Source: a virus
Reading direction: 5' to 3' (one strand)
Virus record (IMG/VR): IMGVR_UViG_3300015341_000001
Location: 1-38,164 of that record
DNA: 38,164 nucleotides
Position 1 is the stretch's first letter; the number at the start of each line of letters is the position of its first letter. The translations under genes were made by a program, and so were the position numbers. The notes under the pieces were generated by a model. It ran no database searches, was not told the origin of the DNA, and worked only from the letters and a program-made list of their open reading frames with translations. Positions 1 through 38,164 of this stretch are shown here, one piece after another.

Positions 1-122
1 GCGTTCGCGTCGACGCGGCGAAGCGACTGGTTGACGGCGGGGTAGTCGCCCCGAAGAGCGTCATCGCGTTTGCGGAACGCGCGGTGAGGTCGGGCAAGTT
101 CCCCACACGTGGTCGGGTGTGA
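1..122 (+). CDS. Redundant copy of the 3' end of the MuF-like gene (same sequence as 38042..38163)
   Basis: It lies inside the terminal repeat. The frame ends ggt cgg gtg tga at 111..122, as at 38152..38163. Confidence 0.8.
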   Translation, partial: VRVDAAKRLVDGGVVAPKSVIAFAERAVRSGKFPTRGRV

Positions 123-123
123 A
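1..123. repeat. Terminal direct repeat, copy 1 (identical to 38042..38164)
   Basis: Base-by-base comparison of the first 123 nt with the last 123 nt shows an exact match (gcgttcgcgtcgacgcggcg...ggtcgggtgtgaa). Confidence 0.95.
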
Positions 124-163
124 ATGCTACGATGTGGCGAACTGACCCCCGAAAGGTTGCCCC

Positions 164-916
164 GTGGCTAGCTACGAGAACGGCAAGATACCCCCCTCGC
201 TGCTTCGGCGCGTGTCGAACTTCCGCCCGCTCTACAGCGACGTCAATTCGAACGTGGGCAGCGACCTCCTTCGCGAGGACGCATGGGCTGCGCTCAACGT
301 GTTGCAGGCCGAGTTCTACAAGCGCTTCGAGCGCTCGCTCAACGTGTCCGAGGCGTACCGCGGTCTCAACCGGCAGACGGCTGTGTGGCAGAAGTACATC
401 AACGGCGATGGGCCCATGGCTGCGCGTCCCCGTACCTCGAACCACGGCTGGGCGGTCGCCGTCGACTTCGGCTCTGACGTCAACACCTATGGTTCCGCCA
501 CGAAATACTGGATGGACCGCAACGCGCCCCGGTGGGGATGGCACCCCGTCGGCAACAGCTTCGGCAAGCCCGAGGCCTGGCACTTCGAGTTCAAGCCCAA
601 CACCGCAACCGAGACGATCCCCGCGTCATCCGGCGCAACCCCGTTCCCCGAGAAGGAAGAAGACGAAGACGTGGCAACCATACAGGCCGTCTACCTCGAC
701 AAGGCCGGCAGCGAAAGCTCTCCCATCTACGCATCGACCGGCGTCTTCACGTCGTGGGCCGGGTTCGAGGTGACCAGCGTCGGCCGTGCCGACCGCGGCT
801 TCCTCGCCGCTCGCCTGAACGGTGCCGCCATGCTCGGCAAGGTCGAGCGCCTCGGCGACCTTCACGTCGACGCCGCCGGCTGGGAGTTCATCAACTCCAA
901 CCAGCGCGCCAAGTAG
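164..916 (+). CDS. Peptidase M15 (VanY / D-Ala-D-Ala carboxypeptidase-like) cell-wall hydrolase, putative endolysin, with an uncharacterised C-terminal ~90 aa
   Basis: GTG start 8 nt after GAAAGG. Motifs SEAYRGLNRQ, SNHGWAVAVD (SxHxxGxAxD) and EAWHFEF match the H-D-H zinc-ligand signature of the M15B/VanY family. Confidence 0.85.
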   Translation: MASYENGKIPPSLLRRVSNFRPLYSDVNSNVGSDLLREDAWAALNVLQAEFYKRFERSLNVSEAYRGLNRQTAVWQKYINGDGPMAARPRTSNHGWAVAVDFGSDVNTYGSATKYWMDRNAPRWGWHPVGNSFGKPEAWHFEFKPNTATETIPASSGATPFPEKEEDEDVATIQAVYLDKAGSESSPIYASTGVFTSWAGFEVTSVGRADRGFLAARLNGAAMLGKVERLGDLHVDAAGWEFINSNQRAK

Positions 917-947
917 CACCCGACCCCCGAAAACGTAAGGACACAGC

Positions 948-1655
948 ATGCCCACGCTCGACAACATTCACAAGATCGACCGCCCCTTCTGGGCTCGCCC
1001 CGGCTTCGTGTCGTTCGCCCCGAAGGACGACGACCTCGGCGGCGGCAAGGGTGACGAGGACGACGACCCGGACGACGAGGACGACGACGAGCCGGATGAC
1101 CTCGCCGACCTGTCCGACGACGAGCTGCGCGACGAGCTGCGGAAGACGCGCGAGTCGCTGTCGAAGGCGTCGGGGTCGTCGAAGTCCAAGCGGGACCGCA
1201 TCAAGGCTCTTCGCGCCGAGCTCGCCGACGCGAAGAAGCCGAAGCCCGCAAAGAAGGACAGCGACGAGGACGACGACAAGCCTGACCTCGACTCGGTGCG
1301 CGCCGCCGCGAAGGCCGAGGCTCGCGCCGAAGCCGACGCCCGCATCGTCAAGGCCGAGGCTCGAGGCGCCCTCGCTTCGGCTGGTGTCGCCAAGGAGCGC
1401 GTTGCCCGCGCCGTGGGGCTGCTCGACCTCAAGAGCATCGACGTCGACGACGAGGGCGAGATCGACGGCCTCGACGACGCGATCGACGCTCTCAAGAAGG
1501 ACTGGCCCGAGCTGTTCCCCGCCGAGCGCAAGCGCCGCGCCTCGATCGCCGGCGACGACGACCGCGACGGCACCGCCGGTCGCCGTGGCAAGGGCAAGCC
1601 CTCCACCGACGAGCTGCAGGCCGCTGCGCTGCTCGGGCGTTCCGTTCGGCGGTAG
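948..1655 (+). CDS. Capsid scaffolding protein
   Basis: Lies immediately upstream of the major capsid gene. Very acidic N-terminal part (GDEDDDPDDEDDDEPDD) and a K/A/E-rich helical remainder. SD-like AAGGA upstream. Confidence 0.7.
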   Translation: MPTLDNIHKIDRPFWARPGFVSFAPKDDDLGGGKGDEDDDPDDEDDDEPDDLADLSDDELRDELRKTRESLSKASGSSKSKRDRIKALRAELADAKKPKPAKKDSDEDDDKPDLDSVRAAAKAEARAEADARIVKAEARGALASAGVAKERVARAVGLLDLKSIDVDDEGEIDGLDDAIDALKKDWPELFPAERKRRASIAGDDDRDGTAGRRGKGKPSTDELQAAALLGRSVRR

Positions 1656-1792
1656 AAGCAACACACGGCGACCAACATCCTGTATAGTCGCTCGCAAGGC
1701 CCCTCCGGCCCACACTCGCAACGAGTACGGTTCACGCATCGCGTGAGCGGCACAGCATCGTTGCCCGTCGTGGCAAGAGAGGGGCCTTTCAC

Positions 1793-2749
1793 ATGGCTCG
1801 CAACAACCTGGACGGGACCGGCTGGCTCGTCGAGCAGCGCGACTCCAACCTCGCGAAGGCGTTCCGCGCGACCTCCGTCGTCGACTCCGAGTTCCGCCCG
1901 ATCAACATGACGGCCAACACCGTCGAGATCCCGCGCATCGAGGACATGGACGTCGAATTCATCGCCAAGGGCGCCGCCTACCCCGAGGACCAGTCCTCCG
2001 CCGACACGGTGAAGATCAGCGCCGCCAAAATCGGTGGCGCGCTGCGCATCGCCGAGGAGGACGTCGAGGACGACAAGCTCGCCGACTACGTGGGCGAGAA
2101 GAAGGCTTCGGCCGGCTCCTCGTTCGCGAAGAAGGTCGACAATGCCGGCCTCGGTGTGACCGCTGCGCAGTCGGGTGTCACCGTTCCGTTCACGTCGCTG
2201 TACCGCACGCTCACCACGGCGGACGCGTCGACCGGCTACGCCGCCAACCAGAACTACCTCGGCGGCACCGCGTTCAACGTCGACATCTTCTCGCAGATGC
2301 TCGCCACCCTCGAGGCCGGCGACTACTTCGACGACGGCACCCTCGTTGCCATCGCCCACCCGTCGTTCCGTCGCGTGCTGCGCGACGCGAAGGACACCAC
2401 GGGTCGCCCGCTGTTCTACAGCGACCTCACCGCCAGCGGCACCGTCGACCGCATCCTCAACGTGCCCATCCGCTACACCACGGGCGCGAAGACGTCGGCT
2501 GCCCCGCAGACGAAGGTCACCGGCACCGGTGGCGCGAAGGGCGTCGCGGGCAACCCGCTGTTCGCTCTCGTGCAGAAGCCGCTCGCCGTCGTGGGTCGCC
2601 GCAAGTCGCTCGAGTCCGTCGTGATCCCCGGACGTGACGGCCTCTCGGCCCTCACCGACGAGGACATCCTGAAGGTGCGCGCCCGCATCGCGGTCGGTTA
2701 CACCGTCCCCGAGGCGCACGCCATCTTCGAGCTCACGAAGAGCGCCTGA
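1793..2749 (+). CDS. Major capsid protein (HK97-fold type)
   Basis: 318 aa, placed after the scaffold. Sequence character is typical of HK97-like capsid proteins (MARNNLDGTGWLVEQ..., ...ARIAVGYTVPEAHAIFEL). SD GAGAGGGG upstream. Confidence 0.85.
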   Translation: MARNNLDGTGWLVEQRDSNLAKAFRATSVVDSEFRPINMTANTVEIPRIEDMDVEFIAKGAAYPEDQSSADTVKISAAKIGGALRIAEEDVEDDKLADYVGEKKASAGSSFAKKVDNAGLGVTAAQSGVTVPFTSLYRTLTTADASTGYAANQNYLGGTAFNVDIFSQMLATLEAGDYFDDGTLVAIAHPSFRRVLRDAKDTTGRPLFYSDLTASGTVDRILNVPIRYTTGAKTSAAPQTKVTGTGGAKGVAGNPLFALVQKPLAVVGRRKSLESVVIPGRDGLSALTDEDILKVRARIAVGYTVPEAHAIFELTKSA

Positions 2750-2751
2750 CC

Positions 2752-3114
2752 ATGACGGCCGCAGAGCTGACGCCGAACGAGATCGTCGCGCAGAAGTCGG
2801 CCGACGTGGACAAGGCGTCGTCCAGCGAGCACGTGAAGGTGTTCGTCGTCTACTCGCCCGGTGCCGAGCCGAGCGAGAAGAACGGCTACGCGCACGAGGC
2901 GAACAAGGCCGCGACGCGTCAGTACATGATCTCGCAGGGCCTCCGCCCCACGGGTGACGTGCGACTCGTTTCGATCAAGGAACACCCGAAGGGCAAGGGC
3001 AACGTCTGGGACGTCACCTACGCCGTCGCGGCTGTTCCCGCGGAAGACTACGAGGGTGAGCCGGTCAAGGTCATCGAGAGCGGCGAAACCGCTCACGCGA
3101 CCAAGGCCAAGTAG
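2752..3114 (+). CDS. Hypothetical protein co-transcribed with the capsid gene (possible head accessory or decoration protein)
   Basis: ATG lies 2 nt after the capsid stop. Third codon positions are G/C-rich. A strong hairpin follows at 3133..3164. The function is inferred from position only. Confidence 0.6.
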   Translation: MTAAELTPNEIVAQKSADVDKASSSEHVKVFVVYSPGAEPSEKNGYAHEANKAATRQYMISQGLRPTGDVRLVSIKEHPKGKGNVWDVTYAVAAVPAEDYEGEPVKVIESGETAHATKAK

Positions 3115-3132
3115 CACCACTCGTTCCACACT

Positions 3133-3164
3133 GGGGCGGCGATTCTTCGGGGGGTCGCCGCCCC
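3133..3164 (+). terminator. Intrinsic terminator or attenuator after the capsid operon
   Basis: 10-bp G/C stem ggggcggcga / tcgccgcccc with a 12-nt loop, followed by tctctt. Confidence 0.6.
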
Positions 3165-3185
3165 TCTCTTACGAAAGGCACGCGC

Positions 3186-3635
3186 ATGGCAGTCGCAGAA
3201 GCGGACCAGTGGGCGACCATCACCGACGTTTCCGAGCTCACGCGCGTGAACGTCGACCCGACCACGCGCCGGCAGGCCGTCGCCAGCATCGAGGCGCTCG
3301 TCGGGCTCATCGAAGAGGTGCCGCGGCCGGATGTCAGCGACCGTGACCGGTACTGGCTGAAACTCGCCGTCTGCTACCAGGCCGCGTGGATCGACGCGCA
3401 GCCCGACTACCTCGAACGGAACGCCGTATCGAGCGCGTCGCAGTCGGGACAGTCCGCCACCGGCGGAAACGCCGACTGGCTGCTGCTCGCGCCAGCTGCG
3501 CGGAAGTGCATCAAGCGCTTGTCGTGGCGGGGTGTTCGCCCGCTCGCGATTGACAACCGCAGCACGGGAACGCGCAGCCGCGTCGATGTGACCAGCGAAG
3601 AGTACGACGACTCGCTTCCGTGGAGGCCGCTGTGA
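3186..3635 (+). CDS. Head-tail connector (adaptor) protein
   Basis: Position between the capsid and neck genes, 149 aa, SD GAAAGG. No specific motif recognised. Confidence 0.55.
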   Translation: MAVAEADQWATITDVSELTRVNVDPTTRRQAVASIEALVGLIEEVPRPDVSDRDRYWLKLAVCYQAAWIDAQPDYLERNAVSSASQSGQSATGGNADWLLLAPAARKCIKRLSWRGVRPLAIDNRSTGTRSRVDVTSEEYDDSLPWRPL

Positions 3636-3985
3636 CGTTCCTCGCGACCGAACGCGTCGACGTGCAGCGCGGCACCACCGTCAACGGCCTCGGCGACGAG
3701 GTGGACAACCCGACGCCGGTGCCGGGCATGCAAGGCATTTCGGTGTCGATCATCGAGAAGAGTCGCCGCATCTTCGGGCAGGACTCGAGCGAGGACCGCA
3801 CCGTACGCTACGCCGACGGACTCGCGCGACCCGGCCTTGACTTCCGCGAAGGCGACCGGCTCATCTCGAAGCGCACCGGGCGAACCTGGTACGTCAACGA
3901 AGTCACCGGCGGAACTCGCACGATCGCGGGCTTCGCTGATCTAGTATTGGACCTACGGACCGGCAACAACCCCGTCAAGGGGTAA
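3632..3985 (+). CDS. Head closure / head-tail joining protein
   Basis: GTG at 3632 overlaps the upstream TGA (GTGA) and sits 5 nt after GGAGG. The ORF track offers 3620 as an alternative start. Called from size and position in the neck module. Confidence 0.55.
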   Translation: MTFLATERVDVQRGTTVNGLGDEVDNPTPVPGMQGISVSIIEKSRRIFGQDSSEDRTVRYADGLARPGLDFREGDRLISKRTGRTWYVNEVTGGTRTIAGFADLVLDLRTGNNPVKG

Positions 3986-4023
3986 CGGTTTCACCACCTC
4001 AACCCGTCAAGGGAGGGCGCATC

Positions 4024-4317
4024 ATGGCTGTACGCATCGTCATCAGCGGTGGCGCCGTACCCGGCCTCGAGTCCGCCCTGTCCGAGAAGATGGAAATTAT
4101 CGTCGCCCGCGTGGTGCGGAACGCTCAGCGTATCGTGCCCGTCGACACGCACAACCTGCAGGACCACATCGAAGGCGACGTCGGCCTCGAGTCCGGCAAG
4201 GTCGTTGGTCGCGTCGGAACCGACGTCGAGTACGGCATCTACGTCGAGCAGGGCACGTCGCGCATGGCGGCGCAGCCGTGGCTTCGCCCAGCGGCGCTGC
4301 AGGCGGGGGCTCTCTGA
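4024..4317 (+). CDS. HK97 gp10-like neck / tail-completion protein
   Basis: Motifs PVDTHNLQDHI and YGIYVEQGTSRMAAQPWLRPA are typical of the HK97 gp10 family. SD GGGAGGG upstream. Confidence 0.8.
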   Translation: MAVRIVISGGAVPGLESALSEKMEIIVARVVRNAQRIVPVDTHNLQDHIEGDVGLESGKVVGRVGTDVEYGIYVEQGTSRMAAQPWLRPAALQAGAL

Positions 4318-4754
4318 TGGTTGACCTCTACCTCGCAGACGACGAAAAGGTCGCCGTCGCCTGGACGAAGCGCCTCGCGGGCATTGACCCGTCGCAAGTC
4401 GCCACGAACCTCCCGGCGCAGTCGCCCGGCTTCGTGCAGATTCGCTCACTCGTGTCGCGCACGGCCGACCGCGACATCAACGCCAAGCGCAACGGCTTCG
4501 TCACCTACGACCTCTGGGCCGTGTCTACCTCGTCGAAGCCGCAGTGGGGCGCAGCGTCGCAGCTCGCAGCGCTCTGCCGCGCCGGGATGGGCGAAGACCA
4601 GCCGTTCGGTCAAGACCTCGACCTCGGAGCCGCGTACCGGCCCGTGAGGGTGCAAGCGGTCTACGCCGAAACCGAGCCCCGCCGAGTCGACGGCGACCCC
4701 GCCGGCTACGCGCGCTACACGTTCGACGCCTTCGTGGATTGGATTCAAGGATGA
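4317..4754 (+). CDS. Tail terminator-like protein
   Basis: ATG at 4317 overlaps the upstream TGA (ATGA). Lies just before the major tail gene. Function is inferred from position only. Confidence 0.5.
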   Translation: MVDLYLADDEKVAVAWTKRLAGIDPSQVATNLPAQSPGFVQIRSLVSRTADRDINAKRNGFVTYDLWAVSTSSKPQWGAASQLAALCRAGMGEDQPFGQDLDLGAAYRPVRVQAVYAETEPRRVDGDPAGYARYTFDAFVDWIQG

Positions 4755-4969
4755 GCGTCGACGAGGCCATTTCCGGCCACATCATCACCGAACGGAAGGG
4801 ATCGACCATGACTGCCAGCGTGCACACGGTCAAGACCACCATCGCGCCGGACGAGGAAACCAAGCTCGCAAGCGACGCGGAGTACCACGACCTCGAGGCG
4901 TGGGGCCTCATCAAGGAGTACGTCTCCGGCCCCGCCAAGAAGTCGACCGACACCGAGAAGAAGGGCTGA
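4751..4969 (+). CDS. Small hypothetical protein
   Basis: ATGA overlap with the upstream gene. An alternative start is ATG 4808, 7 nt after GAAGGGA. Third codon positions look coding-like. Confidence 0.5.
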   Translation: MSVDEAISGHIITERKGSTMTASVHTVKTTIAPDEETKLASDAEYHDLEAWGLIKEYVSGPAKKSTDTEKKG

Positions 4970-4972
4970 CCC

Positions 4973-5521
4973 ATGGGCGTCACCGTCACCAACCTCCTGC
5001 AGGGCCCCGCGACCCTCTACCACGCTCCGTTCGGTTCGCCCGAGCCCGCCACCGCCAACACGGCGTTCTCGACGGCCTGGACGGACCTCGGCGGCACCAG
5101 CGACGGCGCGAAGTCGACCGTCGAGCTCGAGTACACCAAGAAGATGGTCGACCAGATCGTCGACGCGGCCGGTGCCACGCTGACCAGCCGCAACGCGAAG
5201 ATCGGTACGACCCTCGCCGAGGCGACGCTCGAGAACTGGGCACGCTCCCTCAACGAGCTGACCACCTCGTCGATCACCGACGGCAAGTTCACGCCGTCGA
5301 ACGGCGTCCCCGGCGAACCGAACTACTCGGCCGTCGCGCTCAAGGGTCTTGGCCCGTCGGGCAAGCCGCGCATCGTCATCGTGCGGCGCGGCGTGCAGGT
5401 CGCCAACGTCGAGAGCGAGCACAAGAAAGACGGGATGCAGCTGCTCCCCGTTGAGTGGGAAGCGTACTTCGTCTCCGACTCGATCGCTCCGTTCGTCGTC
5501 ATCGACAAGCAGACCCCGTAA
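4973..5521 (+). CDS. Major tail protein
   Basis: 182 aa, immediately upstream of the chaperone/tape-measure genes and followed by a hairpin. T/S/G-rich beta-type sequence. Confidence 0.75.
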   Translation: MGVTVTNLLQGPATLYHAPFGSPEPATANTAFSTAWTDLGGTSDGAKSTVELEYTKKMVDQIVDAAGATLTSRNAKIGTTLAEATLENWARSLNELTTSSITDGKFTPSNGVPGEPNYSAVALKGLGPSGKPRIVIVRRGVQVANVESEHKKDGMQLLPVEWEAYFVSDSIAPFVVIDKQTP

Positions 5522-5527
5522 CACCCT

Positions 5528-5554
5528 GCGGGGCGGTCGACCTGGCCGCCCCGC
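5528..5554 (+). terminator. Hairpin (attenuator or partial terminator) after the major tail gene
   Basis: 9-bp stem gcggggcgg / ccgccccgc with a 9-nt loop. No clear U-tract follows. Confidence 0.45.
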
Positions 5555-5582
5555 TCCATCACCCCCGAAGGGAATCAACATC

Positions 5583-5939
5583 ATGGCTCGCACCAGCGAC
5601 AAGCCCGCCGAACGCTTCTTGCCCGTCAAGATCGACACGGCTGCCTCCAAGAAGAAGCTCGACGAGGCAGAGCGCGTCGGCATCTTCGAGATCGACGGCA
5701 CCGTCTACGACATGTCCACCGCACAGCGCGCCGAGCTCGGCCTCGAGTACCTGCGACTCGTGAGCGAGCGCGGCGACGACGCGGCGGCCTACTACCTCAT
5801 CAGCGAAGCGCTCGGCCGCGAGGCGTACGCCGCCCTCGCCGCCGTCGAAGGGCTTGAGGCGAAGACGTTCGACGGGATCGTCGCCCGCATCCAGAAGGTC
5901 ACGATGCCCGAGGGCAAGGCGCCCAAGGGAAAAGGCTAA
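5583..5939 (+). CDS. Tail assembly chaperone (G-like)
   Basis: Lies directly upstream of the tape measure and ends 4 nt after a GGGAAAA slippery site. SD AAGGGAA upstream. Confidence 0.8.
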   Translation: MARTSDKPAERFLPVKIDTAASKKKLDEAERVGIFEIDGTVYDMSTAQRAELGLEYLRLVSERGDDAAAYYLISEALGREAYAALAAVEGLEAKTFDGIVARIQKVTMPEGKAPKGKG

Positions 5940-6244
5940 GGCGGATTCAGCTATGGGCATGGGCACTCGAGAACCTCGAGGACATCGAGAGCGACTTCTC
6001 GGTCTTCCATCGGGTGCCCGACCCAGAACTGCTCCCCGCCGACCGGTTCATTTCGCTCGCACAGCGCCTCCCGGCGTATAAGGGGATCGTCCGCATGAGA
6101 ATCGAGATCGAGGCCAACGAGCCCAGCTCGTCGCCCAGCCACAACTACAACGCAGGGCGCGAGTCCGTGCGCGAGGTCAAGGCGACCAGCGCGCAGCTCG
6201 CGACCGACCCGGGCCTCGGCGGCTTCTTCGAGGTGGTCGTCTAA
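5583..6244 (+). CDS. Tail assembly chaperone G-T fusion made by -1 programmed frameshift at 5927..5933
   Basis: After a -1 slip on G GGA AAA the -1 frame stays open from 5933 to the TAA at 6242..6244. It reads RLRRIQLWAWALENLEDIESDFSVFHRVPDPELL... and ends overlapping the tape-measure ATG. Confidence 0.75.
5927..5933 (+). promoter_or_regulatory. -1 ribosomal frameshift slippery heptamer G GGA AAA
   Basis: A canonical X XXY YYZ heptamer in the zero frame of the G-like gene (codons aag gga aaa ggc taa). Confidence 0.75.
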
Positions 6245-8541
6245 TGGCCGTCAAGCTGCTGGACATGTACGTCGACATCGAGGCCGACGGGAAGAAGGCC
6301 GCGAACAAAGCGGCGTCTGACATCGAAAGCAGCGGCGCGGGCGAGCGCGCCGGCAGCGGCTTCGGAAAGCGCCTCGCCGGTGGGCTGGTCGCCGCTGTCG
6401 CCGCTGTCGGCATCGGCCAGTTCCTCGGTTCCGCGATCATGGCGGGCTCCGACCTCAACGAAACGATCTCGAAGTCGCGCGCCATCTTCGGCGAGCAAGC
6501 CGCCGGGATGGAGTCGTGGGCGTCGACCGCTGCCACGTCGATGGGGCTGTCGAAGTCGGCAGCCCTCGCGGCGTCTGCGGGCTTTGGTGACATGTTCACG
6601 CAGATTGGCTTCACCGGCGACGCCGCGGCTTCGATGTCGCAGTCGGTCGTGCAGGCCGCGGCTGACCTCGGCTCGTTCTCGAACCTCGAAACGGCCGACG
6701 TCGCCGACCGCATCTCGGCAGCGTTCCGCGGCGAGTACGACTCGCTGCAGGCCGTCATCCCCAACATCAACGCCGCCCGCGTCGAGTCCGAGGCGATGGC
6801 GGCAACGGGCAAGACTACGGCCTCCGCCCTCACGGCACAGGAAAAGGCGACCGCGGTCCTCGCGATCGTCAACCAGGACGGCTCGCGCGCGATGGGCGAC
6901 TTCGGTCGCACGTCCGAGGGCTTCGCGAACCAGATGAAGATCGCCAGCGCGCAGACCGAAGACCTCAAGGGCAAGATCGGCTCCGCGCTGCAGCCCGCCC
7001 TGCAGACCGCCGCGGGCGTACTGACCGGAACGCTGCTCCCCGCCGTGACCGGTTTCGTCGACAAGGCCGCCCCGGTCATCGAGACGTTCTTCGGGTCGAC
7101 CCTTCCCGGGCTCGCCGGGACCATCGGCCCCGCGCTCGCCCCCATCGGTGCCGCTATCGGCACCGTCGCCTCGAGCTTCGGCGCAGGCTTCGCACCGTTC
7201 CTCGAGCCGCTCATGAGCATCGGCGCGCAGCTGCTCCCCGTCTTCGCGAGCCTTATGACGGCCGTGTCGCCCTTCGGCATCCTCCTGCAGGCGCTCGCTC
7301 CTATTGCAGGCACCGTTGGCAGCGTTCTCGGCTCTGTCGCAACCACCATCGGCACAGCGCTGCTGACGAACCTGGCGACGCTGCAGCCGTTCATTGCGAC
7401 TCTCTCGGCCACGCTGTCGACCGGGCTCGCGACGATTCTGCCTGTCATCCTCGGGCTGCTGCCGCCTCTGGCCATGCTTTTTGGTAGCCTAGCCGGCGTC
7501 GTGTCCCAGGTGCTCGCTGCCGTGATGCCGCTCGTGTCGAACATCATCGCGATGCTCGTGCCCGCTCTTGCGTCGATCATCGCCGCCGTGCTGCCCGTCG
7601 TGTCGAGCCTGGTGTCGCTCATCTCGACCGCCATCGTGCCGATCGTAACCGCTTTGCTCGGCATCCTGATCCCTGCAATTCAGGCCTTGATGCCCGTCGT
7701 GACGACCATCTTCGGCATCATCGTGTCGGTCATCCAGTCCGCGATGCAGATCATCCAAGGCATCATTCAGGTTGTCACCGGCATCATTACGGGCAACTGG
7801 TCGATGGTGTGGTCCGGTATCCAAAGTATCATTCAAGGAAACTTCAACCTGATTGTCAACATCGTCACCGGCGCCATCAACCTCGTGAAGTCGGTCATCA
7901 CGGCCGGAATCAACCTCGTAAAGGCTCAGTGGTCCGGCGCGTGGTCTGCAATCGGCAGCGTCGTCTCCTCGGTCGCCGGCTCAATCGGCGGAGCCGTCAG
8001 CAACCTGGTTTCGAGCGTTCGCGACGGCGTGAGCAACGTCGTGTCATTCTTCACCGGCCTGCCCGGCACCATCACCTCGGCCGTCTCCGGCTTCGGCGAC
8101 ATGCTCTACAACTCCGGCGCCTCGATCATGCAAGGCCTGGTCGACGGGATCAAGAGCGCAGTCGGAAAAGTCACGGGAGCCGTCGGCGACGTCATGTCGG
8201 CCGCGCGCGACCTTCTGCCCTTCTCTCCCGCGAAGGTCGGGCCCTTCTCGGGCAAGGGCTGGTCGCTTTACTCCGGCATGTCGATCGGTAGCGCTCTCGC
8301 CGACGGTATGCGTAGCCGCGTCACCGTCGTCCGCAACGCGGCTACGGATATGATCAGCGCCGCATCGGTGGGCGGGTCGCTGGCGACCGGGCAAGGTGGT
8401 GCGACGCCCCTGGCGTTCGCCGGCACGGGCGGTGGCAACGTCACAAACAACTACACGGTGCACGTGCCCGTCACGGCTGCCGACAACCCGACGCTTTACG
8501 GCAACCGCACCGCGCGCGCTATCGTTGACGGATTGATCTAG
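6244..8541 (+). CDS. Tape measure protein
   Basis: 765 aa, the longest structural gene, following G/G-T. It has a long hydrophobic A/G/L/V/I-rich repetitive core. Its ATG overlaps the upstream TAA. Confidence 0.9.
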   Translation: MAVKLLDMYVDIEADGKKAANKAASDIESSGAGERAGSGFGKRLAGGLVAAVAAVGIGQFLGSAIMAGSDLNETISKSRAIFGEQAAGMESWASTAATSMGLSKSAALAASAGFGDMFTQIGFTGDAAASMSQSVVQAAADLGSFSNLETADVADRISAAFRGEYDSLQAVIPNINAARVESEAMAATGKTTASALTAQEKATAVLAIVNQDGSRAMGDFGRTSEGFANQMKIASAQTEDLKGKIGSALQPALQTAAGVLTGTLLPAVTGFVDKAAPVIETFFGSTLPGLAGTIGPALAPIGAAIGTVASSFGAGFAPFLEPLMSIGAQLLPVFASLMTAVSPFGILLQALAPIAGTVGSVLGSVATTIGTALLTNLATLQPFIATLSATLSTGLATILPVILGLLPPLAMLFGSLAGVVSQVLAAVMPLVSNIIAMLVPALASIIAAVLPVVSSLVSLISTAIVPIVTALLGILIPAIQALMPVVTTIFGIIVSVIQSAMQIIQGIIQVVTGIITGNWSMVWSGIQSIIQGNFNLIVNIVTGAINLVKSVITAGINLVKAQWSGAWSAIGSVVSSVAGSIGGAVSNLVSSVRDGVSNVVSFFTGLPGTITSAVSGFGDMLYNSGASIMQGLVDGIKSAVGKVTGAVGDVMSAARDLLPFSPAKVGPFSGKGWSLYSGMSIGSALADGMRSRVTVVRNAATDMISAASVGGSLATGQGGATPLAFAGTGGGNVTNNYTVHVPVTAADNPTLYGNRTARAIVDGLI

Positions 8542-8552
8542 AGAGGCCGACC

Positions 8553-9620
8553 ATGAGTACAACGATCGAGCTCTCCACCGAAGACCTCACCCTCATCATC
8601 ACGCAGCGCGAGCTCTGGGCGGGCTTCGTGTTCGACAAGCTCAAGGCCTGGCAAGACCTCGCCCCCATCGACACCGAGATGCAGAAGCGGCCGAACCAGC
8701 CCGGCGCATTCGGACCGGGAACGACCGACCCGGGCTCGCTGGTCGTCACGATCGAGGGGCAGTATTTCGCCCAGACTGACGCCGAAGCGATCTACGCCCG
8801 CGAGACGATGACCGCCATGTACAACGACGGCGACCCGATCACGATGACCGTCATCGACCCGGCGCGCACCTCGAGCCGCGAGGTCTACGTCGCCGGCATC
8901 ACGTTCCCGCACAGCACCGACGCCTGCCACTTCAGCTTCGTCTTCGAGGCCGAGGCCGAAGACCCGCGCCGCTACCTCGAGCCCGTGGTCACCTCCACGG
9001 GGCTGGCGGTCGCAGGCTCCGGCGCCCGCTGGACCGGCGGCGACACCACGGCCGTCAGCTACGCGCTCACGGAGAACCCCTCGGGTAGCGGCCTCTATCA
9101 AACGGGTCACATGCAGGAGTCGCCCAGCGGCAGCGGGCTCTACGTTGCCTCGCTGCAACCCGACCAGTACAACTCGGGGCTCTACCTCACCTCCGGCACG
9201 TACCAGGACACCACGGGCGTCGCCCCGGGCTTCGACTGGAAGAACGGCGGCCCCGGCATGACGTGGGGAACGCGCCCCGTCGACGGGCGACTCCGGGTCG
9301 AAAACACCGGCAACACCGCCACGATCTCCATGTTCACGATCCGCGACGGGCAAATGATCGACGGCTTCGAGATCGTCAACGTCGAGACGGGCGAGCGGAT
9401 CGTCTACATCGGGCCGGTGACGTCGGGAACGACGGTCGTGCTGGACGGCGAAACACGCACCGCGTACATCAACGACGTGACGCCGGCCGGTCGCTTCTTG
9501 CCGAACCCCGAGTGGTGGAACGTGCCACCGCGATCCGTTCGCACGATTCAGTTCATCGCCCGCGGCGCAACGACGGGGACGCCCACTCTCTACGCTTCGA
9601 CGTCGCCCGCGCTCTACTAG
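8553..9620 (+). CDS. Distal tail protein (Dit-like) minor tail protein
   Basis: First gene after the tape measure, 355 aa, SD GAGAGG. Confidence 0.55.
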   Translation: MSTTIELSTEDLTLIITQRELWAGFVFDKLKAWQDLAPIDTEMQKRPNQPGAFGPGTTDPGSLVVTIEGQYFAQTDAEAIYARETMTAMYNDGDPITMTVIDPARTSSREVYVAGITFPHSTDACHFSFVFEAEAEDPRRYLEPVVTSTGLAVAGSGARWTGGDTTAVSYALTENPSGSGLYQTGHMQESPSGSGLYVASLQPDQYNSGLYLTSGTYQDTTGVAPGFDWKNGGPGMTWGTRPVDGRLRVENTGNTATISMFTIRDGQMIDGFEIVNVETGERIVYIGPVTSGTTVVLDGETRTAYINDVTPAGRFLPNPEWWNVPPRSVRTIQFIARGATTGTPTLYASTSPALY

Positions 9621-9634
9621 GTTAGGATTCGCTC

Positions 9635-10711
9635 ATGCCCCTCACTCGACCATTCGCCATCGACCAGGCATACGCGAACGCCTCGGACTACCGCAAGCAG
9701 CAGTCGACCATCTACCCCCGCGAGGGGCTGTTCGGCGACGGCAACGCGCTAAACAACGGCGTCGCTTACGCGAACGGCGGGTGGAACGTTGGCTCGAGGG
9801 CTTTCACGGGTGTCGCCAGGCGGAACACCACGAGCTACTCGCAGTCTTACGGCTCGGTCCTGTTCTCGAACGACTCGCAGGGAACCGCTTGGACGATCCC
9901 CGCCGCCCCCGCCACCGGTTCACGGATTGACGTCCTCTGGGTGCAGGTCACTGACCCGACACAGGGCGATCAAACCACCACGCCCAGCGGCGAAACGGTG
10001 CCGCGAGCCGTTCCCGTCTTCGGCGTCACGTCCGGTGATGCGGGCACGTCGCCAGTCGCCCGCGCCCTTCCGTCCGGCGTCATTGAGATTGCGCGAGTCA
10101 CCACCCCTTCGACGGCCACTACCATCGCCAACTCGGTCATCTCGCAGACCTACTCCTTTGCGAACGTTCTCGGCGGCATGCTCTACTTCCGCACCGTTGC
10201 GGAAATGAACGCCGACGGTCAGGCAACGAAAAGCGAGCTCGCGACCGTACTCGCCGACAACTCGGTGTGGCAGCGCGTCACCGGGCAGGGATGGCGCATC
10301 TTGCTTGCCCCCGCGTTCAATCGCAACTTCGACTTCTTCTACGTCGGAACGATCAACGCGGGAGTCGACGTCAACCTTGGAAGCTTCACGATGCCCGCCA
10401 TGCCATTCGCTTACCGAGCGATCGTGTCGATCAGCGGCACCGGCGGTGGTAACGGTTCTGCCGGTGGAAACTTCGGCATCTCGCTCGCGATCTCCGGGAC
10501 CGGCGTCACGGCCACGCCAGGCTACAACTCGCGCGCTGCCCGCTACCGCCCTTACTTCTCTCTCAACGAGCAGGCAACCATCGCCCGCACGATTCGGATC
10601 GACGTGCCCGCCAACACCTCATCAACCGTGACCGCTACGGCGGACACCTCGGCCACAGCCTCACTGAGCATCGACGTGAACGCCGCTTGCTACCCCACCG
10701 GCGAGTTCTAG
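9635..10711 (+). CDS. Minor tail protein
   Basis: 358 aa in the tail-tip block. TAGGAT lies 6 nt upstream of the ATG. Confidence 0.55.
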   Translation: MPLTRPFAIDQAYANASDYRKQQSTIYPREGLFGDGNALNNGVAYANGGWNVGSRAFTGVARRNTTSYSQSYGSVLFSNDSQGTAWTIPAAPATGSRIDVLWVQVTDPTQGDQTTTPSGETVPRAVPVFGVTSGDAGTSPVARALPSGVIEIARVTTPSTATTIANSVISQTYSFANVLGGMLYFRTVAEMNADGQATKSELATVLADNSVWQRVTGQGWRILLAPAFNRNFDFFYVGTINAGVDVNLGSFTMPAMPFAYRAIVSISGTGGGNGSAGGNFGISLAISGTGVTATPGYNSRAARYRPYFSLNEQATIARTIRIDVPANTSSTVTATADTSATASLSIDVNAACYPTGEF

Positions 10712-10719
10712 GCCGCCTC

Positions 10720-11874
10720 ATGACCCTTGACCTGTTCGCGTTCGAGATGCTCTCGGGGCGTCGCCTGACGCCGCTGCCGAAGACTTCGGCGAAGTGGCAG
10801 CTCACGACAAACGCTGACGAGTCGATCACCTGCACCATCCCCGCGAACGATCGGAACGTCAAACGCCTGCGCGTGTGGGAGATGTCGACGCTAGCCCGCA
10901 ACGGGCTGCTAGCTGTGGTCGACGGGCTGCCCGTTGCCGCAGGGCCCATTTGGCGTCGCCGGTACAACCCCGACTCGGGCCACATCGAACTCACCGCTGG
11001 CGGGCTGCGGTCCTATTTCAACAAGCGCGTAGCCGTCCCCGTCGCTGCATCGGGCCGGTCGCTCGTAGACGCTAACGGTGACCCCGTGACCGCCTACGAC
11101 ACGCGTGTGACGAACATGAGCCTAGGGACGGTCGCCAAGCGCTACGTCGAGCTCGCTCGAGCATGGCCCGGCGGGGCGATCCCGATGAGCCTTCCCGCTG
11201 ACGAGTCGCGTTCCGGCCGCGACATCACCGTCAAGGCGATCGACCTCAAGCGCGTCGGCGAACTGATCGACAACCTCAGCGACGTCATCAACGGGCCCGA
11301 CATCGCATTCCGCCCCCGCTTCACCGAAGACGGCGCGGGCATCTACTGGGAGATGCAGACGGGCACCGAAGCCAAGCCCCGCCTCGGCTCGACCGACGCG
11401 TTGGCGACAACGTGGTCGTACGGCGCGCCCAAGTCGCCCGCGTTCGACCTCGAGATCGACGAAGACGGTTCAAGCCACGCGTCGCGTTTCTGGGTCAGCG
11501 GTGGCAGCGGCTCCGACAAGGTGATCAGCGCACAGGCGTACTCGTCGATCCTCATCAGTGCTGGTTTCCCGCTGCTCGACGGTGTGGACGCGGGGAACTC
11601 AGGACTGTCGCAGCAGTCAACCGCCAACGACAAGGCCTCGCAGGGCGTCAAGCTCGGGCAGTACGCGTCCTCGTTTTGGTCCATGAAAGTGGTCGCCCAC
11701 TCCGACCGCGCACCGAAGCTCGGCGAGTATTGGCTGGGCGACCTCGCCACGATCAACATCGACAAGCGCGAGCCTGTGCTGCCGGCCGGCGACTCGGTGC
11801 GCCGCATCGCCGCGATCAGCGGTGACGAGTCGGACAAGTCCTACACCATCGACTTCGCGGAGGCGCTTGTATGA
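10720..11874 (+). CDS. Tail hub / Tal-like minor tail protein
   Basis: The N-terminus (MTLDLFAFEMLSGRRLTPLPK...ITCTIPAND...) resembles the N-terminal hub domain of siphovirus tail-associated proteins. ATG 10720 is the first start after the upstream stop. Confidence 0.5.
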   Translation: MTLDLFAFEMLSGRRLTPLPKTSAKWQLTTNADESITCTIPANDRNVKRLRVWEMSTLARNGLLAVVDGLPVAAGPIWRRRYNPDSGHIELTAGGLRSYFNKRVAVPVAASGRSLVDANGDPVTAYDTRVTNMSLGTVAKRYVELARAWPGGAIPMSLPADESRSGRDITVKAIDLKRVGELIDNLSDVINGPDIAFRPRFTEDGAGIYWEMQTGTEAKPRLGSTDALATTWSYGAPKSPAFDLEIDEDGSSHASRFWVSGGSGSDKVISAQAYSSILISAGFPLLDGVDAGNSGLSQQSTANDKASQGVKLGQYASSFWSMKVVAHSDRAPKLGEYWLGDLATINIDKREPVLPAGDSVRRIAAISGDESDKSYTIDFAEALV

Positions 11875-12878
11875 CCCGACCCGGCGACCCCCGCACACCG
11901 CTCGACGACATCGGTCGCCTGCAGGTGCAACTTCGCGACATGCTGCGGCGCCTCGGCGACCTCGAGGCTCCTTCGGGCTCGGCCGCGAACCAGAACGTCA
12001 AGAAGCTCACCGACCTCGTGACGGATATTCAGGCGCAGCTCGACGACTACATCGCGAACGGCACCTACAACAAGCAGCAGATCAACGACCTGTTGGCCAG
12101 CAAGGCGAACACGGCGCACACGCATTCCGCGAACGACATCACCACCGGCGGCGTCACTGGGAGTGGCTTCGGCGTCGGTGGCCCCCTCACCGTTCAAGGC
12201 GACATCACCGGCGGTGGTCGAGGCATCTTCCCGACCGGCATCCGCTCGAGCGGCGCGCGCAACACGCAAGTCACCAACGACTACGTGGTCGCCTACCTCA
12301 ACAGCGACGGAACGCTTGGCTACGCCCCCTCCACGCTGGCGTCGAAAGATGTCCTGGGGCCGTACGCGGTCGACATGGCGAAGTTCCTCGCCATCGACCT
12401 CTACGCCTACACCTACAAGACGGACCCGAAGAAGTCCGTCCGCATGGGACCGATCGCGGATTACCTCGACGCGGCCGGTCTAAAAGAGTTCGTGATCTAC
12501 GACCCGGACGACGCGTCGAAGATTCAGGGCCTCCGCTTCGACATGCTGATTTACGGGCTCTGGTCCGCCTACGTGCAGTCGCGGACCACGACGCTCGCCC
12601 GCATCGCGAAGCAGCTCTACCAGACGAAGACCGTCAGCGGCATGACGGCGCTCGGCCTCAATGCTGAGCGCACCTACGACATCACGTGGGACACGGCGTT
12701 TGCCGATGCGAGCTACCTCGTGAGCGCTTCGGTGAGCTCGAGTGGTGCCGCGCTGGCTGCGGTCGCCAGCATCGTGCCGGGTTCGCAGACGGCGACGGGG
12801 TGCAAGGTGAGCGTCCGAACCCTCGGCCTAGCCCTTGCATCAGGCGCAACGCTCACGGTTCAGGGCGTCCACGTTTAG
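11871..12878 (+). CDS. Tail fibre protein with an S74-like intramolecular chaperone region
   Basis: ATGA overlap and an N-terminal coiled coil. Contains the fibre motif NTAHTHSANDITTGG and a segment LASKDVLGPY...AIDLYAYTYK...RMGPIADYL...LRFDMLIYGLWSAYVQ, resembling the peptidase S74 auto-chaperone. Confidence 0.65.
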   Translation: MTRPGDPRTPLDDIGRLQVQLRDMLRRLGDLEAPSGSAANQNVKKLTDLVTDIQAQLDDYIANGTYNKQQINDLLASKANTAHTHSANDITTGGVTGSGFGVGGPLTVQGDITGGGRGIFPTGIRSSGARNTQVTNDYVVAYLNSDGTLGYAPSTLASKDVLGPYAVDMAKFLAIDLYAYTYKTDPKKSVRMGPIADYLDAAGLKEFVIYDPDDASKIQGLRFDMLIYGLWSAYVQSRTTTLARIAKQLYQTKTVSGMTALGLNAERTYDITWDTAFADASYLVSASVSSSGAALAAVASIVPGSQTATGCKVSVRTLGLALASGATLTVQGVHV

Positions 12879-12941
12879 ACTGATCGGCATGACCCCCGAC
12901 ACCGCATTGCCAGCTACGGCAAAGGATCAGGGGAAGCGATA

Positions 12942-13322
12942 GTGGACTGGCTGAATGCTTTTCTCCAAGCTGCCCCCCAAGTGGGGGTATCGTTGGGCGC
13001 AGGATCGGCGCCGTTCGTGGCGGCGATCCTGACCGACCGGCTCGTCACCAAGGCGCGGCACACCGAAGCACTGGCACAGGCGGAGAAGCGAGTGGCTCAA
13101 GCGGAAGAGAACGCGACCAGGCGCGAGGCGCTGCTCACCGAACAGCTCGCCCGATCCGACCAGGCCCTTGCCAACGAACGAGAAGCGAAGAAGGTTGAAC
13201 GTGAACGCGCTGACTCTCTCGCCGACAAGCTCGGTGAGGCAACCGCCGAGTTTGGAGCCACGATGGTCCACATGCTGGGCTCTTTCCCCCAACCAGGGGG
13301 TGGCAACGATGCCGCGGCCTAA
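12942..13322 (+). CDS. Membrane-anchored coiled-coil protein (lysis-associated?)
   Basis: GTG start. The N-terminal hydrophobic helix (VGVSLGAGSAPFVAAIL) is followed by a charged heptad-like region (EALAQAEKRVAQAEENATRREALLTEQL...). Confidence 0.6.
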   Translation: MDWLNAFLQAAPQVGVSLGAGSAPFVAAILTDRLVTKARHTEALAQAEKRVAQAEENATRREALLTEQLARSDQALANEREAKKVERERADSLADKLGEATAEFGATMVHMLGSFPQPGGGNDAAA

Positions 13323-13494
13323 CGACGACACCCTTGGTCGCTCCGAGGTTGAGCTCGCCCGGTCGCAGGCGTCGCAGGCAGCGGACGCGCCCCTCATCGC
13401 CAAGGTCGACCGCATGCTCGCAGCCCTTCGCGCGGAGCGTGAAACCAATCACTGGGCCGAAAGAGTCAAGCAGGCTTGGCAGGAGGGCCGGTAA
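13309..13494 (+). CDS. Small hypothetical helical protein
   Basis: ATG lies 8 nt after AGGGGG and the gene overlaps its upstream neighbour by 14 nt. 61 aa. Confidence 0.45.
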   Translation: MPRPNDDTLGRSEVELARSQASQAADAPLIAKVDRMLAALRAERETNHWAERVKQAWQEGR

Positions 13495-13495
13495 C

Positions 13496-13849
13496 ATGGA
13501 CTACGTGAACTCTCCGACCGTACTCGCCGCCGGCGACCTCGTGCTCGGCCTCGCGCTCATCCCCGAACTGACGTTTCTTGTCATCTACATGACGACGGCG
13601 AAGTGGTGGAAGACGGCGATCGGTCGCATGTTCGTCATCGCCCAGCTCGCCATCGTCCTCGTCTCGGTGGTCGTGCTCCTCTCCCTCATCCTCGGCACCG
13701 CCTACGCCGGCCGCGACTGGGTTCGCCTCATCGGCTACTCGGCCCACTTCGCCGGACAGATCGTGTTCCTCGTCACGTACCTCTCCACCCGCCGCGCACC
13801 CGCCGCGGCGCACGCCATCCCCAAGACCAGAATGGATACCCGCGCATGA
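13496..13849 (+). CDS. Holin-like membrane protein (3 predicted TM helices)
   Basis: Strong SD AGGAGGG 8 nt upstream. There are three hydrophobic stretches of 20-25 aa and a basic C-terminus. Confidence 0.65.
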   Translation: MDYVNSPTVLAAGDLVLGLALIPELTFLVIYMTTAKWWKTAIGRMFVIAQLAIVLVSVVVLLSLILGTAYAGRDWVRLIGYSAHFAGQIVFLVTYLSTRRAPAAAHAIPKTRMDTRA

Positions 13850-14118
13850 GCCACCACGAAGACAACAGCGACATCGGCAACGAAGACAGCTACTCGGCCA
13901 GCAAGACCCTCGAGGCCGAGACGACCATCAGCCCCAAGATCATTGTCGGCGCTGCGACCGGCCTCGTGCTCGCGATCGTCGTCGCCGTCCTCGGCGCGGT
14001 GACGCCCGACATGCTCGCCAGCCTCGGCGCGTGGGCGCCGCTCGTGTTCGTCGCCATCACCACCGCGGCGACCCAGCTCGGCGCCTACCTCAAGCGCGAT
14101 CCGCTGCGCGAGGTGTAG
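13846..14118 (+). CDS. Holin-like membrane protein (2 predicted TM helices)
   Basis: ATGA overlap. Acidic N-terminus, then IIVGAATGLVLAIVVAVLGAV and WAPLVFVAITTAATQLGAYL. Confidence 0.65.
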   Translation: MSHHEDNSDIGNEDSYSASKTLEAETTISPKIIVGAATGLVLAIVVAVLGAVTPDMLASLGAWAPLVFVAITTAATQLGAYLKRDPLREV

Positions 14119-14134
14119 TCTCCGCACCACCAAG

Positions 14135-14171
14135 CGAAGCCCCGCCGATGACGCACCTCGGCGGGGCTTCG
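14135..14171 (+). terminator. Intrinsic terminator-like hairpin after the membrane-protein cassette
   Basis: 14-bp stem cgaagccccgccga / tcggcggggcttcg with a 9-nt loop. No long U-tract, which is common in high-GC organisms. Confidence 0.6.
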
Positions 14172-14208
14172 TCATGTACGATAGCCCCAGTCCAACCAAG
14201 GAGTGAGA

Positions 14209-14541
14209 ATGCCCGCAGCAGCAGCAGGTAAAGAGGCGGTCGTCGCCGGTTACGCCGCCAACGTCGCCAAGCTGGCGCTCTTCTCCACCGCGGGAGGCGC
14301 TTCGGCCGGCACCGAGCTCTCCGGAGGGTCGCCCGCCTACGCTCGCATCACCCCCGCCGTCACCGGCGCCGGGGCGACCAGGGCACTCGCCGCCACCTTC
14401 AACGTTCCGAGCGGCGCGACCGTCGCGGGCTGGGGCGCGTACGACTCGTCCGGCACCTACGTCGACGGCGGCTCGCTCACGTCGCAGCCGTTCGCGTCGC
14501 AGGGCACGTACGCCCTGACGGTCAACGCCACCGGCGCCTAA
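14209..14541 (+). CDS. Hypothetical A/G/T-rich protein (possible fibre-associated)
   Basis: ATG lies 5 nt after AAGGAG. 110 aa. Beta-type sequence (YARITPAVTGAGATRALAATFNVPSGATVAGWGAYDSSGTYVDGG). Confidence 0.6.
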   Translation: MPAAAAGKEAVVAGYAANVAKLALFSTAGGASAGTELSGGSPAYARITPAVTGAGATRALAATFNVPSGATVAGWGAYDSSGTYVDGGSLTSQPFASQGTYALTVNATGA

Positions 14542-14555
14542 GCTAGGTCGCCCTC

Positions 14556-16046
14556 GTGGCGCTCAAAGTCCTCGACTTCGAGACAGGGCCCGAGGGCGCT
14601 GCGCTCACCAACGCCAACTCTGGGGCGACGCAGGTCAACGCCGCTTCGGGCGGCTCGGCCATCTTCGCCAAAGACGTCGTACGCTCCGGGCTTCTGGGCG
14701 CTCGATTCACCTCTGGGACGAACGCCCTGGCGATCGCCCGGTTCGCCTCGAACGCATCGAACAACACGCTGTCTGTCAGCGTGGTCTTTCAGCACAAGCA
14801 GACCCCCAGCCTGCTGACAGGTGTGCTTTCGGTGCGGCACGGCTCAGGTGTCGCGGCTCGGATCAACTGGAACCCGGACAACAGCGTCAGCGTGGTCGAC
14901 AGTGGCCTCGGCAACACGCTCACCGTGGCGACTGGGCTCACACCCGGGGCGACTTACGAATTGACGATCCGGGCGAAGTCGGCCACGACGACTACTGGAA
15001 CGATCACTGTCGTTCTCTACAGCAACGTGGGCGCCGAAATTGGACGCGCCACCTCTAGCGCGTACAACCTCACGGCCAATGCGCTCGCTGCTGTCGACGT
15101 CGGAATCATCAACACCAACTCCACCGCCGGCACCATCGTCGCTCTTGACTACCTGCAACTCGACGACGGCAACGCGAATGAACTTCGAGCACCAGCAACG
15201 ACGGTGGCCTACAGCGGCACCGGAACCACCACGGCCACCGCAACCGCTACGGGAGCGGGGGCGCCTGCGGCCTCGGGCAACAGCGCCACTACCACTACCG
15301 CTACGGCCAGTGGTTCAGGGTCGATGGCTACGAGTGGGGCAAGTTCAACCACCTCGAGCGCCACGGCCACCGGCGCTGGATCGGCAGCGACTTCCGGCTC
15401 TGCTGCCGCAAGCGCCACTGTGACGACCGTCGGGTCGGGTGTTGTCGCCTTGTCCGGTTCCGCTGCTGCAAGCGCTGCGGCGACCACTTCGAGCGCCGGC
15501 GCTGCTTCGGTCTCAGGCACCTCAAGCGTTACAGCCACCGTCACGACTACGGCTAGTGGGTCGCTAGCGACGGCGGGCAGCGCGGCCACGAGCCCCACCG
15601 TCACGGCGACGCCGAACGGCACCGCCCCCTCGGCGGGCACCGGAACCGCTACGGCCACCGTTACGGCTAGCGGAATGGGCGTCGCGACGCTGTACGGCGT
15701 TGCCGCCACTTCTGCCGCGGTTGCCGCCTCAGCACAAGGTGTGGCCGCGCTACGTGGGGCTGCAGCGGCGTCGGCATCGACCGTGGCGACCGGGCAGGGC
15801 GCGGCCTTCGCTCGCGGTACGGCTTCGACATCGCTGGTCGCCAGCACCGCCACCGATGGCGCTCCGTCGTTCTCCGGTGTCGCATTCACGCTCGCCACGG
15901 TCACTACTGTCGGTGGGCCGACCGTCGCGGCGCATGACGTCGATGTGGCCGTGTGGGCCTTGCCCCGGCGTTACGTGGTGGCGCTGCGGCCAAGGCGGTA
16001 CGATGCGATGACTGTGCCGAACCGCTGGAAAGGCGACCTACGATGA
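14556..16046 (+). CDS. Putative host-recognition fibre: N-terminal LamG/concanavalin-like domain plus 12 exact 20-aa repeats
   Basis: GTG start. Residues 1-205 are jelly-roll-like. Residues ~219-458 carry Gly at 221, 241, 261 ... 441, a strict 20-residue period with no indels. Confidence 0.7.
   Translation: MALKVLDFETGPEGAALTNANSGATQVNAASGGSAIFAKDVVRSGLLGARFTSGTNALAIARFASNASNNTLSVSVVFQHKQTPSLLTGVLSVRHGSGVAARINWNPDNSVSVVDSGLGNTLTVATGLTPGATYELTIRAKSATTTTGTITVVLYSNVGAEIGRATSSAYNLTANALAAVDVGIINTNSTAGTIVALDYLQLDDGNANELRAPATTVAYSGTGTTTATATATGAGAPAASGNSATTTTATASGSGSMATSGASSTTSSATATGAGSAATSGSAAASATVTTVGSGVVALSGSAAASAAATTSSAGAASVSGTSSVTATVTTTASGSLATAGSAATSPTVTATPNGTAPSAGTGTATATVTASGMGVATLYGVAATSAAVAASAQGVAALRGAAAASASTVATGQGAAFARGTASTSLVASTATDGAPSFSGVAFTLATVTTVGGPTVAAHDVDVAVWALPRRYVVALRPRRYDAMTVPNRWKGDLR
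15210..15929 (+). repeat. Coding tandem repeats, 12 x 60 nt (20 aa), diverged at the DNA level
   Basis: Each unit follows the pattern S-G-x-x-A-x-S-A-x-V-T-x-x-G-x-G-x-A-x-L. Phase is kept for 240 residues. Confidence 0.8.
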
Positions 16047-16303
16047 ACAGCTACGATCGCGACAGCGCCGAGTATCTCGAGCTCATCGTCACCGTCGACG
16101 GCGCGGCCGTCACGTCCGGCATCGAGTACGCCGTCACGACCGGCGATGAACGGCCTTCCGCCTGGGCGCCGGTCACAATCGTTGACGGTCGCCCCATGGC
16201 GCTGCTGCAAGGTCGAGCGCCTGGCACGTACGTCGTGTGGGCTCGCGTCACCGCAGGTAGCGAACTCGTCGTCATGCGAGTCGACACCTTCCTCGTGGTG
16301 TAG
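16043..16303 (+). CDS. Small beta-rich hypothetical protein (Ig-like?)
   Basis: ATGA overlap with the upstream gene. 86 aa with alternating hydrophobic pattern (YLELIVTVDGAAV..., GTYVVWARVTAGSELVVMRVDTFLVV). Confidence 0.6.
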   Translation: MNSYDRDSAEYLELIVTVDGAAVTSGIEYAVTTGDERPSAWAPVTIVDGRPMALLQGRAPGTYVVWARVTAGSELVVMRVDTFLVV

Positions 16304-16329
16304 GTCGCCCCATCGGCTAGGATGCACGC

Positions 16330-18039
16330 ATGGCTGCTAACGACCGCGTGCTTTCTGTCGACTACACTACAAACCTCCCACCTTCGTCGGTTCTTTCCGC
16401 GTGGGACAGCCGTAACGACACTCGCAACGACACTCGTTACTTGCCCATCGGTTCAGGTAGCGGCAGCGCAAGCAGCTCATCGCCCGACATCGCACCCATC
16501 TTCATCGAAACGCGAGACACCGGGTTGGCCGTCAAGTCGCCCGACAACCTCCGCACCGGGCTGCCGACAACCACCTCCACTGGCGGCGGTTACGCATCCG
16601 AACTGGCCATTGCCGTCACGGGAACCAAGGGCAGCAAAGTCCTCACCTCAAGCGAACCATCCAAAGTTGCAGGCCTGGGAACAAACCGTTTCGCCGCCGT
16701 CCTGAACCGAAGCAACGGCACCGACGACTTCTTCGTCACCGTCATGAGCAACGACGGAACGAGTCAAATCACTTTGCGGCGCGCTCTCGCGGCTGACTTC
16801 GCAGGCACCCTCTCGGCAAAGTACGATGCCGTTCTCGGCCAACACCTCACGCAAGCTGCCACCAAGGCGTACGTCCAGCACGCGCTCCGAGCGAACGGGG
16901 CGACTAGTGGCCGCGGCGGAATCCTCGCGGGCACATGGGACGCGCAACCGCCGACCTACAACCAGGCATGGCAGCCCAACGCAGCGCTTGTCGCCTACGG
17001 CAAAATCAACTCCGCGGCACCCATCATCCGTACCGAGCAGACCATTCAGTCAACGCACAACGTTCTCAGCACCGTCGACTTCCTTGAACTGCACCCGTGC
17101 GTCGCTTCGTCCGGCGTGCAGACCGGAACTCACAAGCTCGGGCATGGTTCCGAAGCGACCATCTACACGGGGCGCAAGCCGGCAGTGTTGGAGTTCTACA
17201 CTTCCGCGCTTCGAAGTGGCGAGAGTGGGACCGGCTACACTCTGCGCGTCACGGCTGTCGCGGACGGGGTAACGCTCTACGACCGCGAACACGATGCGTT
17301 CCTGACCCGCGTGAACGTTCCCGTTTCCGGTTTCGACAAGGTGACCGTGAGCGTCACCAACAACAACAGCACGGACACTCCTTACGCGCTATACCTGTCT
17401 AACTTGCTTCTCCGCGAGGCAGGCTCGAGCGGCAAGGTCGGACGCGGCAAGGTCGTCGTCTTGGGCGACTCGTGGGGTGCTTACTACGACGGTGCACTCG
17501 GCAAGGCCATCGCCTCCAAGGCTGGCTCTGCCGTGGTTACGAAAGCTCTCGGCGGGACAACTACGGATTGGGCGCTCGACTGGTTCGACAGCTACGTGTT
17601 GCCCGAAAAGCCCGACGAGTGCTGGATTCACTTCTTCACCAACGATGCAAACCAGACATCCGGCACGTACGTCGCCCCCGACGGCACCACGAAACCGCTG
17701 TGGCCGTCTGGGCTGACATCTGACCAGTCAATGGCCCGGTGGCGTCAGAACCTGCTCACGCTGATTTTCCGGTGCCAGCAGGCCGGTATCCGCCCGGTCA
17801 TCTTCATGCCTGGCGGTACGGCCTCGGAGTCGCAGATGCAACGGCACACCGTGTGGGCACAGGGGCTTGAACGTCCCGCCCTGGTCAACTACCAGCCCAC
17901 AACCACCGAGCTGGCAGATGCAACCGCCTACGTGAACGTCGTCGGCAAACGGACCGGTGCCGTCATGCAGGTGGGCACGTCCCCCAAATATGCTTCTGGC
18001 CCTGCGCCGGCGGATGCTTGGGTGACAGCCACCGCCTAG
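16330..18039 (+). CDS. SGNH/GDSL hydrolase-domain protein (putative polysaccharide esterase, tail spike-like)
   Basis: The C-terminal region (~17446..17859) has block I VVVLGDSWG, block II KALGGTTT and block III HFFTNDAN. I did not identify a DxxH block V. The N-terminal 370 aa are S/T/G-rich and beta-type. Confidence 0.8.
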   Translation: MAANDRVLSVDYTTNLPPSSVLSAWDSRNDTRNDTRYLPIGSGSGSASSSSPDIAPIFIETRDTGLAVKSPDNLRTGLPTTTSTGGGYASELAIAVTGTKGSKVLTSSEPSKVAGLGTNRFAAVLNRSNGTDDFFVTVMSNDGTSQITLRRALAADFAGTLSAKYDAVLGQHLTQAATKAYVQHALRANGATSGRGGILAGTWDAQPPTYNQAWQPNAALVAYGKINSAAPIIRTEQTIQSTHNVLSTVDFLELHPCVASSGVQTGTHKLGHGSEATIYTGRKPAVLEFYTSALRSGESGTGYTLRVTAVADGVTLYDREHDAFLTRVNVPVSGFDKVTVSVTNNNSTDTPYALYLSNLLLREAGSSGKVGRGKVVVLGDSWGAYYDGALGKAIASKAGSAVVTKALGGTTTDWALDWFDSYVLPEKPDECWIHFFTNDANQTSGTYVAPDGTTKPLWPSGLTSDQSMARWRQNLLTLIFRCQQAGIRPVIFMPGGTASESQMQRHTVWAQGLERPALVNYQPTTTELADATAYVNVVGKRTGAVMQVGTSPKYASGPAPADAWVTATA

Positions 18040-18845
18040 AACGGCGGGGGCGCGTCGGCCGAGCGGGGCACGTAGATTCTTACGGCGCCCCGCTCGTCGC
18101 GTGTGCCGCCGATGAGCTCGAGGCCCTCCGGCGTCATCGCGTGAATCTCAGCAAGCTTGCCGACGCGTTGACGCTCTGGCTGGGGCTGTGCCGCCGCCTG
18201 CGGAACTTTCTGCCCCACCGTGGCAAACGGTGGCGGCTTGGGCTTCTCGTCCGTCACAGCGGCGCTGAGCGGCTGCTGGCGTTCCGGGGTGACCCAGTTG
18301 CCCGATGTGGGCGGCGTGTTCATGTAGTGCCACAAGGCTTGGGCGATCGCCATCGAGTCCCACGCCGCGCCCTTGAGGTCGTGGTTACAGCGAGAGCAGA
18401 GGAGCCCCAGCACGGCGCCCGTCTTGTGATCGTGGTCGACGGCGAGGCGCTTCGACTTCGGGCGCGCGCGGCAGATGGCGCACCTCCCGTCCTGCAGCGT
18501 AAGCAGCTGCTCGTACTGGTCGGCCGTCAAGCCGTACGTCTTCTCGACAGACACGGCGTGGGACTTGGCCGAAGAGCATGCGCGGCAGGTGGTCGCCCCC
18601 TTGCCAAAGTCCGCGTCGTCACGGAACGTCTGGCATGCCGCGCACCATGCGGTGCCGGCAGGCGCTGCAACCTGCATCGCCTTCGTACGTTTCAGCCGCA
18701 ACGCCTCAGGGACCATCGCCAGGCGGCGGCGCGACTCGGCGACCTGCTCACCGATCGGCGCATGACGAAGGGCGCACACCCGACACCGCTGGCGGGGCAG
18801 GTCTTTCGGCCTGACTCCACACTCGCGGCACGGTTGTGCGCCCAT
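18036..18845 (-). CDS. Endonuclease VII-type Holliday junction resolvase with an N-terminal Cys-rich region
   Basis: Motif DGRCAICRARP...LAVDHDHKTGAVLGLLCSRCNHDL matches the Endonuclease_7 family signature. Confidence 0.85.
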   Translation of the reverse strand: MGAQPCRECGVRPKDLPRQRCRVCALRHAPIGEQVAESRRRLAMVPEALRLKRTKAMQVAAPAGTAWCAACQTFRDDADFGKGATTCRACSSAKSHAVSVEKTYGLTADQYEQLLTLQDGRCAICRARPKSKRLAVDHDHKTGAVLGLLCSRCNHDLKGAAWDSMAIAQALWHYMNTPPTSGNWVTPERQQPLSAAVTDEKPKPPPFATVGQKVPQAAAQPQPERQRVGKLAEIHAMTPEGLELIGGTRDERGAVRIYVPRSADAPPPF

Positions 18846-18848
18846 CGG

Positions 18849-19343
18849 TTACTTGTTCTTCTTCGTCTTGGCCTTGGCGGCGGCGAACGCGTCGGACTTG
18901 CGTTCCGCGTTGGCGGCCTCGGCGAAGTCCGCGTCGAGCGCTTCCGCGGCGTCGTGACGGATGAACGTCGCATGCTCCGCCCACACCTTGACTTCTTCGC
19001 CGAGGCCGTTGATGACCGCGAGGAACGTGCCGCCCTGGTCGATGCCGACACTCTCGACGTGGTACTCAGCGAAGGCTTCGCCGGGAATGCTCACGACGTC
19101 GCCCATTCGCCAGTCGCGCTCGACGGGATCGGGAACGCGTTCCGGCTTAGGGGCGGGAACGGTGACGTCAGGGCCGTGATACTCGTTCGGCCCATTCTGC
19201 GCGATGAGCTGCGCGACGGACTCGGCGAGGGCGACGGTCGCCAGGGCATGGATGCGGGCGACATCCCGGTCGGCCTTGGCGAGGTTGGTGACGCGCCTGG
19301 TCCCATCGAGTTCTTCGCGCATCAAGTCAAAGTGGTAGGTCAC
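18849..19343 (-). CDS. Hypothetical protein
   Basis: 164-aa ORF, tightly packed (3-nt gap to the next gene), with coding-like composition. Confidence 0.6.
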   Translation of the reverse strand: MTYHFDLMREELDGTRRVTNLAKADRDVARIHALATVALAESVAQLIAQNGPNEYHGPDVTVPAPKPERVPDPVERDWRMGDVVSIPGEAFAEYHVESVGIDQGGTFLAVINGLGEEVKVWAEHATFIRHDAAEALDADFAEAANAERKSDAFAAAKAKTKKNK

Positions 19344-19489
19344 TTCGCGTCACCGCCAGTGAGGTACGCCTCAAAGGTCTTGGCAATGGCGACGAGCTGG
19401 TCGCCAGTGACTTCGTTGCCTTCGCTGACGGCCGTGATCCCGAGCGCAACCGCGTGATCGAGCGCTTCGCGCTTCACGTCTTTGTCCAT
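19340..19489 (-). CDS. Small hypothetical protein
   Basis: Internal ATG at 19489 (MDKDVKREALDH...). The longer ORF-track version would run through the terminator hairpin. ATGA-type overlap with the next gene. Confidence 0.45.
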   Translation of the reverse strand: MDKDVKREALDHAVALGITAVSEGNEVTGDQLVAIAKTFEAYLTGGDAK

Positions 19490-19535
19490 GATGTTTATCC
19501 AATCCTTGAAAAGCGGGGTAAAGCAAGAAAAGGGG

Positions 19536-19580
19536 GCGGGGCGGCCGGTAGAGGTTCGGGTCAACTACCGACCGCCCCGC
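19536..19580 (-). terminator. Intrinsic terminator on the minus strand
   Basis: 16-bp stem with one mismatch (gcggggcggccggtag / ctaccgaccgccccgc). On the minus-strand RNA it is followed by CCCCUUUUCUUGCUU. Confidence 0.65.
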
Positions 19581-19588
19581 GAGGGGTG

Positions 19589-20062
19589 TTACTGCTTGAA
19601 AGGGTCGACGCTATCGAGGTAGGAGCGGGCGGCGTCTGCATCCTGCTCGCTCACGTCCTCGAGCTGCCACGCCTGCGTGCCGTACTTCGGGTCTTTGATC
19701 TTGACCAGGCGCCCGAGGACCTTGCGCTCTCCGACGAAGCCACGGAGCGAGCCCTGCAGGTAGCGAGGGAAGACCCACGCGTCGAGGTGGAGCTCGGACT
19801 CGGCCGGCTTCTTCTCGTTGATCTCCACGATGTCGGCGACGATGTGGTCTTCGCTCTTGGTCTTGTCGCTGTACGACGGGTGCTGGCCGATGCTCTTCGG
19901 GGTGAAGAGGAACAGCTTGCCGAGGTTGTCGTCGGAGCTGATCTTCCAACCGTCACCACCGCCGGTACCCTCGCTCGGCTGAGCAAAGCTGCCGTCGCCG
20001 CCCTTCTTGGCCTTCTTCTCGGCCTTGTCGCTGTCGTTCTTCTTGCTCTTGTCCTTAGCCAT
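19589..20062 (-). CDS. Lys-rich hypothetical protein, possible ssDNA-binding protein
   Basis: 157 aa with an N-terminal KKNDSDKAEKKAKKGG tail. The beta-rich core is followed by an acidic C-terminus ...YLDSVDPFKQ, reminiscent of the SSB D-(I/P)-P-F tip. It lies next to the exonuclease gene. Confidence 0.6.
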   Translation of the reverse strand: MAKDKSKKNDSDKAEKKAKKGGDGSFAQPSEGTGGGDGWKISSDDNLGKLFLFTPKSIGQHPSYSDKTKSEDHIVADIVEINEKKPAESELHLDAWVFPRYLQGSLRGFVGERKVLGRLVKIKDPKYGTQAWQLEDVSEQDADAARSYLDSVDPFKQ

Positions 20063-20130
20063 GATGCGTTTCCGTTTCTCGTTTGCGTTTTCGGTTGCCC
20101 GTCGCAGGTAGCGGCGGGAGTCTGTGGGTG

Positions 20131-20259
20131 CTACTCGGGTTGAGCTAAGCCAGTTTGGCCACAGGCGAGACAGGGCTCGTCATCGCGCATGTCGCCGCCG
20201 TCGAAGTAGCCTGCTCCAAGGCAGTGGAAACAAACTTCGACCTCTTCGGGGTCGCTCAT
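20131..20259 (-). CDS. 42-aa zinc-ribbon peptide (two CxxCxGxG-like motifs)
   Basis: ATG 20259 overlaps the exonuclease stop (ATGA). Sequence MSDPEEVEVCFHCLGAGYFDGGDMRDDEPCLACGQTGLAQPE. Confidence 0.5.
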   Translation of the reverse strand: MSDPEEVEVCFHCLGAGYFDGGDMRDDEPCLACGQTGLAQPE

Positions 20260-22070
20260 TCGCCCGCCTCGACCCTCGCGTTGAACGCCGCGACCGCAGC
20301 GGGGTCGGCGAGGTCGACCGACTTGTCGATGGCGCGCTTGCCGGTGTTGCGGAACGCGCGACCCTCGGCGGTGATGCGGTTGCCGAGGCGACCGGTCACG
20401 AGGTCGACCGCGTAGATGTGGCACGTGCCGGTTCCCTGCGGCAGGTGAATCACCACGCCCTTCGTGCGCGACAGCTTGAGGTCTTCGCGCTCGTCGGGGC
20501 GCTCCGGGTCGTAGCCCTGCATGCCCGCGTAGTTCTCAAGCTGCAGCGACAGGCTGATGCCGTAGTCGATCGAGCCCGTCTTGATGTCGCTGACGACCCG
20601 CACGGCGCGCTTCATGCCGGGGAACTTCACGAGGCTGATGCGGTCGAGGCGACCGGCGACCTTGCGCTCGTCATCGACGACGAACTTCTCGTACTCGACG
20701 TGCTTGATGCCCGACGCCTCGATCGCACGGCCGTACGCTTCGATGTCAGCGAGGTCCGCCGGCGTGATCTTGCCCTCGGTGAGCAGCTCGGCCACGGCAT
20801 CGATGCCCTCCTTGTCGTAGAGCTCGGCGAGAGCGTGCAGCTCGGTGCCCTTGTTCGCCGCCTCCTTCGAGCCGCCCAGCTCCTCGAGCTCGACAATCAG
20901 GCCGTTGACGCCATCCTTGAACGTCTTTTCGGCGGCGGCGACGAGCGTCGCCAGTTCCCCGACGGCGAGCTTGCCCTTGCGGTCGGCCTTCCGCGCTTTG
21001 GCGATGGCGACGTCGCGGTTGTGCATGAGGTCGCGGATCGTCCCGAGGCGATCGACGATCTCGCCGTCCTCGCCGGGAGTCTGGTCGAGGATGACACCCT
21101 CGAGCAGTTTCCGCTTGGACCACTTCTCGAGGTTCGTCTTGTCCTCGATCAGCTTGATGTACGTCGTGACGCGGGTGTAGCCCTTGAGCTTGCCGTCGGC
21201 GCCCTGCACCTTGTACTGGCCGAGCCCGTTCAGCTTGATGTACGTCGTGACGCGGGTGTAGCCCTTGAGCTTGCCGTCGGCGCCCTGCACCTTGTACTGG
21301 CCGAGCCCGTTCAGCTCGACCTCCGGCTTCGCGTCACTCGGCACCGCGAACGCGGCAGGCTCGGACTCGGCTGCAGCGTCGCTTGTGCCGGCCTCGAAGA
21401 CGCGGCCCTTCTCCGTCTCGACCTCTTCGACCACCTGGTCAACAGCAGACTCGAGCTCGGCCACGGCTTCGGTGGCGTGCTCGACGACAAGCTCGACAGG
21501 TGTCGGCCCCTTTTCGATGACGACCGGCGGCGTGGTCTGCAGCGGCGTGACGCCCTTGACGCGCTTATCGCTGGCGTCTTGCTCGGCGGTCGACGTGGCG
21601 TAGCTGCCGGTCGCCTTGCCGTACGTGTCGTTGTACGCGGCGACGGCCTCGGCGTCGGAGCGGTCGAGCGCTTCGAGCGCGGCCGGGGCGTCACGGCGCA
21701 GACGCTTCGCGCTGACGCGCGCCTTGATCTCCGCGTCAGTGTCGTCGTCGCTCGGAACGGTGACGCCCAGCAGCGCGGCCTCGGCCTTCTTCTTCGCCGC
21801 GGTGGCTGCTGCGATGGCGCCCTTGCTCGAGCCTTTGGCGGTGAGGATGCGGTCGGCCGAAGCAATGATCGACTGGGGTGTCACGCTGTTCTCGACGTCG
21901 GCGGCAGCTTCGGTGACGACGTGCCGGTCAATCGTTTCGAGAATCGGCTTCGGCTTCTTGCTCTTCTTCTTGCCGGCCTTCTTCGCGGCCTTGGCCTCGC
22001 GTTCGGCGAGCTCGGCGGCGAGGGCGGCCTCGCGTTCGGCGAGGCGGCGCTGCTCTTTCTTCTTGCCCAT
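20256..22070 (-). CDS. PD-(D/E)XK (RecB/Cas4/lambda Exo-like) exonuclease with a long low-complexity N-terminal extension
   Basis: Motifs GTELHALAE, AGRLDRI, VSDIKTG (D-x-K) and QLENYAG. ATG 22070 lies 7 nt after GAAGGGA; the ORF-track start at 22121 is a TTG. Confidence 0.8.
   Translation of the reverse strand: MGKKKEQRRLAEREAALAAELAEREAKAAKKAGKKKSKKPKPILETIDRHVVTEAAADVENSVTPQSIIASADRILTAKGSSKGAIAAATAAKKKAEAALLGVTVPSDDDTDAEIKARVSAKRLRRDAPAALEALDRSDAEAVAAYNDTYGKATGSYATSTAEQDASDKRVKGVTPLQTTPPVVIEKGPTPVELVVEHATEAVAELESAVDQVVEEVETEKGRVFEAGTSDAAAESEPAAFAVPSDAKPEVELNGLGQYKVQGADGKLKGYTRVTTYIKLNGLGQYKVQGADGKLKGYTRVTTYIKLIEDKTNLEKWSKRKLLEGVILDQTPGEDGEIVDRLGTIRDLMHNRDVAIAKARKADRKGKLAVGELATLVAAAEKTFKDGVNGLIVELEELGGSKEAANKGTELHALAELYDKEGIDAVAELLTEGKITPADLADIEAYGRAIEASGIKHVEYEKFVVDDERKVAGRLDRISLVKFPGMKRAVRVVSDIKTGSIDYGISLSLQLENYAGMQGYDPERPDEREDLKLSRTKGVVIHLPQGTGTCHIYAVDLVTGRLGNRITAEGRAFRNTGKRAIDKSVDLADPAAVAAFNARVEAGE
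21150..21311. repeat. Perfect 2 x 81-bp tandem duplication inside the exonuclease gene
   Basis: 21150..21230 is identical to 21231..21311, and the next 5 nt also match. It encodes LNGLGQYKVQGADGKLKGYTRVTTYIK twice, in frame. Confidence 0.95.
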
Positions 22071-22104
22071 GGTGCGGTCCCTTCGGGGGTGAGTGTTGAA
22101 CGTA

Positions 22105-22263
22105 TCAGCGACCACCGACAACGGCGTGCGCCGCGTCGAAGGCGTAGATCGTGGAGAGGGTGGCGGCGTAGCCGACCGCCATGAGGCCGATGGTAAGAAC
22201 GACGACCGTCGCGCCTCGGGCGATGCTGCGCCGGCGGTACCAAGCTGCGGTGTGCTTCGTCAT
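22105..22263 (-). CDS. 52-aa single-TM membrane peptide
   Basis: Not in the ORF track (<60 aa). Hand translation gives MTKHTAAWYRRRSIARGATVVVLTIGLMAVGYAATLSTIYAFDAAHAVVGGR. Third positions are G/C-rich and it fills an otherwise empty gap. The SD is weak. Confidence 0.45.
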   Translation of the reverse strand: MTKHTAAWYRRRSIARGATVVVLTIGLMAVGYAATLSTIYAFDAAHAVVGGR

Positions 22264-22283
22264 GGCTTTACGTTAGTGGCGCG

Positions 22284-22574
22284 TCACGCGCTTGTCAAGC
22301 CGTGCGCCCACTGTTCCGCGAAGCGAGCGAAGACGGGGCGACCGTTACTCACCCACCACTCGATGAGCTCGGGCGATGCGTAAGCCTTGGCCGTCGCGCC
22401 GTTGCCTTCGAACAGGTCGAACGCGTCGACGCCGGCGCGACGCCCCCGCTCGTTGAGTAGCGACCCGCGACATGCTTCGGCGGCCTTGTCGTACTCCGCC
22501 GCCTTGTAGTCGTCGAACGCGGCACGAGCTTCGGCACGGGCCTGCATCGCGTACGCGAAGAACGGCTCGGTCAT
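22284..22574 (-). CDS. Hypothetical protein
   Basis: 96-aa ORF with an ATGA overlap with the upstream gene. Confidence 0.6.
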   Translation of the reverse strand: MTEPFFAYAMQARAEARAAFDDYKAAEYDKAAEACRGSLLNERGRRAGVDAFDLFEGNGATAKAYASPELIEWWVSNGRPVFARFAEQWAHGLTSA

Positions 22575-23152
22575 GGTCGCTTCTTCGTGTGCCAGTGGTT
22601 GACGTGCATTGCGGCGCCCGTCTTGGCGTCGTCGTGGTGCTGCTCGTGGAGGGTGAGCGCGTCGGCGGCCGTGGCGTACTGGTCGCCCGAGACGCCATGG
22701 AAGATCAACAAGTGCGCGGCCACGGTCGACACGTCCACCGGCGGTACGTAGTAGCCGACGTTCTCATCCGTCGCCTCGCCGACAAGGTGCGCGCCCATCA
22801 CCTGATCGAGCAATACCTCTGTCGATTCGGTCGGCTTGTCGCTCCACGGGCTGCCCTGCGGCTTCGCGGAACGTTTCGTCGCTGACGGATCGCCAGCCGG
22901 CAGCGCGGTCGCTCGAGGCTCGTCGGCCGCATGCTCTTCCAGTGTCGCCCAGCGCTGCTGCTCTCCGGCGGGGCCCTCGAGCGCGACTAGGGCGACCTCG
23001 CCCTTAGCCTTGACCTCGCTCGAGAACGTGCCGCGGTCACCCTTGACGGTGAGCTTGACGACCTTGCCCTTGCGCTTGGCCTTGACGACCTCGTACGCGT
23101 TGCCGCGCAGCTCGATGCGGTCGCCCCTGTCGAGGTCCGCGTACGTGGTCAT
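22571..23152 (-). CDS. Hypothetical protein (His-rich C-terminus)
   Basis: 193-aa ORF with no gap to the upstream gene. C-terminus LHEQHHDDAKTGAAMHVNHWH. Confidence 0.65.
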   Translation of the reverse strand: MTTYADLDRGDRIELRGNAYEVVKAKRKGKVVKLTVKGDRGTFSSEVKAKGEVALVALEGPAGEQQRWATLEEHAADEPRATALPAGDPSATKRSAKPQGSPWSDKPTESTEVLLDQVMGAHLVGEATDENVGYYVPPVDVSTVAAHLLIFHGVSGDQYATAADALTLHEQHHDDAKTGAAMHVNHWHTKKRP

Positions 23153-23566
23153 CTACTTCGTCACCGCGCGCAGAACGGCAATCAGGGCCCAGACGGGCAA
23201 CCAGAGGCCGAGCGTGATGAGCGACATGATGAGGTGGAAGGTGTGGTTCATCGGTGCGCGCTGCGGCGGCACGACGAACGCCATGCGCGGCTGCGGCTCC
23301 GAGGCGGCGGGACGCGGGCCGTTGTCCTGCAGGATCGACGACGCGACCCAGCTGACGCCGGTCCACCACCGCGTCGTGCCGTCGCCGTACGCGTACCAGC
23401 CGGGGGGCATGCCGTGCTGGGGGCAAGCCACGTTCGGTCCATCGCTGACTACGCTGGCTGGATCGCAAATGCATGTGTTAAACGGCAGCGGTGCCGGCGT
23501 CGCGGCGTGACCGCTGATCGCCTCGGGCTTGGCGGCGGCGTCGCTGTAGTTCTCGTGCTCGGTCAT
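23153..23566 (-). CDS. Membrane protein with a DUF2510-like GW/WW motif and a C-terminal TM helix
   Basis: PPGWYAYGDGTTRWWTGVSW resembles the DUF2510 motif. C-terminal HLIMSLITLGLWLPVWALIAVL. Confidence 0.7.
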   Translation of the reverse strand: MTEHENYSDAAAKPEAISGHAATPAPLPFNTCICDPASVVSDGPNVACPQHGMPPGWYAYGDGTTRWWTGVSWVASSILQDNGPRPAASEPQPRMAFVVPPQRAPMNHTFHLIMSLITLGLWLPVWALIAVLRAVTK

Positions 23567-23784
23567 TTGATCATCTTCCTTCTGAATGCGATGGCGACCG
23601 CGTGCTCGTTGGACGCGGCCCGTAGCTTGGTTCGGGTGTGACCCATCACGGCCCAGACAGTCGCCTGGCTCGTGTGGATGCGGCGGGCGATCTCGTCGGA
23701 GCGCAGCCCGTCGGCGTGGAGGGTGAGGACTAGCGACTCTTGCGGGGAGAGTGGCTGGTCGGCGAGGTAGCCGGTGCGAGGCAT
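23563..23784 (-). CDS. Stand-alone LuxR/GerE-type HTH DNA-binding protein
   Basis: LSPQESLVLTLHADGLRSDEIARRIHTSQATVWAVMGHTRTKLRAASNEHAVAIAF fits the LuxR_C-like HTH pattern. No receiver or ligand domain. Confidence 0.8.
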   Translation of the reverse strand: MPRTGYLADQPLSPQESLVLTLHADGLRSDEIARRIHTSQATVWAVMGHTRTKLRAASNEHAVAIAFRRKMIK

Positions 23785-23787
23785 CGG

Positions 23788-23979
23788 CTACCCGTTCGTC
23801 ATCGCGTCGAACGCGAAGCCGACGATGAGGGCGAAGAAGCTGAACGCGCCGATGAGGTAGAACAGCACGGCGAGCTTCGGGCGGGGCCTTGTGCGCATCT
23901 CGAGCATAAAACTCGCCGCGAAGAACGACGCACCGAGGAGGCCGACGATCAGCGACAAAGCCGTCCAGTAGTCGGTCAC
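23788..23979 (-). CDS. 2-TM membrane protein
   Basis: GTG start overlaps the upstream TGA, 8 nt after AAGGAG. Two hydrophobic helices. Confidence 0.65.
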   Translation of the reverse strand: MTDYWTALSLIVGLLGASFFAASFMLEMRTRPRPKLAVLFYLIGAFSFFALIVGFAFDAMTNG

Positions 23980-24179
23980 GAAACGTCTCCTTGGTCGAGG
24001 TGGGTCACGATGGCGTGAGCAAGGCGGGGGTGGCGGTTGGCGAGCTGCTTACGTTCCCGCGTAGTGAGCTCGGCCCACGCTTCACCCAGCTCGTCACGTC
24101 GGGGCGGGCGTGCTGCAGCTGGGGCGTCGCGGTGGTCGACCTGGAACGGGGTCGGCGTCACGGCATGCTTCCCGGTCAC
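23976..24179 (-). CDS. Small hypothetical protein
   Basis: GTG 24179 overlaps the stop of the beta-helix gene (GTGA). The longer ORF-track version would overlap that gene and is Arg-rich. Confidence 0.45.
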   Translation of the reverse strand: MTGKHAVTPTPFQVDHRDAPAAARPPRRDELGEAWAELTTRERKQLANRHPRLAHAIVTHLDQGDVS

Positions 24180-25405
24180 GGCGCCACGTACCCGGTGTCG
24201 GCCGAGATCGCGTAATGCGTCTGCGGTGTGACGAGGTTGCCCGACGCGTCGCGTTCCGGCAACGTGGCGGGGTTCTGACCGGCGGCGACCATGGGGCGCA
24301 TGGGCTTGCCCTCGGCGTTGTAGACAAGCGGCTGCGTCTTCTGGTTGCCCCAGAGCTTGACGACGAACAGGCCGCGCGCCCAGCGGGGCGAAGCGTTCCA
24401 CCGCGGGTCGCGGACGATCATCGGGATGTCGTTGTCGGGCAGGGTGCTGCAGCCGTGGCTGATGTGGTTCGTGTCCCAGAGGTTAGCCTGGTCCATGATG
24501 AGCGTCGGGCGAACGTGCTCCCACTGGCCACGAACCCACTCGTGGTTCATGCCCGAGAAGCGACCGCCAGAAAGCATGCTGCCGTTCACGAGGTGGTTGG
24601 CGCACCAGTCGACGGTCACGTCTTCGGTGTAGCCGTCGGTGCTGGGCCTCGAGGTGTCGCCCGCGATCGAGAACGTGAGCCCCGAGTAGAGCGAGTGGTG
24701 CACCTTCGTGCGGATCATCCGGGGCCGGGTCGACCCGTTGAAACCGACGGGCGACGCGCTGACCATGTTGCCGGCCTCGTCGCGGCCGTCGAAGTCGCAG
24801 TCGACGAGCCACGTGTCGATGTCGCGGTACATGTTGTTGTCGAACACCTCGCCCGTGTTCGGTGAATTACCACCGCCGTAAGCGAGGCCGCGGGTCTTGA
24901 CGCGCAGCCACACCTCGTTCCGGCCCATGTAGTTCTGCAGGCCGCCGAAGTGCATCGGCTTGCCGTCGGGACCGGTCTGCGGCGCACCGATGAAGGTGAT
25001 GTCCGACATCGTGCGCTGCTTGCCGCTCGTGGCGTTGTTCGGGCCGAGGCGAAGGAGTCCGGCACCCGCCTGCTTCGGCAGCTCACTGCGGGCGACCTTG
25101 TACTGGAAGCTGTCACGCTTCACGCGGACAACGGTGCCGCCAGCCCGGTCGCCACGAAGGCCCAGCGACTTCGGCGCGTAGGCTGAGTAGTTGTTGACAT
25201 CCGCGTTGTCGATCAGCGCGTAAGTGCCGGCGGGCAGGTAGACGCGCGCTTCGGTGGTGATGCGCTTGAGCGTGGTGCCGAGGTGTTCGCCCGCGATCGG
25301 CTGCGCGACAACCTCGGGGATGCTCGGGAGCACGAACTCGGGCGGAGCGATGGTGTAGCCGACGGTGGCCGTTTCGCCGGCGACCGTGACGGTTGCGCGG
25401 CTCAT
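24176..25405 (-). CDS. Right-handed parallel beta-helix (pectate-lyase-fold) protein, putative polysaccharide-degrading enzyme
   Basis: 409 aa. Contains the YLPAGTYAL motif typical of beta-helix N-termini and repeated short G/N/D-rich turns (FIGAPQTG, GGLQNYMGRN, AYGGGNSPNTG, VDCDFDGRD, SGLTFSIAGD). No signal peptide seen. Confidence 0.65.
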   Translation of the reverse strand: MSRATVTVAGETATVGYTIAPPEFVLPSIPEVVAQPIAGEHLGTTLKRITTEARVYLPAGTYALIDNADVNNYSAYAPKSLGLRGDRAGGTVVRVKRDSFQYKVARSELPKQAGAGLLRLGPNNATSGKQRTMSDITFIGAPQTGPDGKPMHFGGLQNYMGRNEVWLRVKTRGLAYGGGNSPNTGEVFDNNMYRDIDTWLVDCDFDGRDEAGNMVSASPVGFNGSTRPRMIRTKVHHSLYSGLTFSIAGDTSRPSTDGYTEDVTVDWCANHLVNGSMLSGGRFSGMNHEWVRGQWEHVRPTLIMDQANLWDTNHISHGCSTLPDNDIPMIVRDPRWNASPRWARGLFVVKLWGNQKTQPLVYNAEGKPMRPMVAAGQNPATLPERDASGNLVTPQTHYAISADTGYVAP

Positions 25406-25629
25406 GCGGTGGCCGTGTAGATGGCGTAGTTGCCGCCGTCGGCCTTGAGTGTCCAGGTGCGCTCGGCGTCGGTGACTGTGATCGGAAACTTCGCGTCGAC
25501 GACAGCGGTCTCGCCGAGCAAGGTGACCTCGACGTGGAGGCTGCGTCGCTCGGCGAGTTCGGCGCTGAGTTCGATGCTGAGCTCGAGGGGGGTCTTAGTG
25601 GTGTCAACGGATGCCATGAGGCCGGCCAT
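25402..25629 (-). CDS. 75-aa hypothetical protein translationally coupled to the beta-helix gene
   Basis: ATG 25629 lies 6 nt after AAAGGA. Its stop overlaps the next ATG (ATGA). Confidence 0.6.
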   Translation of the reverse strand: MAGLMASVDTTKTPLELSIELSAELAERRSLHVEVTLLGETAVVDAKFPITVTDAERTWTLKADGGNYAIYTATA

Positions 25630-25667
25630 GATGTGTCCTTTGGTTGGTGTGGCGGGGTAGTTGTTCC

Positions 25668-25697
25668 AGTATGCGCTTGCAATGAGTGGCGCGTCAA
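25668..25697 (-). promoter_or_regulatory. Putative leftward promoter TTGACG-N18-CATACT
   Basis: Minus-strand reading: cTTGACGcgccactcattgcaagcgCATACT, ~35 nt upstream of the SD of the 25629 gene. It shares the cTTGACGCGYCACT element with the promoters at 34634 and 36980. Confidence 0.4.
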
Positions 25698-25704
25698 GTA
25701 GGAT
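25677..25704 (+). promoter_or_regulatory. Putative rightward promoter TTGCAA-N16-TAGGAT for the RHH gene
   Basis: The hexamers are interleaved with those of the leftward promoter. The SD GAAAGGAG and the ATG 25737 lie downstream. Confidence 0.4.
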
Positions 25705-25736
25705 GGGAGAATCTTTTCCGAACGAAAGGAGCCGAC

Positions 25737-25919
25737 ATGGCTTCCCCCACCGGCCAGGCCGGCACCGCAAAGTACAGCAAGCAGCTGGTCATCGCCGCCA
25801 CCCCCGACATGCGGGCTCGCATCGACGCCGAGGCGGCGACCAACCGCGTCTCGATCAGCGAAGTCGCCCGCACCTACATCGAGCTCGGCATGCAAGCGGC
25901 CGACGGGCTCGTGGAGTAG
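25737..25919 (+). CDS. Ribbon-helix-helix (CopG/Arc-like) transcriptional regulator
   Basis: 60 aa. Beta strand KQLVIAATPDM, then helix RARIDAEAA, then helix SISEVARTYIELG. SD GAAAGGAG. It is the only plus-strand gene inside the leftward arm. Confidence 0.65.
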   Translation: MASPTGQAGTAKYSKQLVIAATPDMRARIDAEAATNRVSISEVARTYIELGMQAADGLVE

Positions 25920-25963
25920 GCTGGCCTTTCCGACTCGCCATTGGAAGCCCTATCCGGGCACAC

Positions 25964-26013
25964 GCAACGCCCCGACCGGGAAAGCCGCGAGAGCCGCTAG
26001 GTCGGGGCGTTGC
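25964..26013. terminator. Bidirectional terminator hairpin between convergent genes
   Basis: Perfect 14-bp stem gcaacgccccgacc / ggtcggggcgttgc with a 22-nt loop, followed on the plus strand by ttcgtta. Confidence 0.65.
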
Positions 26014-26017
26014 TTCG

Positions 26018-26239
26018 TTACGCGGGACTGATGACCGTGACGATGATGCGCCAGGTGAAGTGATCCCATTTGCCATCGCGGGCACTCGTCACCGTGGCGC
26101 CCTCGGGCACCTTCGCGGCGAACTGCCGCGCCCACAGCGCCGGGTCCGTTTCGCGCAGCTCGTGCAGCAGCTTGAACGTGCCGCGACCGGTGCGGAACGT
26201 CGCCACGAGGTCATGTTCGAGCGGCTCGAGGTGGGTCAT
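26018..26239 (-). CDS. Hypothetical protein
   Basis: 73-aa ORF with an ATGA overlap with the methyltransferase gene. Confidence 0.6.
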   Translation of the reverse strand: MTHLEPLEHDLVATFRTGRGTFKLLHELRETDPALWARQFAAKVPEGATVTSARDGKWDHFTWRIIVTVISPA

Positions 26240-26805
26240 TTGACCAGCGCCCTGATCGTCTTGTAGGCATCCTCAGCGTCGCGGTTGATTCCGTTGGACT
26301 TGTCCCAAATCAGCAGGCAGCACCCGAACGGCGGGCGGTCGCCCTTCGGGCCGATCGTCACGTCGCGACGTTCGAAACGCATACGGCCGGGCAAGAACTC
26401 GACGCGAAGGGGCGAGCCTGGGCGGTCGCGTTTCGGCTCGACAAGCTCCTGCCACCACTTCTGCTCCGGCCGGTTCGCCGGTAGCAGCATGACGATCCCG
26501 CGCGTCTGTTCGTACTCTTCCCACGCCTTCGACACCCAGTCGTATAGGTTCGAGTACGGCGGATTGCACCAGACGCGCTCACCGGCCCACGACTGCTCAA
26601 GACCGTTGTCCGCCCGAGTGAAGTAGCGCGGTGCCTTGGTGTTGTGAGGCGCTGCGGCAACGTCGAGAGTGAACGGCTGACCGAAGCGATCTTCGAGGCC
26701 TCGCACGAACTCCGGCTGCGTGCCGCGGTCGTCCACCTCATCGAGGGCGCCACGCGCGCCCGTTTGCTGCGGGTGGTTCTGCGCTTTGAATCCAACGATG
26801 CTCAT
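26236..26805 (-). CDS. DNA N6-adenine methyltransferase (phage Dam-like, orphan)
   Basis: FTLDVAAAPHNTKAPRYFT...WAGERVWCNPPYSNLYDWVSKA...IVMLLPA, with the NPPY catalytic motif. The internal ATG 26805 was chosen because the upstream extension is Arg/Pro-rich. Confidence 0.85.
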   Translation of the reverse strand: MSIVGFKAQNHPQQTGARGALDEVDDRGTQPEFVRGLEDRFGQPFTLDVAAAPHNTKAPRYFTRADNGLEQSWAGERVWCNPPYSNLYDWVSKAWEEYEQTRGIVMLLPANRPEQKWWQELVEPKRDRPGSPLRVEFLPGRMRFERRDVTIGPKGDRPPFGCCLLIWDKSNGINRDAEDAYKTIRALVK

Positions 26806-26954
26806 CGCAGGGCCTCGCACTGGCCGAGGCTGCGGTGGGCGATGAAGAGGCGTTTGCCGAAGTCGGGGTCGCCCGCGGCGGGCGTGCCGAGCTTCATGCC
26901 GCACTCGCCACACGTGATGATCGGCGCGGGTGCGGTGGGGGTCGTGGCGGTCAT
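26802..26954 (-). CDS. 50-aa Cys-containing peptide coupled on both sides
   Basis: Hand translation gives MTATTPTAPAPIITCGECGMKLGTPAAGDPDFGKRLFIAHRSLGQCEALR. ATGA overlaps with both the primase stop and the methyltransferase start. Confidence 0.5.
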   Translation of the reverse strand: MTATTPTAPAPIITCGECGMKLGTPAAGDPDFGKRLFIAHRSLGQCEALR

Positions 26955-29395
26955 CGTTTGGCCTTTCGAGGTGACGTGGTGGGGCGCGACGCGATGTCGG
27001 TGACAAGAGCGTCGCCCGGGTTGGTGATGGTGCCTTCGGTGTCGCGGTACTTCACGCCCAACAGGCTCATTGCTACGACGGGGGGCTTGACGCCAAACGC
27101 CCGCGTAGGCATCGACGGCACGTTCTTCAAGCCGAACCGTACGACGTGCTTCTCGATCGACGGCAAGGAGACGTGCCCTGAAAACCGGCCCGAGATGAGC
27201 GAGTCGGACCAGGGGTGTTGCGACCTTTGCTCGAGGAACCGATTAAAATCGTCGCAGAGTTGCCGGATGGGGATGGCGTAACCAGGGGCGAGCTCGAGGT
27301 GGTCGCGAACGTACGCGAGGATCGGGTCAGCCTCCATGCGCCAGTCCTCGGTGTCGGACTCGACACGCTTCGGCATGGCGGGCATGACCTTGCCGGCGGC
27401 GTACCACTCGATGGCGCCTTGAACGAGCCACCGCAACACGGCTGCCGAGGGAGTGGTGAACGCGGGCTTGAGTCGCGGGTCACCGTGACGGTCCGAGCTA
27501 CCCTGCAGCTCGGAAGAGGGCTTGACGAAGCGCCAGGGGAACTCGACCAGGCCGAGCCGGCGCCATGTTCCGTGGTCCGTTTCGGCAATGACGGGGCGGT
27601 AGTTCGTTGAAATGAACAGGGCGTGGGTCGCCTGCCACTCGATCGTGTCCTGGCGCATGCGACGGGCCCTGATCTTGTCCGTACCCACGGTGTCTTTCAA
27701 TCGGGCAACGTCGAGGTTCCGGCCTTCGGCGAGTTCTTCCGCGATGGCAATACGCGCGCCCATGAGGTCGGTGAGCTCGGTGGAGTGCGCCCCCGGCTGC
27801 GACATGAGAATCTGCTTGGACACAGTGACCGAGTAGTTGCCCGTGGCGTATCGCACGCCGTCGAGGATGGTCGACTTGCCGTTCTCGCCACCGCCTCGGA
27901 TGATCGGCATGACCGCATCGTCGGGCGTGTAGCCGGTGCAGGCTTGGCCGAAGCGGACCTGCATCCACTTCGCCACCTTCTTCGTGGAGAACGCATTGAG
28001 CGCTTTGGCCCACAATTCTTCTTCCACCGGGTCGACGTCGAGCAGGTACTCGGCGCCGGCGATCTTGGTGAAGAGATAGGCCGGGTCGTGCTCGAGCAGC
28101 TCGCCGGTGCGGAGGTCGACGACGCCGTTCTGCACGTTGAGTAGGTCCGGGTGCGAGTCGAGCGCTTCGGCCTCTTCGGCAACGATGCCAAGTGCGAGGC
28201 GCGCGATCGAGACGATGCGGCTGCGCTGCAGAAGAGTGGTGATCGCGGGGATGCGTTGCTTCTCTTCGCGCATGATCGCGCCGTGCACTTCTTCGGCCAC
28301 GATCTTCTTGACCAGCCGGCGCGTCGCCTCGAAGAGGGAAGTCTCCGGTGCGGTGACCCACACCTTGCCGTCGTAGCGGAGTAGGCCGGTGCCCTCGACG
28401 GTGGTCCAGTGGCCGCGAATCCTGTCGGCGATCTCCTCGGCGACGGGAGAGTCCTCGAGGTAGCGGGCAGACCCCTGCGGTTCAACGGGGCCTTCGGCTT
28501 TTCCCTCGGCCCTCGACTTGAGCTGTTTGCGCTCGGCCTTGGTGATCTCGAACGTGACGGGCGGGGCGCCATAGTGAGCGACCGAGCCCTCGAGCGCGGC
28601 ATCCCAGTGACGGTCGTACTCGGGGAAGTCCTGCACGTAGGTGGTGCGGGCTCGGTCGAGCGCTTCGGCAACGCCGGGGCGGCCCTCGGCTCCGAGCTGC
28701 ACGAGGCGGGTGACCGCATCAAGCATGTCGCCGTGGGACATGCCGTCGGCGGTGACGGCCTTGCGTGCTGCCTTGACTTCGGCGTCAGGCTTGCCGGCTC
28801 GGAGACGGGCGAACCACGCGTCGACGGGGAGTGAGTCGCCGCGTGGTGCTACGGCGTCCCTGCGGGGCACCAGGGCCCAGTCAGGGGCGGGTGCGAGCTT
28901 CGGGGCAGAGGTGAGCGCGTCGCCGTAGTAGACCGCAAAGCCGTTGCCGCTGCGGATGTCGACGTGATCGACGGGGTGGTCCGTGGCGATGGTGAGCTCT
29001 ACCCCCTCGGGGGCGGCGTAGAGGTAGTGACTCCCGCCGCTAGGGGTGAGGTAGTTCAGCGTGTTGCGCCACTCGGGGTAAGCCTCGTCGATGTCCGCGG
29101 CCTCGAGGTGGAGCGAGCCCGAGCCTGAGCATCCGGCGGGATGGGTCTTGGTGTTGCACCCCTTCTCGTCGATGTCGACCACGACGAGGCCGGAGCGGCC
29201 GGTGTGGACGCCGATGTAGGCCCCGGGGAAGTCGATCGACCACCACGTGGCGATCTGCTCGGGGTCGGTGGTCGCCTCGTCGTTCCAGCGGACGTAGGGC
29301 TGCTTCCCGGCCTTCGGGTCGGGGTTGACGGGGAAGACGTACCAGCCGGCCTCGCGAGCCAAGGAGAGGGCGACGTCGAGCGGGTCGCGGGTCAT
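26951..29395 (-). CDS. Bifunctional primase-polymerase / D5-type (superfamily 3) helicase
   Basis: N-terminal prim-pol motifs (YVFPVNP, VVVDIDEKG, PSGGSHYLY) and a C-terminal P-loop IIRGGGENGKST. 814 aa. Confidence 0.9.
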   Translation of the reverse strand: MTRDPLDVALSLAREAGWYVFPVNPDPKAGKQPYVRWNDEATTDPEQIATWWSIDFPGAYIGVHTGRSGLVVVDIDEKGCNTKTHPAGCSGSGSLHLEAADIDEAYPEWRNTLNYLTPSGGSHYLYAAPEGVELTIATDHPVDHVDIRSGNGFAVYYGDALTSAPKLAPAPDWALVPRRDAVAPRGDSLPVDAWFARLRAGKPDAEVKAARKAVTADGMSHGDMLDAVTRLVQLGAEGRPGVAEALDRARTTYVQDFPEYDRHWDAALEGSVAHYGAPPVTFEITKAERKQLKSRAEGKAEGPVEPQGSARYLEDSPVAEEIADRIRGHWTTVEGTGLLRYDGKVWVTAPETSLFEATRRLVKKIVAEEVHGAIMREEKQRIPAITTLLQRSRIVSIARLALGIVAEEAEALDSHPDLLNVQNGVVDLRTGELLEHDPAYLFTKIAGAEYLLDVDPVEEELWAKALNAFSTKKVAKWMQVRFGQACTGYTPDDAVMPIIRGGGENGKSTILDGVRYATGNYSVTVSKQILMSQPGAHSTELTDLMGARIAIAEELAEGRNLDVARLKDTVGTDKIRARRMRQDTIEWQATHALFISTNYRPVIAETDHGTWRRLGLVEFPWRFVKPSSELQGSSDRHGDPRLKPAFTTPSAAVLRWLVQGAIEWYAAGKVMPAMPKRVESDTEDWRMEADPILAYVRDHLELAPGYAIPIRQLCDDFNRFLEQRSQHPWSDSLISGRFSGHVSLPSIEKHVVRFGLKNVPSMPTRAFGVKPPVVAMSLLGVKYRDTEGTITNPGDALVTDIASRPTTSPRKAKR

Positions 29396-29598
29396 TTGAC
29401 CAGGGGGGCCACAAGGGCGTAGTCGCTACGCCTTGGTTGACCACTCAAAAGGCTACGAGCAAAACCGCCGACTGAATCCCAGACTCCCTGAACGCCTCGA
29501 GCAAGCATTTCGCCGCACAGGCGGTTGGCGCGGTCGAGCATGGGGTCGAAGCCCCGAGAGAGGCAGGTCGCTTCATAAAGCGGAGTGGGGGTGGTCAT
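29392..29598 (-). CDS. Small hypothetical protein, first gene of the leftward arm
   Basis: Internal ATG 29598 (MTTPTPLYEATCLSRGF...). ATGA overlap with the primase gene. The start choice is uncertain. Confidence 0.5.
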   Translation of the reverse strand: MTTPTPLYEATCLSRGFDPMLDRANRLCGEMLARGVQGVWDSVGGFARSLLSGQPRRSDYALVAPLVK

Positions 29599-29656
29599 AG
29601 AAGGTCCGATCGTTGGGTGTTGCGCTAGTCGTGGGAGCTGGTCTTGCTTGCCGGAT

Positions 29657-29717
29657 GGTCGGCCCCAGTCGGTCACGCGGGAGATGGGGACCCACGCTTC
29701 GTCAACTGGGGCCGACC
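29657..29717. repeat. 13-bp perfect inverted repeat (hairpin) in the leader of the leftward arm
   Basis: ggtcggccccagt (29657..29669) pairs with actggggccgacc (29705..29717), leaving a 35-nt loop. Confidence 0.85.
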
Positions 29718-29754
29718 TTGCCGACTAGAGCAAGGGACCGGAGCACCCGGCTAC

Positions 29755-29783
29755 ATCGTGGCATGCGGTCCTCGTTCCGTCAA
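29755..29783 (-). promoter_or_regulatory. Putative leftward early promoter TTGACG-N17-CACGAT
   Basis: Minus-strand reading: gggcTTGACGgaacgaggaccgcatgcCACGAT, about 150 nt upstream of ATG 29598. Confidence 0.35.
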
Positions 29784-29801
29784 GCCCGTTTCGGTGGGCC
29801 G

Positions 29802-30075
29802 CTTAGCTCGGGGAATCGTGGCTGCTAAGAGTGTAAAAGTGTAAACGATGTAAAGGCTTCTATGTTCCGCTTCTTAGGCGCACACACACAGGCAAGGAGT
29901 TTCAGAGCAACGTTTACATCGTTTACACATTGGGTTTAGGGGGTAGCTAAGCGGAGCCGTCGCCCCTTAGCGCGCCCCGCGCCGCTTGCTAAGCCCGACG
30001 CCCTTCGCTTAGCAACGCCGAAACGCGCCACTCAACTAACGTTCAGGATAAGCGGCGTGATTTGCGGTCGCTAAG
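29802..30075. promoter_or_regulatory. Cluster of GCTAAG / CTTAGC half-sites arranged as spaced palindromes (putative operators)
   Basis: CTTAGC-N16-GCTAAG at 29802..29829, GCTAAG-N14-CTTAGC at 29946..29971, TGCTAAGC-N12-GCTTAGCA at 29987..30014, and a single GCTAAG at 30070..30075 just upstream of the -35 hexamer at 30084. Confidence 0.6.
29831..29928. repeat. TGTAAA iterons and a 16-bp perfect inverted repeat in the A/T-richest part of the genome
   Basis: gTGTAAAa, gTGTAAAc and aTGTAAAg lie at 29831..29854. The arm gtgtaaacgatgtaaa (29839..29854) has its exact reverse complement at 29913..29928. A (CA)5 run sits between them. Confidence 0.85.
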
Positions 30076-30083
30076 AAAAGGCC

Positions 30084-30112
30084 TTGCATCCCGAGTGACG
30101 CGCCACTATGCT
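30084..30112 (+). promoter_or_regulatory. Putative rightward early promoter TTGCAT-N17-TATGCT, ending 6 nt before ATG 30119
   Basis: Hexamers and spacing were read directly. The ATG sits at the expected transcription start, implying a leaderless mRNA. Confidence 0.5.
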
Positions 30113-30118
30113 GGGGGT

Positions 30119-30280
30119 ATGAACCGACTCAACCAGCTCATGACCGTCGTCTGCACCCTCGTTGCGTTCGCAGCATTTGGGTTGTGCCTTCGCTACCTCG
30201 TCTTTGACGACAACCTGGCACTCGGAACATTCTTCGGCTTCGCGGCCGTCATCAACCTCCTGGTCGCTCAGAAGGACTGA
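30119..30280 (+). CDS. 53-aa 2-TM membrane protein (first rightward gene)
   Basis: MNRLNQLMTVVCTLVAFAAFGLCLRYLVFDDNLALGTFFGFAAVINLLVAQKD. The ORF-track TTG start at 30062 would lie upstream of the promoter. Confidence 0.6.
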   Translation: MNRLNQLMTVVCTLVAFAAFGLCLRYLVFDDNLALGTFFGFAAVINLLVAQKD

Positions 30281-30282
30281 CT

Positions 30283-30900
30283 GTGGCCCTCTACGCACAC
30301 ACGCACCTCGGGATGCCGGCACCGCGCCACACGCTCACCGAGGCGGCAGAGGCTGCACGCGTGGCCGTTCGCCAGCTCCCCCCATCCCGCCTCGTCGAGG
30401 TCATCACCAAGTCAGGAGTCACTATGAAAACGTCTCGAGCACCGCTCACCCGCCGCGAGGTCGAGGAGGCCTACGTGCACCCGGAGCCGGAGATGCCGGC
30501 ACGGGAGGTTGTATACGCGTGGCTCGTTGAGGTGGAGCGCGCCCACACGACCGTCGCCTTCGTACTCAAGGCCGAGGCCGCCGGCGCCGACGTCAAGGTC
30601 ACGGTCGCCCGCGGCACGACGCTGCCGAAGTGGCACGTCAACGCGCCGGACTCGAAGCCGAACCCGGGCCCGCCCGTCGACGCGGCGCAGTACCACGGCG
30701 AGGTCGTCGACTCGGTGGTCGTGTGGGCGAGGCGAGCGAAGCGAGGCGAGCGGTGGGTAGACCCTCACGGTGACCGTTGGTTCGATGGCTGGTGCAAGGT
30801 TCGCGCCGAGTGGCACAACGGTCGCATCCACGAGGTCACGGTCAACGGCGCCAAGTCGTCGCTCAAGGCCGCGCTCGAGGCGTTGGGGGCGACGTCGTGA
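30283..30900 (+). CDS. Hypothetical protein
   Basis: GTG lies 6 nt after GAAGGA. 205 aa. An alternative start is ATG 30424, after AGGAG. Confidence 0.6.
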   Translation: MALYAHTHLGMPAPRHTLTEAAEAARVAVRQLPPSRLVEVITKSGVTMKTSRAPLTRREVEEAYVHPEPEMPAREVVYAWLVEVERAHTTVAFVLKAEAAGADVKVTVARGTTLPKWHVNAPDSKPNPGPPVDAAQYHGEVVDSVVVWARRAKRGERWVDPHGDRWFDGWCKVRAEWHNGRIHEVTVNGAKSSLKAALEALGATS

Positions 30901-31166
30901 GCTACGTCGGTGACCGTGACCGTTCCGGTAGCCGCGACCGTTCCGGCAAGGGCGTCGGCTACTACGACCGCACGCGCAAGGGCCCCGCGATCGGCGGCAT
31001 GGTTCGCCCCAGCAAGCGACGCGATGCCTCTGCCGGCACCGAGGCGTGGCGCGGCACCGTGCAGGGCGCTGATCTCCGCACCGACTGCGCGCTCGTGGTG
31101 TGGTCGCACCAGCCGACGATCCTCCACCGCATCCCGTATTCGTGGCTCGTCGAGGTGACTTCGTGA
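30897..31166 (+). CDS. Hypothetical protein
   Basis: GTGA overlap with the upstream gene. 89 aa. Confidence 0.55.
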   Translation: MSYVGDRDRSGSRDRSGKGVGYYDRTRKGPAIGGMVRPSKRRDASAGTEAWRGTVQGADLRTDCALVVWSHQPTILHRIPYSWLVEVTS

Positions 31167-31315
31167 CCCTCGACTGGCACCACCTGACCATCACTGCTCG
31201 TGACGGCGAGGGCGTAGGGCTCGAGTGTTCGTGTGGCTGGACGTGGACGTCACCGTTCGTTGTCGAGTCGTTCGGCGCGTTTTCAGAAGTTGCACGCATT
31301 CACCTCCACCGGTGA
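31163..31315 (+). CDS. Small hypothetical protein
   Basis: GTGA overlap. 50 aa (VTLDWHHLTITARDGEGVGLECSCGW...). Confidence 0.5.
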   Translation: MTLDWHHLTITARDGEGVGLECSCGWTWTSPFVVESFGAFSEVARIHLHR

Positions 31316-31319
31316 CGTT

Positions 31320-31415
31320 GTGACTCTCGACGCCGGCCCGATGTGCCCCTACTGTTTCAAACGTGGCGTCCACCTCGCCTCGTGTTCCGCACCTCAACCG
31401 AAGGATAAGCCGTGA
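31320..31415 (+). CDS. Possible 31-aa Cys-containing peptide
   Basis: GTG 31320 (VTLDAGPMCPYCFKRGVHLASC...). Its stop overlaps the next GTG. Short, so weakly supported. Confidence 0.3.
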   Translation: MTLDAGPMCPYCFKRGVHLASCSAPQPKDKP

Positions 31416-31675
31416 CTATCAACCTGACCGACGTGACGTTCGACCTACTCGTCGCTGAGCAGCTGCACGACATCGTGCCGTGTGCGATTGACGAGTGTGA
31501 GAGCACCGCGCACTGGTACCTCCGCTGCTGCGGCTGCGGCAACCTGATCCTCCGTTGCGCGTCGCACCGTGCGGTCGTCGATCGCCGCCACATCGGCGCG
31601 CTGTACACGGATTGCGTGGAGTGCGATCACGTTTACGCGGTCAGCCCCACGCCTCTCCCCTGGGTCGCCCTGTGA
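31412..31675 (+). CDS. Cys/His-rich small protein (putative zinc binding)
   Basis: GTGA overlap. Contains CAIDECES...RCCGCGNLILRCASH...CVECDH. Confidence 0.6.
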   Translation: MTINLTDVTFDLLVAEQLHDIVPCAIDECESTAHWYLRCCGCGNLILRCASHRAVVDRRHIGALYTDCVECDHVYAVSPTPLPWVAL

Positions 31676-31887
31676 CCCGGCACGGCTGGCTCGAGCCGTG
31701 GAGCGGGCCGATCTACACGGAGTGCGCCACGGGCAAGACGGCCTGGGCCGAGCGAGCGCACGCACGCAACGCGCTGCGGTCGATGCCGAAGGGCCATGGC
31801 ATGAGCGCGTACCGCTGCCAGGGCTGCGATCTCTGGCACATCGGCCACCTCGCGCCGGTCGTGAAGCGTGGAATGAGCGAGCGATGA
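31672..31887 (+). CDS. Small zinc-ribbon-like protein
   Basis: GTGA overlap. Contains YTECATGK...YRCQGCDLWHIGH. Confidence 0.6.
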   Translation: MTRHGWLEPWSGPIYTECATGKTAWAERAHARNALRSMPKGHGMSAYRCQGCDLWHIGHLAPVVKRGMSER

Positions 31888-32081
31888 GTGGCAAATGGAA
31901 CGTCGGTTACCTCGACGACACCGACGAGGTTCACGCGTGGCCGGTTGACGATCTCGTTGCGCATGAAGCGCAAAGTTGCGCGTGTGGCCCTAGCCTCGAA
32001 GCCGTTCCGCGACCGGATGGCTCTACAGGGTGGGCCCACTGGCACGCCTCGCTTGATGGTCGCGAAGCGTACGAGAGGTAA
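31884..32081 (+). CDS. Small hypothetical protein
   Basis: ATGA overlap. 65 aa, with HEAQSCACGP...WAHWHASLDGRE. Confidence 0.6.
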   Translation: MSGKWNVGYLDDTDEVHAWPVDDLVAHEAQSCACGPSLEAVPRPDGSTGWAHWHASLDGREAYER

Positions 32082-32090
32082 GATGCGACC

Positions 32091-32288
32091 ATGACTCCCG
32101 AAGAGCTGGCCGTCGGAACGGTCGTGGTGGTCGCCACCGCTGACCACCCCCGCTGTTGCGAGGGCCGAGAAGGCGTGGTTGTGGCTTGCCGTTGCGGTTA
32201 CCGCCACCCCGGTATCGCGGTCGTCGAGCCCTTCGGCACGAAGTCGACGTACCGTTTCAGTGTGGGTCAGCTCGAGGTCAAGTCATGA
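32091..32288 (+). CDS. Small hypothetical protein
   Basis: The ATG is preceded by the conserved 17-mer taagatgcgaccatgac. 65 aa. Confidence 0.6.
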   Translation: MTPEELAVGTVVVVATADHPRCCEGREGVVVACRCGYRHPGIAVVEPFGTKSTYRFSVGQLEVKS

Positions 32289-32536
32289 CCTCCGAAGCTG
32301 TTCACTACCTCGCCATTCAGGTCGAGTCCTATTGCGACTCGACTCGCCTCGGCATTTTCGACACGCTGGAAGCGGCGCAGAAGTACATCGAAAACGAACC
32401 GGGCGCCGAGGCTGTGGACGTGCAGGGATGGCGGGGCGACGAGCAAGTTCTTGACTCAGCGCGGTGGAGCCCAGCAAGCCACCCTTACAAGTGGACGACG
32501 AAGTACTACGCGAACGGCCGCGAGGTTAAGTCATGA
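32285..32536 (+). CDS. Small hypothetical protein
   Basis: ATGA overlap. 83 aa. Confidence 0.6.
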   Translation: MTSEAVHYLAIQVESYCDSTRLGIFDTLEAAQKYIENEPGAEAVDVQGWRGDEQVLDSARWSPASHPYKWTTKYYANGREVKS

Positions 32537-33105
32537 CCGCCGCCCCGAACTTCCGAGAGCTGATCGCCGTGCGCGTGATGCGCGAGCAAGAGTGGGCTTA
32601 CGAGCAGCGCTCGCGCCACCTCTCGTATCGCGAAATGCGCCGGCGCTCCATCCTCCCGACGTACCAAGGCGGCCTCGGCTACGACGTCAGCGAGCACACG
32701 CTCAAGGGCCTCGTCACCGGCTACACGGAACGCATGCGCGAGACGTTGCAGGAGTCGCCGGAGTTCTACATGCACCGCGAGCTCGCCGACCTCGAAGAGC
32801 AGTACCGCGTCGCCGCCGCGCTGGCCGACCCGATCGACCGCAGCGCGACGATGCTGGCCGCCTACGCGTTGGGCTTCGAGTCTGTCGAGGAACTGCTCGC
32901 CGAGTCGCCCGCGTCTGCCGTGCCGCAGGACGGTCGCGTCATCCTTGCCGCGTTGGCGACGATGCGGCAGACAGGCGAGCGCCGCGCGAAGCTGCTCGGC
33001 CTCGACGCCGCGACGACGCACAAGCTCGACGTCACCGTCACCGATGCCGTCGACGCCGAGGTCGCGCGCCTCGCCGCCGAGCTGGACAGCGCCGCCACCT
33101 CGTGA
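32533..33105 (+). CDS. Terminase small subunit (by position)
   Basis: 190 aa, directly upstream of and coupled to the large terminase. Helical and charged. No specific motif recognised. Confidence 0.55.
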   Translation: MTAAPNFRELIAVRVMREQEWAYEQRSRHLSYREMRRRSILPTYQGGLGYDVSEHTLKGLVTGYTERMRETLQESPEFYMHRELADLEEQYRVAAALADPIDRSATMLAAYALGFESVEELLAESPASAVPQDGRVILAALATMRQTGERRAKLLGLDAATTHKLDVTVTDAVDAEVARLAAELDSAATS

Positions 33106-34637
33106 CCCCCCTCGAGCGTGTCCGCGCGAAGCTTGCCGCGACGGCGCCGAACGGCGAGTGGGACGGGCCGGCGTACGCGTCGCCGCTGGGGCGGAAGGCT
33201 GCGACGTATGGCGACCCTCTCGCGTTTGCCGTCGTGTACCTCGGTCACCACCTCCGCGACGCCGACGGCCGCATCACCCTCTCCTCGATCCACGTTGCGT
33301 GGGCCGAGTCCGCGAAGCGGTGGATGCGCGTCGATACGGAGCCGATGGACGATCGCCGGAGTGAGGTCGCTCCGCGCGAGTCGGGCAAATCGACCTGGCA
33401 CTTTCTTCTGCTGCCGATGTGGGCCGCGGCACACGGGCACAAGCGCTTCGCCGCCGCTTTCGCGAACACCCCGTCGCAGGCTGAGACTCAGCTCGCCTCG
33501 TTCAAGGCCGAGCTCGGCAGCAACGTGCTGCTTCGTGCCGATTACCCCGAGCTGTGCGAGCCCAAGACGCGGGGGCGCGGAACGGTGGAGGCTGACCGGG
33601 TGTCGCTCTACCACGCGCAGAGCGGCTTCGTGTTCGCCGCATCGGGGATGGATTCGGCGAACCTCGGGCTCAAGGTCGGCAACACGCGACCCGACCTCCT
33701 TATCATGGACGACATCGAGCCGCACGAGTCGAACTACTCGCCGGCGCTGGCCGCGAAGCGTCTCGACACTTTGCAGTCTGCGATCCTCCCGCTCAACATT
33801 CGCGCGTCGGTGATCCTTGTCGGCACGGTGACGATGCCAGGCAGCGTGGTGCATCAGGTCGCGCAGTACGGCAACGGCTCGCGCGCGCCAGAGCTGCAGT
33901 GGGTCGCCGAACAGCACATCGTTGCGCGCCACTTTCCCGCGCTCGTCACCGAGGACGACGGGTCGCGCGTGTCGATTTGGCCGGAGAAGTGGCCGACACA
34001 GATGCTGCTCGACATGCAGCACACGCGGCACTACCTGAAGAACTACGCCAACGATCCGCGCGGTGGCGAGGGCGGGTACTGGACGATCGAAGACCTGAAG
34101 CGCGAGCCGGCCGACAGCGGCCTGGTCATCACGCACCGGCTTCTCAGCGTCGACCCCGCCGTCACGACAAAGGGGACGAGCGACTTCACCGGCCTCACGG
34201 TCCTCGGGTTCAGTCGCCCGGAAGGCCGCGTCGTGGTCCTCGGTTCGTGGCAGGTGAAGCTCGACCCGGAGAAGCTGCGGGCTCGCGTGCTCGACATCGT
34301 GAACGACTACGACGTCGGGCTGCTGCTGGTCGAGACGAACCAGGGCGGCGACCTTTGGCGCGGCATCTTCCACCACCTACCGATCCCGCTGAAAACCGTG
34401 CACCAGTCCGCGTCGAAGGAGGTACGCGCTGCCGAGGCGCTGAACCACACGCAGCGCGGCAAGGTGACACTCGCCGAGGGCGCCGACCTCGCAGCGCTCG
34501 AGGCGCAGCTCGTGTCGTTCCCGAACGCGCCGCACGACGACATGCTCGACTCGTTCACGTCGGGCGTCATTTACTTCATGTCGACCACGAAGAAGCGCCG
34601 CAGCGGCGTCGGCGCGACGAGCGTCGCGTACGCTTGA
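33102..34637 (+). CDS. Terminase large subunit
   Basis: GTG 33102 overlaps the upstream TGA. Walker A APRESGKST and Walker B DLLIMDDIE, with a nuclease-type C-terminal half. The ORF-track N-terminal extension is Arg-rich and overlaps the small-subunit gene. Confidence 0.9.
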   Translation: MTPLERVRAKLAATAPNGEWDGPAYASPLGRKAATYGDPLAFAVVYLGHHLRDADGRITLSSIHVAWAESAKRWMRVDTEPMDDRRSEVAPRESGKSTWHFLLLPMWAAAHGHKRFAAAFANTPSQAETQLASFKAELGSNVLLRADYPELCEPKTRGRGTVEADRVSLYHAQSGFVFAASGMDSANLGLKVGNTRPDLLIMDDIEPHESNYSPALAAKRLDTLQSAILPLNIRASVILVGTVTMPGSVVHQVAQYGNGSRAPELQWVAEQHIVARHFPALVTEDDGSRVSIWPEKWPTQMLLDMQHTRHYLKNYANDPRGGEGGYWTIEDLKREPADSGLVITHRLLSVDPAVTTKGTSDFTGLTVLGFSRPEGRVVVLGSWQVKLDPEKLRARVLDIVNDYDVGLLLVETNQGGDLWRGIFHHLPIPLKTVHQSASKEVRAAEALNHTQRGKVTLAEGADLAALEAQLVSFPNAPHDDMLDSFTSGVIYFMSTTKKRRSGVGATSVAYA

Positions 34638-34652
34638 CGCGTCACTAAGTAG
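34632..34652. repeat. Left junction repeat, copy A (gcttgacgcgtcactaagtag), spanning the terminase stop
   Basis: Identical 21-mer at 36978..36998. Homology continues imperfectly through ctaggct and atgac.aat. Confidence 0.9.
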
Positions 34653-34662
34653 CGGCTAGGCT
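34634..34662 (+). promoter_or_regulatory. Putative promoter TTGACG-N17-TAGGCT, ending 6 nt before ATG 34669
   Basis: Read directly. The -35 hexamer overlaps the terminase TGA. Confidence 0.5.
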
Positions 34663-34668
34663 GGGCAC

Positions 34669-34962
34669 ATGACGAATGAATCCGACGCCCCCGTGACGCG
34701 ACCCGACCTCGACGCGCTGATCGCAGAACTGCATCGCGAGCTGAATTTGCTCATCGAAGAGGCAGTCGCAGCAGAGCGTGAACGGCAGATCACCATTGGT
34801 TACGACCAGAAACACGACGATGCGCACGGCCTTGACCACCTCTGGGGCTGGGCTCAGCACTACCGGGCCAAGGGTGAGTTCATCAAGTCGCTAGCCCTGT
34901 TTCGGGCTTTTGATGAATCGCAGAAACGCAGGGTCGTGGCGATTGGGAGTGGGACCAGATGA
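34669..34962 (+). CDS. Hypothetical protein with a GYDQKHDDAHGLDHL motif (first gene of cassette 1)
   Basis: 97 aa. Codon third positions are visibly more A/T-rich than in neighbouring genes. Confidence 0.65.
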   Translation: MTNESDAPVTRPDLDALIAELHRELNLLIEEAVAAERERQITIGYDQKHDDAHGLDHLWGWAQHYRAKGEFIKSLALFRAFDESQKRRVVAIGSGTR

Positions 34963-35063
34963 GCCCCGTTGAATGGCACCTGTTGCTGTCTGGCTTCGCA
35001 AGTGGATTTTTGGTTGCTTTGGCCTTAGCAGACGCCGTTGATCGGCATAGGAGCAAGAAATGA
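34959..35063 (+). CDS. 34-aa single-TM peptide
   Basis: ATGA overlap. MSPVEWHLLLSGFASGFLVALALADAVDRHRSKK. Not in the ORF track (short). Confidence 0.45.
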   Translation: MSPVEWHLLLSGFASGFLVALALADAVDRHRSKK

Positions 35064-35149
35064 CCATGGATAACAGCATTCCCGCGGGCATTATGCGCCT
35101 GACTCGTGAGCGCGACGAGTCTCGCGCCGCTCCAACCGCCGAGCAATGA
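35060..35149 (+). CDS. 29-aa peptide
   Basis: ATGA overlaps on both sides. MTMDNSIPAGIMRLTRERDESRAAPTAEQ. Confidence 0.35.
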   Translation: MTMDNSIPAGIMRLTRERDESRAAPTAEQ

Positions 35150-35382
35150 AGAACGCACGAGGCCGGACGTTCGGCACCCCGCTCACTCCGCGCCAGTTCG
35201 ACACGCTGCTGCTACTCGCCAGCGGCGAGACGGGGACGAGCATCGCGGCCGAGCTGGGTGTGCAACCGAACACGGTCCACGTTTTCACGGTGCAGCTCAA
35301 GGCGAAGCTCGGTGCGAAGACGACCGCTCACGCCGTTGCGATCGGCTACCACACCGGCCTGTTGACCGTCGCCCGAGCATAG
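35146..35382 (+). CDS. Stand-alone LuxR/GerE-type HTH DNA-binding protein (second copy in the genome)
   Basis: LTPRQFDTLLLLASGETGTSIAAELGVQPNTVHVFTVQLKAKLGAKTTAHAVAIGY. ATGA overlap with the upstream peptide. Confidence 0.8.
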   Translation: MKNARGRTFGTPLTPRQFDTLLLLASGETGTSIAAELGVQPNTVHVFTVQLKAKLGAKTTAHAVAIGYHTGLLTVARA

Positions 35383-35402
35383 GCCCGCGTCGGGGCCGCA
35401 TC

Positions 35403-35432
35403 CGCTAAGATGCGTCCATGACCAACGCGCCG
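35403..35432. repeat. Right junction repeat, copy A (cgctaagatgcgtccatgaccaacgcgccg), spanning the portal start
   Basis: 29 of 30 nt are identical to 37247..37276. Confidence 0.9.
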
Positions 35433-36983
35433 GAGAAGCTCGACGACATTCAAGCCGACCTCGGCCGCGCGTTCCAGCTCATGGATGACAAGCACGACGG
35501 GTACGTCGCCGCGTTCGAGTACCACGCCGGCACCCGCCACGAGGTTGCGTCGTCCGAGACGGTGCGGAAGATCATCGAGAATAGCGCCGAGGCGCACCCG
35601 ATCAGCCTCGCGCACATCGCCGTCGACGCCCCGTTCGACAAGATCGAGCTCACCGCCATCACGTCGCCCGACGCCGCAGCGTCCGCGCTGCTCGAAACGT
35701 TCTGGCTCGCGAACGACGTCGAGGACGAGTCGGACGACTGGCACCGCAAGGCGGGCATCTACGGTGACTATTACGTCATCCTCGACATCACCGAGACGGA
35801 CAACAACGGCAACGCCACCGAGTTCCGCGCGGTCGGTTCGTCGCCCCTCTCGACCATCACGATGTACTCGTCGAAGGACCAGCGCACCCCGCTCTACAGC
35901 GTGAAGCGGTGGCGTCACGGCCGCGACGCGTACGCGAACGTCTTCTATGACGACGTGACGGTCCGCCTCGTCGCGACGGGCGCCGGCGAGTCGACGCTCG
36001 ACCCGAAGAAGTTCCAGTACGAGTACGACTTGGACCCGACTGACGGCACGCCCATCGAGGACTCGGAGCGACCCAGTCACCCGGGTGGTCGCCAGCTCGT
36101 CGTGCACTACGCCGTGGACAGCAAGCCGTACGGCACGCCGGTGCACGTCAAGGCGTTCGGCCCGCAGGACGCGATCACGAAGGTGTCGGCGACGAACCTC
36201 GCGAACGTCGACGGGCAGGGCTTCGGCGCCCGCTACGCGCTCATGGACCCGATGGCCGAGATCGACGATGACATCGACGATGACTTCGGAACCGATGGCC
36301 CGGGCACCTCGAGCGCGGACAGTGACGGGCTGACGAAGGCGACGACCAAGGCCGTCAAGTCCGGGCCCGGGGCGGTCGCCCTTCTCAAGGGCGTCAAGAG
36401 CGTCGGCGAATGGGCCGCCACCTCGAGCGACGACTTCTTGAAGAACCTCGACTGGTACGTCCGCGTCATGGCTGTCGCCACCGGCGTGCCGCTGTTCGAG
36501 TTCGACCTCAACGGCGAGCAGCCGTCCGGCGAGGCGCGTCGCCGTGCCGAGGGGCGGATCAACCGTCACGTGAAGAAGATCATGCGCGCGCTCGGCGGTG
36601 CCAGCGAAGAGCTCGGCCGTCTCGTGCTGCTCGTGCAGGGCCGCGACGCCAAGGTGGTTGCGGATTTCGCGCCGACCGAGAACGCGATGGACAAAGACGG
36701 CCTCGAGCTCGTGTCGGCGAAGGTCAAGGCGGGCATCCCGCTCAAGGTCGCGCTGCTCGAGCAGGGGTACCCCCAGTCCGAGGTCGACGAGTGGTTCCCC
36801 GAGACGTTCGGCTTTTCCCCCGAGCTGGTTGCCCTTATCGCGTCCGCGCTGCAGCAGCTCGGACAGGCGAAGACGCTCGGCGTCATCACCGACGAGGAAC
36901 TCGCCGACATGCTGCCGACCATCCTTACCGGCGCGCGCGGCGAGGCGGTCTCCGTCGACGTACCAGCCGAGACTGTTGCTTGA
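35418..36983 (+). CDS. Portal protein
   Basis: 521 aa, between the terminase and the MuF-like gene. Acidic, with typical portal size and position. Confidence 0.85.
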   Translation: MTNAPEKLDDIQADLGRAFQLMDDKHDGYVAAFEYHAGTRHEVASSETVRKIIENSAEAHPISLAHIAVDAPFDKIELTAITSPDAAASALLETFWLANDVEDESDDWHRKAGIYGDYYVILDITETDNNGNATEFRAVGSSPLSTITMYSSKDQRTPLYSVKRWRHGRDAYANVFYDDVTVRLVATGAGESTLDPKKFQYEYDLDPTDGTPIEDSERPSHPGGRQLVVHYAVDSKPYGTPVHVKAFGPQDAITKVSATNLANVDGQGFGARYALMDPMAEIDDDIDDDFGTDGPGTSSADSDGLTKATTKAVKSGPGAVALLKGVKSVGEWAATSSDDFLKNLDWYVRVMAVATGVPLFEFDLNGEQPSGEARRRAEGRINRHVKKIMRALGGASEELGRLVLLVQGRDAKVVADFAPTENAMDKDGLELVSAKVKAGIPLKVALLEQGYPQSEVDEWFPETFGFSPELVALIASALQQLGQAKTLGVITDEELADMLPTILTGARGEAVSVDVPAETVA

Positions 36984-36998
36984 CGCGTCACTAAGTAG
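36978..36998. repeat. Left junction repeat, copy B, spanning the portal stop
   Basis: Identical to 34632..34652. Confidence 0.9.
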
Positions 36999-37007
36999 TG
37001 CTAGGCT
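36980..37007 (+). promoter_or_regulatory. Putative promoter TTGACG-N16-TAGGCT, ending 6 nt before ATG 37014
   Basis: Same architecture as the promoter at 34634..34662. Confidence 0.5.
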
Positions 37008-37013
37008 ACAGTC

Positions 37014-37223
37014 ATGACAAATCAGAACCCCAATCAGGCCGAGCTTGTTTTTCAGCGGAACGACATTGTCAAGTTTCCGACTGGGGGAGTGTTCTACAAA
37101 GTGGTCACAATCCGCGGCGATGACATCTACATTCGCATGGCGTCTGGCAACGCAAATCGGGCAAGCACTCGGCGCGTTACGGCAGATCGTATTCGACTCC
37201 ACCGCCGCCCCGAGGTGGGTTGA
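37014..37223 (+). CDS. Small beta-rich hypothetical protein (cassette 2)
   Basis: 69 aa. MTNQNPNQAELVFQRNDIVKFPTGGVFYKVVTIRGDDIYIRM... Codon usage is A/T-richer. Confidence 0.6.
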   Translation: MTNQNPNQAELVFQRNDIVKFPTGGVFYKVVTIRGDDIYIRMASGNANRASTRRVTADRIRLHRRPEVG

Positions 37224-37246
37224 TTACCCAGCAGTGGGGTCCCGTT

Positions 37247-37276
37247 CGCTAAGATGCGTCCATGACTAACGCGCCG
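37247..37276. repeat. Right junction repeat, copy B (duplicate of the portal translation-start region)
   Basis: cgctaagatgcgtccatgactaacgcgccg, compared with 35403..35432. Confidence 0.9.
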
Positions 37277-37288
37277 CAGGCTAACTGA
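37262..37288 (+). other. 8-codon mini-ORF (MTNAPQAN), a copy of the portal 5' end terminating on the MuF-like start (TGATG)
   Basis: atg act aac gcg ccg cag gct aac tga. The final A of the TGA is the A of ATG 37288. Confidence 0.4.
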
Positions 37289-38163
37289 TGAGCGCGGAAC
37301 AGCAGCTCACCGAGCTCGAGGAGCGCGTGCTTGGCACGGTTCGCATCGGCGGGTGGCTCGCTGCCGTCAAGGAGTTGCGGCTGCTGCTCGCGATGGAGTC
37401 GCCCAGCATCCGCCGCGCGCTGTTCGCGCTCTACGCGCCGAAGGTCGAGACGAGCGCGCTAGCCGCCGTAGCCGACGCGTTCGGGCTGGGCCGCGCTGAC
37501 GCGCTCGAGCTGCTGGGCGACGACGCAGCGAAGATCGCGAAGCGCACCGCAAAAAGCGTGCCGGGCAAGGGTGCGCGTGATCCGATCCGCGGGCTGGACA
37601 AGGCGGGCGTTTCCGCGTTGGGCGCCGCGGTTGCGTTGGCGAAGACGGGCGCGGAGCCGGCGACCTACCTCGCGCCGATCTTCGGGCACGCCGACGCCAT
37701 CGAACGACGCGTGTCCGACGCGATCAACCGTGGCGGCAACGAGGGGGCGACACGGGTCGCCGATGTCGCGGGCTTGCCGACGGTGTGGATCGCCGAGCGG
37801 AACGCGTGCGTGCACTGCCTCGCGTACGCCGGTCGCGTTGCGAAGCCTGGCGAGTCATTCCCGGGCGGGCTGACGTACGGCAAGAAGAGCTACTACCCGA
37901 ACCCGCTTCCGACCCCGCCTCGACACCCGCGCTGCCGCTGCACCGTCGAGCCGTTGCTCGATCAGAGCTACGCGGATGCACTCAAGCGCGAGGCCGATCG
38001 GTCGATCCTTCGCGGCATCTCGCTCGAGTCCGAGTCGATGGGCGTTCGCGTCGACGCGGCGAAGCGACTGGTTGACGGCGGGGTAGTCGCCCCGAAGAGC
38101 GTCATCGCGTTTGCGGAACGCGCGGTGAGGTCGGGCAAGTTCCCCACACGTGGTCGGGTGTGA
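37288..38163 (+). CDS. MuF-like (SPP1 gp7 family) head morphogenesis / minor capsid protein
   Basis: ERNACVHCLAYAGRV...PTPPRHPRCRCTVEPL matches the Phage_Mu_F signature (C..C ... PP.HP.CRC). Lies after the portal. Confidence 0.85.
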   Translation: MSAEQQLTELEERVLGTVRIGGWLAAVKELRLLLAMESPSIRRALFALYAPKVETSALAAVADAFGLGRADALELLGDDAAKIAKRTAKSVPGKGARDPIRGLDKAGVSALGAAVALAKTGAEPATYLAPIFGHADAIERRVSDAINRGGNEGATRVADVAGLPTVWIAERNACVHCLAYAGRVAKPGESFPGGLTYGKKSYYPNPLPTPPRHPRCRCTVEPLLDQSYADALKREADRSILRGISLESESMGVRVDAAKRLVDGGVVAPKSVIAFAERAVRSGKFPTRGRV

Positions 38164-38164
38164 A
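38042..38164. repeat. Terminal direct repeat, copy 2
   Basis: Identical to 1..123. Confidence 0.95.

Follow-up and report, generated by a model that had tools for sequence, protein, structure and literature searches.

The window (the whole 38,164-nucleotide stretch of IMG/VR virus record IMGVR_UViG_3300015341_000001 that we analysed) comes from an uncultured, high-GC phage. Four rightward genes, g110, g496, g86 and g569, lie in it between a group of small upstream genes and a convergent endonuclease VII gene. The ORF list places them at 14209-14541, 14556-16046, 16043-16303 and 16330-18039, and gene calls made independently for the source contig (ena:ERZ27250641:k141_380283) and for a second sample agree, with products of 110, 496, 86 and 569 amino acids (aa). 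Homologues elsewhere were found for all four. The features of the locus are as follows.

12942-14118, plus strand: four small upstream genes (126-aa transmembrane and coiled-coil protein, 61-aa DUF7620 protein, 117-aa Phage_holin_2 protein, 90-aa transmembrane protein)
14135-14171, plus strand: GC-rich hairpin, an inverted repeat between the last holin-like gene and g110
14198-14203, plus strand: Shine-Dalgarno sequence AAGGAG, read from the sequence, 5 nt before the g110 ATG (14209)
14209-14541, plus strand: g110, a small Ala/Gly/Thr-rich protein of 110 aa
14556-15200, plus strand: g496 residues 1-215, predicted concanavalin-A-like (LamG-type) beta-sandwich head
15204-15923, plus strand: g496 residues 217-456, shaft of twelve tandem 20-residue Ala/Thr/Ser/Gly repeats
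15924-16046, plus strand: g496 C-terminal tail with RRY/RRY/NRW motifs, a candidate attachment segment
16043-16303, plus strand: g86, an 86-aa protein whose start overlaps the g496 stop
16330-16413, plus strand: g569 residues 1-28, a conserved N-terminal segment and the only part in common with the esterase of the sister phage L014
16414-16436, plus strand: 12-nt tandem duplication AACGACACTCGC (1.9 copies), encoding NDTRNDTR, immediately past a recombination breakpoint
16492-17424, plus strand: g569 residues 55-365, predicted small beta domain, helical segment and CBM-like beta-sandwich
17425-18039, plus strand: g569 residues 366-569, predicted SGNH-like alpha/beta domain
18036-18845, minus strand: endonuclease VII gene, convergent, the right boundary of the block

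An earlier note on this DNA had described four rightward genes after a lysis-like cassette, running head-on into the leftward arm. The coordinates and orientation match the gene calls, and g569 closes with a stop codon (18037-18039) that overlaps the minus-strand endonuclease VII gene at its end. The term 'lysis-like' applies in part: the upstream group encodes the Phage_holin_2 protein and small membrane and coiled-coil proteins, but domain searches found no endolysin within 12942-14118. A VanY-type endolysin candidate is encoded at 164-916, far from the holin genes. A position behind a hairpin and holin genes is usual for morons or lysis accessories rather than for structural genes. The block shares its strand with the late genes; within it, g496 overlaps g86 and the intergenic gaps measure 14 to 26 nt. 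No signal peptide or transmembrane segment is visible by eye in the four translations, which fits cytoplasmic assembly.

The hairpin has a perfect 14-bp stem (14135-14148/14158-14171) and a 9-nt loop. It folds with an energy of −38 kcal/mol (z = −4.7), which none of 200 shuffles equalled. It is kept in L014, where changes are confined to the loop. The terminator proposed for this site corresponds to a strong, conserved, GC-rich hairpin, but there is no T-run and a terminator scan did not call it. Given the missing U-tract, it may act as a terminator or attenuator, or serve RNA stability. The strong Shine-Dalgarno sequence ahead of g110 is present as had been claimed. Of the separate expression signals envisaged, this and the hairpin are what was found; a scan of 11000-20500 detected no sigma-70-like promoter.

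The description of g496 as LamG-like with a fibre-like repeat shaft holds, the first part at the level of predicted fold. The AF2 model of residues 1-222 has a pLDDT of 94.7, and its Foldseek matches are all concanavalin-A-like sandwiches, including 2zzj, 6kcw, legume lectins and the CBM2 of the phage J-1 Dit (TM 0.5-0.63, E 1e-8 to 1e-5). The head thus has the same predicted fold as concanavalin-A-like lectins and lyases (PL20 glucuronan lyase 2zzj; PL36/PL14/PL7 enzymes 6kcw, 5gmt and 1uai), but unlike the lectin and glucanase proteins it has no sequence-level family membership, and no Pfam family was reached. The model is consistent with either a lectin or a polysaccharide-lyase-like domain, functions that are indistinguishable here. 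In Lactobacillus phage J-1, whose Dit CBM2 (5ly8) shares the fold, such modules are receptor-binding add-ons on a siphophage tail. Among 126 representative relatives of g496 the domain is N-terminal in most; distant relatives lie after a collagen/PTR fibre gene (L020) or near the late-arm end (L018).

The shaft was parsed by eye from the translation as 12 × 20 aa with the consensus a-x-S-G-...-G-x-G-x-a. Two DNA repeat families (D1 and D2) have copies spaced mostly at multiples of 60 nt, while TRF found no tandem array in the shaft DNA. Identity to L014 is 73% over the last 182 aa, and the RRY/RRY/NRW motif recurs in the otherwise unrelated prophage L012. The head is the variable part, 55% identical to L014 and 83% to L012. 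This order is the reverse of that in most fibres, with the head N-terminal and the conserved, presumably anchoring end C-terminal. The g86 protein, putatively Ig-like and always encoded directly behind the ConA-like gene, is 88% identical in L014 and 36% in L012, and family and profile searches matched it to no family. The g110 protein is 95% identical in L014; its homologues lie ahead of the ConA-like gene in L012 and in the same gene cluster in L023.

The fourth gene had been read as an SGNH esterase protein. What stands is the predicted fold, that of CE2/GDSL esterases, and the SGNH blocks GDSW (residues 379-382, nt 17464-17475), GG (408-409) and NDxN (438-441), accompanied by an invariant GQH172LT motif (16837-16851). 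What does not is the Pfam assignment, which falls below threshold (13.4 versus 27 bits), with no PHROG or NCBIfam threshold reached either, and the histidine of canonical block V, which is absent from the alignment of all 17 family members; activity is uncertain for that reason. The model (pLDDT 85) matches CE2 acetyl-xylan esterases, CBM22/27/51 modules and the HFTV1 turret deacetylase. Residues 1-52 have a pLDDT below 50, a low-confidence linker that holds the NDTRNDTR duplication. Like its closest relatives (P0002 and P0003), g569 begins with about 50 disordered residues, in which neither an anchor nor a trimerisation domain is recognisable. The core is common to the homologues but their N-termini vary: some have collagen-like G-X-Y runs and one an Mtd_N domain (2.3e-13).

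The E. coli phage G7C protein gp63.1 is an SGNH-domain tail fibre or tailspike that deacetylates a surface polysaccharide. SGNH receptor-binding proteins are experimentally established in Klebsiella prophages (PMC13123978), as is a structural deacetylase in Acinetobacter phage Aristophanes (PMC8471582), and prophages of Curtobacterium, a genus of the Microbacteriaceae, are predicted to encode SGNH 'depolymerases' (PMC9862828). Like such tail fibres and tailspikes, g569 is a late phage gene product with a predicted SGNH-type domain fused to carbohydrate-binding beta domains, its N-terminal modules vary among homologues, whole bodies are swapped between related phages, and the L014 allele in its slot matches tail-fibre PHROGs. 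Unlike them, it has an N-terminus of just 28 conserved residues, lacks the block V DxxH and is encoded after holin genes rather than among tail genes; its activity and virion location are putative.

CE2 structures (Est2A 3u37/4dev, CtCE2 2wao, CjCE2 2waa) are the top PDB matches of the g569 model (E 1e-9 to 1e-7) and, like it, place a beta-sandwich carbohydrate-binding domain ahead of an SGNH esterase domain. The low global TM-scores (0.14-0.29) mean that the domains match but their arrangement does not. CE2 enzymes work by a Ser-His dyad without Asp; they keep the block V histidine that g569 lacks. The best whole-length structural match is the top BFVD entry, the Vibrio phage SGNH protein A0A2I7RES9 (867 aa; Foldseek E 1.5e-26, TMq 0.60, 544 columns), although identity is 18% overall. 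Vibrio phage 1.170.O gp057, a 'SGNH hydrolase-type esterase domain protein', is also 867 aa and may be the same protein. Both gp057 and g569 have GQHL(T/S) about 210-225 residues upstream of (G/A)DSW, and the gp057 gene, too, closes a rightward block that gives way to leftward genes. It differs in being 32% identical to g569 over a 109-residue stretch only, with an N-terminal region about 300 residues longer, and in coming from a 134-kb phage of a Gram-negative marine Vibrio; it is likewise uncharacterised.

Comparison with relatives shows that the four-gene block is accessory. Among cultured phages of this architecture the closest is Microbacterium phage OscarSo. It has the gene order found here (the endolysin gene ahead of the scaffold gene, genes for four minor tail proteins, a membrane protein and a holin, and a convergent endonuclease VII gene), but its holin gene is followed directly by endonuclease VII, with no genes between. 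In Arthrobacter phage Bennie, too, nothing similar follows the lysis genes. The syntenic, uncultured sister phage L014 has flanking proteins 85-93% identical to those of the window (Dit 90%, Tal 85%, endonuclease VII 93%). Its esterase slot keeps 22 of the first 28 g569 residues and then encodes an unrelated 554-aa protein, with a sharp DNA breakpoint near 16407. This allele is a canonical GDSL esterase (Lipase_GDSL_2, E 2.5e-18) that matches tail-fibre PHROGs (phrog_8460, 4.7e-15). The mosaic pattern is typical of receptor-binding proteins; exchange of working domains between related phages, as for host-recognition proteins, is already a known theme.

The block consists of two independently mobile units, g110+g496+g86 and g569. 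The first three genes travel without the esterase gene in L012, and the esterase gene travels without them in L001, L002, L006 and L008-L011. Genes like g110 and g496 co-occur in three contexts: the window and L014; L012, where the three-gene unit adjoins packaging and head genes; and L023, where they stand behind the tape measure gene, on either side of the gene for a beta-helix protein. The position of g569 homologues varies: immediately behind the baseplate genes in L009 and L011, between the head genes and the tail genes in L006 and L010, at the end of the late arm in L008 and behind holin genes in L001 and L002. The cassette swapping anticipated in the earlier note is seen: the block is absent from OscarSo, and L014 retains the small proteins and short terminal segments but has diverged or exchanged functional domains. 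The proposed exchangeable receptor-recognition or depolymerase cassette, distinct from the canonical fibre, stands as regards exchange but comprises two units rather than one.

On a slight balance of probability, we favour reading the block as accessory, exchangeable late genes for virion-borne appendages that serve a second, carbohydrate-directed engagement of the host envelope. These would be side fibres or whiskers additional to the canonical fibre at 11871-12878, attached at the baseplate or neck. In the first unit, g496 would show its N-terminal ConA-like sugar-binding (possibly lyase-like) head on the twelve-repeat shaft, while its conserved C-terminal RRY/RRW tail, g110 and g86 would serve assembly or attachment. 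In the second, the 28-residue docking segment and flexible linker would carry the CBM-like beta-sandwich fused to the SGNH-type esterase. The g569 protein may bind and de-O-acylate a cell-wall glycopolymer, exposing a receptor or making binding reversible. The block would be co-transcribed late, by read-through of the hairpin.

The four proteins could instead be soluble enzymes, made late, freed by holin and endolysin and absent from the particle, that strip wall glycopolymers or de-acylate them, thereby finishing lysis or destroying receptors on debris that would otherwise trap the progeny. We consider this unlikely, even though the block sits directly behind holin genes in the window and L014, as does the esterase gene in L001 and L002, and g569 has a short, disordered N-terminus with no obvious anchor. 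The distant endolysin gene also indicates that lysis functions are already dispersed in the genome. However, two unrelated enzyme bodies retain the 28-residue segment, which is hard to account for unless it has a docking partner. Relatives of g569 with collagen-like, Mtd_N or fibre-type N-termini occur inside tail and head-neck blocks, and the tail-fibre PHROG matches of the L014 allele point the same way. The lack of such genes behind the OscarSo holin gene indicates that this architecture does not need the block for lysis.

Alternatively, the appendages would be neck or head decorations (whiskers or head fibres) giving loose, reversible, Hoc-type-like polysaccharide adhesion, rather than tail-tip fibres. 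This is a variant of the virion-borne reading, not its opposite, and we give it a slimmer chance than the soluble enzymes. In L012 the homologue of g110 has a match to phrog_240 'head protein' (2.5e-5). A strong member of that family (3.3e-27) is a 110-aa Mooglevirus protein whose gene is the second behind the portal gene. Its counterpart in the Shigella phage Sf14 neck structure (PDB 9C39; PMC11821841) is the 110-aa chain, which gene order suggests is the neck whisker gp31. Both g110 and gp31 have 110 aa, and the last 45 residues align position for position, but direct comparison of g110 or its profile is without significance (E 0.26-0.95; hhalign probability 1-39%). Relatedness of g110 to phrog_240 and gp31 is thus possible, and a lead only. 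The genes for the g569 homologues P0004 and P0014, which lie between head genes and tail genes, the presence of the HFTV1 capsid turret deacetylase among the fold matches and the site of the three-gene unit in L012 also favour the neck or head, whereas the homologues after baseplate genes or the tape measure gene do not.

It is very improbable that the block is a moron or lysogenic-conversion cassette with expression of its own, outside the late operon, that alters the host surface (for example, for superinfection exclusion): without signal peptides or membrane segments the four proteins cannot reach the surface of a living cell, the four genes share the strand of the late genes, with an overlap and tight gaps, and neither a promoter-like site nor, among the scanned large ORFs of the window, an integrase domain was found. 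In favour of such a cassette are the position at the junction of two arms behind a hairpin, the lower GC3 of g496 and g569 (0.74-0.75, compared with 0.84-0.93 in most core structural genes) and the prophages L001, L002 and L011, whose late arm includes the SGNH gene and has the surface-modification genes Wzy_C and Acyl_transf_3 just past its end.

The window is a siphophage genome with 66% G+C, recovered from a metagenome (ena:ERZ27250641:k141_380283, 38,343 nt). Four rightward genes, here named g110, g496, g86 and g569 after the lengths of their products in amino acids, lie between a group of small genes that includes a holin gene and the first gene of the leftward arm.

Features of the window that frame the four-gene module
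about 33100-34637, rightward arm, terminase
35418-36983, rightward arm, portal
37288-38163, rightward arm, MuF-like gene
164-916, rightward arm, VanY/M15 peptidase (Pfam E 5e-8)
948-1655, rightward arm, scaffold
1793-2749, rightward arm, capsid
4973-5521, rightward arm, tail tube
6244-8541, rightward arm, tape measure
8553-9620, rightward arm, Dit (distal tail protein)
between Dit and the Tal-like gene, rightward arm, 358-aa protein
10720-11874, rightward arm, Tal-like (tail-tip) minor tail protein
11871-12878, rightward arm, 335-aa fibre with a weak Peptidase_S74 match
12942-14118, rightward arm, four small genes, one encoding a Phage_holin_2 protein
14209-14541, rightward, g110 (110 aa)
14556-16046, rightward, g496 (496 aa)
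16043-16303, rightward, g86 (86 aa)
16330-18039, rightward, g569 (569 aa)
18036-18845, leftward, endonuclease VII, first gene of the leftward arm

The four genes agree in length with the source gene calls and with an identical fragment from a second sample. Their head-on meeting with the leftward arm is also borne out, since the final g569 stop codon overlaps the 3' end of the convergent endonuclease VII gene. The separate expression signals that the earlier note ascribed to the module are just half shown. Ahead of g110 lies a perfect 14-bp inverted repeat (14135-14148 and 14158-14171) that forms a GC-rich stem-loop (-38 kcal/mol, z = -4.7), with equally good folds in none of 200 shuffles, and a Shine-Dalgarno sequence, AAGGAG, ends 5 nt upstream of the g110 ATG. 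However, there is no U-rich tract directly 3' of the stem, where the sequence reads TCATGTACGATAGCC, and consensus scans called neither a terminator nor a promoter. Note that hairpin terminators without such a tail have been reported in Actinobacteria.

The four-gene block is accessory. In OscarSo, the Microbacterium phage that is the closest cultured phage with a like architecture, the endolysin gene precedes the scaffold gene, and the holin gene directly adjoins the convergent endonuclease VII gene with no module present. Bennie, a remoter relative among Arthrobacter phages reached via its Tal-like protein, has no comparable genes after its lysis genes. OscarSo is the only cultured relative at the DNA level, and in the endonuclease VII gene alone, which was the sole Megablast match of 12800-18900 among 50,697 phage records. 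The only peptidoglycan-hydrolase candidate in the window is the VanY/M15 peptidase at 164-916, which lies between the MuF-like and scaffold genes, about 12 kb from the holin genes, in a position that matches the annotated endolysin of OscarSo (gene 14). The 'lysis-like cassette' thus comes without an endolysin, because the VanY protein is the counterpart of OscarSo gene 14. We rejected g569 as a missing endolysin or LysB-like lysis esterase, given this VanY-type endolysin, placed as in OscarSo, and the location of g569 relatives inside tail modules.

Comparative genomics supplies what we regard as the decisive evidence for the block as a putative receptor-binding module. Two IMG/VR contigs, L013 and L014, represent a syntenic sister phage in which the surroundings and small genes of the module are kept and its large genes are not.

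Comparison of the window with the sister phage (amino acid identity unless stated)
Dit: 90% identical
Tal: 85% identical
endonuclease VII: 93% identical
hairpin: stem kept, differences in the loop only
g110: 95% identical
g86: 88% identical
g496 head: 55% identical
g496 C-terminal 182 aa: 73% identical
g569 slot (L014): 22 of the first 28 residues alike, remainder unrelated

The L014 product in the g569 slot is a 554-aa protein that matches tail-fibre PHROGs and whose N-terminal domain is a canonical Lipase_GDSL_2 (E 2.5e-18), DxxH block included. DNA alignment with the sister phage places the left breakpoint of this swap at about 16407 and the right one where the stop codon overlaps the endonuclease VII gene. 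Right where DNA similarity to the sister phage stops, 12 nt are duplicated in tandem (AACGACACTCGC, 1.9 copies, 16414-16436, encoding NDTRNDTR), perhaps as a scar of recombination or through expansion of a linker. The canonical fibre (11871-12878, compared with L014 5398-5739) follows a similar pattern: about 40 N-terminal residues are kept and the remainder is replaced, so that its L014 counterpart is entirely different beyond them and much shorter (113 aa). Near its C-terminus, the window fibre has a short segment, ITW..AF.D.SY.V, that is found again in prophage L012, where a 162-aa ORF (10342-10830) is 46% identical over 35 residues.

The same mosaicism extends to other contexts. In L012, where the ConA-like head of g496 is 83% identical, genes for g110-, g496- and g86-like proteins precede those for HNH, small terminase and large terminase, and the fetched locus holds no SGNH gene. 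In L023, an IMG/VR phage contig, a g110-like gene (47% identical, with the motif LHTGDPG...GGSPAYARITP) is directly 3' of the gene for a 1414-aa tape measure protein. The order there (1725-10076) is tape measure, g110-like protein, 189-aa protein, 604-aa beta-helix protein whose N-terminus matches the GH120 xylosidase 3vst (1.6e-8), and a member of the g496 family that combines ConA-like and PKD parts (hhalign probability 98.4%); neither Dit nor Tal is recognizable between the tape measure gene and the following cluster. More distant g496 relatives occur after a collagen/PTR fibre gene (L020) and near the end of the late arm before an integrase gene (L018). Conversely, the seven loci with g569 homologues (L001, L002, L006 and L008-L011) hold no relatives of g110, g496 or g86. 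The earlier note had proposed one exchangeable receptor-recognition or depolymerase cassette at 14135-18039, apart from the fibre at 11871-12878. Comparison with relatives upholds the exchange, with swapped or diverged bodies in L014, but the block comprises two independently mobile units rather than one. Third-position GC is 0.74 to 0.75 in g496 and g569, compared with 0.84 to 0.93 in most core structural genes of the rightward arm, a composition that would fit more recent acquisition.

None of the four window proteins had a match at or above threshold in Pfam, PHROGs or NCBIfam. By sequence comparison, the g110, g496 and g86 families have no direct PHROGs match, and g110 and g496 also have none in GenBank phage records: tblastn of g110 and the g496 head (E limit 1) and of full-length g496 (1e-3) returned no matches among 50,697 records. 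Structure is more informative for g496. In the AF2 model of residues 1-222 (pLDDT 94.7), the head (residues 1-215) is a 15-stranded, concanavalin-A-like two-sheet sandwich, and all of its top 50 PDB matches are ConA-like (TM up to 0.63), the best being PL20 glucuronan lyase, alginate lyases, X122 domains, legume lectins, sialidase lectin domains and the CBM2 of phage J-1 Dit. The description of this protein as LamG-like is therefore right at the level of fold, but no Pfam family matches it; nor did the head sequence match PHROG, NCBIfam or PDB sequences, including by profile against the PDB. On the model, a lectin and a lyase cannot be told apart. The residues conserved in a set of 31 relatives include R62, R94, Y134, Y155 and D198.

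With residues 1-215 as the query, exhaustive HMMER searching recovered 126 representative relatives. In nearly all of these, the ConA-like domain forms the extreme N-terminus, and behind it come repeats rich in Ala, Gly, Thr, Ser and Leu, modules of PKD-like or Ig-like type, or short tails that contain W. A word-indexed protein search gave no matches for the head alone and only four with the 31-sequence profile, and a search of genome contigs with the head found no relative; the related-locus search used an alignment of six sequences, the 31-sequence one being too diverse. The repeat shaft noticed earlier can be made out: residues 217-456 divide into twelve 20-residue repeats, with DNA copies mostly spaced at multiples of 60 nt (periodicity and breakpoints were judged by eye plus built-in tools). 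The last 40 residues carry RRY/RRY/NRW motifs.

For g86, which the earlier note called Ig-like, there was no significant match in Pfam, PHROG, NCBIfam or PDB searches, and for g110 no PHROG match at E ≤ 1. An L012 homologue of g110 (31% identical, like synteny) does match phrog_240, 'head protein' (2.5e-5). A strong member of phrog_240 (3.3e-27) is a 110-aa Mooglevirus protein encoded two genes after the portal, and this protein corresponds to the 110-aa chain of the Sf14 neck structure 9C39. From gene order, we infer that this chain is the Sf14 gp31 whisker (PMC11821841). Direct comparisons of g110 with 9C39_K are weak (E 0.26, or 0.95 with a profile; hhalign probability 1.4 to 39%), and profiles of three and five homologues gave no better match to 9C39, so we treat a relation to whiskers as a lead and not as a result.

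The AF2 model of g569 (pLDDT 85, pTM 0.83) has four parts: a disordered N-terminal segment (1-52), a small beta domain accompanied by helices, a beta-sandwich and, starting near residue 370, an alpha/beta domain. The strand-helix order of the last fits an alpha/beta/alpha flavodoxin-like fold, and Foldseek matches it to CE2 esterases, 1yzf (26% identity) and 4lhs. PDB matches of the model comprise CE2 acetyl-xylan esterases, CBM22/27/51 modules, GDSL lipases and the HFTV1 capsid turret. The best viral structure match spans all of g569 (BFVD entry A0A2I7RES9, 867 aa, TMq 0.60). This length equals that of a protein of Vibrio phage 1.170.O annotated as an SGNH esterase, which may be the same protein. 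The Vibrio phage gene is the last of a rightward block, and a 97-residue stretch of its product was the sole tblastn match of g569 among 50,697 phage records.

The assignment of g569 as an SGNH esterase holds for the fold and for blocks I to III. In 17 sequences, block I is present as GDSW (379-382) after strand 374-379, with D380, S381 and W382 invariant in all 17; G408 and G409 of block II are at least 90% conserved; and F435, N438, D439 and N441 of block III (FFTNDxN) are invariant. It falters at block V and at the Pfam threshold. No conserved His lies C-terminal of residue 441, as the DxxH motif would require, in any of the 17 family members, and g569 itself scores below the gathering thresholds of the Pfam SGNH/GDSL families (PF19040, 13.4 bits against a cut-off of 27). 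One homologue, P0013, matches PF13472, and the best E-value in a scan of the family is 3.7e-7. The only invariant His of the family is H172. It belongs to a GQHLT motif (170-174, nt 16837-16851) that has a helix after it and precedes the nucleophile block, GDSW, by about 210 residues. GQHLT is also kept in the Vibrio phage protein, which is otherwise alike over just 109 residues (32% identical). This segment may be a displaced SGNH block V. A graft of residues 164-195, which hold GQHLT and the helix, after the final strand of the SGNH domain gave no support, with Pfam scores of 15.0 against 14.8 bits and 22.4 for a control graft.

Relatives of g569 are rare, with only 16 found among 5.8 billion sequences. 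Residues of about 55-569 are common to all, and the N-termini differ, with collagen-like G-X-Y runs in some and an Mtd_N domain in one; some relatives have about 170 extra residues at the C-terminus. Their genes lie directly after baseplate genes (L009, L011), between head and tail genes (L006, L010), as the last gene of the late arm (L008), or directly after holin genes in Frigoribacterium-type prophages (L001, L002). By gene context, these positions point to a structural role.

Three of the prophages with a g569 homologue also carry convergent genes for Wzy_C (O-antigen polymerase/ligase-like) and Acyl_transf_3 proteins just beyond the end of the late arm (L001 11775-14145, L002 11782-14152, L011 13810-16180). 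These are directly 3' of the homologue in L001 and L002, and in L011 they are phage-borne, because lysis-like genes and an integrase flank them. That a single prophage encodes both an acyltransferase and an esterase for glycans suggests lysogenic conversion paired with a matching virion enzyme. As an SGNH partner of an AT3 acyltransferase (OafA/OatA style), g569 was rejected: AT3 genes are absent from the window, g569 carries no export signal, and the prophage AT3 genes are on the strand opposite to the g569 homologue.

An accessory block, conserved small partners and terminal segments, diverged or replaced carbohydrate-facing domains, and recurrence in tail or neck modules of unrelated phages together form the signature of receptor-binding modules. 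We therefore favor virion-borne accessory appendages, and think it probable, with modest confidence, that in these g496 would bind, and g569 would de-acylate, wall glycopolymer. The appendages would attach at the baseplate or neck. The main rival, which we consider unlikely, is that the proteins act as soluble enzymes set free at lysis; it fits both the location of the block behind the holin genes and the shortness of the g569 N-terminus, but leaves unexplained both the conserved g569 docking segment and the structural gene contexts of the homologues. A moron or lysogenic-conversion role is highly improbable, because the module proteins have no visible export signal and their genes are tightly packed on the late strand.

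The proposed virion-borne appendages have known counterparts. Deacetylation of capsules or O-antigens by SGNH receptor-binding proteins is well established; such proteins are common in temperate phages (PMC13123978, PMC8471582), and Curtobacterium prophages are predicted to encode them (PMC9862828). The hallmark of such virion-associated proteins is present here, with a body exchanged on a conserved N-terminal part and homologues in slots of the tail-fibre and head-neck type. Less usual are three features: the module sits after the holin genes and behind a hairpin, it is split into two independently mobile units, and g569 lacks the canonical catalytic His but has a conserved GQH motif far upstream. 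We tentatively raise a joint proposal, doubtful as a whole, of a discontinuous SGNH active site in g569 and an uncharacterized 'backwards' class of appendage made by g110, g496 and g86. Across the g569 family, including the distant Vibrio phage relatives, the His could have shifted from block V to the GQH(L)T-helix, beyond an inserted carbohydrate-binding sandwich. The other three proteins could form an actinophage appendage with an N-terminal sugar-binding head and a C-terminal anchor, pluggable at three or more genome positions: behind the lysis genes, ahead of the terminase genes or behind the tape measure gene.

Host range remains poorly understood for actinobacteriophages, whose 'minor tail proteins' mostly lack an assigned function. 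The present locus offers a natural experiment in compact form, with two nearly isogenic uncultured phages that differ mainly in the lectin-like head and the whole esterase body, and with breakpoints mapped within a few codons. If these proteins are on the particle, the 28-residue N-terminal segment of g569 and the C-terminal RRY tail of g496 become candidates for universal adaptors with which receptor-binding modules could be swapped among Microbacteriaceae phages, which would be useful in host-range engineering. Furthermore, the g569 esterase family would carry the strategy of surface-glycan deacetylation over to Gram-positive, high-GC hosts, and would raise the mechanistic question of an SGNH domain without its usual catalytic His.

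Elsewhere in the genome, no integrase domain was seen among the scanned large ORFs, so the window phage may be lytic, as is presumed for OscarSo. Minus-strand genes of the leftward arm include those for a Dam-type N6-adenine methyltransferase (26236-27006) and a large PrimPol/D5_N/DUF5906 primase-helicase (26951-29395). Two ORFs between the tail tube and tape measure genes (5349-5939 and 6014-6244) occupy the slot expected for frameshifted tail assembly chaperones; in OscarSo, a joined chaperone is annotated between the tail tube and tape measure genes.

Follow-up and report, generated by a model that had tools for sequence, protein, structure and literature searches.

The window (the whole stretch of viral DNA analysed, 38,164 nucleotides) carries on its minus strand a cassette in which the gene for a 409-aa protein, very probably carbohydrate-active, is preceded by the gene for a 75-aa partner. 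The cassette and its surroundings comprise the following features:

23788..23979, minus strand: 63-aa predicted two-pass membrane protein (two hydrophobic segments, read directly from the translation), the next gene in the cassette operon.
23976..24179, minus strand: 67-aa ORF, with a GTG start that overlaps the enzyme stop (GTGA) and a stop that overlaps the start of the next gene.
24176..25405, minus strand: 409-aa right-handed beta-helix protein, probable polysaccharide depolymerase, with the hairpin VTVTVAGETATVGY at residues 1-17, LPAGTY at residues 57-62, and invariant E186 and E289.
25402..25629, minus strand: 75-aa partner protein with a predicted small six-strand all-beta fold, ATGA-coupled to the enzyme gene.
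25668..25697, minus strand: candidate sigma-70-like promoter (TTGACG-18 nt-CATACT), with the partner ATG 38 nt downstream; the surrounding intergenic region is conserved.
25686..25919, plus strand: Arc-like ribbon-helix-helix (RHH) gene (Arc-like E=7e-4), divergent, candidate regulator of the shared intergenic region.
25964..26013, no strand assigned: inverted repeat, perfect over 14 bp, with a loop of 22 nt, between a convergent 73-aa gene and the RHH gene.

The gene at 24176-25405 is real, as originally called: it encodes a conserved 409-aa protein with 27 close homologs, and has a GC3 of 0.90. Its open frame contains no start codon earlier than the ATG, and the GC content by codon position (0.61/0.50/0.90, genome GC 66%) is typical of genuine genes. 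Because the 27 homologs match with E-values of 1e-70 to 1e-282, this is not a chance ORF. The LPAGTY motif noted in the preliminary description can be read directly from the translation, and the reported lack of a signal peptide also holds, with a top 15-residue hydropathy of 1.28 in the first 60 residues and no charged n-region. The Sec or TAT signal that is a feature of secreted bacterial polysaccharidases is absent from the window protein, and a signal peptide was seen in none of the phage-encoded family members examined; such leaders are clear in the cellular homologs P0053 (Subtercola, RR motif, hydropathy 2.07), P0043 and P0105.

Translational coupling within the cassette was borne out, as the 75-aa ORF overlaps the enzyme start as ATGA; this ORF has a Shine-Dalgarno sequence (AAAGGA). 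Further along the operon, the 67-aa ORF is 61% identical in the related phage L008, and other lineages do not conserve the 63-aa membrane protein as a neighbour of the cassette. The enzyme gene does lie in the leftward replication/recombination arm, with all recognisable virion genes on the plus strand; its neighbours, on the strand opposite to the virion genes, encode EndoVII, an exonuclease, Dam and a primase, and recombination genes share the transcription unit of the cassette. Location in a tail or structural module, a feature of tailspikes, is absent for this gene.

The proposal that the cassette sits directly under an RHH-controlled promoter stands in part: a sigma-70-like site is present 38 nt upstream and the RHH gene is divergent from it, but control by the RHH protein is something we infer only. 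Promoter-like sites in the window are no more numerous than in shuffled sequence, and the promoter was called because of its position and conservation, not enrichment; the intergenic region is ~98% identical in the relatives L007 and L008, in which the flanking proteins are only 84-88% identical. The start of the RHH gene is more likely ATG 25734, which is preceded by an AAAGGAG Shine-Dalgarno sequence. The inverted repeat is likely a bidirectional terminator, separating the cassette operon from a primase/methylase unit.

The pectate-lyase-fold beta-helix postulated for the 409-aa protein was confirmed by an AlphaFold2 model (27-sequence alignment; pLDDT 86.9, pTM 0.86) and by Foldseek, which matched the model solely to right-handed beta-helix proteins. 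The model is all-beta, with three strands per coil in regular succession. Each of the top 50 PDB matches is of beta-helix type at a probability of about 1.0, and the same holds for the named best BFVD matches (tail spikes and proteins of the pectate-lyase superfamily); nearly all matches are carbohydrate-active enzymes or tailspikes; AlgE4 epimerase heads the PDB results (1.5e-5), which also include a GH87 glucanase, PfbA, RbmB lyase and tailspikes. As modelled, the protein is thus a right-handed parallel beta-helix (pectate-lyase-like). The helix begins at about residue 30 and is preceded solely by a low-confidence hairpin of ~17 residues; an N-terminal particle-binding (anchor) domain, as found in tailspikes, is absent from the model.

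The best structural matches are the AlgE4 A-module (2pyh), alginate epimerase/lyases (8jaz) and GH87 alpha-1,3-glucanase (6k0q), which are single-domain beta-helix enzymes similar in size to the window enzyme (AlgE4/GH87-type matches: E=1.5e-5 and 5e-5, TM up to 0.47, identity 10-12%). The tailspikes Sf6 TSP (2vbk), LKA1 gp49 (4ru4), CBA120 TSP2 and phi29 gp12 (3gq8) have the same fold (probability about 1.0, TM 0.29-0.45, identity 8-12%) and, like the window enzyme, are phage-encoded without a signal peptide. However, the window enzyme has neither a particle-binding nor a C-terminal trimerisation domain, is a single domain of 409 aa compared with 500-750 aa, and is encoded outside the tail module, unlike the tailspikes compared.

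Scans of the 409-aa and 75-aa proteins against Pfam, PHROG and NCBIfam gave no match (for the 409-aa protein, none in Pfam at E<=1), and PDB profile searches with 27 and with 141 family sequences returned nothing significant. Pectate lyase membership (PL1/PL3/PL9; Pec_lyase_C, Pectate_lyase_3) was thus matched by the 409-aa protein in none of Pfam, NCBIfam or the PDB profiles, and the GH28 motifs NTD, DD, GHG and RIK, sought by eye, are not present in it as a set. Searched by megablast and tblastn against 50,697 phage records, the window gene had no match; cultured phages were reached from distant family members, not from the window gene directly. No relative turned up when GTDB representative genomes were scanned with two peptide patterns, but the patterns are probably over-strict, since family members do occur in Frigoribacterium and Subtercola genomes. 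The threshold of Pfam Beta_helix (PF13229; 25.9 bits) is passed by the HMM-linked members Pumpernickel gp222 (34.3 bits) and Lifes gp28 (28.5 bits), and this Pfam family is matched by 8 of 103 distant members at E<=0.001. With about 295 representatives at 50% identity, this is an uncharacterised beta-helix family centred on phages of Microbacteriaceae.

The same HMM-defined family includes the Microbacterium phage genes Lifes gp28, Cassita gp32, WaterT gp31, Shocker gp28 and Pumpernickel gp222, which are annotated as 'glycoside hydrolase' or 'tailspike protein'; family profile A1 matches Lifes gp28 (E=2e-11) and Pumpernickel gp222 (8.6e-28), and profile A3 gives 3e-86 and 1e-102. These homologs share the PGETF and GxNHE motifs with the window enzyme and come from phages with hosts in the same bacterial family, but their distance is too great for tblastn with the window protein to detect them, their N-termini are of other kinds (a W..G..TG peptide or a coiled coil), and they lack the 75-aa partner. 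Pumpernickel gp222, annotated as 'glycoside hydrolase', is located among nucleotide-metabolism genes and is non-structural like the window gene. No functional study of the Microbacterium phage homologs was found in the literature searched.

Only E186 and E289 are invariant in both the 141- and 103-member sets of diverse family members; Q143, H236 and N287 are near-invariant in these sets, and N287-H288-E289 belongs to a GxNHE motif conserved in the family. E186 and E289 are the likeliest catalytic residues. The strand pattern of the model suggests a separation of some three coils between them, a long distance for a classical carboxylate pair. Given AlgE4 as the top structural match, the enzyme could equally well work as a lyase or epimerase. 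AlgE/AlgG enzymes have a DPH(D/E) catalytic motif with Tyr/His/Asp residues, a motif that N287-H288-E289 presumably recalls.

Distant family members are fused to PKD, CBM96, PA14, GH16, GH71, GDSL/SGNH, SASA or LGFP domains, and P0120 combines a LamG-like N-terminus with PKD, GDSL and beta-helix domains in one chain. Sec/TAT leaders occur in many of the distant members, among them a Subtercola boreus 'secreted protein', and some family members have coiled-coil or Mtd_N N-termini, which are typical of fibres. In type C members, varied enzyme modules are preceded by a Pro-rich linker and by a short conserved peptide, 'W..GR.PI', that resembles an anchor peptide.

The partner (66-77 aa across loci) was found by HMM at every locus where the enzyme has the N-terminus 'VTVxVAGETATVDY' (type A; at least six lineages), and at none of six loci without the type-A N-terminus. 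Its invariant central 'GET' hairpin mirrors the N-terminal motif of the enzyme: in 7/7 lineages the enzyme N-terminus best matches its own partner at this hairpin, the match usually beats all or nearly all shuffles, and in L016 both proteins have AGQ. The strict co-inheritance of a previously undescribed small partner with one N-terminal enzyme variant, and the hairpin motif common to both, are new here; this pairing, overlooked in the preliminary description, is the actual peculiarity of the locus. The model of the partner alone is only moderately confident (pLDDT 72.6); alpha-crystallin and Ig-like matches were non-significant (best E=0.18), and no function was drawn from them.

The preliminary description had contrasted the position of the gene with that of tail spikes. 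Gene position by itself does not show that the enzyme is not a tail spike, because position is no family trait and relatives sit within or beside structural genes. Across phages, the cassette is located in the early arm, after lysis genes, before terminase, or among nucleotide or NAD genes, and big phages with rII or NAD-salvage genes also carry it. A 63%-identical homolog in L014 lies between the major tail protein and the tail chaperones, and homologs directly follow tail-fibre genes in L012, L013, L015 and Lifes (gp27-28). Partner-less relatives adjoin tail-fibre genes or lie inside structural operons, and Lifes-type genes are found between capsid and connector genes; in L017, L018 and Pumpernickel, the family gene is among non-structural genes. 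Neighbours of the enzyme gene in L012, L015, L016 and Lifes encode proteins that begin with a LamG-like region, in some cases with PKD or GH16 domains.

In temperate relatives, the cassette is downstream of the lysis genes, on the structural strand. This context applies in L001, L002 and L005, where GDSL esterase genes adjoin the cassette. The other L001, L002 and L005 proteins that were tested, including tail proteins, had no tblastn match in the window at E<=1e-3 except for the endolysin. By these comparisons, enzyme and partner travel between unrelated phages as one unit. Isperia, a cultured relative, carries the same set of four minor-tail genes and no cassette. Isperia gp42 (415 aa), in the equivalent leftward-arm position, was considered as a hidden homolog and rejected (E>1).

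Three other genes of the window have counterparts beside the cassette or the beta-helix gene in other phages; the 496-aa and 569-aa genes listed here are downstream of the holin gene (13334-13849):

14556..16046, plus strand: 496-aa protein, its N-terminal ~210 aa homologous to proteins encoded beside the beta-helix gene in L012, L015 and L016.
15953..16303, plus strand: ~86-116-aa ORF, homologous to a 100-aa gene directly upstream of partner and enzyme in L016.
16330..18039, plus strand: 569-aa protein, its C-terminal domain probably an SGNH esterase (GDS motif around residue 379).

The N-terminal ~210 aa of the 496-aa protein reads, from its sequence, as a LamG/lectin-like domain, and the remainder is a long Ala/Thr/Ser/Gly repeat region. 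The 569-aa gene is the window's counterpart of the GDSL esterases that adjoin the cassette in other phages. The lysis genes of the window (holin 13334-13849; endolysin 164-916) are apart from the cassette.

In Curtobacterium prophages, which also have Microbacteriaceae hosts, depolymerase genes encoding SGNH deacetylases and beta-structured spike-like proteins are located downstream of lysis modules, outside the tail module (Evseev et al., 2023, PMC9862828). Compared by gene position, this arrangement matches the cassette context in L001, L002 and L005, and also the window's 569-aa gene. By contrast, placement after the lysis module does not apply to the window beta-helix gene, which is in the leftward arm, and the small partner is not described in that study. 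Beta-helix or depolymerase genes outside tail modules are already documented (PMC9862828; Pumpernickel gp222), and a 'non-structural' gene position is unremarkable by itself.

We tentatively propose that the 409-aa protein is an accessory polysaccharide-degrading enzyme that works with its partner and acts free, after lysis, on a host envelope glycopolymer; we infer that it is enzymatically active, which substrate it cuts, that it forms a complex, when it acts, and that it is free and not bound to the virion. Enzyme and partner would be made together by termination-reinitiation at the ATGA overlap, with the cassette transcribed from its own sigma-70-like promoter and probably modulated by the divergent RHH protein, and most likely form a complex in which the N-terminal hairpin of the enzyme pairs with the matching hairpin of the partner. 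Because neither protein has an export signal, both would stay cytoplasmic until holin/endolysin lysis. The enzyme would then act as a free enzyme and not as an integral tail spike, and its substrate would be an exopolysaccharide or wall-linked polysaccharide of a Microbacteriaceae host. Joint action with the probable SGNH esterase (16330-18039) and the 496-aa LamG-like protein (14556-16046) could clear polymer around lysed and neighbouring cells, which would allow progeny to spread and adsorb.

The free state is favoured by the apparent movement of the whole cassette (N-terminus and partner) between unrelated virion backbones, and by the minor-tail set of Isperia without the cassette; also by the lack of an N-terminal anchor domain and by the sigma-70-like promoter in a strongly conserved intergenic region. 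Against the free-enzyme reading are the relatives in or next to structural genes (L014, L013, L012, L015 and Lifes) and the fibre-like N-termini elsewhere in the family. Because relatives adjoin structural genes and Mtd_N or coiled-coil N-termini occur, a virion-bound state is a serious rival, and the free enzyme is only slightly favoured over it. It is possible, if doubtful, that the protein is a virion-attached depolymerase, serving as an accessory tail spike or as an enzyme at a fibre tip or on a neck or head fibre, whose gene in this lineage simply lies outside the tail module, with its N-terminal hairpin and the 75-aa partner forming an adaptor or trimerisation neck that docks the beta-helix on the particle. 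Such attachment would agree with the homologs that lie within structural operons or immediately follow tail-fibre genes (L014, L013, L012, L015, Lifes gp27-28-29), with the annotation of Lifes gp28 as 'tailspike protein', with the Mtd_N, coiled-coil or anchor-like 'W..GR.PI' N-termini of other members, with the absence of a signal peptide from all phage-encoded members examined, and with a fold that is tailspike-like. Most phage beta-helix depolymerases are receptor-binding proteins (review PMC10792971), which we also count in its favour. However, a cassette with a conserved N-terminus and partner on unrelated virion types implies no common docking site, Isperia does without the cassette although its minor-tail gene set is the same, in the window a single transcription unit preceded by a sigma-70-like promoter includes both the enzyme gene and recombination genes, and a separate N-terminal particle-binding domain is absent.

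A role as a lysis accessory enzyme, stripping secondary cell-wall polysaccharide after holin and endolysin have acted and so completing envelope breakdown, is unlikely. The logic would be analogous to that of the LysB esterase of mycobacteriophages, and would suit both the temperate relatives, in which cassette and GDSL esterase are immediately downstream of the endolysin and holin genes, and the continuation of the window operon into a two-pass membrane protein. However, the lysis genes of the window are elsewhere, Isperia-type relatives lyse their hosts without the cassette, and the small membrane protein is no constant neighbour of the cassette across lineages.

We regard as quite improbable an intracellular action, in which the enzyme would degrade lipid-linked or nucleotide-sugar-derived glycopolymer precursors at the inner membrane face and so stop receptor display, resulting in superinfection exclusion or preventing the trapping of progeny. 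The lack of a signal peptide, the early/middle-type operon with its sigma-70-like promoter and divergent RHH gene, and the recurrence of the family among non-structural genes in L017, L018 and Pumpernickel are consistent with this, but those homologs that have signal peptides or belong to structural operons work extracellularly, and the CBM, PKD and LamG-like modules found with the family indicate that an assembled extracellular polymer is bound. The prospects are equally slim for a more specific version: a self-contained, horizontally mobile two-protein module, made early, that would degrade fully polymerised, lipid-linked envelope glycopolymer on the cytoplasmic face as RHH-controlled, receptor-destroying exclusion or anti-trapping, with the partner as assembly or control subunit and not as an adaptor to the virion. 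Such polymer on the cytoplasmic face is what ABC-transporter-dependent pathways would be expected to yield. Least probable of all is a non-catalytic beta-helix serving as an adhesin or binding module, for which PfbA adhesin is among the top structural matches of the 409-aa model, but which is opposed by the two invariant glutamates and near-invariant His, Asn and Gln across >100 diverse members, by members fused to esterase and GH domains, and by the existence of secreted cellular homologs.

In Klebsiella phage anchor-branch receptor-binding systems, a second depolymerase docks through a short N-terminal peptide. Type C family members are similar in having a short conserved N-terminal peptide before interchangeable enzyme domains, and a separate small protein such as the partner could serve as an adaptor by the same logic. 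Unlike in those systems, the partner travels with the enzyme and not with the virion type, and no anchor protein was identified in the window. If the partner is a portable assembly or docking module, this would explain the movement of the enzyme between unrelated phages and would provide an engineering handle.

Phage depolymerases serve as anti-biofilm and anti-capsule tools and as markers of host range. To our knowledge, nearly all characterised examples are tail spikes, and their phages infect Gram-negative bacteria or Firmicutes. Microbacteriaceae include the plant pathogens Clavibacter, Curtobacterium and Rathayibacter, and the family defined here, centred on phages of this group, has clear candidate catalytic residues and is recurrently associated, split or fused, with SGNH esterases and with LamG-like or PKD proteins.

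The 409-aa beta-helix protein (hereafter the enzyme; ORF 24176..25405(−), counted from the first start codon of the open frame) is encoded by a real, conserved gene: its codon-position GC of 0.61/0.50/0.90 is like that of other genes in the window (GC 66%), and a collection of 5.8 billion proteins contains 27 homologs (E 1e-70 to 1e-282; mean column identity 60%). AlphaFold2 modeling on the family alignment gave an all-beta structure (pLDDT 86.9, pTM 0.86) with a repeating three-strand beta-helix pattern from approximately residue 30 to 400. Foldseek matches to this model in the PDB are beta-helix proteins, nearly all of them carbohydrate-active enzymes or tailspikes. They include AlgE4 epimerase (E=1.5e-5), GH87 alpha-1,3-glucanase (TM 0.47), PfbA, YbhC, RbmB lyase, fucoidan lyase, and the spikes of Sf6, LKA1, CBA120, and phi29. 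Structural matches in BFVD are pectate-lyase-superfamily proteins and tail spikes. The beta-helix fold proposed in the preliminary description is thereby upheld, and the LPAGTY motif that it noted lies at residues 57–62. Because identities to the structural matches are 8–13%, the fold is established and the specific enzyme family is not; sequence profiles of Pfam, PHROGs, NCBIfam, and the PDB gave no match for the enzyme itself.

Among 1.84 billion representatives, 295 family proteins were identified by profile search (E≤1e-3). The sole invariant residues in alignments of 141 and 103 members are E186 (PGETF consensus) and E289 (GxNHE consensus), with Q143, H236, and N287 nearly invariant; judged from the strand pattern of the predicted model, the two glutamates are about three coils apart. 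Their invariance suggests hydrolase activity, but a lyase or epimerase is equally plausible, the fold being AlgE4-like and the NHE motif perhaps akin to that of the DPH(D/E) enzymes. Distant family members are fused to PKD, GH71, GH16, GDSL, SASA, PA14, CBM96, or LGFP domains, and Pfam Beta_helix matches 8 of 103 of them. Many carry Sec or TAT leaders (e.g., a Subtercola boreus ‘secreted protein’), and others have coiled-coil or Mtd_N N-termini; unlike the cellular members with leaders, the enzyme has no signal-peptide features at its N-terminus, as first proposed. The close-family profile matches gp222 of Microbacterium phage Pumpernickel (8.6e-28) and gp28 of Microbacterium phage Lifes (2e-11), both of which pass the PF13229 threshold and are labeled ‘glycoside hydrolase’ or ‘tailspike protein’ in GenBank. 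On the strength of these profile matches, the enzyme is classed as a divergent member of a family already treated by annotators as phage glycanases. It is highly probable that the enzyme is glycan-active, given its fold, its invariant acidic residues, the domains fused to its relatives, the existence of secreted cellular homologs, and consistent neighbors; literature searches found no functional study of the family and no description of its signature residues.

Portal similarity (~50% identity) and gene order relate the window phage to three lytic Microbacterium phages, Isperia, Wyvern, and OscarSo. Its genes are arranged as follows.

Gene arrangement in the window
Plus strand: terminase, portal, and MuF-like genes
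164–916, plus strand: endolysin
Plus strand: scaffold and capsid genes
Plus strand: tape measure, Dit, and minor tail protein genes
13334–13849, plus strand: holin
Minus strand: EndoVII, exonuclease, LuxR-type HTH, the cassette (enzyme gene and the gene of its 75-aa partner), Dam methylase, and PrimPol/D5 helicase genes

The enzyme gene is thus on the strand opposite the virion genes, in the company of EndoVII, exonuclease, Dam, and PrimPol/D5 helicase genes. Directly upstream, the partner ORF (25402..25629(−)), to which an AAAGGA ribosome-binding site belongs, ends in an ATGA overlap with the enzyme start codon, which bears out the suggested coupling. The partner ATG is preceded, at a distance of 38 nt, by a TTGACG-18-CATACT site. 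The only plus-strand gene within this arm encodes an Arc-like RHH protein; its ORF is listed as 25686–25919(+) with a GTG start at 25686, and ATG 25734, preceded by AAAGGAG, is a more plausible putative start (~61 aa). Between the RHH gene and a convergent minus-strand gene for a 73-aa protein is an inverted repeat (25964–26013) with perfect 14-bp arms around a 22-nt loop; it lacks a T-run but is likely a bidirectional terminator. Downstream of the enzyme gene, a 67-aa ORF (23976–24179(−)) is coupled by GTGA overlaps at both ends, to the enzyme gene and to a gene for a 63-aa two-pass membrane protein, after which the HTH gene follows; the plus-strand ORF that a simple GC3 caller places here (23991–24215) is probably spurious. 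The promoter-like site, the inverted repeat, and the gene arrangement suggest that the cassette heads its own transcription unit, whose control by the RHH protein and timing of expression are inferred. Two phage loci encoding enzyme relatives at 88% identity, L007 and L008, have the same gene order as the window; in both, the 104-bp divergent intergenic region is ~98% identical and the flanking proteins only 84–88%, and the 67-aa ORF is 61% identical in L008.

In loci L001–L011, L013, L016, L017, and L018, a small ORF for a partner homolog (66–77 aa) directly precedes the enzyme gene and either overlaps or abuts its start. In six-frame translations of all loci, the partner HMM matched every locus with a type-A enzyme N-terminus (‘M(S/x)xVTVxVAGETATVDY’) and none of the six with another N-terminus: a ‘W..GR.PI’ peptide with a Pro-rich linker (L012, L015, Lifes), ‘LRFKLGD’ (L014), a coiled coil (Pumpernickel), or a TAT leader (the Subtercola chromosome). 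The invariant central motif of the partner, VxVTxxGETAxV, copies the N-terminal hairpin of the enzyme. In 7/7 lineages, the best ungapped match between the first 19 enzyme residues and the cognate partner falls on this hairpin, and composition-preserving shuffles reached the observed score in 0, 2, 35, 2, 0, 17, and 0 cases per 300; in L016, AGQ occurs in partner and enzyme alike. We infer from these sequences that the two hairpins would physically pair. The AlphaFold2 model of the partner is a six-strand beta protein (pLDDT 72.6), for which no significant structural neighbor was found. Neither a strictly co-inherited small partner with an enzyme-shared hairpin nor the mobility of partner and enzyme as a unit was found described in literature searches.

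The non-structural location holds for the enzyme in the window, but it is neither unique nor a trait of the family. In temperate L001/L009, L002–L004, L005/L006, L010, and L011, partner and enzyme genes are on the structural strand just after endolysin/holin genes; divergent HTH genes precede the cassette in L001–L004, and a GDSL esterase gene follows it in L001–L006, the loci with the downstream region examined. The cassette is just upstream of terminase genes in L013, directly after a collagen-like tail-fiber gene (PHROG E=2e-46), and in L016, where a gene for a 569-aa protein, LamG-like at its N-terminus, and a 100-aa gene come before it, ‘LamG-like’ being a reading from a shared N-terminal sequence pattern and not a domain-search assignment. 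In the larger phages L017 (RtcB, NAPRTase) and L018 (rIIA/rIIB, PnuC) it occupies non-structural regions, and Pumpernickel gp222 neighbors phosphatase, nucleotidase, and dNMP-kinase genes. The partner-less L014 gene (63% identity) is flanked by the gene of the major tail protein (PHROG E=1e-85) on one side and by chaperone/tape-measure genes on the other. In L012, L015, and Lifes, a fiber gene is followed by the beta-helix gene and then a gene whose product is LamG-like at its N-terminus; in L012 and L015 this product also has a PKD domain, and in L012 a GH16 gene comes next. This block of fiber-like, ‘W..GR.PI’ beta-helix, and LamG-like genes recurs in several actinophage lineages.

Three-gene block
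L021 (Lifes): 8005–10803
L012: 8859–13859
L015: 8765–12604

The position of the Lifes block, between the major capsid and connector genes, would be compatible with a set of head or neck fibers.

Phage-encoded beta-helix depolymerases, sometimes outside the tail module, are a kind already known, and such genes have been described in Microbacteriaceae prophages (PMC9862828). We tentatively favor a free or lysis-released enzyme. Enzyme, type-A N-terminus, and partner move together across unrelated virion architectures, whereas a virion anchor should track the virion, and no anchor domain is present in the enzyme. Isperia shares the four minor tail genes and the arm with the window phage but not the cassette, RHH, or Dam genes, such that Isperia-type virions do without the cassette. 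The cassette also has its own sigma-70-type candidate promoter amid replication/recombination genes and recurs in non-structural neighborhoods. Attachment to the virion is possible, if somewhat doubtful, given relatives within structural operons or beside fiber genes, fiber-like N-termini elsewhere in the family, and the predominance of receptor-binding proteins among phage beta-helix depolymerases (PMC10792971). A role as a lysis accessory is unlikely, intracellular action still less probable, and a non-catalytic protein very improbable.

Proteins associated with the cassette elsewhere are also encoded in the window, in the opposite arm after the holin. A 496-aa ORF (14556–16046(+)) has a LamG-like N-terminus homologous to the L012, L015, and L016 proteins beside the beta-helix gene, followed by ~250 aa of Ala/Thr/Ser/Gly repeats; because of these repeats, coding at 13850–16300(+) is ambiguous, and the best GC3 frame changes three times. 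The same arm carries a gene homologous to the 100-aa gene of L016. A 569-aa protein (16330–18039(+)) has a probable SGNH domain, based on a GDS motif and three weak independent signals (PDB 4oao, E=0.035; Pfam SGNH, E=0.06; a Vibrio phage SGNH protein, E=8e-4). The ‘RVLSVDYTTNLPP’ N-terminus of this 569-aa protein is similar to the post-hairpin ‘TVDYTV..LP’ stretch of beta-helix proteins. In distant family proteins P0120 (1047 aa), P0050 (1119 aa), P0151, P0172, and P0103, the beta-helix and LamG-like/PKD and/or GDSL or SASA esterase modules share a single chain, a Rosetta-stone fusion of what the window encodes as separate genes. P0120 joins a LamG-like N-terminus, PKD, GDSL, and beta-helix in one chain, an argument that the three window proteins encoded by separate genes would act on one substrate.

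A VanY-like peptidase/endolysin gene (164–916(+)) lies between the MuF-like minor capsid and scaffold genes, far from the holin (13334–13849), an unusual position shared by the Isperia ‘endolysin’ gp10. The Dam-type N6-adenine methyltransferase ORF (26236–27006(−)) shares 56 nt with the primase gene, and the Pfam domain of its product does not begin until residue 95; the true start is probably internal. No methylase is listed in the annotation of Isperia, the sole cultured relative whose annotation was read. For the 728-aa ‘terminase’ ORF (32451–34637(+)), the 5′ end is probably set too far upstream; ORF 32533–33105, in another frame, has a GC3 of 0.92, and the large terminase of Isperia is only 517 aa.

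Follow-up and report, generated by a model that had tools for sequence, protein, structure and literature searches.

The region between the terminase (TerL) and portal genes of this virus is best read as the current filling of a hypervariable accessory-gene slot with fixed boundaries, its four small genes combining resident sequence with recently swapped-in pieces instead of forming one acquired system; we place the probability of this reading at roughly 0.7. The window, by which we mean the whole 38,164-nucleotide stretch that was analysed (IMG/VR record IMGVR_UViG_3300015341_000001), was assembled from a metagenome. Its contig closes into a circle and represents a ~38-kb siphovirus that is kin to Microbacterium phages, which are its nearest cultured relatives. 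The scan of its large ORFs revealed neither an integrase nor other signs of a temperate phage, and no Rfam families or tRNAs were found in or near the TerL-portal region. A first-pass annotation of this DNA had described a promoter-bearing, compositionally foreign unit of four genes inserted between terminase and portal. PHROG profile matches confirm both flanking genes (Table 1), and the four ORFs between them, including the 34-aa peptide with a hydrophobic stretch of transmembrane (TM) length and the 29-aa peptide, are indeed chained by three ATGA overlaps in the order orfA-orfB-orfC-orfD.

Table 1. Features of the TerL-portal slot and of the second cassette (positions in the window)
Feature	Position	Strand	Description
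TerL gene	33096..34637 (start approximate)	+	phrog_38 E=8.2e-57
Left flank copy 1, promoter-like head	34632..34662	+	GCTTGACGCGTCACTAAGTAGCGGCTAGGCT, read directly
orfA	34669..34962	+	97 aa, chimeric; alignment to L008
Replaced, compositionally foreign block (~400 bp)	34726..35125	+	most of orfA, all of orfB, most of orfC
orfB	34959..35063	+	34 aa; hydrophobic stretch of TM length; ATGA overlap with orfA
orfC	35060..35149	+	29 aa, chimeric; N-terminal part foreign
orfD	35146..35382	+	78 aa, standalone GerE/LuxR-type HTH; PF00196
Right flank copy 1	35392..35435	+	GGGGCCGCATCCGCTAAGATGCGTCCATGACCAACGCGCCGGAG; repeat family D17, alignment
Portal gene	35418..36983	+	phrog_104 E=3.7e-35; PF05133 1.4e-7
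Left flank copy 2, heading cassette 2	36978..37007	+	GCTTGACGCGTCACTAAGTAGTGCTAGGCT
orf69, cassette 2 cargo	37014..37223	+	GC3 0.61
Right flank copy 2	37236..37288	+	86% identical to copy 1; repeat family D17

Conserved boundaries and a second cassette

The left boundary of the slot is a promoter-like sequence that spans the terminase stop. The TerL stop TGA (34635-34637) lies within a -35-like hexamer, TTGACG (34634-34639), which is followed by a 17-nt spacer, a -10-like TAGGCT (34657-34662), 6 nt and the ATG at 34669; the arrangement TTGACG-N17-TAGGCT-N6-ATG reported at first pass is thus present. An ATG 6 nt past the -10 has the geometry of a leaderless mRNA, and upstream of this ATG there is an in-frame stop 9 nt away and no Shine-Dalgarno site. 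The left flank additionally contains a 10-bp perfect palindrome without a loop, TGACGCGTCA (34635-34644). Observed counts were compared with expectation for four patterns: the actinobacterial-type TTGACN-N16-18-TANNNT (3 observed versus 0.46 expected), the 19-mer TTGACGCGTCACTAAGTAG (2 versus 0.00), TANNNT-N6-ATGAC (6 versus 0.12) and GCTANGNT-N6-ATG (5 versus 0.03). An 18-nt core, TTGACGCGTCACTAAGTA, is identical across L008-L013 despite varying TerL codons upstream. Matches to the motif in L014-L018 were set aside as chance hits in unrelated sequence, and no copies in prophages or hosts were found in 185,579 reference genomes. A generic promoter scan built on the E. coli consensus returned no call here, because TAGGCT matches only 3/6 consensus positions of the -10. 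None of the four flank copies folds significantly relative to shuffles (z -0.72, -0.68, -1.23 and +0.42). Judged from its sequence, the head is a candidate housekeeping-sigma (SigA)-type promoter; transcription from it would begin on the A of the first cargo ATG, and the message would be leaderless.

The first-pass annotation had counted this promoter as part of the acquired unit. The cultured relative Isperia, however, carries TTGACA-N17-TAGCAT-N6-ATG immediately after TerL, and two others, Wyvern and OscarSo, have an analogous promoter arrangement at the same place; the slot genes of all three show native GC3. The putative promoter is therefore ancestral to the slot and not part of the acquired DNA.

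The right boundary would be a ~20-nt TAAGAT-N6-ATG element that carries the portal start. In right flank copy 1, a -10-like TAAGAT (35406-35411) is followed by 6 nt and the portal ATG at 35418; every relative retains the ~20-nt core, and no Shine-Dalgarno site precedes the portal gene. The TAAGAT element lacks a conserved -35 and could be a translational device instead, as a 3-codon mini-ORF, ATGCGTCCATGA, overlaps the portal start.

Both flanks are duplicated (repeat families D14 and D17) around a second cassette (about 36978-37287) that sits between the portal gene, whose stop TGA falls within copy 2 of the -35-like hexamer, and a MuF-like gene. Cassette 2 is absent in L008, where the portal and MuF-like genes are directly adjacent, which identifies it as an insertion. 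Its right flank contains a copy of the first five portal codons, now residing in an 8-codon mini-ORF, MTNAPQAN* (37262-37288); the stop of this mini-ORF and the MuF-like ATG at 37288 overlap (TGATG). No homologs of its cargo gene orf69 were found, and the start of the orf69 product, MTNQNP, matches the slot cargo of L009. The presence of the same two flanks around cassette 2 indicates that a whole cassette can move and take its flanks with it.

Promoter-like sequences are found after TerL across the whole phage group, including cultured relatives, and the second motif copy precedes the MuF-like gene and later structural genes. These observations would also suit a motif that serves mainly as a late or booster promoter of the structural operon, driving portal and downstream virion genes while the slot genes ride along and are not autonomous morons. 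No terminator-like site was identified at 35382-35418 or 37223-37288, nor a stable hairpin after the cargo, so transcripts from the head should read on into portal, which counts in favour of such a role. Against it, the portal gene has a -10-like/N6/ATG element of its own, as does the mini-ORF that precedes the MuF-like gene, and the host holoenzyme could probably use a canonical TTGAC(A/G)-N17-TANNNT as soon as infection begins, a timing atypical of late promoters. We regard a mainly structural role for the motif as possible but doubtful. Such a role is compatible with the slot explanation and does not exclude it.

Variable cargo and a proposed block replacement

Relatives L007/L008 and L009-L013 are 90-95% identical to the window in the nucleotide sequence of TerL and portal and show no homology inside the slot. 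Together, the window and five close relatives present six different cargo sets between the two genes, all behind the same promoter-like head. This junction is a variable, promoter-headed accessory locus, which to that extent supports the first-pass reading. All six sets begin MTN(E/Q), with breakpoints staggered after codons 3, 5, 7, 15 and 19, and the slot of L008 holds two motif-headed cassettes in tandem. Under the slot explanation, relatives that co-circulate would swap cargo through recombination within the conserved flanks. As these relatives are mostly 1-1.6 kb metagenome contigs, the direction of replacement, and hence which allele is ancestral, is read from composition only.

In the window, whose TerL gene is 91-93% identical at the nucleotide level to that of L007/L008, homology to these relatives ends at 34725 and resumes at ~35127. 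Versus close relatives, only ~34726-35125 is novel, and this block is fused in frame to a resident start of 19 codons and a resident end of ~7 codons. Its GC content of 0.568, compared with a window mean of 0.660 +/- 0.029, falls in the lowest 0.34% of 400-bp tiles. Likewise, GC3 is 0.68 in orfA, 0.54 in orfB and 0.67 in orfC, versus 0.88 in TerL and 0.91 in portal. The A/T-richer composition noted at first pass for the start of the unit therefore holds for orfA to orfC and stops short of orfD, which has a native GC3 of 0.85. The cargo is not a block conserved in relatives with host-like GC3, the finding that the first pass had named as a refutation: it varies among them and is in part compositionally foreign.

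These junctions suggest a scenario in which a ~400-bp segment of lower GC (34726-35125) replaced the interior of the resident first gene. Through the replacement, the resident 19-codon start would have been joined in frame to a foreign three-helix domain bearing the HDD motif, and a small ORF for a membrane peptide would have arrived along with a Shine-Dalgarno site of its own. The segment would have ended in a short ORF that kept the resident last codons and the ATGA overlap, which would preserve translational coupling to orfD.

The resident end of orfC comprises its last ~7 codons (..APTAEQ*), the 3' end that would couple to orfD, and is also seen in relatives (L008 ORF112 ends TAPTAEQ*; L010 ORF81 ends PAPTTEQ*). 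Searches for homologs of orfB and orfC returned nothing from any library or collection used, including phage records at E<=10, so the argument for their coding status consists of Shine-Dalgarno sites and overlaps. This absence of homologs, the lowest GC3 of the four genes in orfB and the origin of the orfC C-terminus as a remnant of the replaced resident gene would all be expected if only orfA and orfD were genes and the two short ORFs were non-functional debris of the recombination that brought the orfA domain. Both ORFs, however, combine exact ATGA overlaps with well-spaced Shine-Dalgarno-like motifs (GGGAG at 34945-34949, 9 nt ahead of the orfB ATG; GGAG at 35050-35053, 6 nt ahead of the orfC ATG), and orfB encodes a clean, TM-length hydrophobic segment (maximum of 1.9 in a 19-aa Kyte-Doolittle window). 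Furthermore, orfD has no Shine-Dalgarno site of its own and is entered via its overlap with orfC, so ribosomes coming from orfC appear to be needed for its translation. Debris is accordingly a tentative alternative that we think somewhat unlikely. Frameshifted remnants of longer orfA homologs, or of the cargo of relatives, were also considered as a source of orfB and orfC and found no support.

The 97-aa first protein with a sequence motif noted at first pass is present as orfA, in which codons 1-19 (34669-34725) are resident slot sequence and the remainder is foreign. The foreign part is a three-helix domain with the motif ER..Q..GY..HDD.HG..HL...A..Y, and the AlphaFold model (pLDDT 94.1) places helices at residues 14-42, 47-67 and 71-94. 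The family of ~60-aa three-helix domains to which orfA belongs is widespread (147 representative clusters at E<=1e-3) and uncharacterised. It matches no Pfam, NCBIfam or PADLOC family; its Foldseek matches in the PDB all have E>1, a profile search against PDB sequences returned designed helical repeats only, and its structure matches in BFVD are the same uncharacterised actinophage homologs. A MazG-like nucleotide pyrophosphohydrolase was considered and rejected, as there is no Pfam match to the catalytic four-helix MazG/PRA-PH domain and the alignment covers only residues ~1-57 of Count gp98, in which the PRA-PH/MazG domain lies at 132-193. By this alignment, homology to Count gp98 is limited to a non-catalytic N-terminal extension.

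The LuxR-type HTH proposed as the fourth gene is borne out by a PF00196 match above the gathering score (E=5.7e-10; 39.1 bits against a cutoff of 23.5; profile positions 2-54 of 57), alongside phrog_3282 (4.9e-12) and generic response-regulator HTH matches in NCBIfam. Like B. subtilis GerE, orfD consists of the HTH domain alone; unlike other GerE and LuxR-FixJ members of PF00196, it is phage-encoded. A search of deposited actinophage genomes turned up no homolog of it, the only matches from an HTH-family scan of genomes were two unrelated ones in alphaproteobacterial MAGs, and a word-indexed protein search returned only the protein itself or near-identical sequences. This genome carries a second, resident GerE paralog at 23563-23784.

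The original proposal that the four genes form one horizontally acquired functional system with its own promoter, acting in exclusion, regulation or anti-defence, draws on the ATGA chain behind a single promoter-like head. It gains some weight from the unrelated phage contig L022, in which the closest orfA homolog (54% identical) directly precedes a GerE HTH gene 36% identical to orfD. A single inserted foreign unit is nevertheless contradicted by relatives with different interiors, which share the head, the 19-codon orfA start, the ~7-codon orfC end and the HTH gene in full. Present in only two of five close relatives, the HTH gene occurs with other partners and without orfA-C in L010 (97% amino acid identity) and L008 (85%) and is missing from L009, L011 and L013; its native GC3 also sets it apart from orfA-C. 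An orfD-like neighbour was detected at only 1 of ~22 independent orfA-family loci, using a local HMM that is narrow and may miss very divergent GerE proteins. PADLOC offered no informative defence-system match for the cargo, nothing beyond a weak HTH match. One acquired system is thus unlikely. A conserved two-gene module of orfA and GerE was also dismissed, the pair being seen in L022 only and absent at the ~21 other loci by the same narrow HMM.

An assembly chimera at the low-GC block is highly improbable: although the block and the exact orfA protein are known from a single contig, with only self or near-identical matches in a word-indexed protein search and a closest homolog just 54% identical among ~15 billion proteins, both junctions are in frame, with intact ORFs, preserved overlaps and preserved coupling to orfD, which argues against it, and at these very junctions the relatives carry alternative cargo that is just as divergent.

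Returning to the slot explanation, the cargo most likely provides non-essential, host- or phage-modulating accessory functions, with orfD as a transcription regulator. The locus offers a clean natural example of small accessory genes being swapped in and out of a phage structural operon, with fixed regulatory boundaries, staggered breakpoints a few codons into a gene and a relocated cassette that dragged along both flanks and five portal codons. Should the head prove to be an active promoter that gives leaderless mRNAs, the engineering of actinobacterial phages would also gain a compact and portable expression signal. Two pieces of cargo could merit follow-up, namely the widespread ~60-aa three-helix domain (ER..Q..GY..HDD.HG..HL), which has no Pfam family and no structural relative, and the predicted phage-borne standalone GerE-type regulator.

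Comparison with known systems

Lambdoid morons are reportedly one or more extra genes between two conserved late-operon genes, of atypical composition and with their own putative promoter, and are said to be present in some relatives and absent in others. The moron-type acquisition suggested at first pass survives in part. Extra genes at a precise junction vary among close relatives (six cargo sets; cassette 2 absent in L008), and distinct base composition characterizes 34726-35125 and orf69, but not orfD. A putative promoter, TTGACG-N17-TAGGCT, is present, duplicated and conserved. Unlike in lambdoid morons, it belongs to the conserved slot rather than to the acquired DNA, no terminator closes the unit, new DNA appears to have replaced the interior of a resident gene instead of being inserted between genes, and there is no evidence of a temperate phage.

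PeSL are mobile regulatory cassettes of T4-type phages (Arbiol et al. 2010, PMC2839356; Comeau et al. 2014, PMC4122927), in which motif recombination explains insertions, deletions and replacements between close relatives. As in PeSL, small ORFan genes here are headed by repeated sigma70-like promoter motifs that begin at the preceding gene's stop codon. The tandem cassettes in L008, the relocated cassette with both flanks and the staggered breakpoints fit PeSL-type recombination between motif copies. Unlike PeSL, the motifs have no stem-loop or terminator component, lie in the siphovirus structural operon of an actinobacterial phage rather than in hyperplastic regions of myoviruses, and precede leaderless-type rather than Shine-Dalgarno-led starts. 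A bolder idea, which we consider a long shot, is that the flanks are the ends of an actinophage counterpart of PeSL. Such a leaderless expression-and-recombination module (left, promoter plus TGACGCGTCA; right, TAAGAT-N6-ATGACNAAC) would hop small genes between structural-operon junctions, with GerE-type HTHs (orfD and the paralog at 23563-23784) binding the palindrome to control all cassettes. The palindrome and GerE genes co-occur in this lineage and are both absent from cultured relatives, a comparison of one lineage with another.

TerL-portal insertions with repeated intergenic motifs upstream of the inserted genes are already documented in Microbacterium clusters EC, EF and EI and phage Hendrix (Jacobs-Sera et al. 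2020, PMC7302621), and current understanding is not overturned. The slot described here belongs with that class, having non-structural small ORFs and repeated motifs upstream of them. In both, small ORFs without annotated function split the normally adjacent TerL-portal pair of siphoviruses, same-orientation motifs lie just upstream of the inserted genes, and one gene adjoins a MuF-like gene. Unlike in the Microbacterium insertions, the motif here is a recognisable -35/-10 pair that overlaps the upstream stop codon, and it stands 6 nt before a leaderless-type ATG rather than 21-30 nt ahead of a start that has a ribosome-binding site. Beyond that report, our analysis documents population-level swapping of cargo among near-identical genomes and the duplication of both flanks.

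Gene content and composition of the terminase–portal slot

The window is a circular assembly, as positions 1-123 are identical to 38042-38164 in a repeat search (a 123-bp terminal direct repeat, leaving a unit of 38,041 bp), and the structural operon therefore runs on from 38164 into the window start. The first-pass annotation had placed a promoter-bearing, compositionally foreign four-gene unit at 34632-35432, in the interval between the large terminase (TerL) and portal genes (hereafter, the slot). Read from the sequence, its features are all present: a promoter-like head over the TerL stop, four ORFs (orfA to orfD), ATGA overlaps and a helix-turn-helix (HTH) gene. The proposed A/T-richness holds for orfA, orfB and orfC (GC3 0.68, 0.54 and 0.67), but not for orfD (0.85), with TerL at 0.88 and portal at 0.91. 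GC falls to 0.568 in a 400-bp block at 34726-35125, 3.2 SD under the window mean (window GC 0.66) and within the lowest 0.34% of tiles. The only other 400-bp stretches with GC <=0.585 lie at ~7461-8071, inside a long ORF (6244-8541), and at ~29541-30301, where the leftward and rightward gene arms diverge.

Well-placed Shine-Dalgarno-like sequences precede orfB (GGGAG, 9 nt upstream) and orfC (GGAG, 6 nt upstream). As orfD has no such site, its translation probably needs the coupling chain, in which the overlaps would hand ribosomes from a leaderless orfA down to orfD; transcription started at the head should run on into portal. The most defensible role for orfD is that of a DNA-binding regulator. 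No homologs of orfB or orfC were found in any search made.

Features of the window and its relatives
Feature	Position	Description
TerL (large terminase)	stop TGA 34635-34637	phrog_38, 8e-57
Portal		right neighbour of slot; phrog_104, 4e-35; PF05133
orfA	34669-34962	97 codons; ATG six bases after TAGGCT
orfB	34959-35063	34 aa; ATGA overlap with orfA
orfC	35060-35149	29 aa; ATGA overlaps with orfB and orfD
orfD	35146-35382	78 aa; GerE/LuxR-type HTH, 39.1 bits vs Pfam gathering score 23.5
Cassette 2	36978-37288	portal to MuF-like gene; 69-aa ORFan 37014-37223, GC3 0.61
TTGACA-N17-TAACGT-N6-ATG	22298-22261 (minus)	one of six TANNNT-N6-ATGAC sites
Other -10-like/N6/ATG sites	32079-32095, 16316-16332, 35406-35422, 37250-37266	leaderless geometry; most family members continue as ATGAC (Met-Thr)
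First slot gene, Isperia	L001 3242-3733	161-163 aa protein
First slot gene, Wyvern	L002 3992-4477	161-163 aa protein
First slot gene, OscarSo	L003 3522-4007	gp7, 161-163 aa protein of similar architecture
Slot cargo, window		orfA, orfB, orfC, HTH
Slot cargo, L008 / L007		ORF112, HTH, then second motif copy heading ORF67 + ORF50
Slot cargo, L010		ORF81, HTH
Slot cargo, L009		ORF106
Slot cargo, L011		ORF80
Slot cargo, L013		ORF101

Repeated flanks and a second cassette

The TerL stop sits within TTGACG (34634-34639), which is followed by a 17-nt spacer, TAGGCT (34657-34662), six bases and the orfA ATG. A generic E. coli-consensus scan called no promoter at this head, where the -10 matches at only 3/6 positions; the window has three matches to the actinobacterial-style pattern TTGACN-N16-18-TANNNT versus 0.46 expected. 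Two of these three sites are near-identical 30-31 nt copies of GCTTGACGCGTCACTAAGTAG(CG/T)GCTAGGCT, at 34632-34662 and 36978-37007, with a common 19-mer whose chance expectation is 0.00. Both copies overlap the stop of a structural gene (GCT TGA; TerL for copy 1, portal for copy 2), and six bases further on lies the ATG of a low-GC3 ORF (orfA and the 69-codon ORF of cassette 2, respectively). More broadly, TANNNT-N6-ATGAC is found six times in the window versus 0.12 expected, and three -10-like/N6/ATG sites share TAAGATGCG(T/A)CCATGAC, which also encodes a three-codon mini-ORF (ATG CGN CCA TGA) overlapping the downstream start. In mycobacterial and other actinobacterial transcription, a -10 placed six bases ahead of an ATG sets the first transcribed base at the A of that ATG, which would make the mRNA leaderless; orfA fits such a transcript, since it lacks a Shine-Dalgarno sequence and its reading frame is closed by a stop 9 nt upstream. 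Activity of the head as a promoter is inferred. The motif was absent from 185,579 reference genomes in a motif scan and no integrase was found among the large ORFs scanned, which encode endonuclease VII, exonuclease and primase/helicase functions, so nothing suggests prophage expression. The minus-strand exonuclease-like gene (20256-22121, phrog_466) carries an in-frame 81-bp tandem duplication at 21146-21307 (80/81 identical, 99%; 27 codons).

The right flank is likewise repeated. A 44-nt element at 35392-35435 (GGGGCCGCATCCGCTAAGATGCGTCCATGACCAACGCGCCGGAG), ending within the portal start, recurs at 37236-37279 with 86% identity, and there the copy of five portal codons begins an eight-codon mini-ORF (MTNAPQAN*) whose stop overlaps the MuF-like ATG at 37288. 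The window therefore carries two cassettes framed by the same left and right flanks; none of the four flank copies (0/4) folds better than shuffled sequence. Cassette 2 is an insertion in the window, because portal and the MuF-like gene are direct neighbours in the close relative L008, and its cargo start, MTNQNP, matches the slot cargo of another, L009. This indicates that cassette 2 derived from a TerL-portal slot, bringing both flanks along.

Cargo variation among relatives

The nearest deposited genomes are those of Microbacterium phages Isperia, Wyvern and OscarSo (~67% nucleotide identity across TerL and portal), and the slot is occupied in 3/3. The product of their first slot gene combines a TM anchor at the N terminus with a long linker rich in Pro and Ala and a tail rich in Cys, OscarSo carries three more genes besides gp7, and the slot genes are native in composition (GC3 0.88-0.94). 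In Isperia, TTGACA-N17-TAGCAT-N6-ATG directly follows the TerL stop, with analogous sites in Wyvern and OscarSo; a first gene of leaderless type, headed by a putative promoter, is therefore ancestral to the group.

Closer relatives were identified by a motif-core scan of public collections (L008, L009, L010, L011, L013 and a single 38.5-kb contig, L007/L012); exact motif matches in five further sequences (L014-L018) were attributed to chance. Checked in these relatives, as the first-pass annotation had proposed, the block is not conserved: TerL and portal are 90-95% identical to those of the window at the nucleotide level, homology is lost within the slot and the cargo differs. All slot cargo is at GC3 0.67-0.73. 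First slot genes all start MTN(E/Q), with staggered breakpoints at codons 3 to 19. L008 (1303-1690, equivalent to L007 5982-6369) has two tandem motif-headed cassettes in the slot, the second beginning right after the HTH stop.

Homology to L008 covers TerL, the motif and the opening 57 nt of orfA, breaking off at 34725; it picks up again ~20 nt upstream of the orfC stop codon (..APTAEQ*) and carries on through the HTH gene. Only ~34726-35125 is therefore novel relative to relatives. Thus orfA is chimeric, with a resident start of 19 codons joined to a foreign domain, and so is orfC, whose end is resident and keeps the ATGA overlap with orfD. The window HTH is an L010-type allele (97% amino acid and 92% nucleotide identity). 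A single acquired four-gene unit is not upheld: the genes are a patchwork in which the head, orfA start, orfC end and HTH are shared with L008. The slot is best read as a hypervariable accessory locus whose regulatory boundaries are fixed and whose contents are layered in origin; recombination in the conserved flanks would refill it.

The orfA family and comparison with known systems

A widespread family with 147 representative clusters (E<=1e-3; consensus ER.RQ.E.GYDA.HDD.HG.DHLL.WA..YA.RG) includes the core of orfA (residues ~28-90). Its members are standalone 57-130 aa proteins or domains within larger ones, and it has no Pfam, NCBIfam, PHROG-function or PADLOC assignment. AlphaFold models orfA as a confident three-helix bundle (pLDDT 94.1), and comparison with the PDB gave nothing informative. 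In Microbacterium and Gordonia phages, homologs are located with non-structural genes; the homolog in phage Count is fused to a downstream MazG/PRA-PH domain, and orfA itself, having no match to that catalytic domain, was rejected as such an enzyme. The closest homolog (P0002, 176 aa, 54% identity) is on L022 (3001-3749), a contig from an unrelated phage that looks temperate (cI-like HTH, antirepressor, YqaJ), and is followed with a 4-bp overlap by a 73-aa GerE HTH 36% identical to orfD. This was the only other pairing found; an orfA-GerE module was rejected, as a local HMM turned up no such pair in ~21 further orfA-family loci. The same HMM identified a second GerE/LuxR-type ORF in the leftward replication arm of the window (23563-23784, minus, 73 aa, 31% identical to orfD), and deposited actinophages contain no homolog of either window GerE gene.

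The suggestion of a moron-type acquisition with its own promoter agrees with the variable, partly low-GC cargo, but the promoter-like site is ancestral to the group and, unlike the classical moron with its terminator, neither cassette is closed by a terminator-like site in a scan of the window. In its workings, the slot closely resembles the PeSL cassettes found in T4-type phages (PMC2839356), although it lacks their stem-loop and their T4-type hyperplastic-region setting. TerL-portal insertions in Microbacterium phages, with repeated motifs upstream of inserted genes, have already been described (PMC7302621), and the window locus is the same phenomenon. The locus draws attention to the uncharacterised three-helix domain family of orfA, and is chiefly of value as a clearly resolved case in which cassettes with conserved, putative promoter flanks of leaderless type were exchanged and relocated.

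Follow-up and report, generated by a model that had tools for sequence, protein, structure and literature searches.

Morons are reportedly additional transcription units that lie between phage genes otherwise next to each other, and leaderless short upstream open reading frames (ORFs) are said to occur in Actinobacteria. Cluster K mycobacteriophages are said to carry a dozen or more copies of a 13-bp, SD-containing motif, the start-associated sequence (SAS), for which a role in translation has reportedly been proposed. The promoter-early stem-loop (PeSL) regulatory cassettes of T4-like phages join a promoter to a stem-loop that works as a terminator, recombine with one another and give mini-circles (PMC2839356, PMC4122927). 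In Mycobacterium tuberculosis, TANNNT lies 7–12 bp upstream of 73% of the primary TSSs, with no −35 consensus, CGN commonly precedes the hexamer, and leaderless mRNAs are abundant (Cortes et al., 2013, PMC3898074). A UGAUG overlap is reported to be a recognised termination-reinitiation configuration (Huber et al., 2019, PMC6728339).

Here, we analyzed a window of 38,164 nt (IMG/VR record IMGVR_UViG_3300015341_000001, positions 1 to 38,164), which is nearly the entire genome of an uncultured, high-GC actinobacterial siphophage. Microbacterium phages are its nearest isolated relatives, though distant, and the portal of three closer relatives (L002, L003 and L004) is 95–98% identical to that of the window. 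No integrase was detected, and a search for prophage relatives with the portal protein and an 18-mer of the left junction (P_A, see below) in 185,579 genomes gave zero matches, so lysogeny is unsupported. The window holds no tRNA, no Rfam match at E ≤ 1 was found across 31900–38164, and no literature linking Microbacterium phage with leaderless was found.

Two junction elements recur in the window (Table 1). At the left one, P_A, GCTTGACGCGTCACTAAGTAG is 21/21 nt identical between 34632–34652 and 36978–36998, and is followed by TAGGCT, 6 nt and ATGAC in both copies. The TGA inside its TTGACG is the stop codon of TerL in copy 1 and of the portal gene in copy 2. At the right one, P_B, CGCTAAGATGCGTCCATGAC[C/T]AACGCGCCG is 29/30 nt identical between 35403–35432 and 37247–37276, and the similarity reaches 44 nt at 86% (35392–35435 vs. 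37236–37279). The portal gene is bracketed by direct repeats of both junction types, as an earlier note on this DNA had described. Chance does not account for the repeats, whose counts are far above those expected: the P_A 19-mer occurs twice (0.00 expected), and the P_B 17-mer, with ≤3 mismatches, has four matches (0.05 expected). A third P_B copy, missed by the earlier note, is present at 32079 (TAAGATGCGACCATGAC), before a 65-aa gene upstream of TerS, and in relatives a P_B element lies directly on the TerS start.

Table 1. Positions of the junction elements, cargo genes and neighbouring head genes in the window
Feature	Position	Strand	Remarks
Third full TTGAC-N17-TANNNT-N6-ATG unit	22105–22298	−	Precedes a 52-aa predicted membrane ORF (putative driver)
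P_B copy 3	32077–32090	+	GG-TAAGAT-GCGACC, in front of g65
g65 + g83	32091–32536	+	Another lineage-specific cargo pair, between P_B and TerS; junctions repeat CGAGGTyAAGTCATGACC
P_A copy 1	34632–34668	+	GC-TTGACG (−35, TerL stop TGA inside), 17-nt spacer, TAGGCT (−10), 6 nt, ATG of g97
Cassette 1 cargo	34669–35382	+	g97, g34, g29 and the 78-aa HTH gene
g97	34669–34962	+	Only the first 15–19 aa in common with relatives' cargo
g34	34959–35063	+	Cassette 1 cargo
g29	35060–35149	+	Cassette 1 cargo
78-aa GerE/LuxR-type HTH gene	35146–35382	+	Common to L020 and L003/L004
P_B at portal	35392–35417	+	…CGCATC-CGC-TAAGAT-GCGTCC, then ATG; CGN-TANNNT −10, no −35, no SD
Portal gene	35418–36983	+	521 aa; SPP1_portal, phrog_104; last codon and stop (GCT TGA) now insert-derived
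P_A copy 2	36978–37013	+	TTGACG, 16-nt spacer, TGC-TAGGCT (extended −10 form), ACAGTC, ATG
Cassette 2 insertion	36980–37277	+	298 nt; equal to a complete single-gene TerL-portal gap of a relative, beginning at the −35 with its TGA and reaching portal codon 5/6
g69	37014–37223	+	69-aa orphan gene; first six codons (MTNQNP) common to the cargo gene of L022
P_B copy 2	37236–37261	+	Core CGCTAAGATGCGTCC same as portal copy; upstream 14 nt diverged
Mini-ORF MTNAPQAN	37262–37288	+	8 codons: portal codons 1–5, then an out-of-frame read of the old portal end and spacer
MuF-like minor head protein	37288–38163	+	291 aa; no good SD (−2.6 kcal/mol)

P_A and P_B enclose differing cargo between the terminase and portal genes in six distinct metagenomic relatives: in L019, L020, L021, L022 and L003/L004 alike, TerL stop and P_A are followed by variable genes and then by P_B and the portal gene. 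The expectation that the same junctions would flank different cargo in related genomes is thus borne out, and the terminase-portal gap of this phage group is a hypervariable accessory-gene locus with both ends conserved. P_B precedes the portal gene in 6/6 distinct relatives, and the −35 and −10 of P_A are invariant in 10 instances on 7 contigs. The positions of −35, −10 and ATG are fixed across relatives; variable parts are the end of the spacer and the 6-nt discriminator (GGGCAC, GGCCGC, GGGCGT or ACAGTC). In the window, the GC3 of g97, g34 and g29 is 0.54–0.68. Beyond the relatives, an 18-mer of P_B was found in IMG/VR only in low-GC contigs (0.40–0.44) or unrelated contexts, which we take as chance. 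A search of IMG/VR with the gapped P_A pattern also recovered three extra contigs (L024–L026) that are unrelated to the window at the protein level; the arrangement in two of them suggests a promoter-like, leaderless architecture.

Such reuse of identical junctions around different cargo is what would be seen if P_A and P_B were short-homology recombination substrates, resembling PeSLs, with cassette 2 entering and cargo being exchanged by crossovers inside 20–30-nt elements. In line with this model, cargo genes are alike over the first 5–19 codons after P_A only, and the left mosaic boundaries cluster just downstream of P_A. Two P_A units occur in tandem in L003/L004 (two samples), and GC/TTGACG is the start of both secondary P_A copies, which are independent of each other (window 36978 and L004 5589). 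T4-like phages also offer a precedent, with PeSL promoter/terminator motifs that mediate indels (PMC2839356, PMC4122927). We nevertheless consider the model unlikely. The flanking TerL and portal genes offer kilobases of ∼95% homology, enough for cargo swaps with no role for P_A or P_B, and at the TerL-portal gap recombination at the motifs is inseparable from homology of the flanking genes. In the window the g65/g83 cargo lies downstream of P_B, which is therefore no consistent right-hand border. The origin of cassette 2 also argues against it.

The portal-MuF junction of L002, L003 and L004 reads portal TAG-cgc-GTG MuF: the gap is empty, and neither P_A nor P_B is present. In the distant Microbacterium phage OscarSo, the MuF homologue directly adjoins the portal gene and overlaps its stop. 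Excising 36980–37277 from the window yields ACT GTT GCA GGC TAA ctg ATG AGC, in register with CCC GTT GCG GAG TAG cgc GTG AGC of L002. The V-A-x-stop, the 3-nt spacer and the start are thereby restored, and the portal protein would be 522 aa, vs. 524 aa in relatives. The reconstructed 21-nt junction is identical to that of the relatives at 11–12/21 positions, so the case rests on the stop/start register and not on identity. Because excision recreates the relatives' junction in exact register, cassette 2 is a lineage-specific insertion, carried by one genome only. Its left end is the exact start of the relatives' TerL-portal gap, and at its right end it carries 44 nt of pre-portal sequence and portal codons. 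Each breakpoint can be placed to within 1–2 nt, and there are 1–2 nt of microhomology at the ends.

These data indicate that (i) the repeats are a consequence of the insertion and not its cause, since the target in relatives holds neither P_A nor P_B and offers 1–2 nt of microhomology only; and (ii) cassette 2 was not captured at pre-existing docking sequences, as the earlier note had proposed. The same note argued that retention of the repeats implies function because recombination between them would delete the portal gene. This logic is weak: portal-deleting recombinants are inviable, and the repeats would persist whether functional or not. A better case for function comes from the invariant positions of −35, −10 and ATG across relatives, where neighbouring bases vary. 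A two-step origin (portal duplication, then internal deletion) was rejected as less parsimonious, since both joins share one recipient site to within 1 nt.

We also considered whether cassette 2 is false, an assembler having mis-joined strain variants at short repeats. The insertion is known from one metagenomic contig only (MEGAHIT k141_380283, ERZ27250641), and similar samples hold related strains with other cargo in the gap. The novel joins GTTGC/TTGACG and GCGCCGC/AGGCTAA (slashes mark the joins), however, share no k-mer with the other copies, unlike a repeat-induced misjoin, and the repeats (21–44 nt) are far below the final k of 141. The copies also differ from one another (a spacer shorter by 1 nt, another discriminator, C/T and G/C changes), the frames are neatly kept, with the portal gene gaining a stop and the MuF start intact, and the total of 38,343 nt resembles the 38,494 nt of a relative. 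An artefact is thus very improbable.

The single gene of cassette 2, g69, is compositionally foreign, in agreement with its earlier description as A/T-richer: its GC is 0.55 and its GC3 0.61, vs. 0.86–0.92 in core genes (portal 0.91, MuF 0.86). It has no Pfam or PHROG match, and no homologue was found in IMG/VR, among 5.8 billion proteins or among 1.84 billion representatives. The sole other match, a 4× repeat protein (E = 1e-4), was discarded, as its significance is inflated by repeats. A single-sequence AF2 model of g69 is poor (pLDDT 55.6).

Both junctions look like actinobacterial-type promoters for leaderless mRNAs: a TANNNT hexamer is followed by 6 nt and ATG, with no SD. The proposal that they double as promoter and translation start fits at this level. 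P_A would be a sigma-A-type promoter (TTGACG, 16–17 nt, TAGGCT), with the stop codon of TerL lying in its −35 hexamer, and P_B a −10-only promoter (CGC-TAAGAT). Leaderless transcripts are proposed because the A of ATG sits 7 nt after the hexamer in both elements. TANNNT-N6-ATGAC, a pattern likewise missed by the earlier note, is observed six times against 0.12 expected. TTGAC-N16-18-TANNNT occurs only three times in 38 kb (0.48 expected), and 3/3 have an ATG 6 nt downstream (0.08 expected). A TANNNT hexamer ends 6–7 nt before the start of g97, the portal gene, g69, the mini-ORF, g65 and a minus-strand 52-aa ORF. Predicted anti-SD pairing is poor for the portal gene and the mini-ORF (−0.4 kcal/mol each) and for g69 (−2.4 kcal/mol), intermediate for g97 (−4.7 kcal/mol), and −6.5 to −7.7 kcal/mol for internally coupled, SD-led genes. 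The consensus used here is that of Mycobacterium and other Actinobacteria, and may not be that of the host.

A scan for E. coli-type promoters returned nothing in 29000–38164, since TAGGCT and TAAGAT match TATAAT at 3–4 positions only. Lacking a −35, P_B might depend on an activator or might be no promoter. At neither cassette end was a terminator detected, no terminator-like site occurs between 37223 and 37262, and the predicted fold of 37215–37264 has a z-score of +0.20. At the cassette ends there was no conserved hairpin with a T-run, and folds were no better than those of shuffles (z-scores −1.23 to +0.72). Given that no terminator was found, read-through transcripts could make the P_B copy dispensable; on these the mini-ORF AUG would be internal and devoid of an SD.

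The mini-ORF itself is as the earlier note read it: 37262 ATG ACT AAC GCG CCG CAG GCT AAC TGA, with the TGA (37286–37288) overlapping the MuF ATG (37288–37290) in a TGATG at 37286–37290. The MuF start at 37288 is backed by relatives, in which MuF opens GTG AGC GCn GAG CAG CAG at the homologous position. There, the GTG start is served by a GGAG SD located inside the portal end. We rejected the possibility that the mini-ORF reflects a frameshift in sequencing or an N-terminus of MuF that was wrongly called, since relatives start MuF at the homologous codon right after the portal stop. The TGATG overlap looks accidental: 'TAActgATG' pre-existed, and the portal-derived codons happen to hit a frame ending on TGA. 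Even so, the mini-ORF may bring ribosomes to MuF, a gene that lacks a good SD.

Alternatively, a genuine insertion could have left the P_B copy and the mini-ORF as inert scars, and MuF would be transcribed by upstream read-through and translated through its own weak initiation region (cgcAGGctaactgATG). The lack of a detected terminator after g69 and the pre-existing sequence behind the overlap are compatible with this view. So is the presence of cassette 2 in a single genome with no sign of selection; the event may be recent, given the 100% identity of the P_B core with that before the portal gene. On the other hand, if P_B is a promoter at the portal and TerS genes, where it is kept in all relatives, the identical 20-nt core, placed 6 nt ahead of an ATG, should fire at 37262 too. 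Moreover, SD pairing of MuF is poor and the relatives' GGAG SD has been displaced. We regard inert scars as quite improbable. A bolder reading, which we hold to be decidedly doubtful, sees P_A…P_B as a regulatory cassette of actinophage packaging modules that is self-contained, has a defined left end and relocates time and again, a leaderless counterpart of PeSLs in which the 8-codon ORF is a selected 'ribosome-loading adaptor' through which any downstream gene could be connected to a leaderless promoter. The perfect 10-bp palindrome TGACGCGTCA, included in P_A copy 1 and lying beside the GC/TTGACG at which both secondary copies start, could then serve as a site for a regulator or as a hotspot for breaks or template switching.

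The reading we favor, as probable though well short of certain, is that cassette 2 is a lineage-specific insertion of a single-gene TerL-portal gap from a relative, with P_A and P_B acting as leaderless promoters and the mini-ORF coupling MuF. A complete single-gene gap (P_A, the orphan gene g69, P_B and portal codons 1–5) would have been copied from a putative related donor phage into the portal-MuF junction by illegitimate joining via 1–2 nt of microhomology, as a moron-type insertion. As side effects of the insertion, (i) the portal's last codon and stop were replaced by those of the insert; (ii) direct repeats of both junctions came to flank the portal gene; (iii) MuF was cut off from the SD-bearing portal end; and (iv) a presumably leaderless 8-codon ORF ending in UGAUG arose. 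P_A would then give a leaderless g69 mRNA and P_B a transcription restart at 37262, where 70S ribosomes may enter at the 5′-terminal AUG, translate 8 codons, stop on UGA and reinitiate at the overlapping MuF AUG.

Cassette 2 does not reveal a new kind of system. It is an unusually legible case of phage mosaicism, in which the kind of locus that was donated, the site that received it and the breakpoints on either side can be read within 1–2 nt, and it shows how an insert can bring expression signals for itself and for the displaced gene. If the promoter and leaderless reading is true, the junctions would offer portable, compact elements (∼35 nt) for expression in high-GC actinobacteria, and the locus a natural test of whether a leaderless mini-ORF can pass ribosomes on to a downstream gene devoid of an SD. 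Promoter-bounded hypervariable loci would then be a feature of small actinophages as well as of T4-like phages, whose hosts are Gram-negative.

Compared with known systems, cassette 2 resembles a moron in being a small gene between two conserved head genes, absent from close relatives, with its own promoter-like sequence and a base composition unlike that of its flanks. It differs in having no detectable terminator and a promoter that would yield leaderless mRNA, and in adding another promoter-like element along with 5 codons from the gene next to it, because the insert copies an entire variable locus. A further difference is that neither an integrase nor prophage copies were found.

As with PeSLs (Arbiol et al., 2010; Comeau et al., 2014), short conserved motifs, with a sigma-70-like promoter at the sequence level only, border small orphan genes in a hypervariable region and mark indel boundaries between closely related phages. 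In contrast to PeSLs, P_A and P_B have no detectable terminator and only 2–3 copies per genome, the host is presumably actinobacterial and the starts would be leaderless. The motif was not the crossover site of the cassette 2 insertion, the only one open to reconstruction.

The junctions share with actinobacterial leaderless mRNAs (PMC3898074) a TANNNT, often CGN-TANNNT, ∼7 nt before AUG and the lack of an SD. The putative termination-reinitiation of MuF matches the reported configuration (PMC6728339) in its UGAUG overlap and in a downstream gene with no strong SD; the upstream partner, however, is an 8-codon leaderless ORF and not a full gene.

Like the leaderless short upstream ORFs, the mini-ORF is a very short, presumably leaderless ORF before a longer gene; unlike them, it is a phage recombination scar of the portal's first codons. 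P_B and SAS are both conserved short motifs abutting the start codons of several actinophage genes, but P_B has no SD complementarity, is −10-hexamer-like and is present in three copies, taking SAS as it is reportedly defined. Cassette 2 is a moron-like insertion with a leaderless twist, and its resemblance to PeSLs is limited to the terminase-portal gap.

A phage packaging and head-assembly module occupies 32-38 kb of the window. The source sequence is a 38,343-nt MEGAHIT contig (ERZ27250641) in which the VanY, scaffold and capsid genes come after the MuF gene; since the capsid gene lies near the left end of the window, the window covers essentially the entire genome, with its order rotated. 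The nearest isolated relatives, Microbacterium phages OscarSo and Wyvern, showed 72-75% nucleotide identity over part of the portal gene only.

Features of the module, and cargo of the gap between TerL and portal in the window and in related contigs (L numbers); small genes (g) are named by length in aa
Feature	Position in window	Match or content
TerS	32533-33105	
TerL	~33096-34637	phrog_38, E = 8e-57
Portal	35418-36983	SPP1_portal, phrog_104
MuF-like protein	37288-38163	
Capsid gene	1793-2749	
Gap cargo, window		g97, g34, g29, GerE-type HTH
Gap cargo, L003/L004 (two samples)		112-aa gene, HTH, second P_A, 67- and 50-aa genes
Gap cargo, L020		another gene + HTH
Gap cargo, L019, L021, L022		1 gene each
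Gap, L002		P_A absent; degenerate tRNA-like element scoring 25.5 bits for Rfam tRNA (threshold 29, not reached)

The earlier note had described direct repeats of two junction types, and the description was accurate. The left-junction element (P_A), GCTTGACGCGTCACTAAGTAG, was found at 34632 and 36978 (21/21 match), and the right-junction element (P_B), CGCTAAGATGCGTCCATGAC[C/T]AACGCGCCG, at 35403 and 37247 (29/30 match; 86% over 44 nt), with the TGA of an 8-codon mini-ORF overlapping the MuF ATG. Chance accounts for neither repeat. P_A is laid out as TTGACG, 16-17 nt, TAGGCT, 6 nt and ATG, and P_B as CGC-TAAGAT, 6 nt and ATG, without a -35 hexamer; P_B occurs a third time at 32079, ahead of g65. 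TANNNT-N6-ATGAC occurs 6 times in the window (0.12 expected) and TTGAC-N16-18-TANNNT 3 times (0.48 expected), with an ATG 6 nt after all three of the latter (0.08 expected).

P_A (34634-34662, 36980-37007) holds a perfect 10-bp palindrome, TGACGCGTCA, which overlaps the -35 hexamer, and its stop codons (TGA, TAA, TAG, TAG) cover 3/3 frames, so that no reading frame entering from upstream stays open. The P_A spacer of cassette 2, the insert between portal and MuF, is 1 nt shorter, giving an extended -10 (TGC-TAGGCT). An inverted repeat, CGCATC-N6-GATGCG, overlaps the portal P_B. Between 32091 and 37262, AC follows 9/11 start codons of the module (ATGAC, Met-Thr), and ATGAC is present at all six starts placed 6 nt after a TANNNT hexamer. 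The third full TTGAC-N16-18-TANNNT instance is a near-consensus unit (TTGACA-17 nt-TAACGT-6 nt-ATG) on the minus strand at 22105-22298. It would drive a 52-aa ORF (22263) with a predicted transmembrane segment (MTKHTAAWYRRRS…), whose transcription converges on the terminal part of the long plus-strand ORF at 20124-22184.

Genes after P_A or P_B are essentially without Shine-Dalgarno (SD) pairing: anti-SD pairing was -0.4 kcal/mol for the portal, -0.4 for the mini-ORF and -2.4 for g69, the cassette 2 gene, and -6.5 to -7.7 kcal/mol for genes inside cassettes and TerS. In M. tuberculosis, leaderless transcripts are abundant, 73% of primary start sites have a TANNNT hexamer 7-12 bp upstream, often preceded by CGN, and a -35 consensus was not found (PMC3898074). 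The geometry of P_A and P_B is that of actinobacterial promoters for leaderless mRNAs, and both are putative promoters on a consensus taken from Mycobacterium and other Actinobacteria. A scan of 29000-38164 for E. coli-style promoters found none, as expected for the hexamers TAGGCT and TAAGAT. Rfam families were absent from 31900-38164 (E ≤ 1), the window had no tRNA, and no significant RNA fold was found at the cassette ends.

The last gene of cassette 1, the cargo of the TerL-portal gap, encodes a 78-aa GerE/LuxR-type HTH protein (35146-35382; Pfam E = 6e-10; PHROG family annotated 'sigma factor', E = 5e-12). It is common to L020 (96%) and L003/L004 (83%) and missing in single-gene gaps. As a candidate regulator, it could act on the palindromic P_A or on the CGCATC-N6-GATGCG repeat at the portal P_B.

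With the portal protein as query, three contigs of 95-98% identity were recovered from IMG/VR, together with four short contigs from metagenomes. In all contigs spanning the TerL-portal gap, the ends were conserved and the contents differed (see table). P_A is invariant in its -35 hexamer, in the CGTCACTAAGTA that follows it, in its -10 hexamer and in the position of the ATG, and varies in the last part of the spacer and in the 6-nt discriminator; the P_B core is invariant save one A/T position. Cargo genes are alike over their first 5-19 codons only (MTNES… or MTNQNP…) and then diverge. The prediction that the same junctions would flank different cargo in relatives thus holds at this locus.

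The tRNA-like element of L002 (5920-5979) lacks a D-arm and has a perfect T-arm and a CCA end; ARAGORN made no call on it. GAAGCC, which immediately precedes P_B in L003/L004, resembles the 3′ end of this element. A search of 596 Gb of bacterial genomes gave no match to the exact P_A 18-mer. In two high-GC IMG/VR contigs unrelated to the window (L024, minus strand, ~596-625; L025, minus strand, ~3957-3986), TTGACGCGTCAC-N-TTAGGCT is followed 6-7 nt on by GTG and a small ORF, with a 186-aa gene on one side and a TerL-like ORF on the other; another phage lineage may use the same promoter type, or the likeness may be coincidental. The C-terminal tail of the portal is hypervariable (window 36960-36979 vs. 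L002 7540-7575) although the portals are otherwise 95-98% identical: VDVPAETVA(G), VDPAPAPLPVAE and VGSALAPLPIAE differ in length by 2 codons.

Three bases separate the portal stop from the MuF start in L002, L003 and L004 (…GTT GCG GAG TAG cgc GTG AGC…), and the portal stop of OscarSo is overlapped by the MuF homologue; P_A and P_B are absent from this junction in all four. Deleting 36980-37277 (298 nt) from the window gives …ACT GTT GCA GGC TAA ctg ATG AGC… (rebuilt junction, GTTGCAGGCTAACTGATG), with stop, 3-nt spacer and start in the exact register of the relatives and a portal of 522 aa vs. 524 aa. The excised block corresponds to a complete single-gene TerL-portal gap: its left end is TTGACG, the hexamer that holds the TerL stop in all relatives, g69 begins MTNQNP like the L022 cargo gene, and its right end comprises pre-portal sequence, P_B and portal codons 1-5. 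Recipient and donor have just GC in common on the left and C/G on the right, and cassette 2 is thus a lineage-specific, microhomology-level (illegitimate) insertion whose repeats came with the insert. It is carried by one genome, and its donor is not among the sampled phages. Capture at docking repeats, as first proposed, is not supported for cassette 2, since the target junction in the relatives lacks both elements.

Assembly artefact is very unlikely as the origin of cassette 2, because neither novel join shares any k-mer with the other copies, the repeat copies differ at several positions, and k = 141 far exceeds the length of the repeats. The GC3 of g69 is 0.61 vs. 0.86-0.92 in core genes, and g69 had no homologue among 5.8 billion or 1.84 billion proteins and no match in Pfam or PHROG, which together mark it as foreign, moron-like cargo. 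Two independent secondary P_A copies (window 36978; L004 5589) both begin at GC|TTGACG next to the perfect palindrome, which hints at a favoured site of breakage or switching; with n = 2 events, coincidence plus selection could also account for the common left end.

A third insertion, also lineage-specific, is the g65/g83 block: P_B lies directly on the TerS start in L002 and L004, and in the window g65 and g83 are inserted between P_B (32079) and the TerS ATG (32077-32542). The insert is flanked by CATGAC, CGAGGTyAAGTCATGACC is common to the g65-g83 and g83-TerS junctions (20/22), and both proteins end in EVKS.

The second P_B copy opens ATG ACT AAC GCG CCG CAG GCT AAC TGA. The mini-ORF consists of 5 portal codons and then the former end of portal with its spacer (gC TAA Ctg ATG) read in the +1 register, so that it bypasses the old TAA and ends at the TGA formed by ctGATG. 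Any of the 3 frames at the join would yield a short ORF or an N-terminal extension, and the simplest view of the TGA/ATG overlap is that it arose by accident at the join. The insertion separated MuF from the GGAG SD that lies in the last portal codons of the relatives, and the pairing of MuF itself is -2.6 kcal/mol. The mini-ORF may still matter for MuF expression: P_B, if it fires, would make the mini-ORF AUG the 5′-terminal codon, and termination at UGAUG, a configuration that couples translation (PMC6728339), would hand ribosomes to MuF.

P_B is not an element of the start-associated sequence (SAS) type, since it carries no SD and occurs only three times. In PeSL cassettes of T4-like phages (PMC2839356, PMC4122927), promoter-bearing motifs likewise border variable orphan genes, but the terminator half is missing here, as is the defining motif-to-motif recombination in the one event that could be reconstructed. 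The structure of cassette 2 fits the moron concept, although it departs from it in that no terminator was found.
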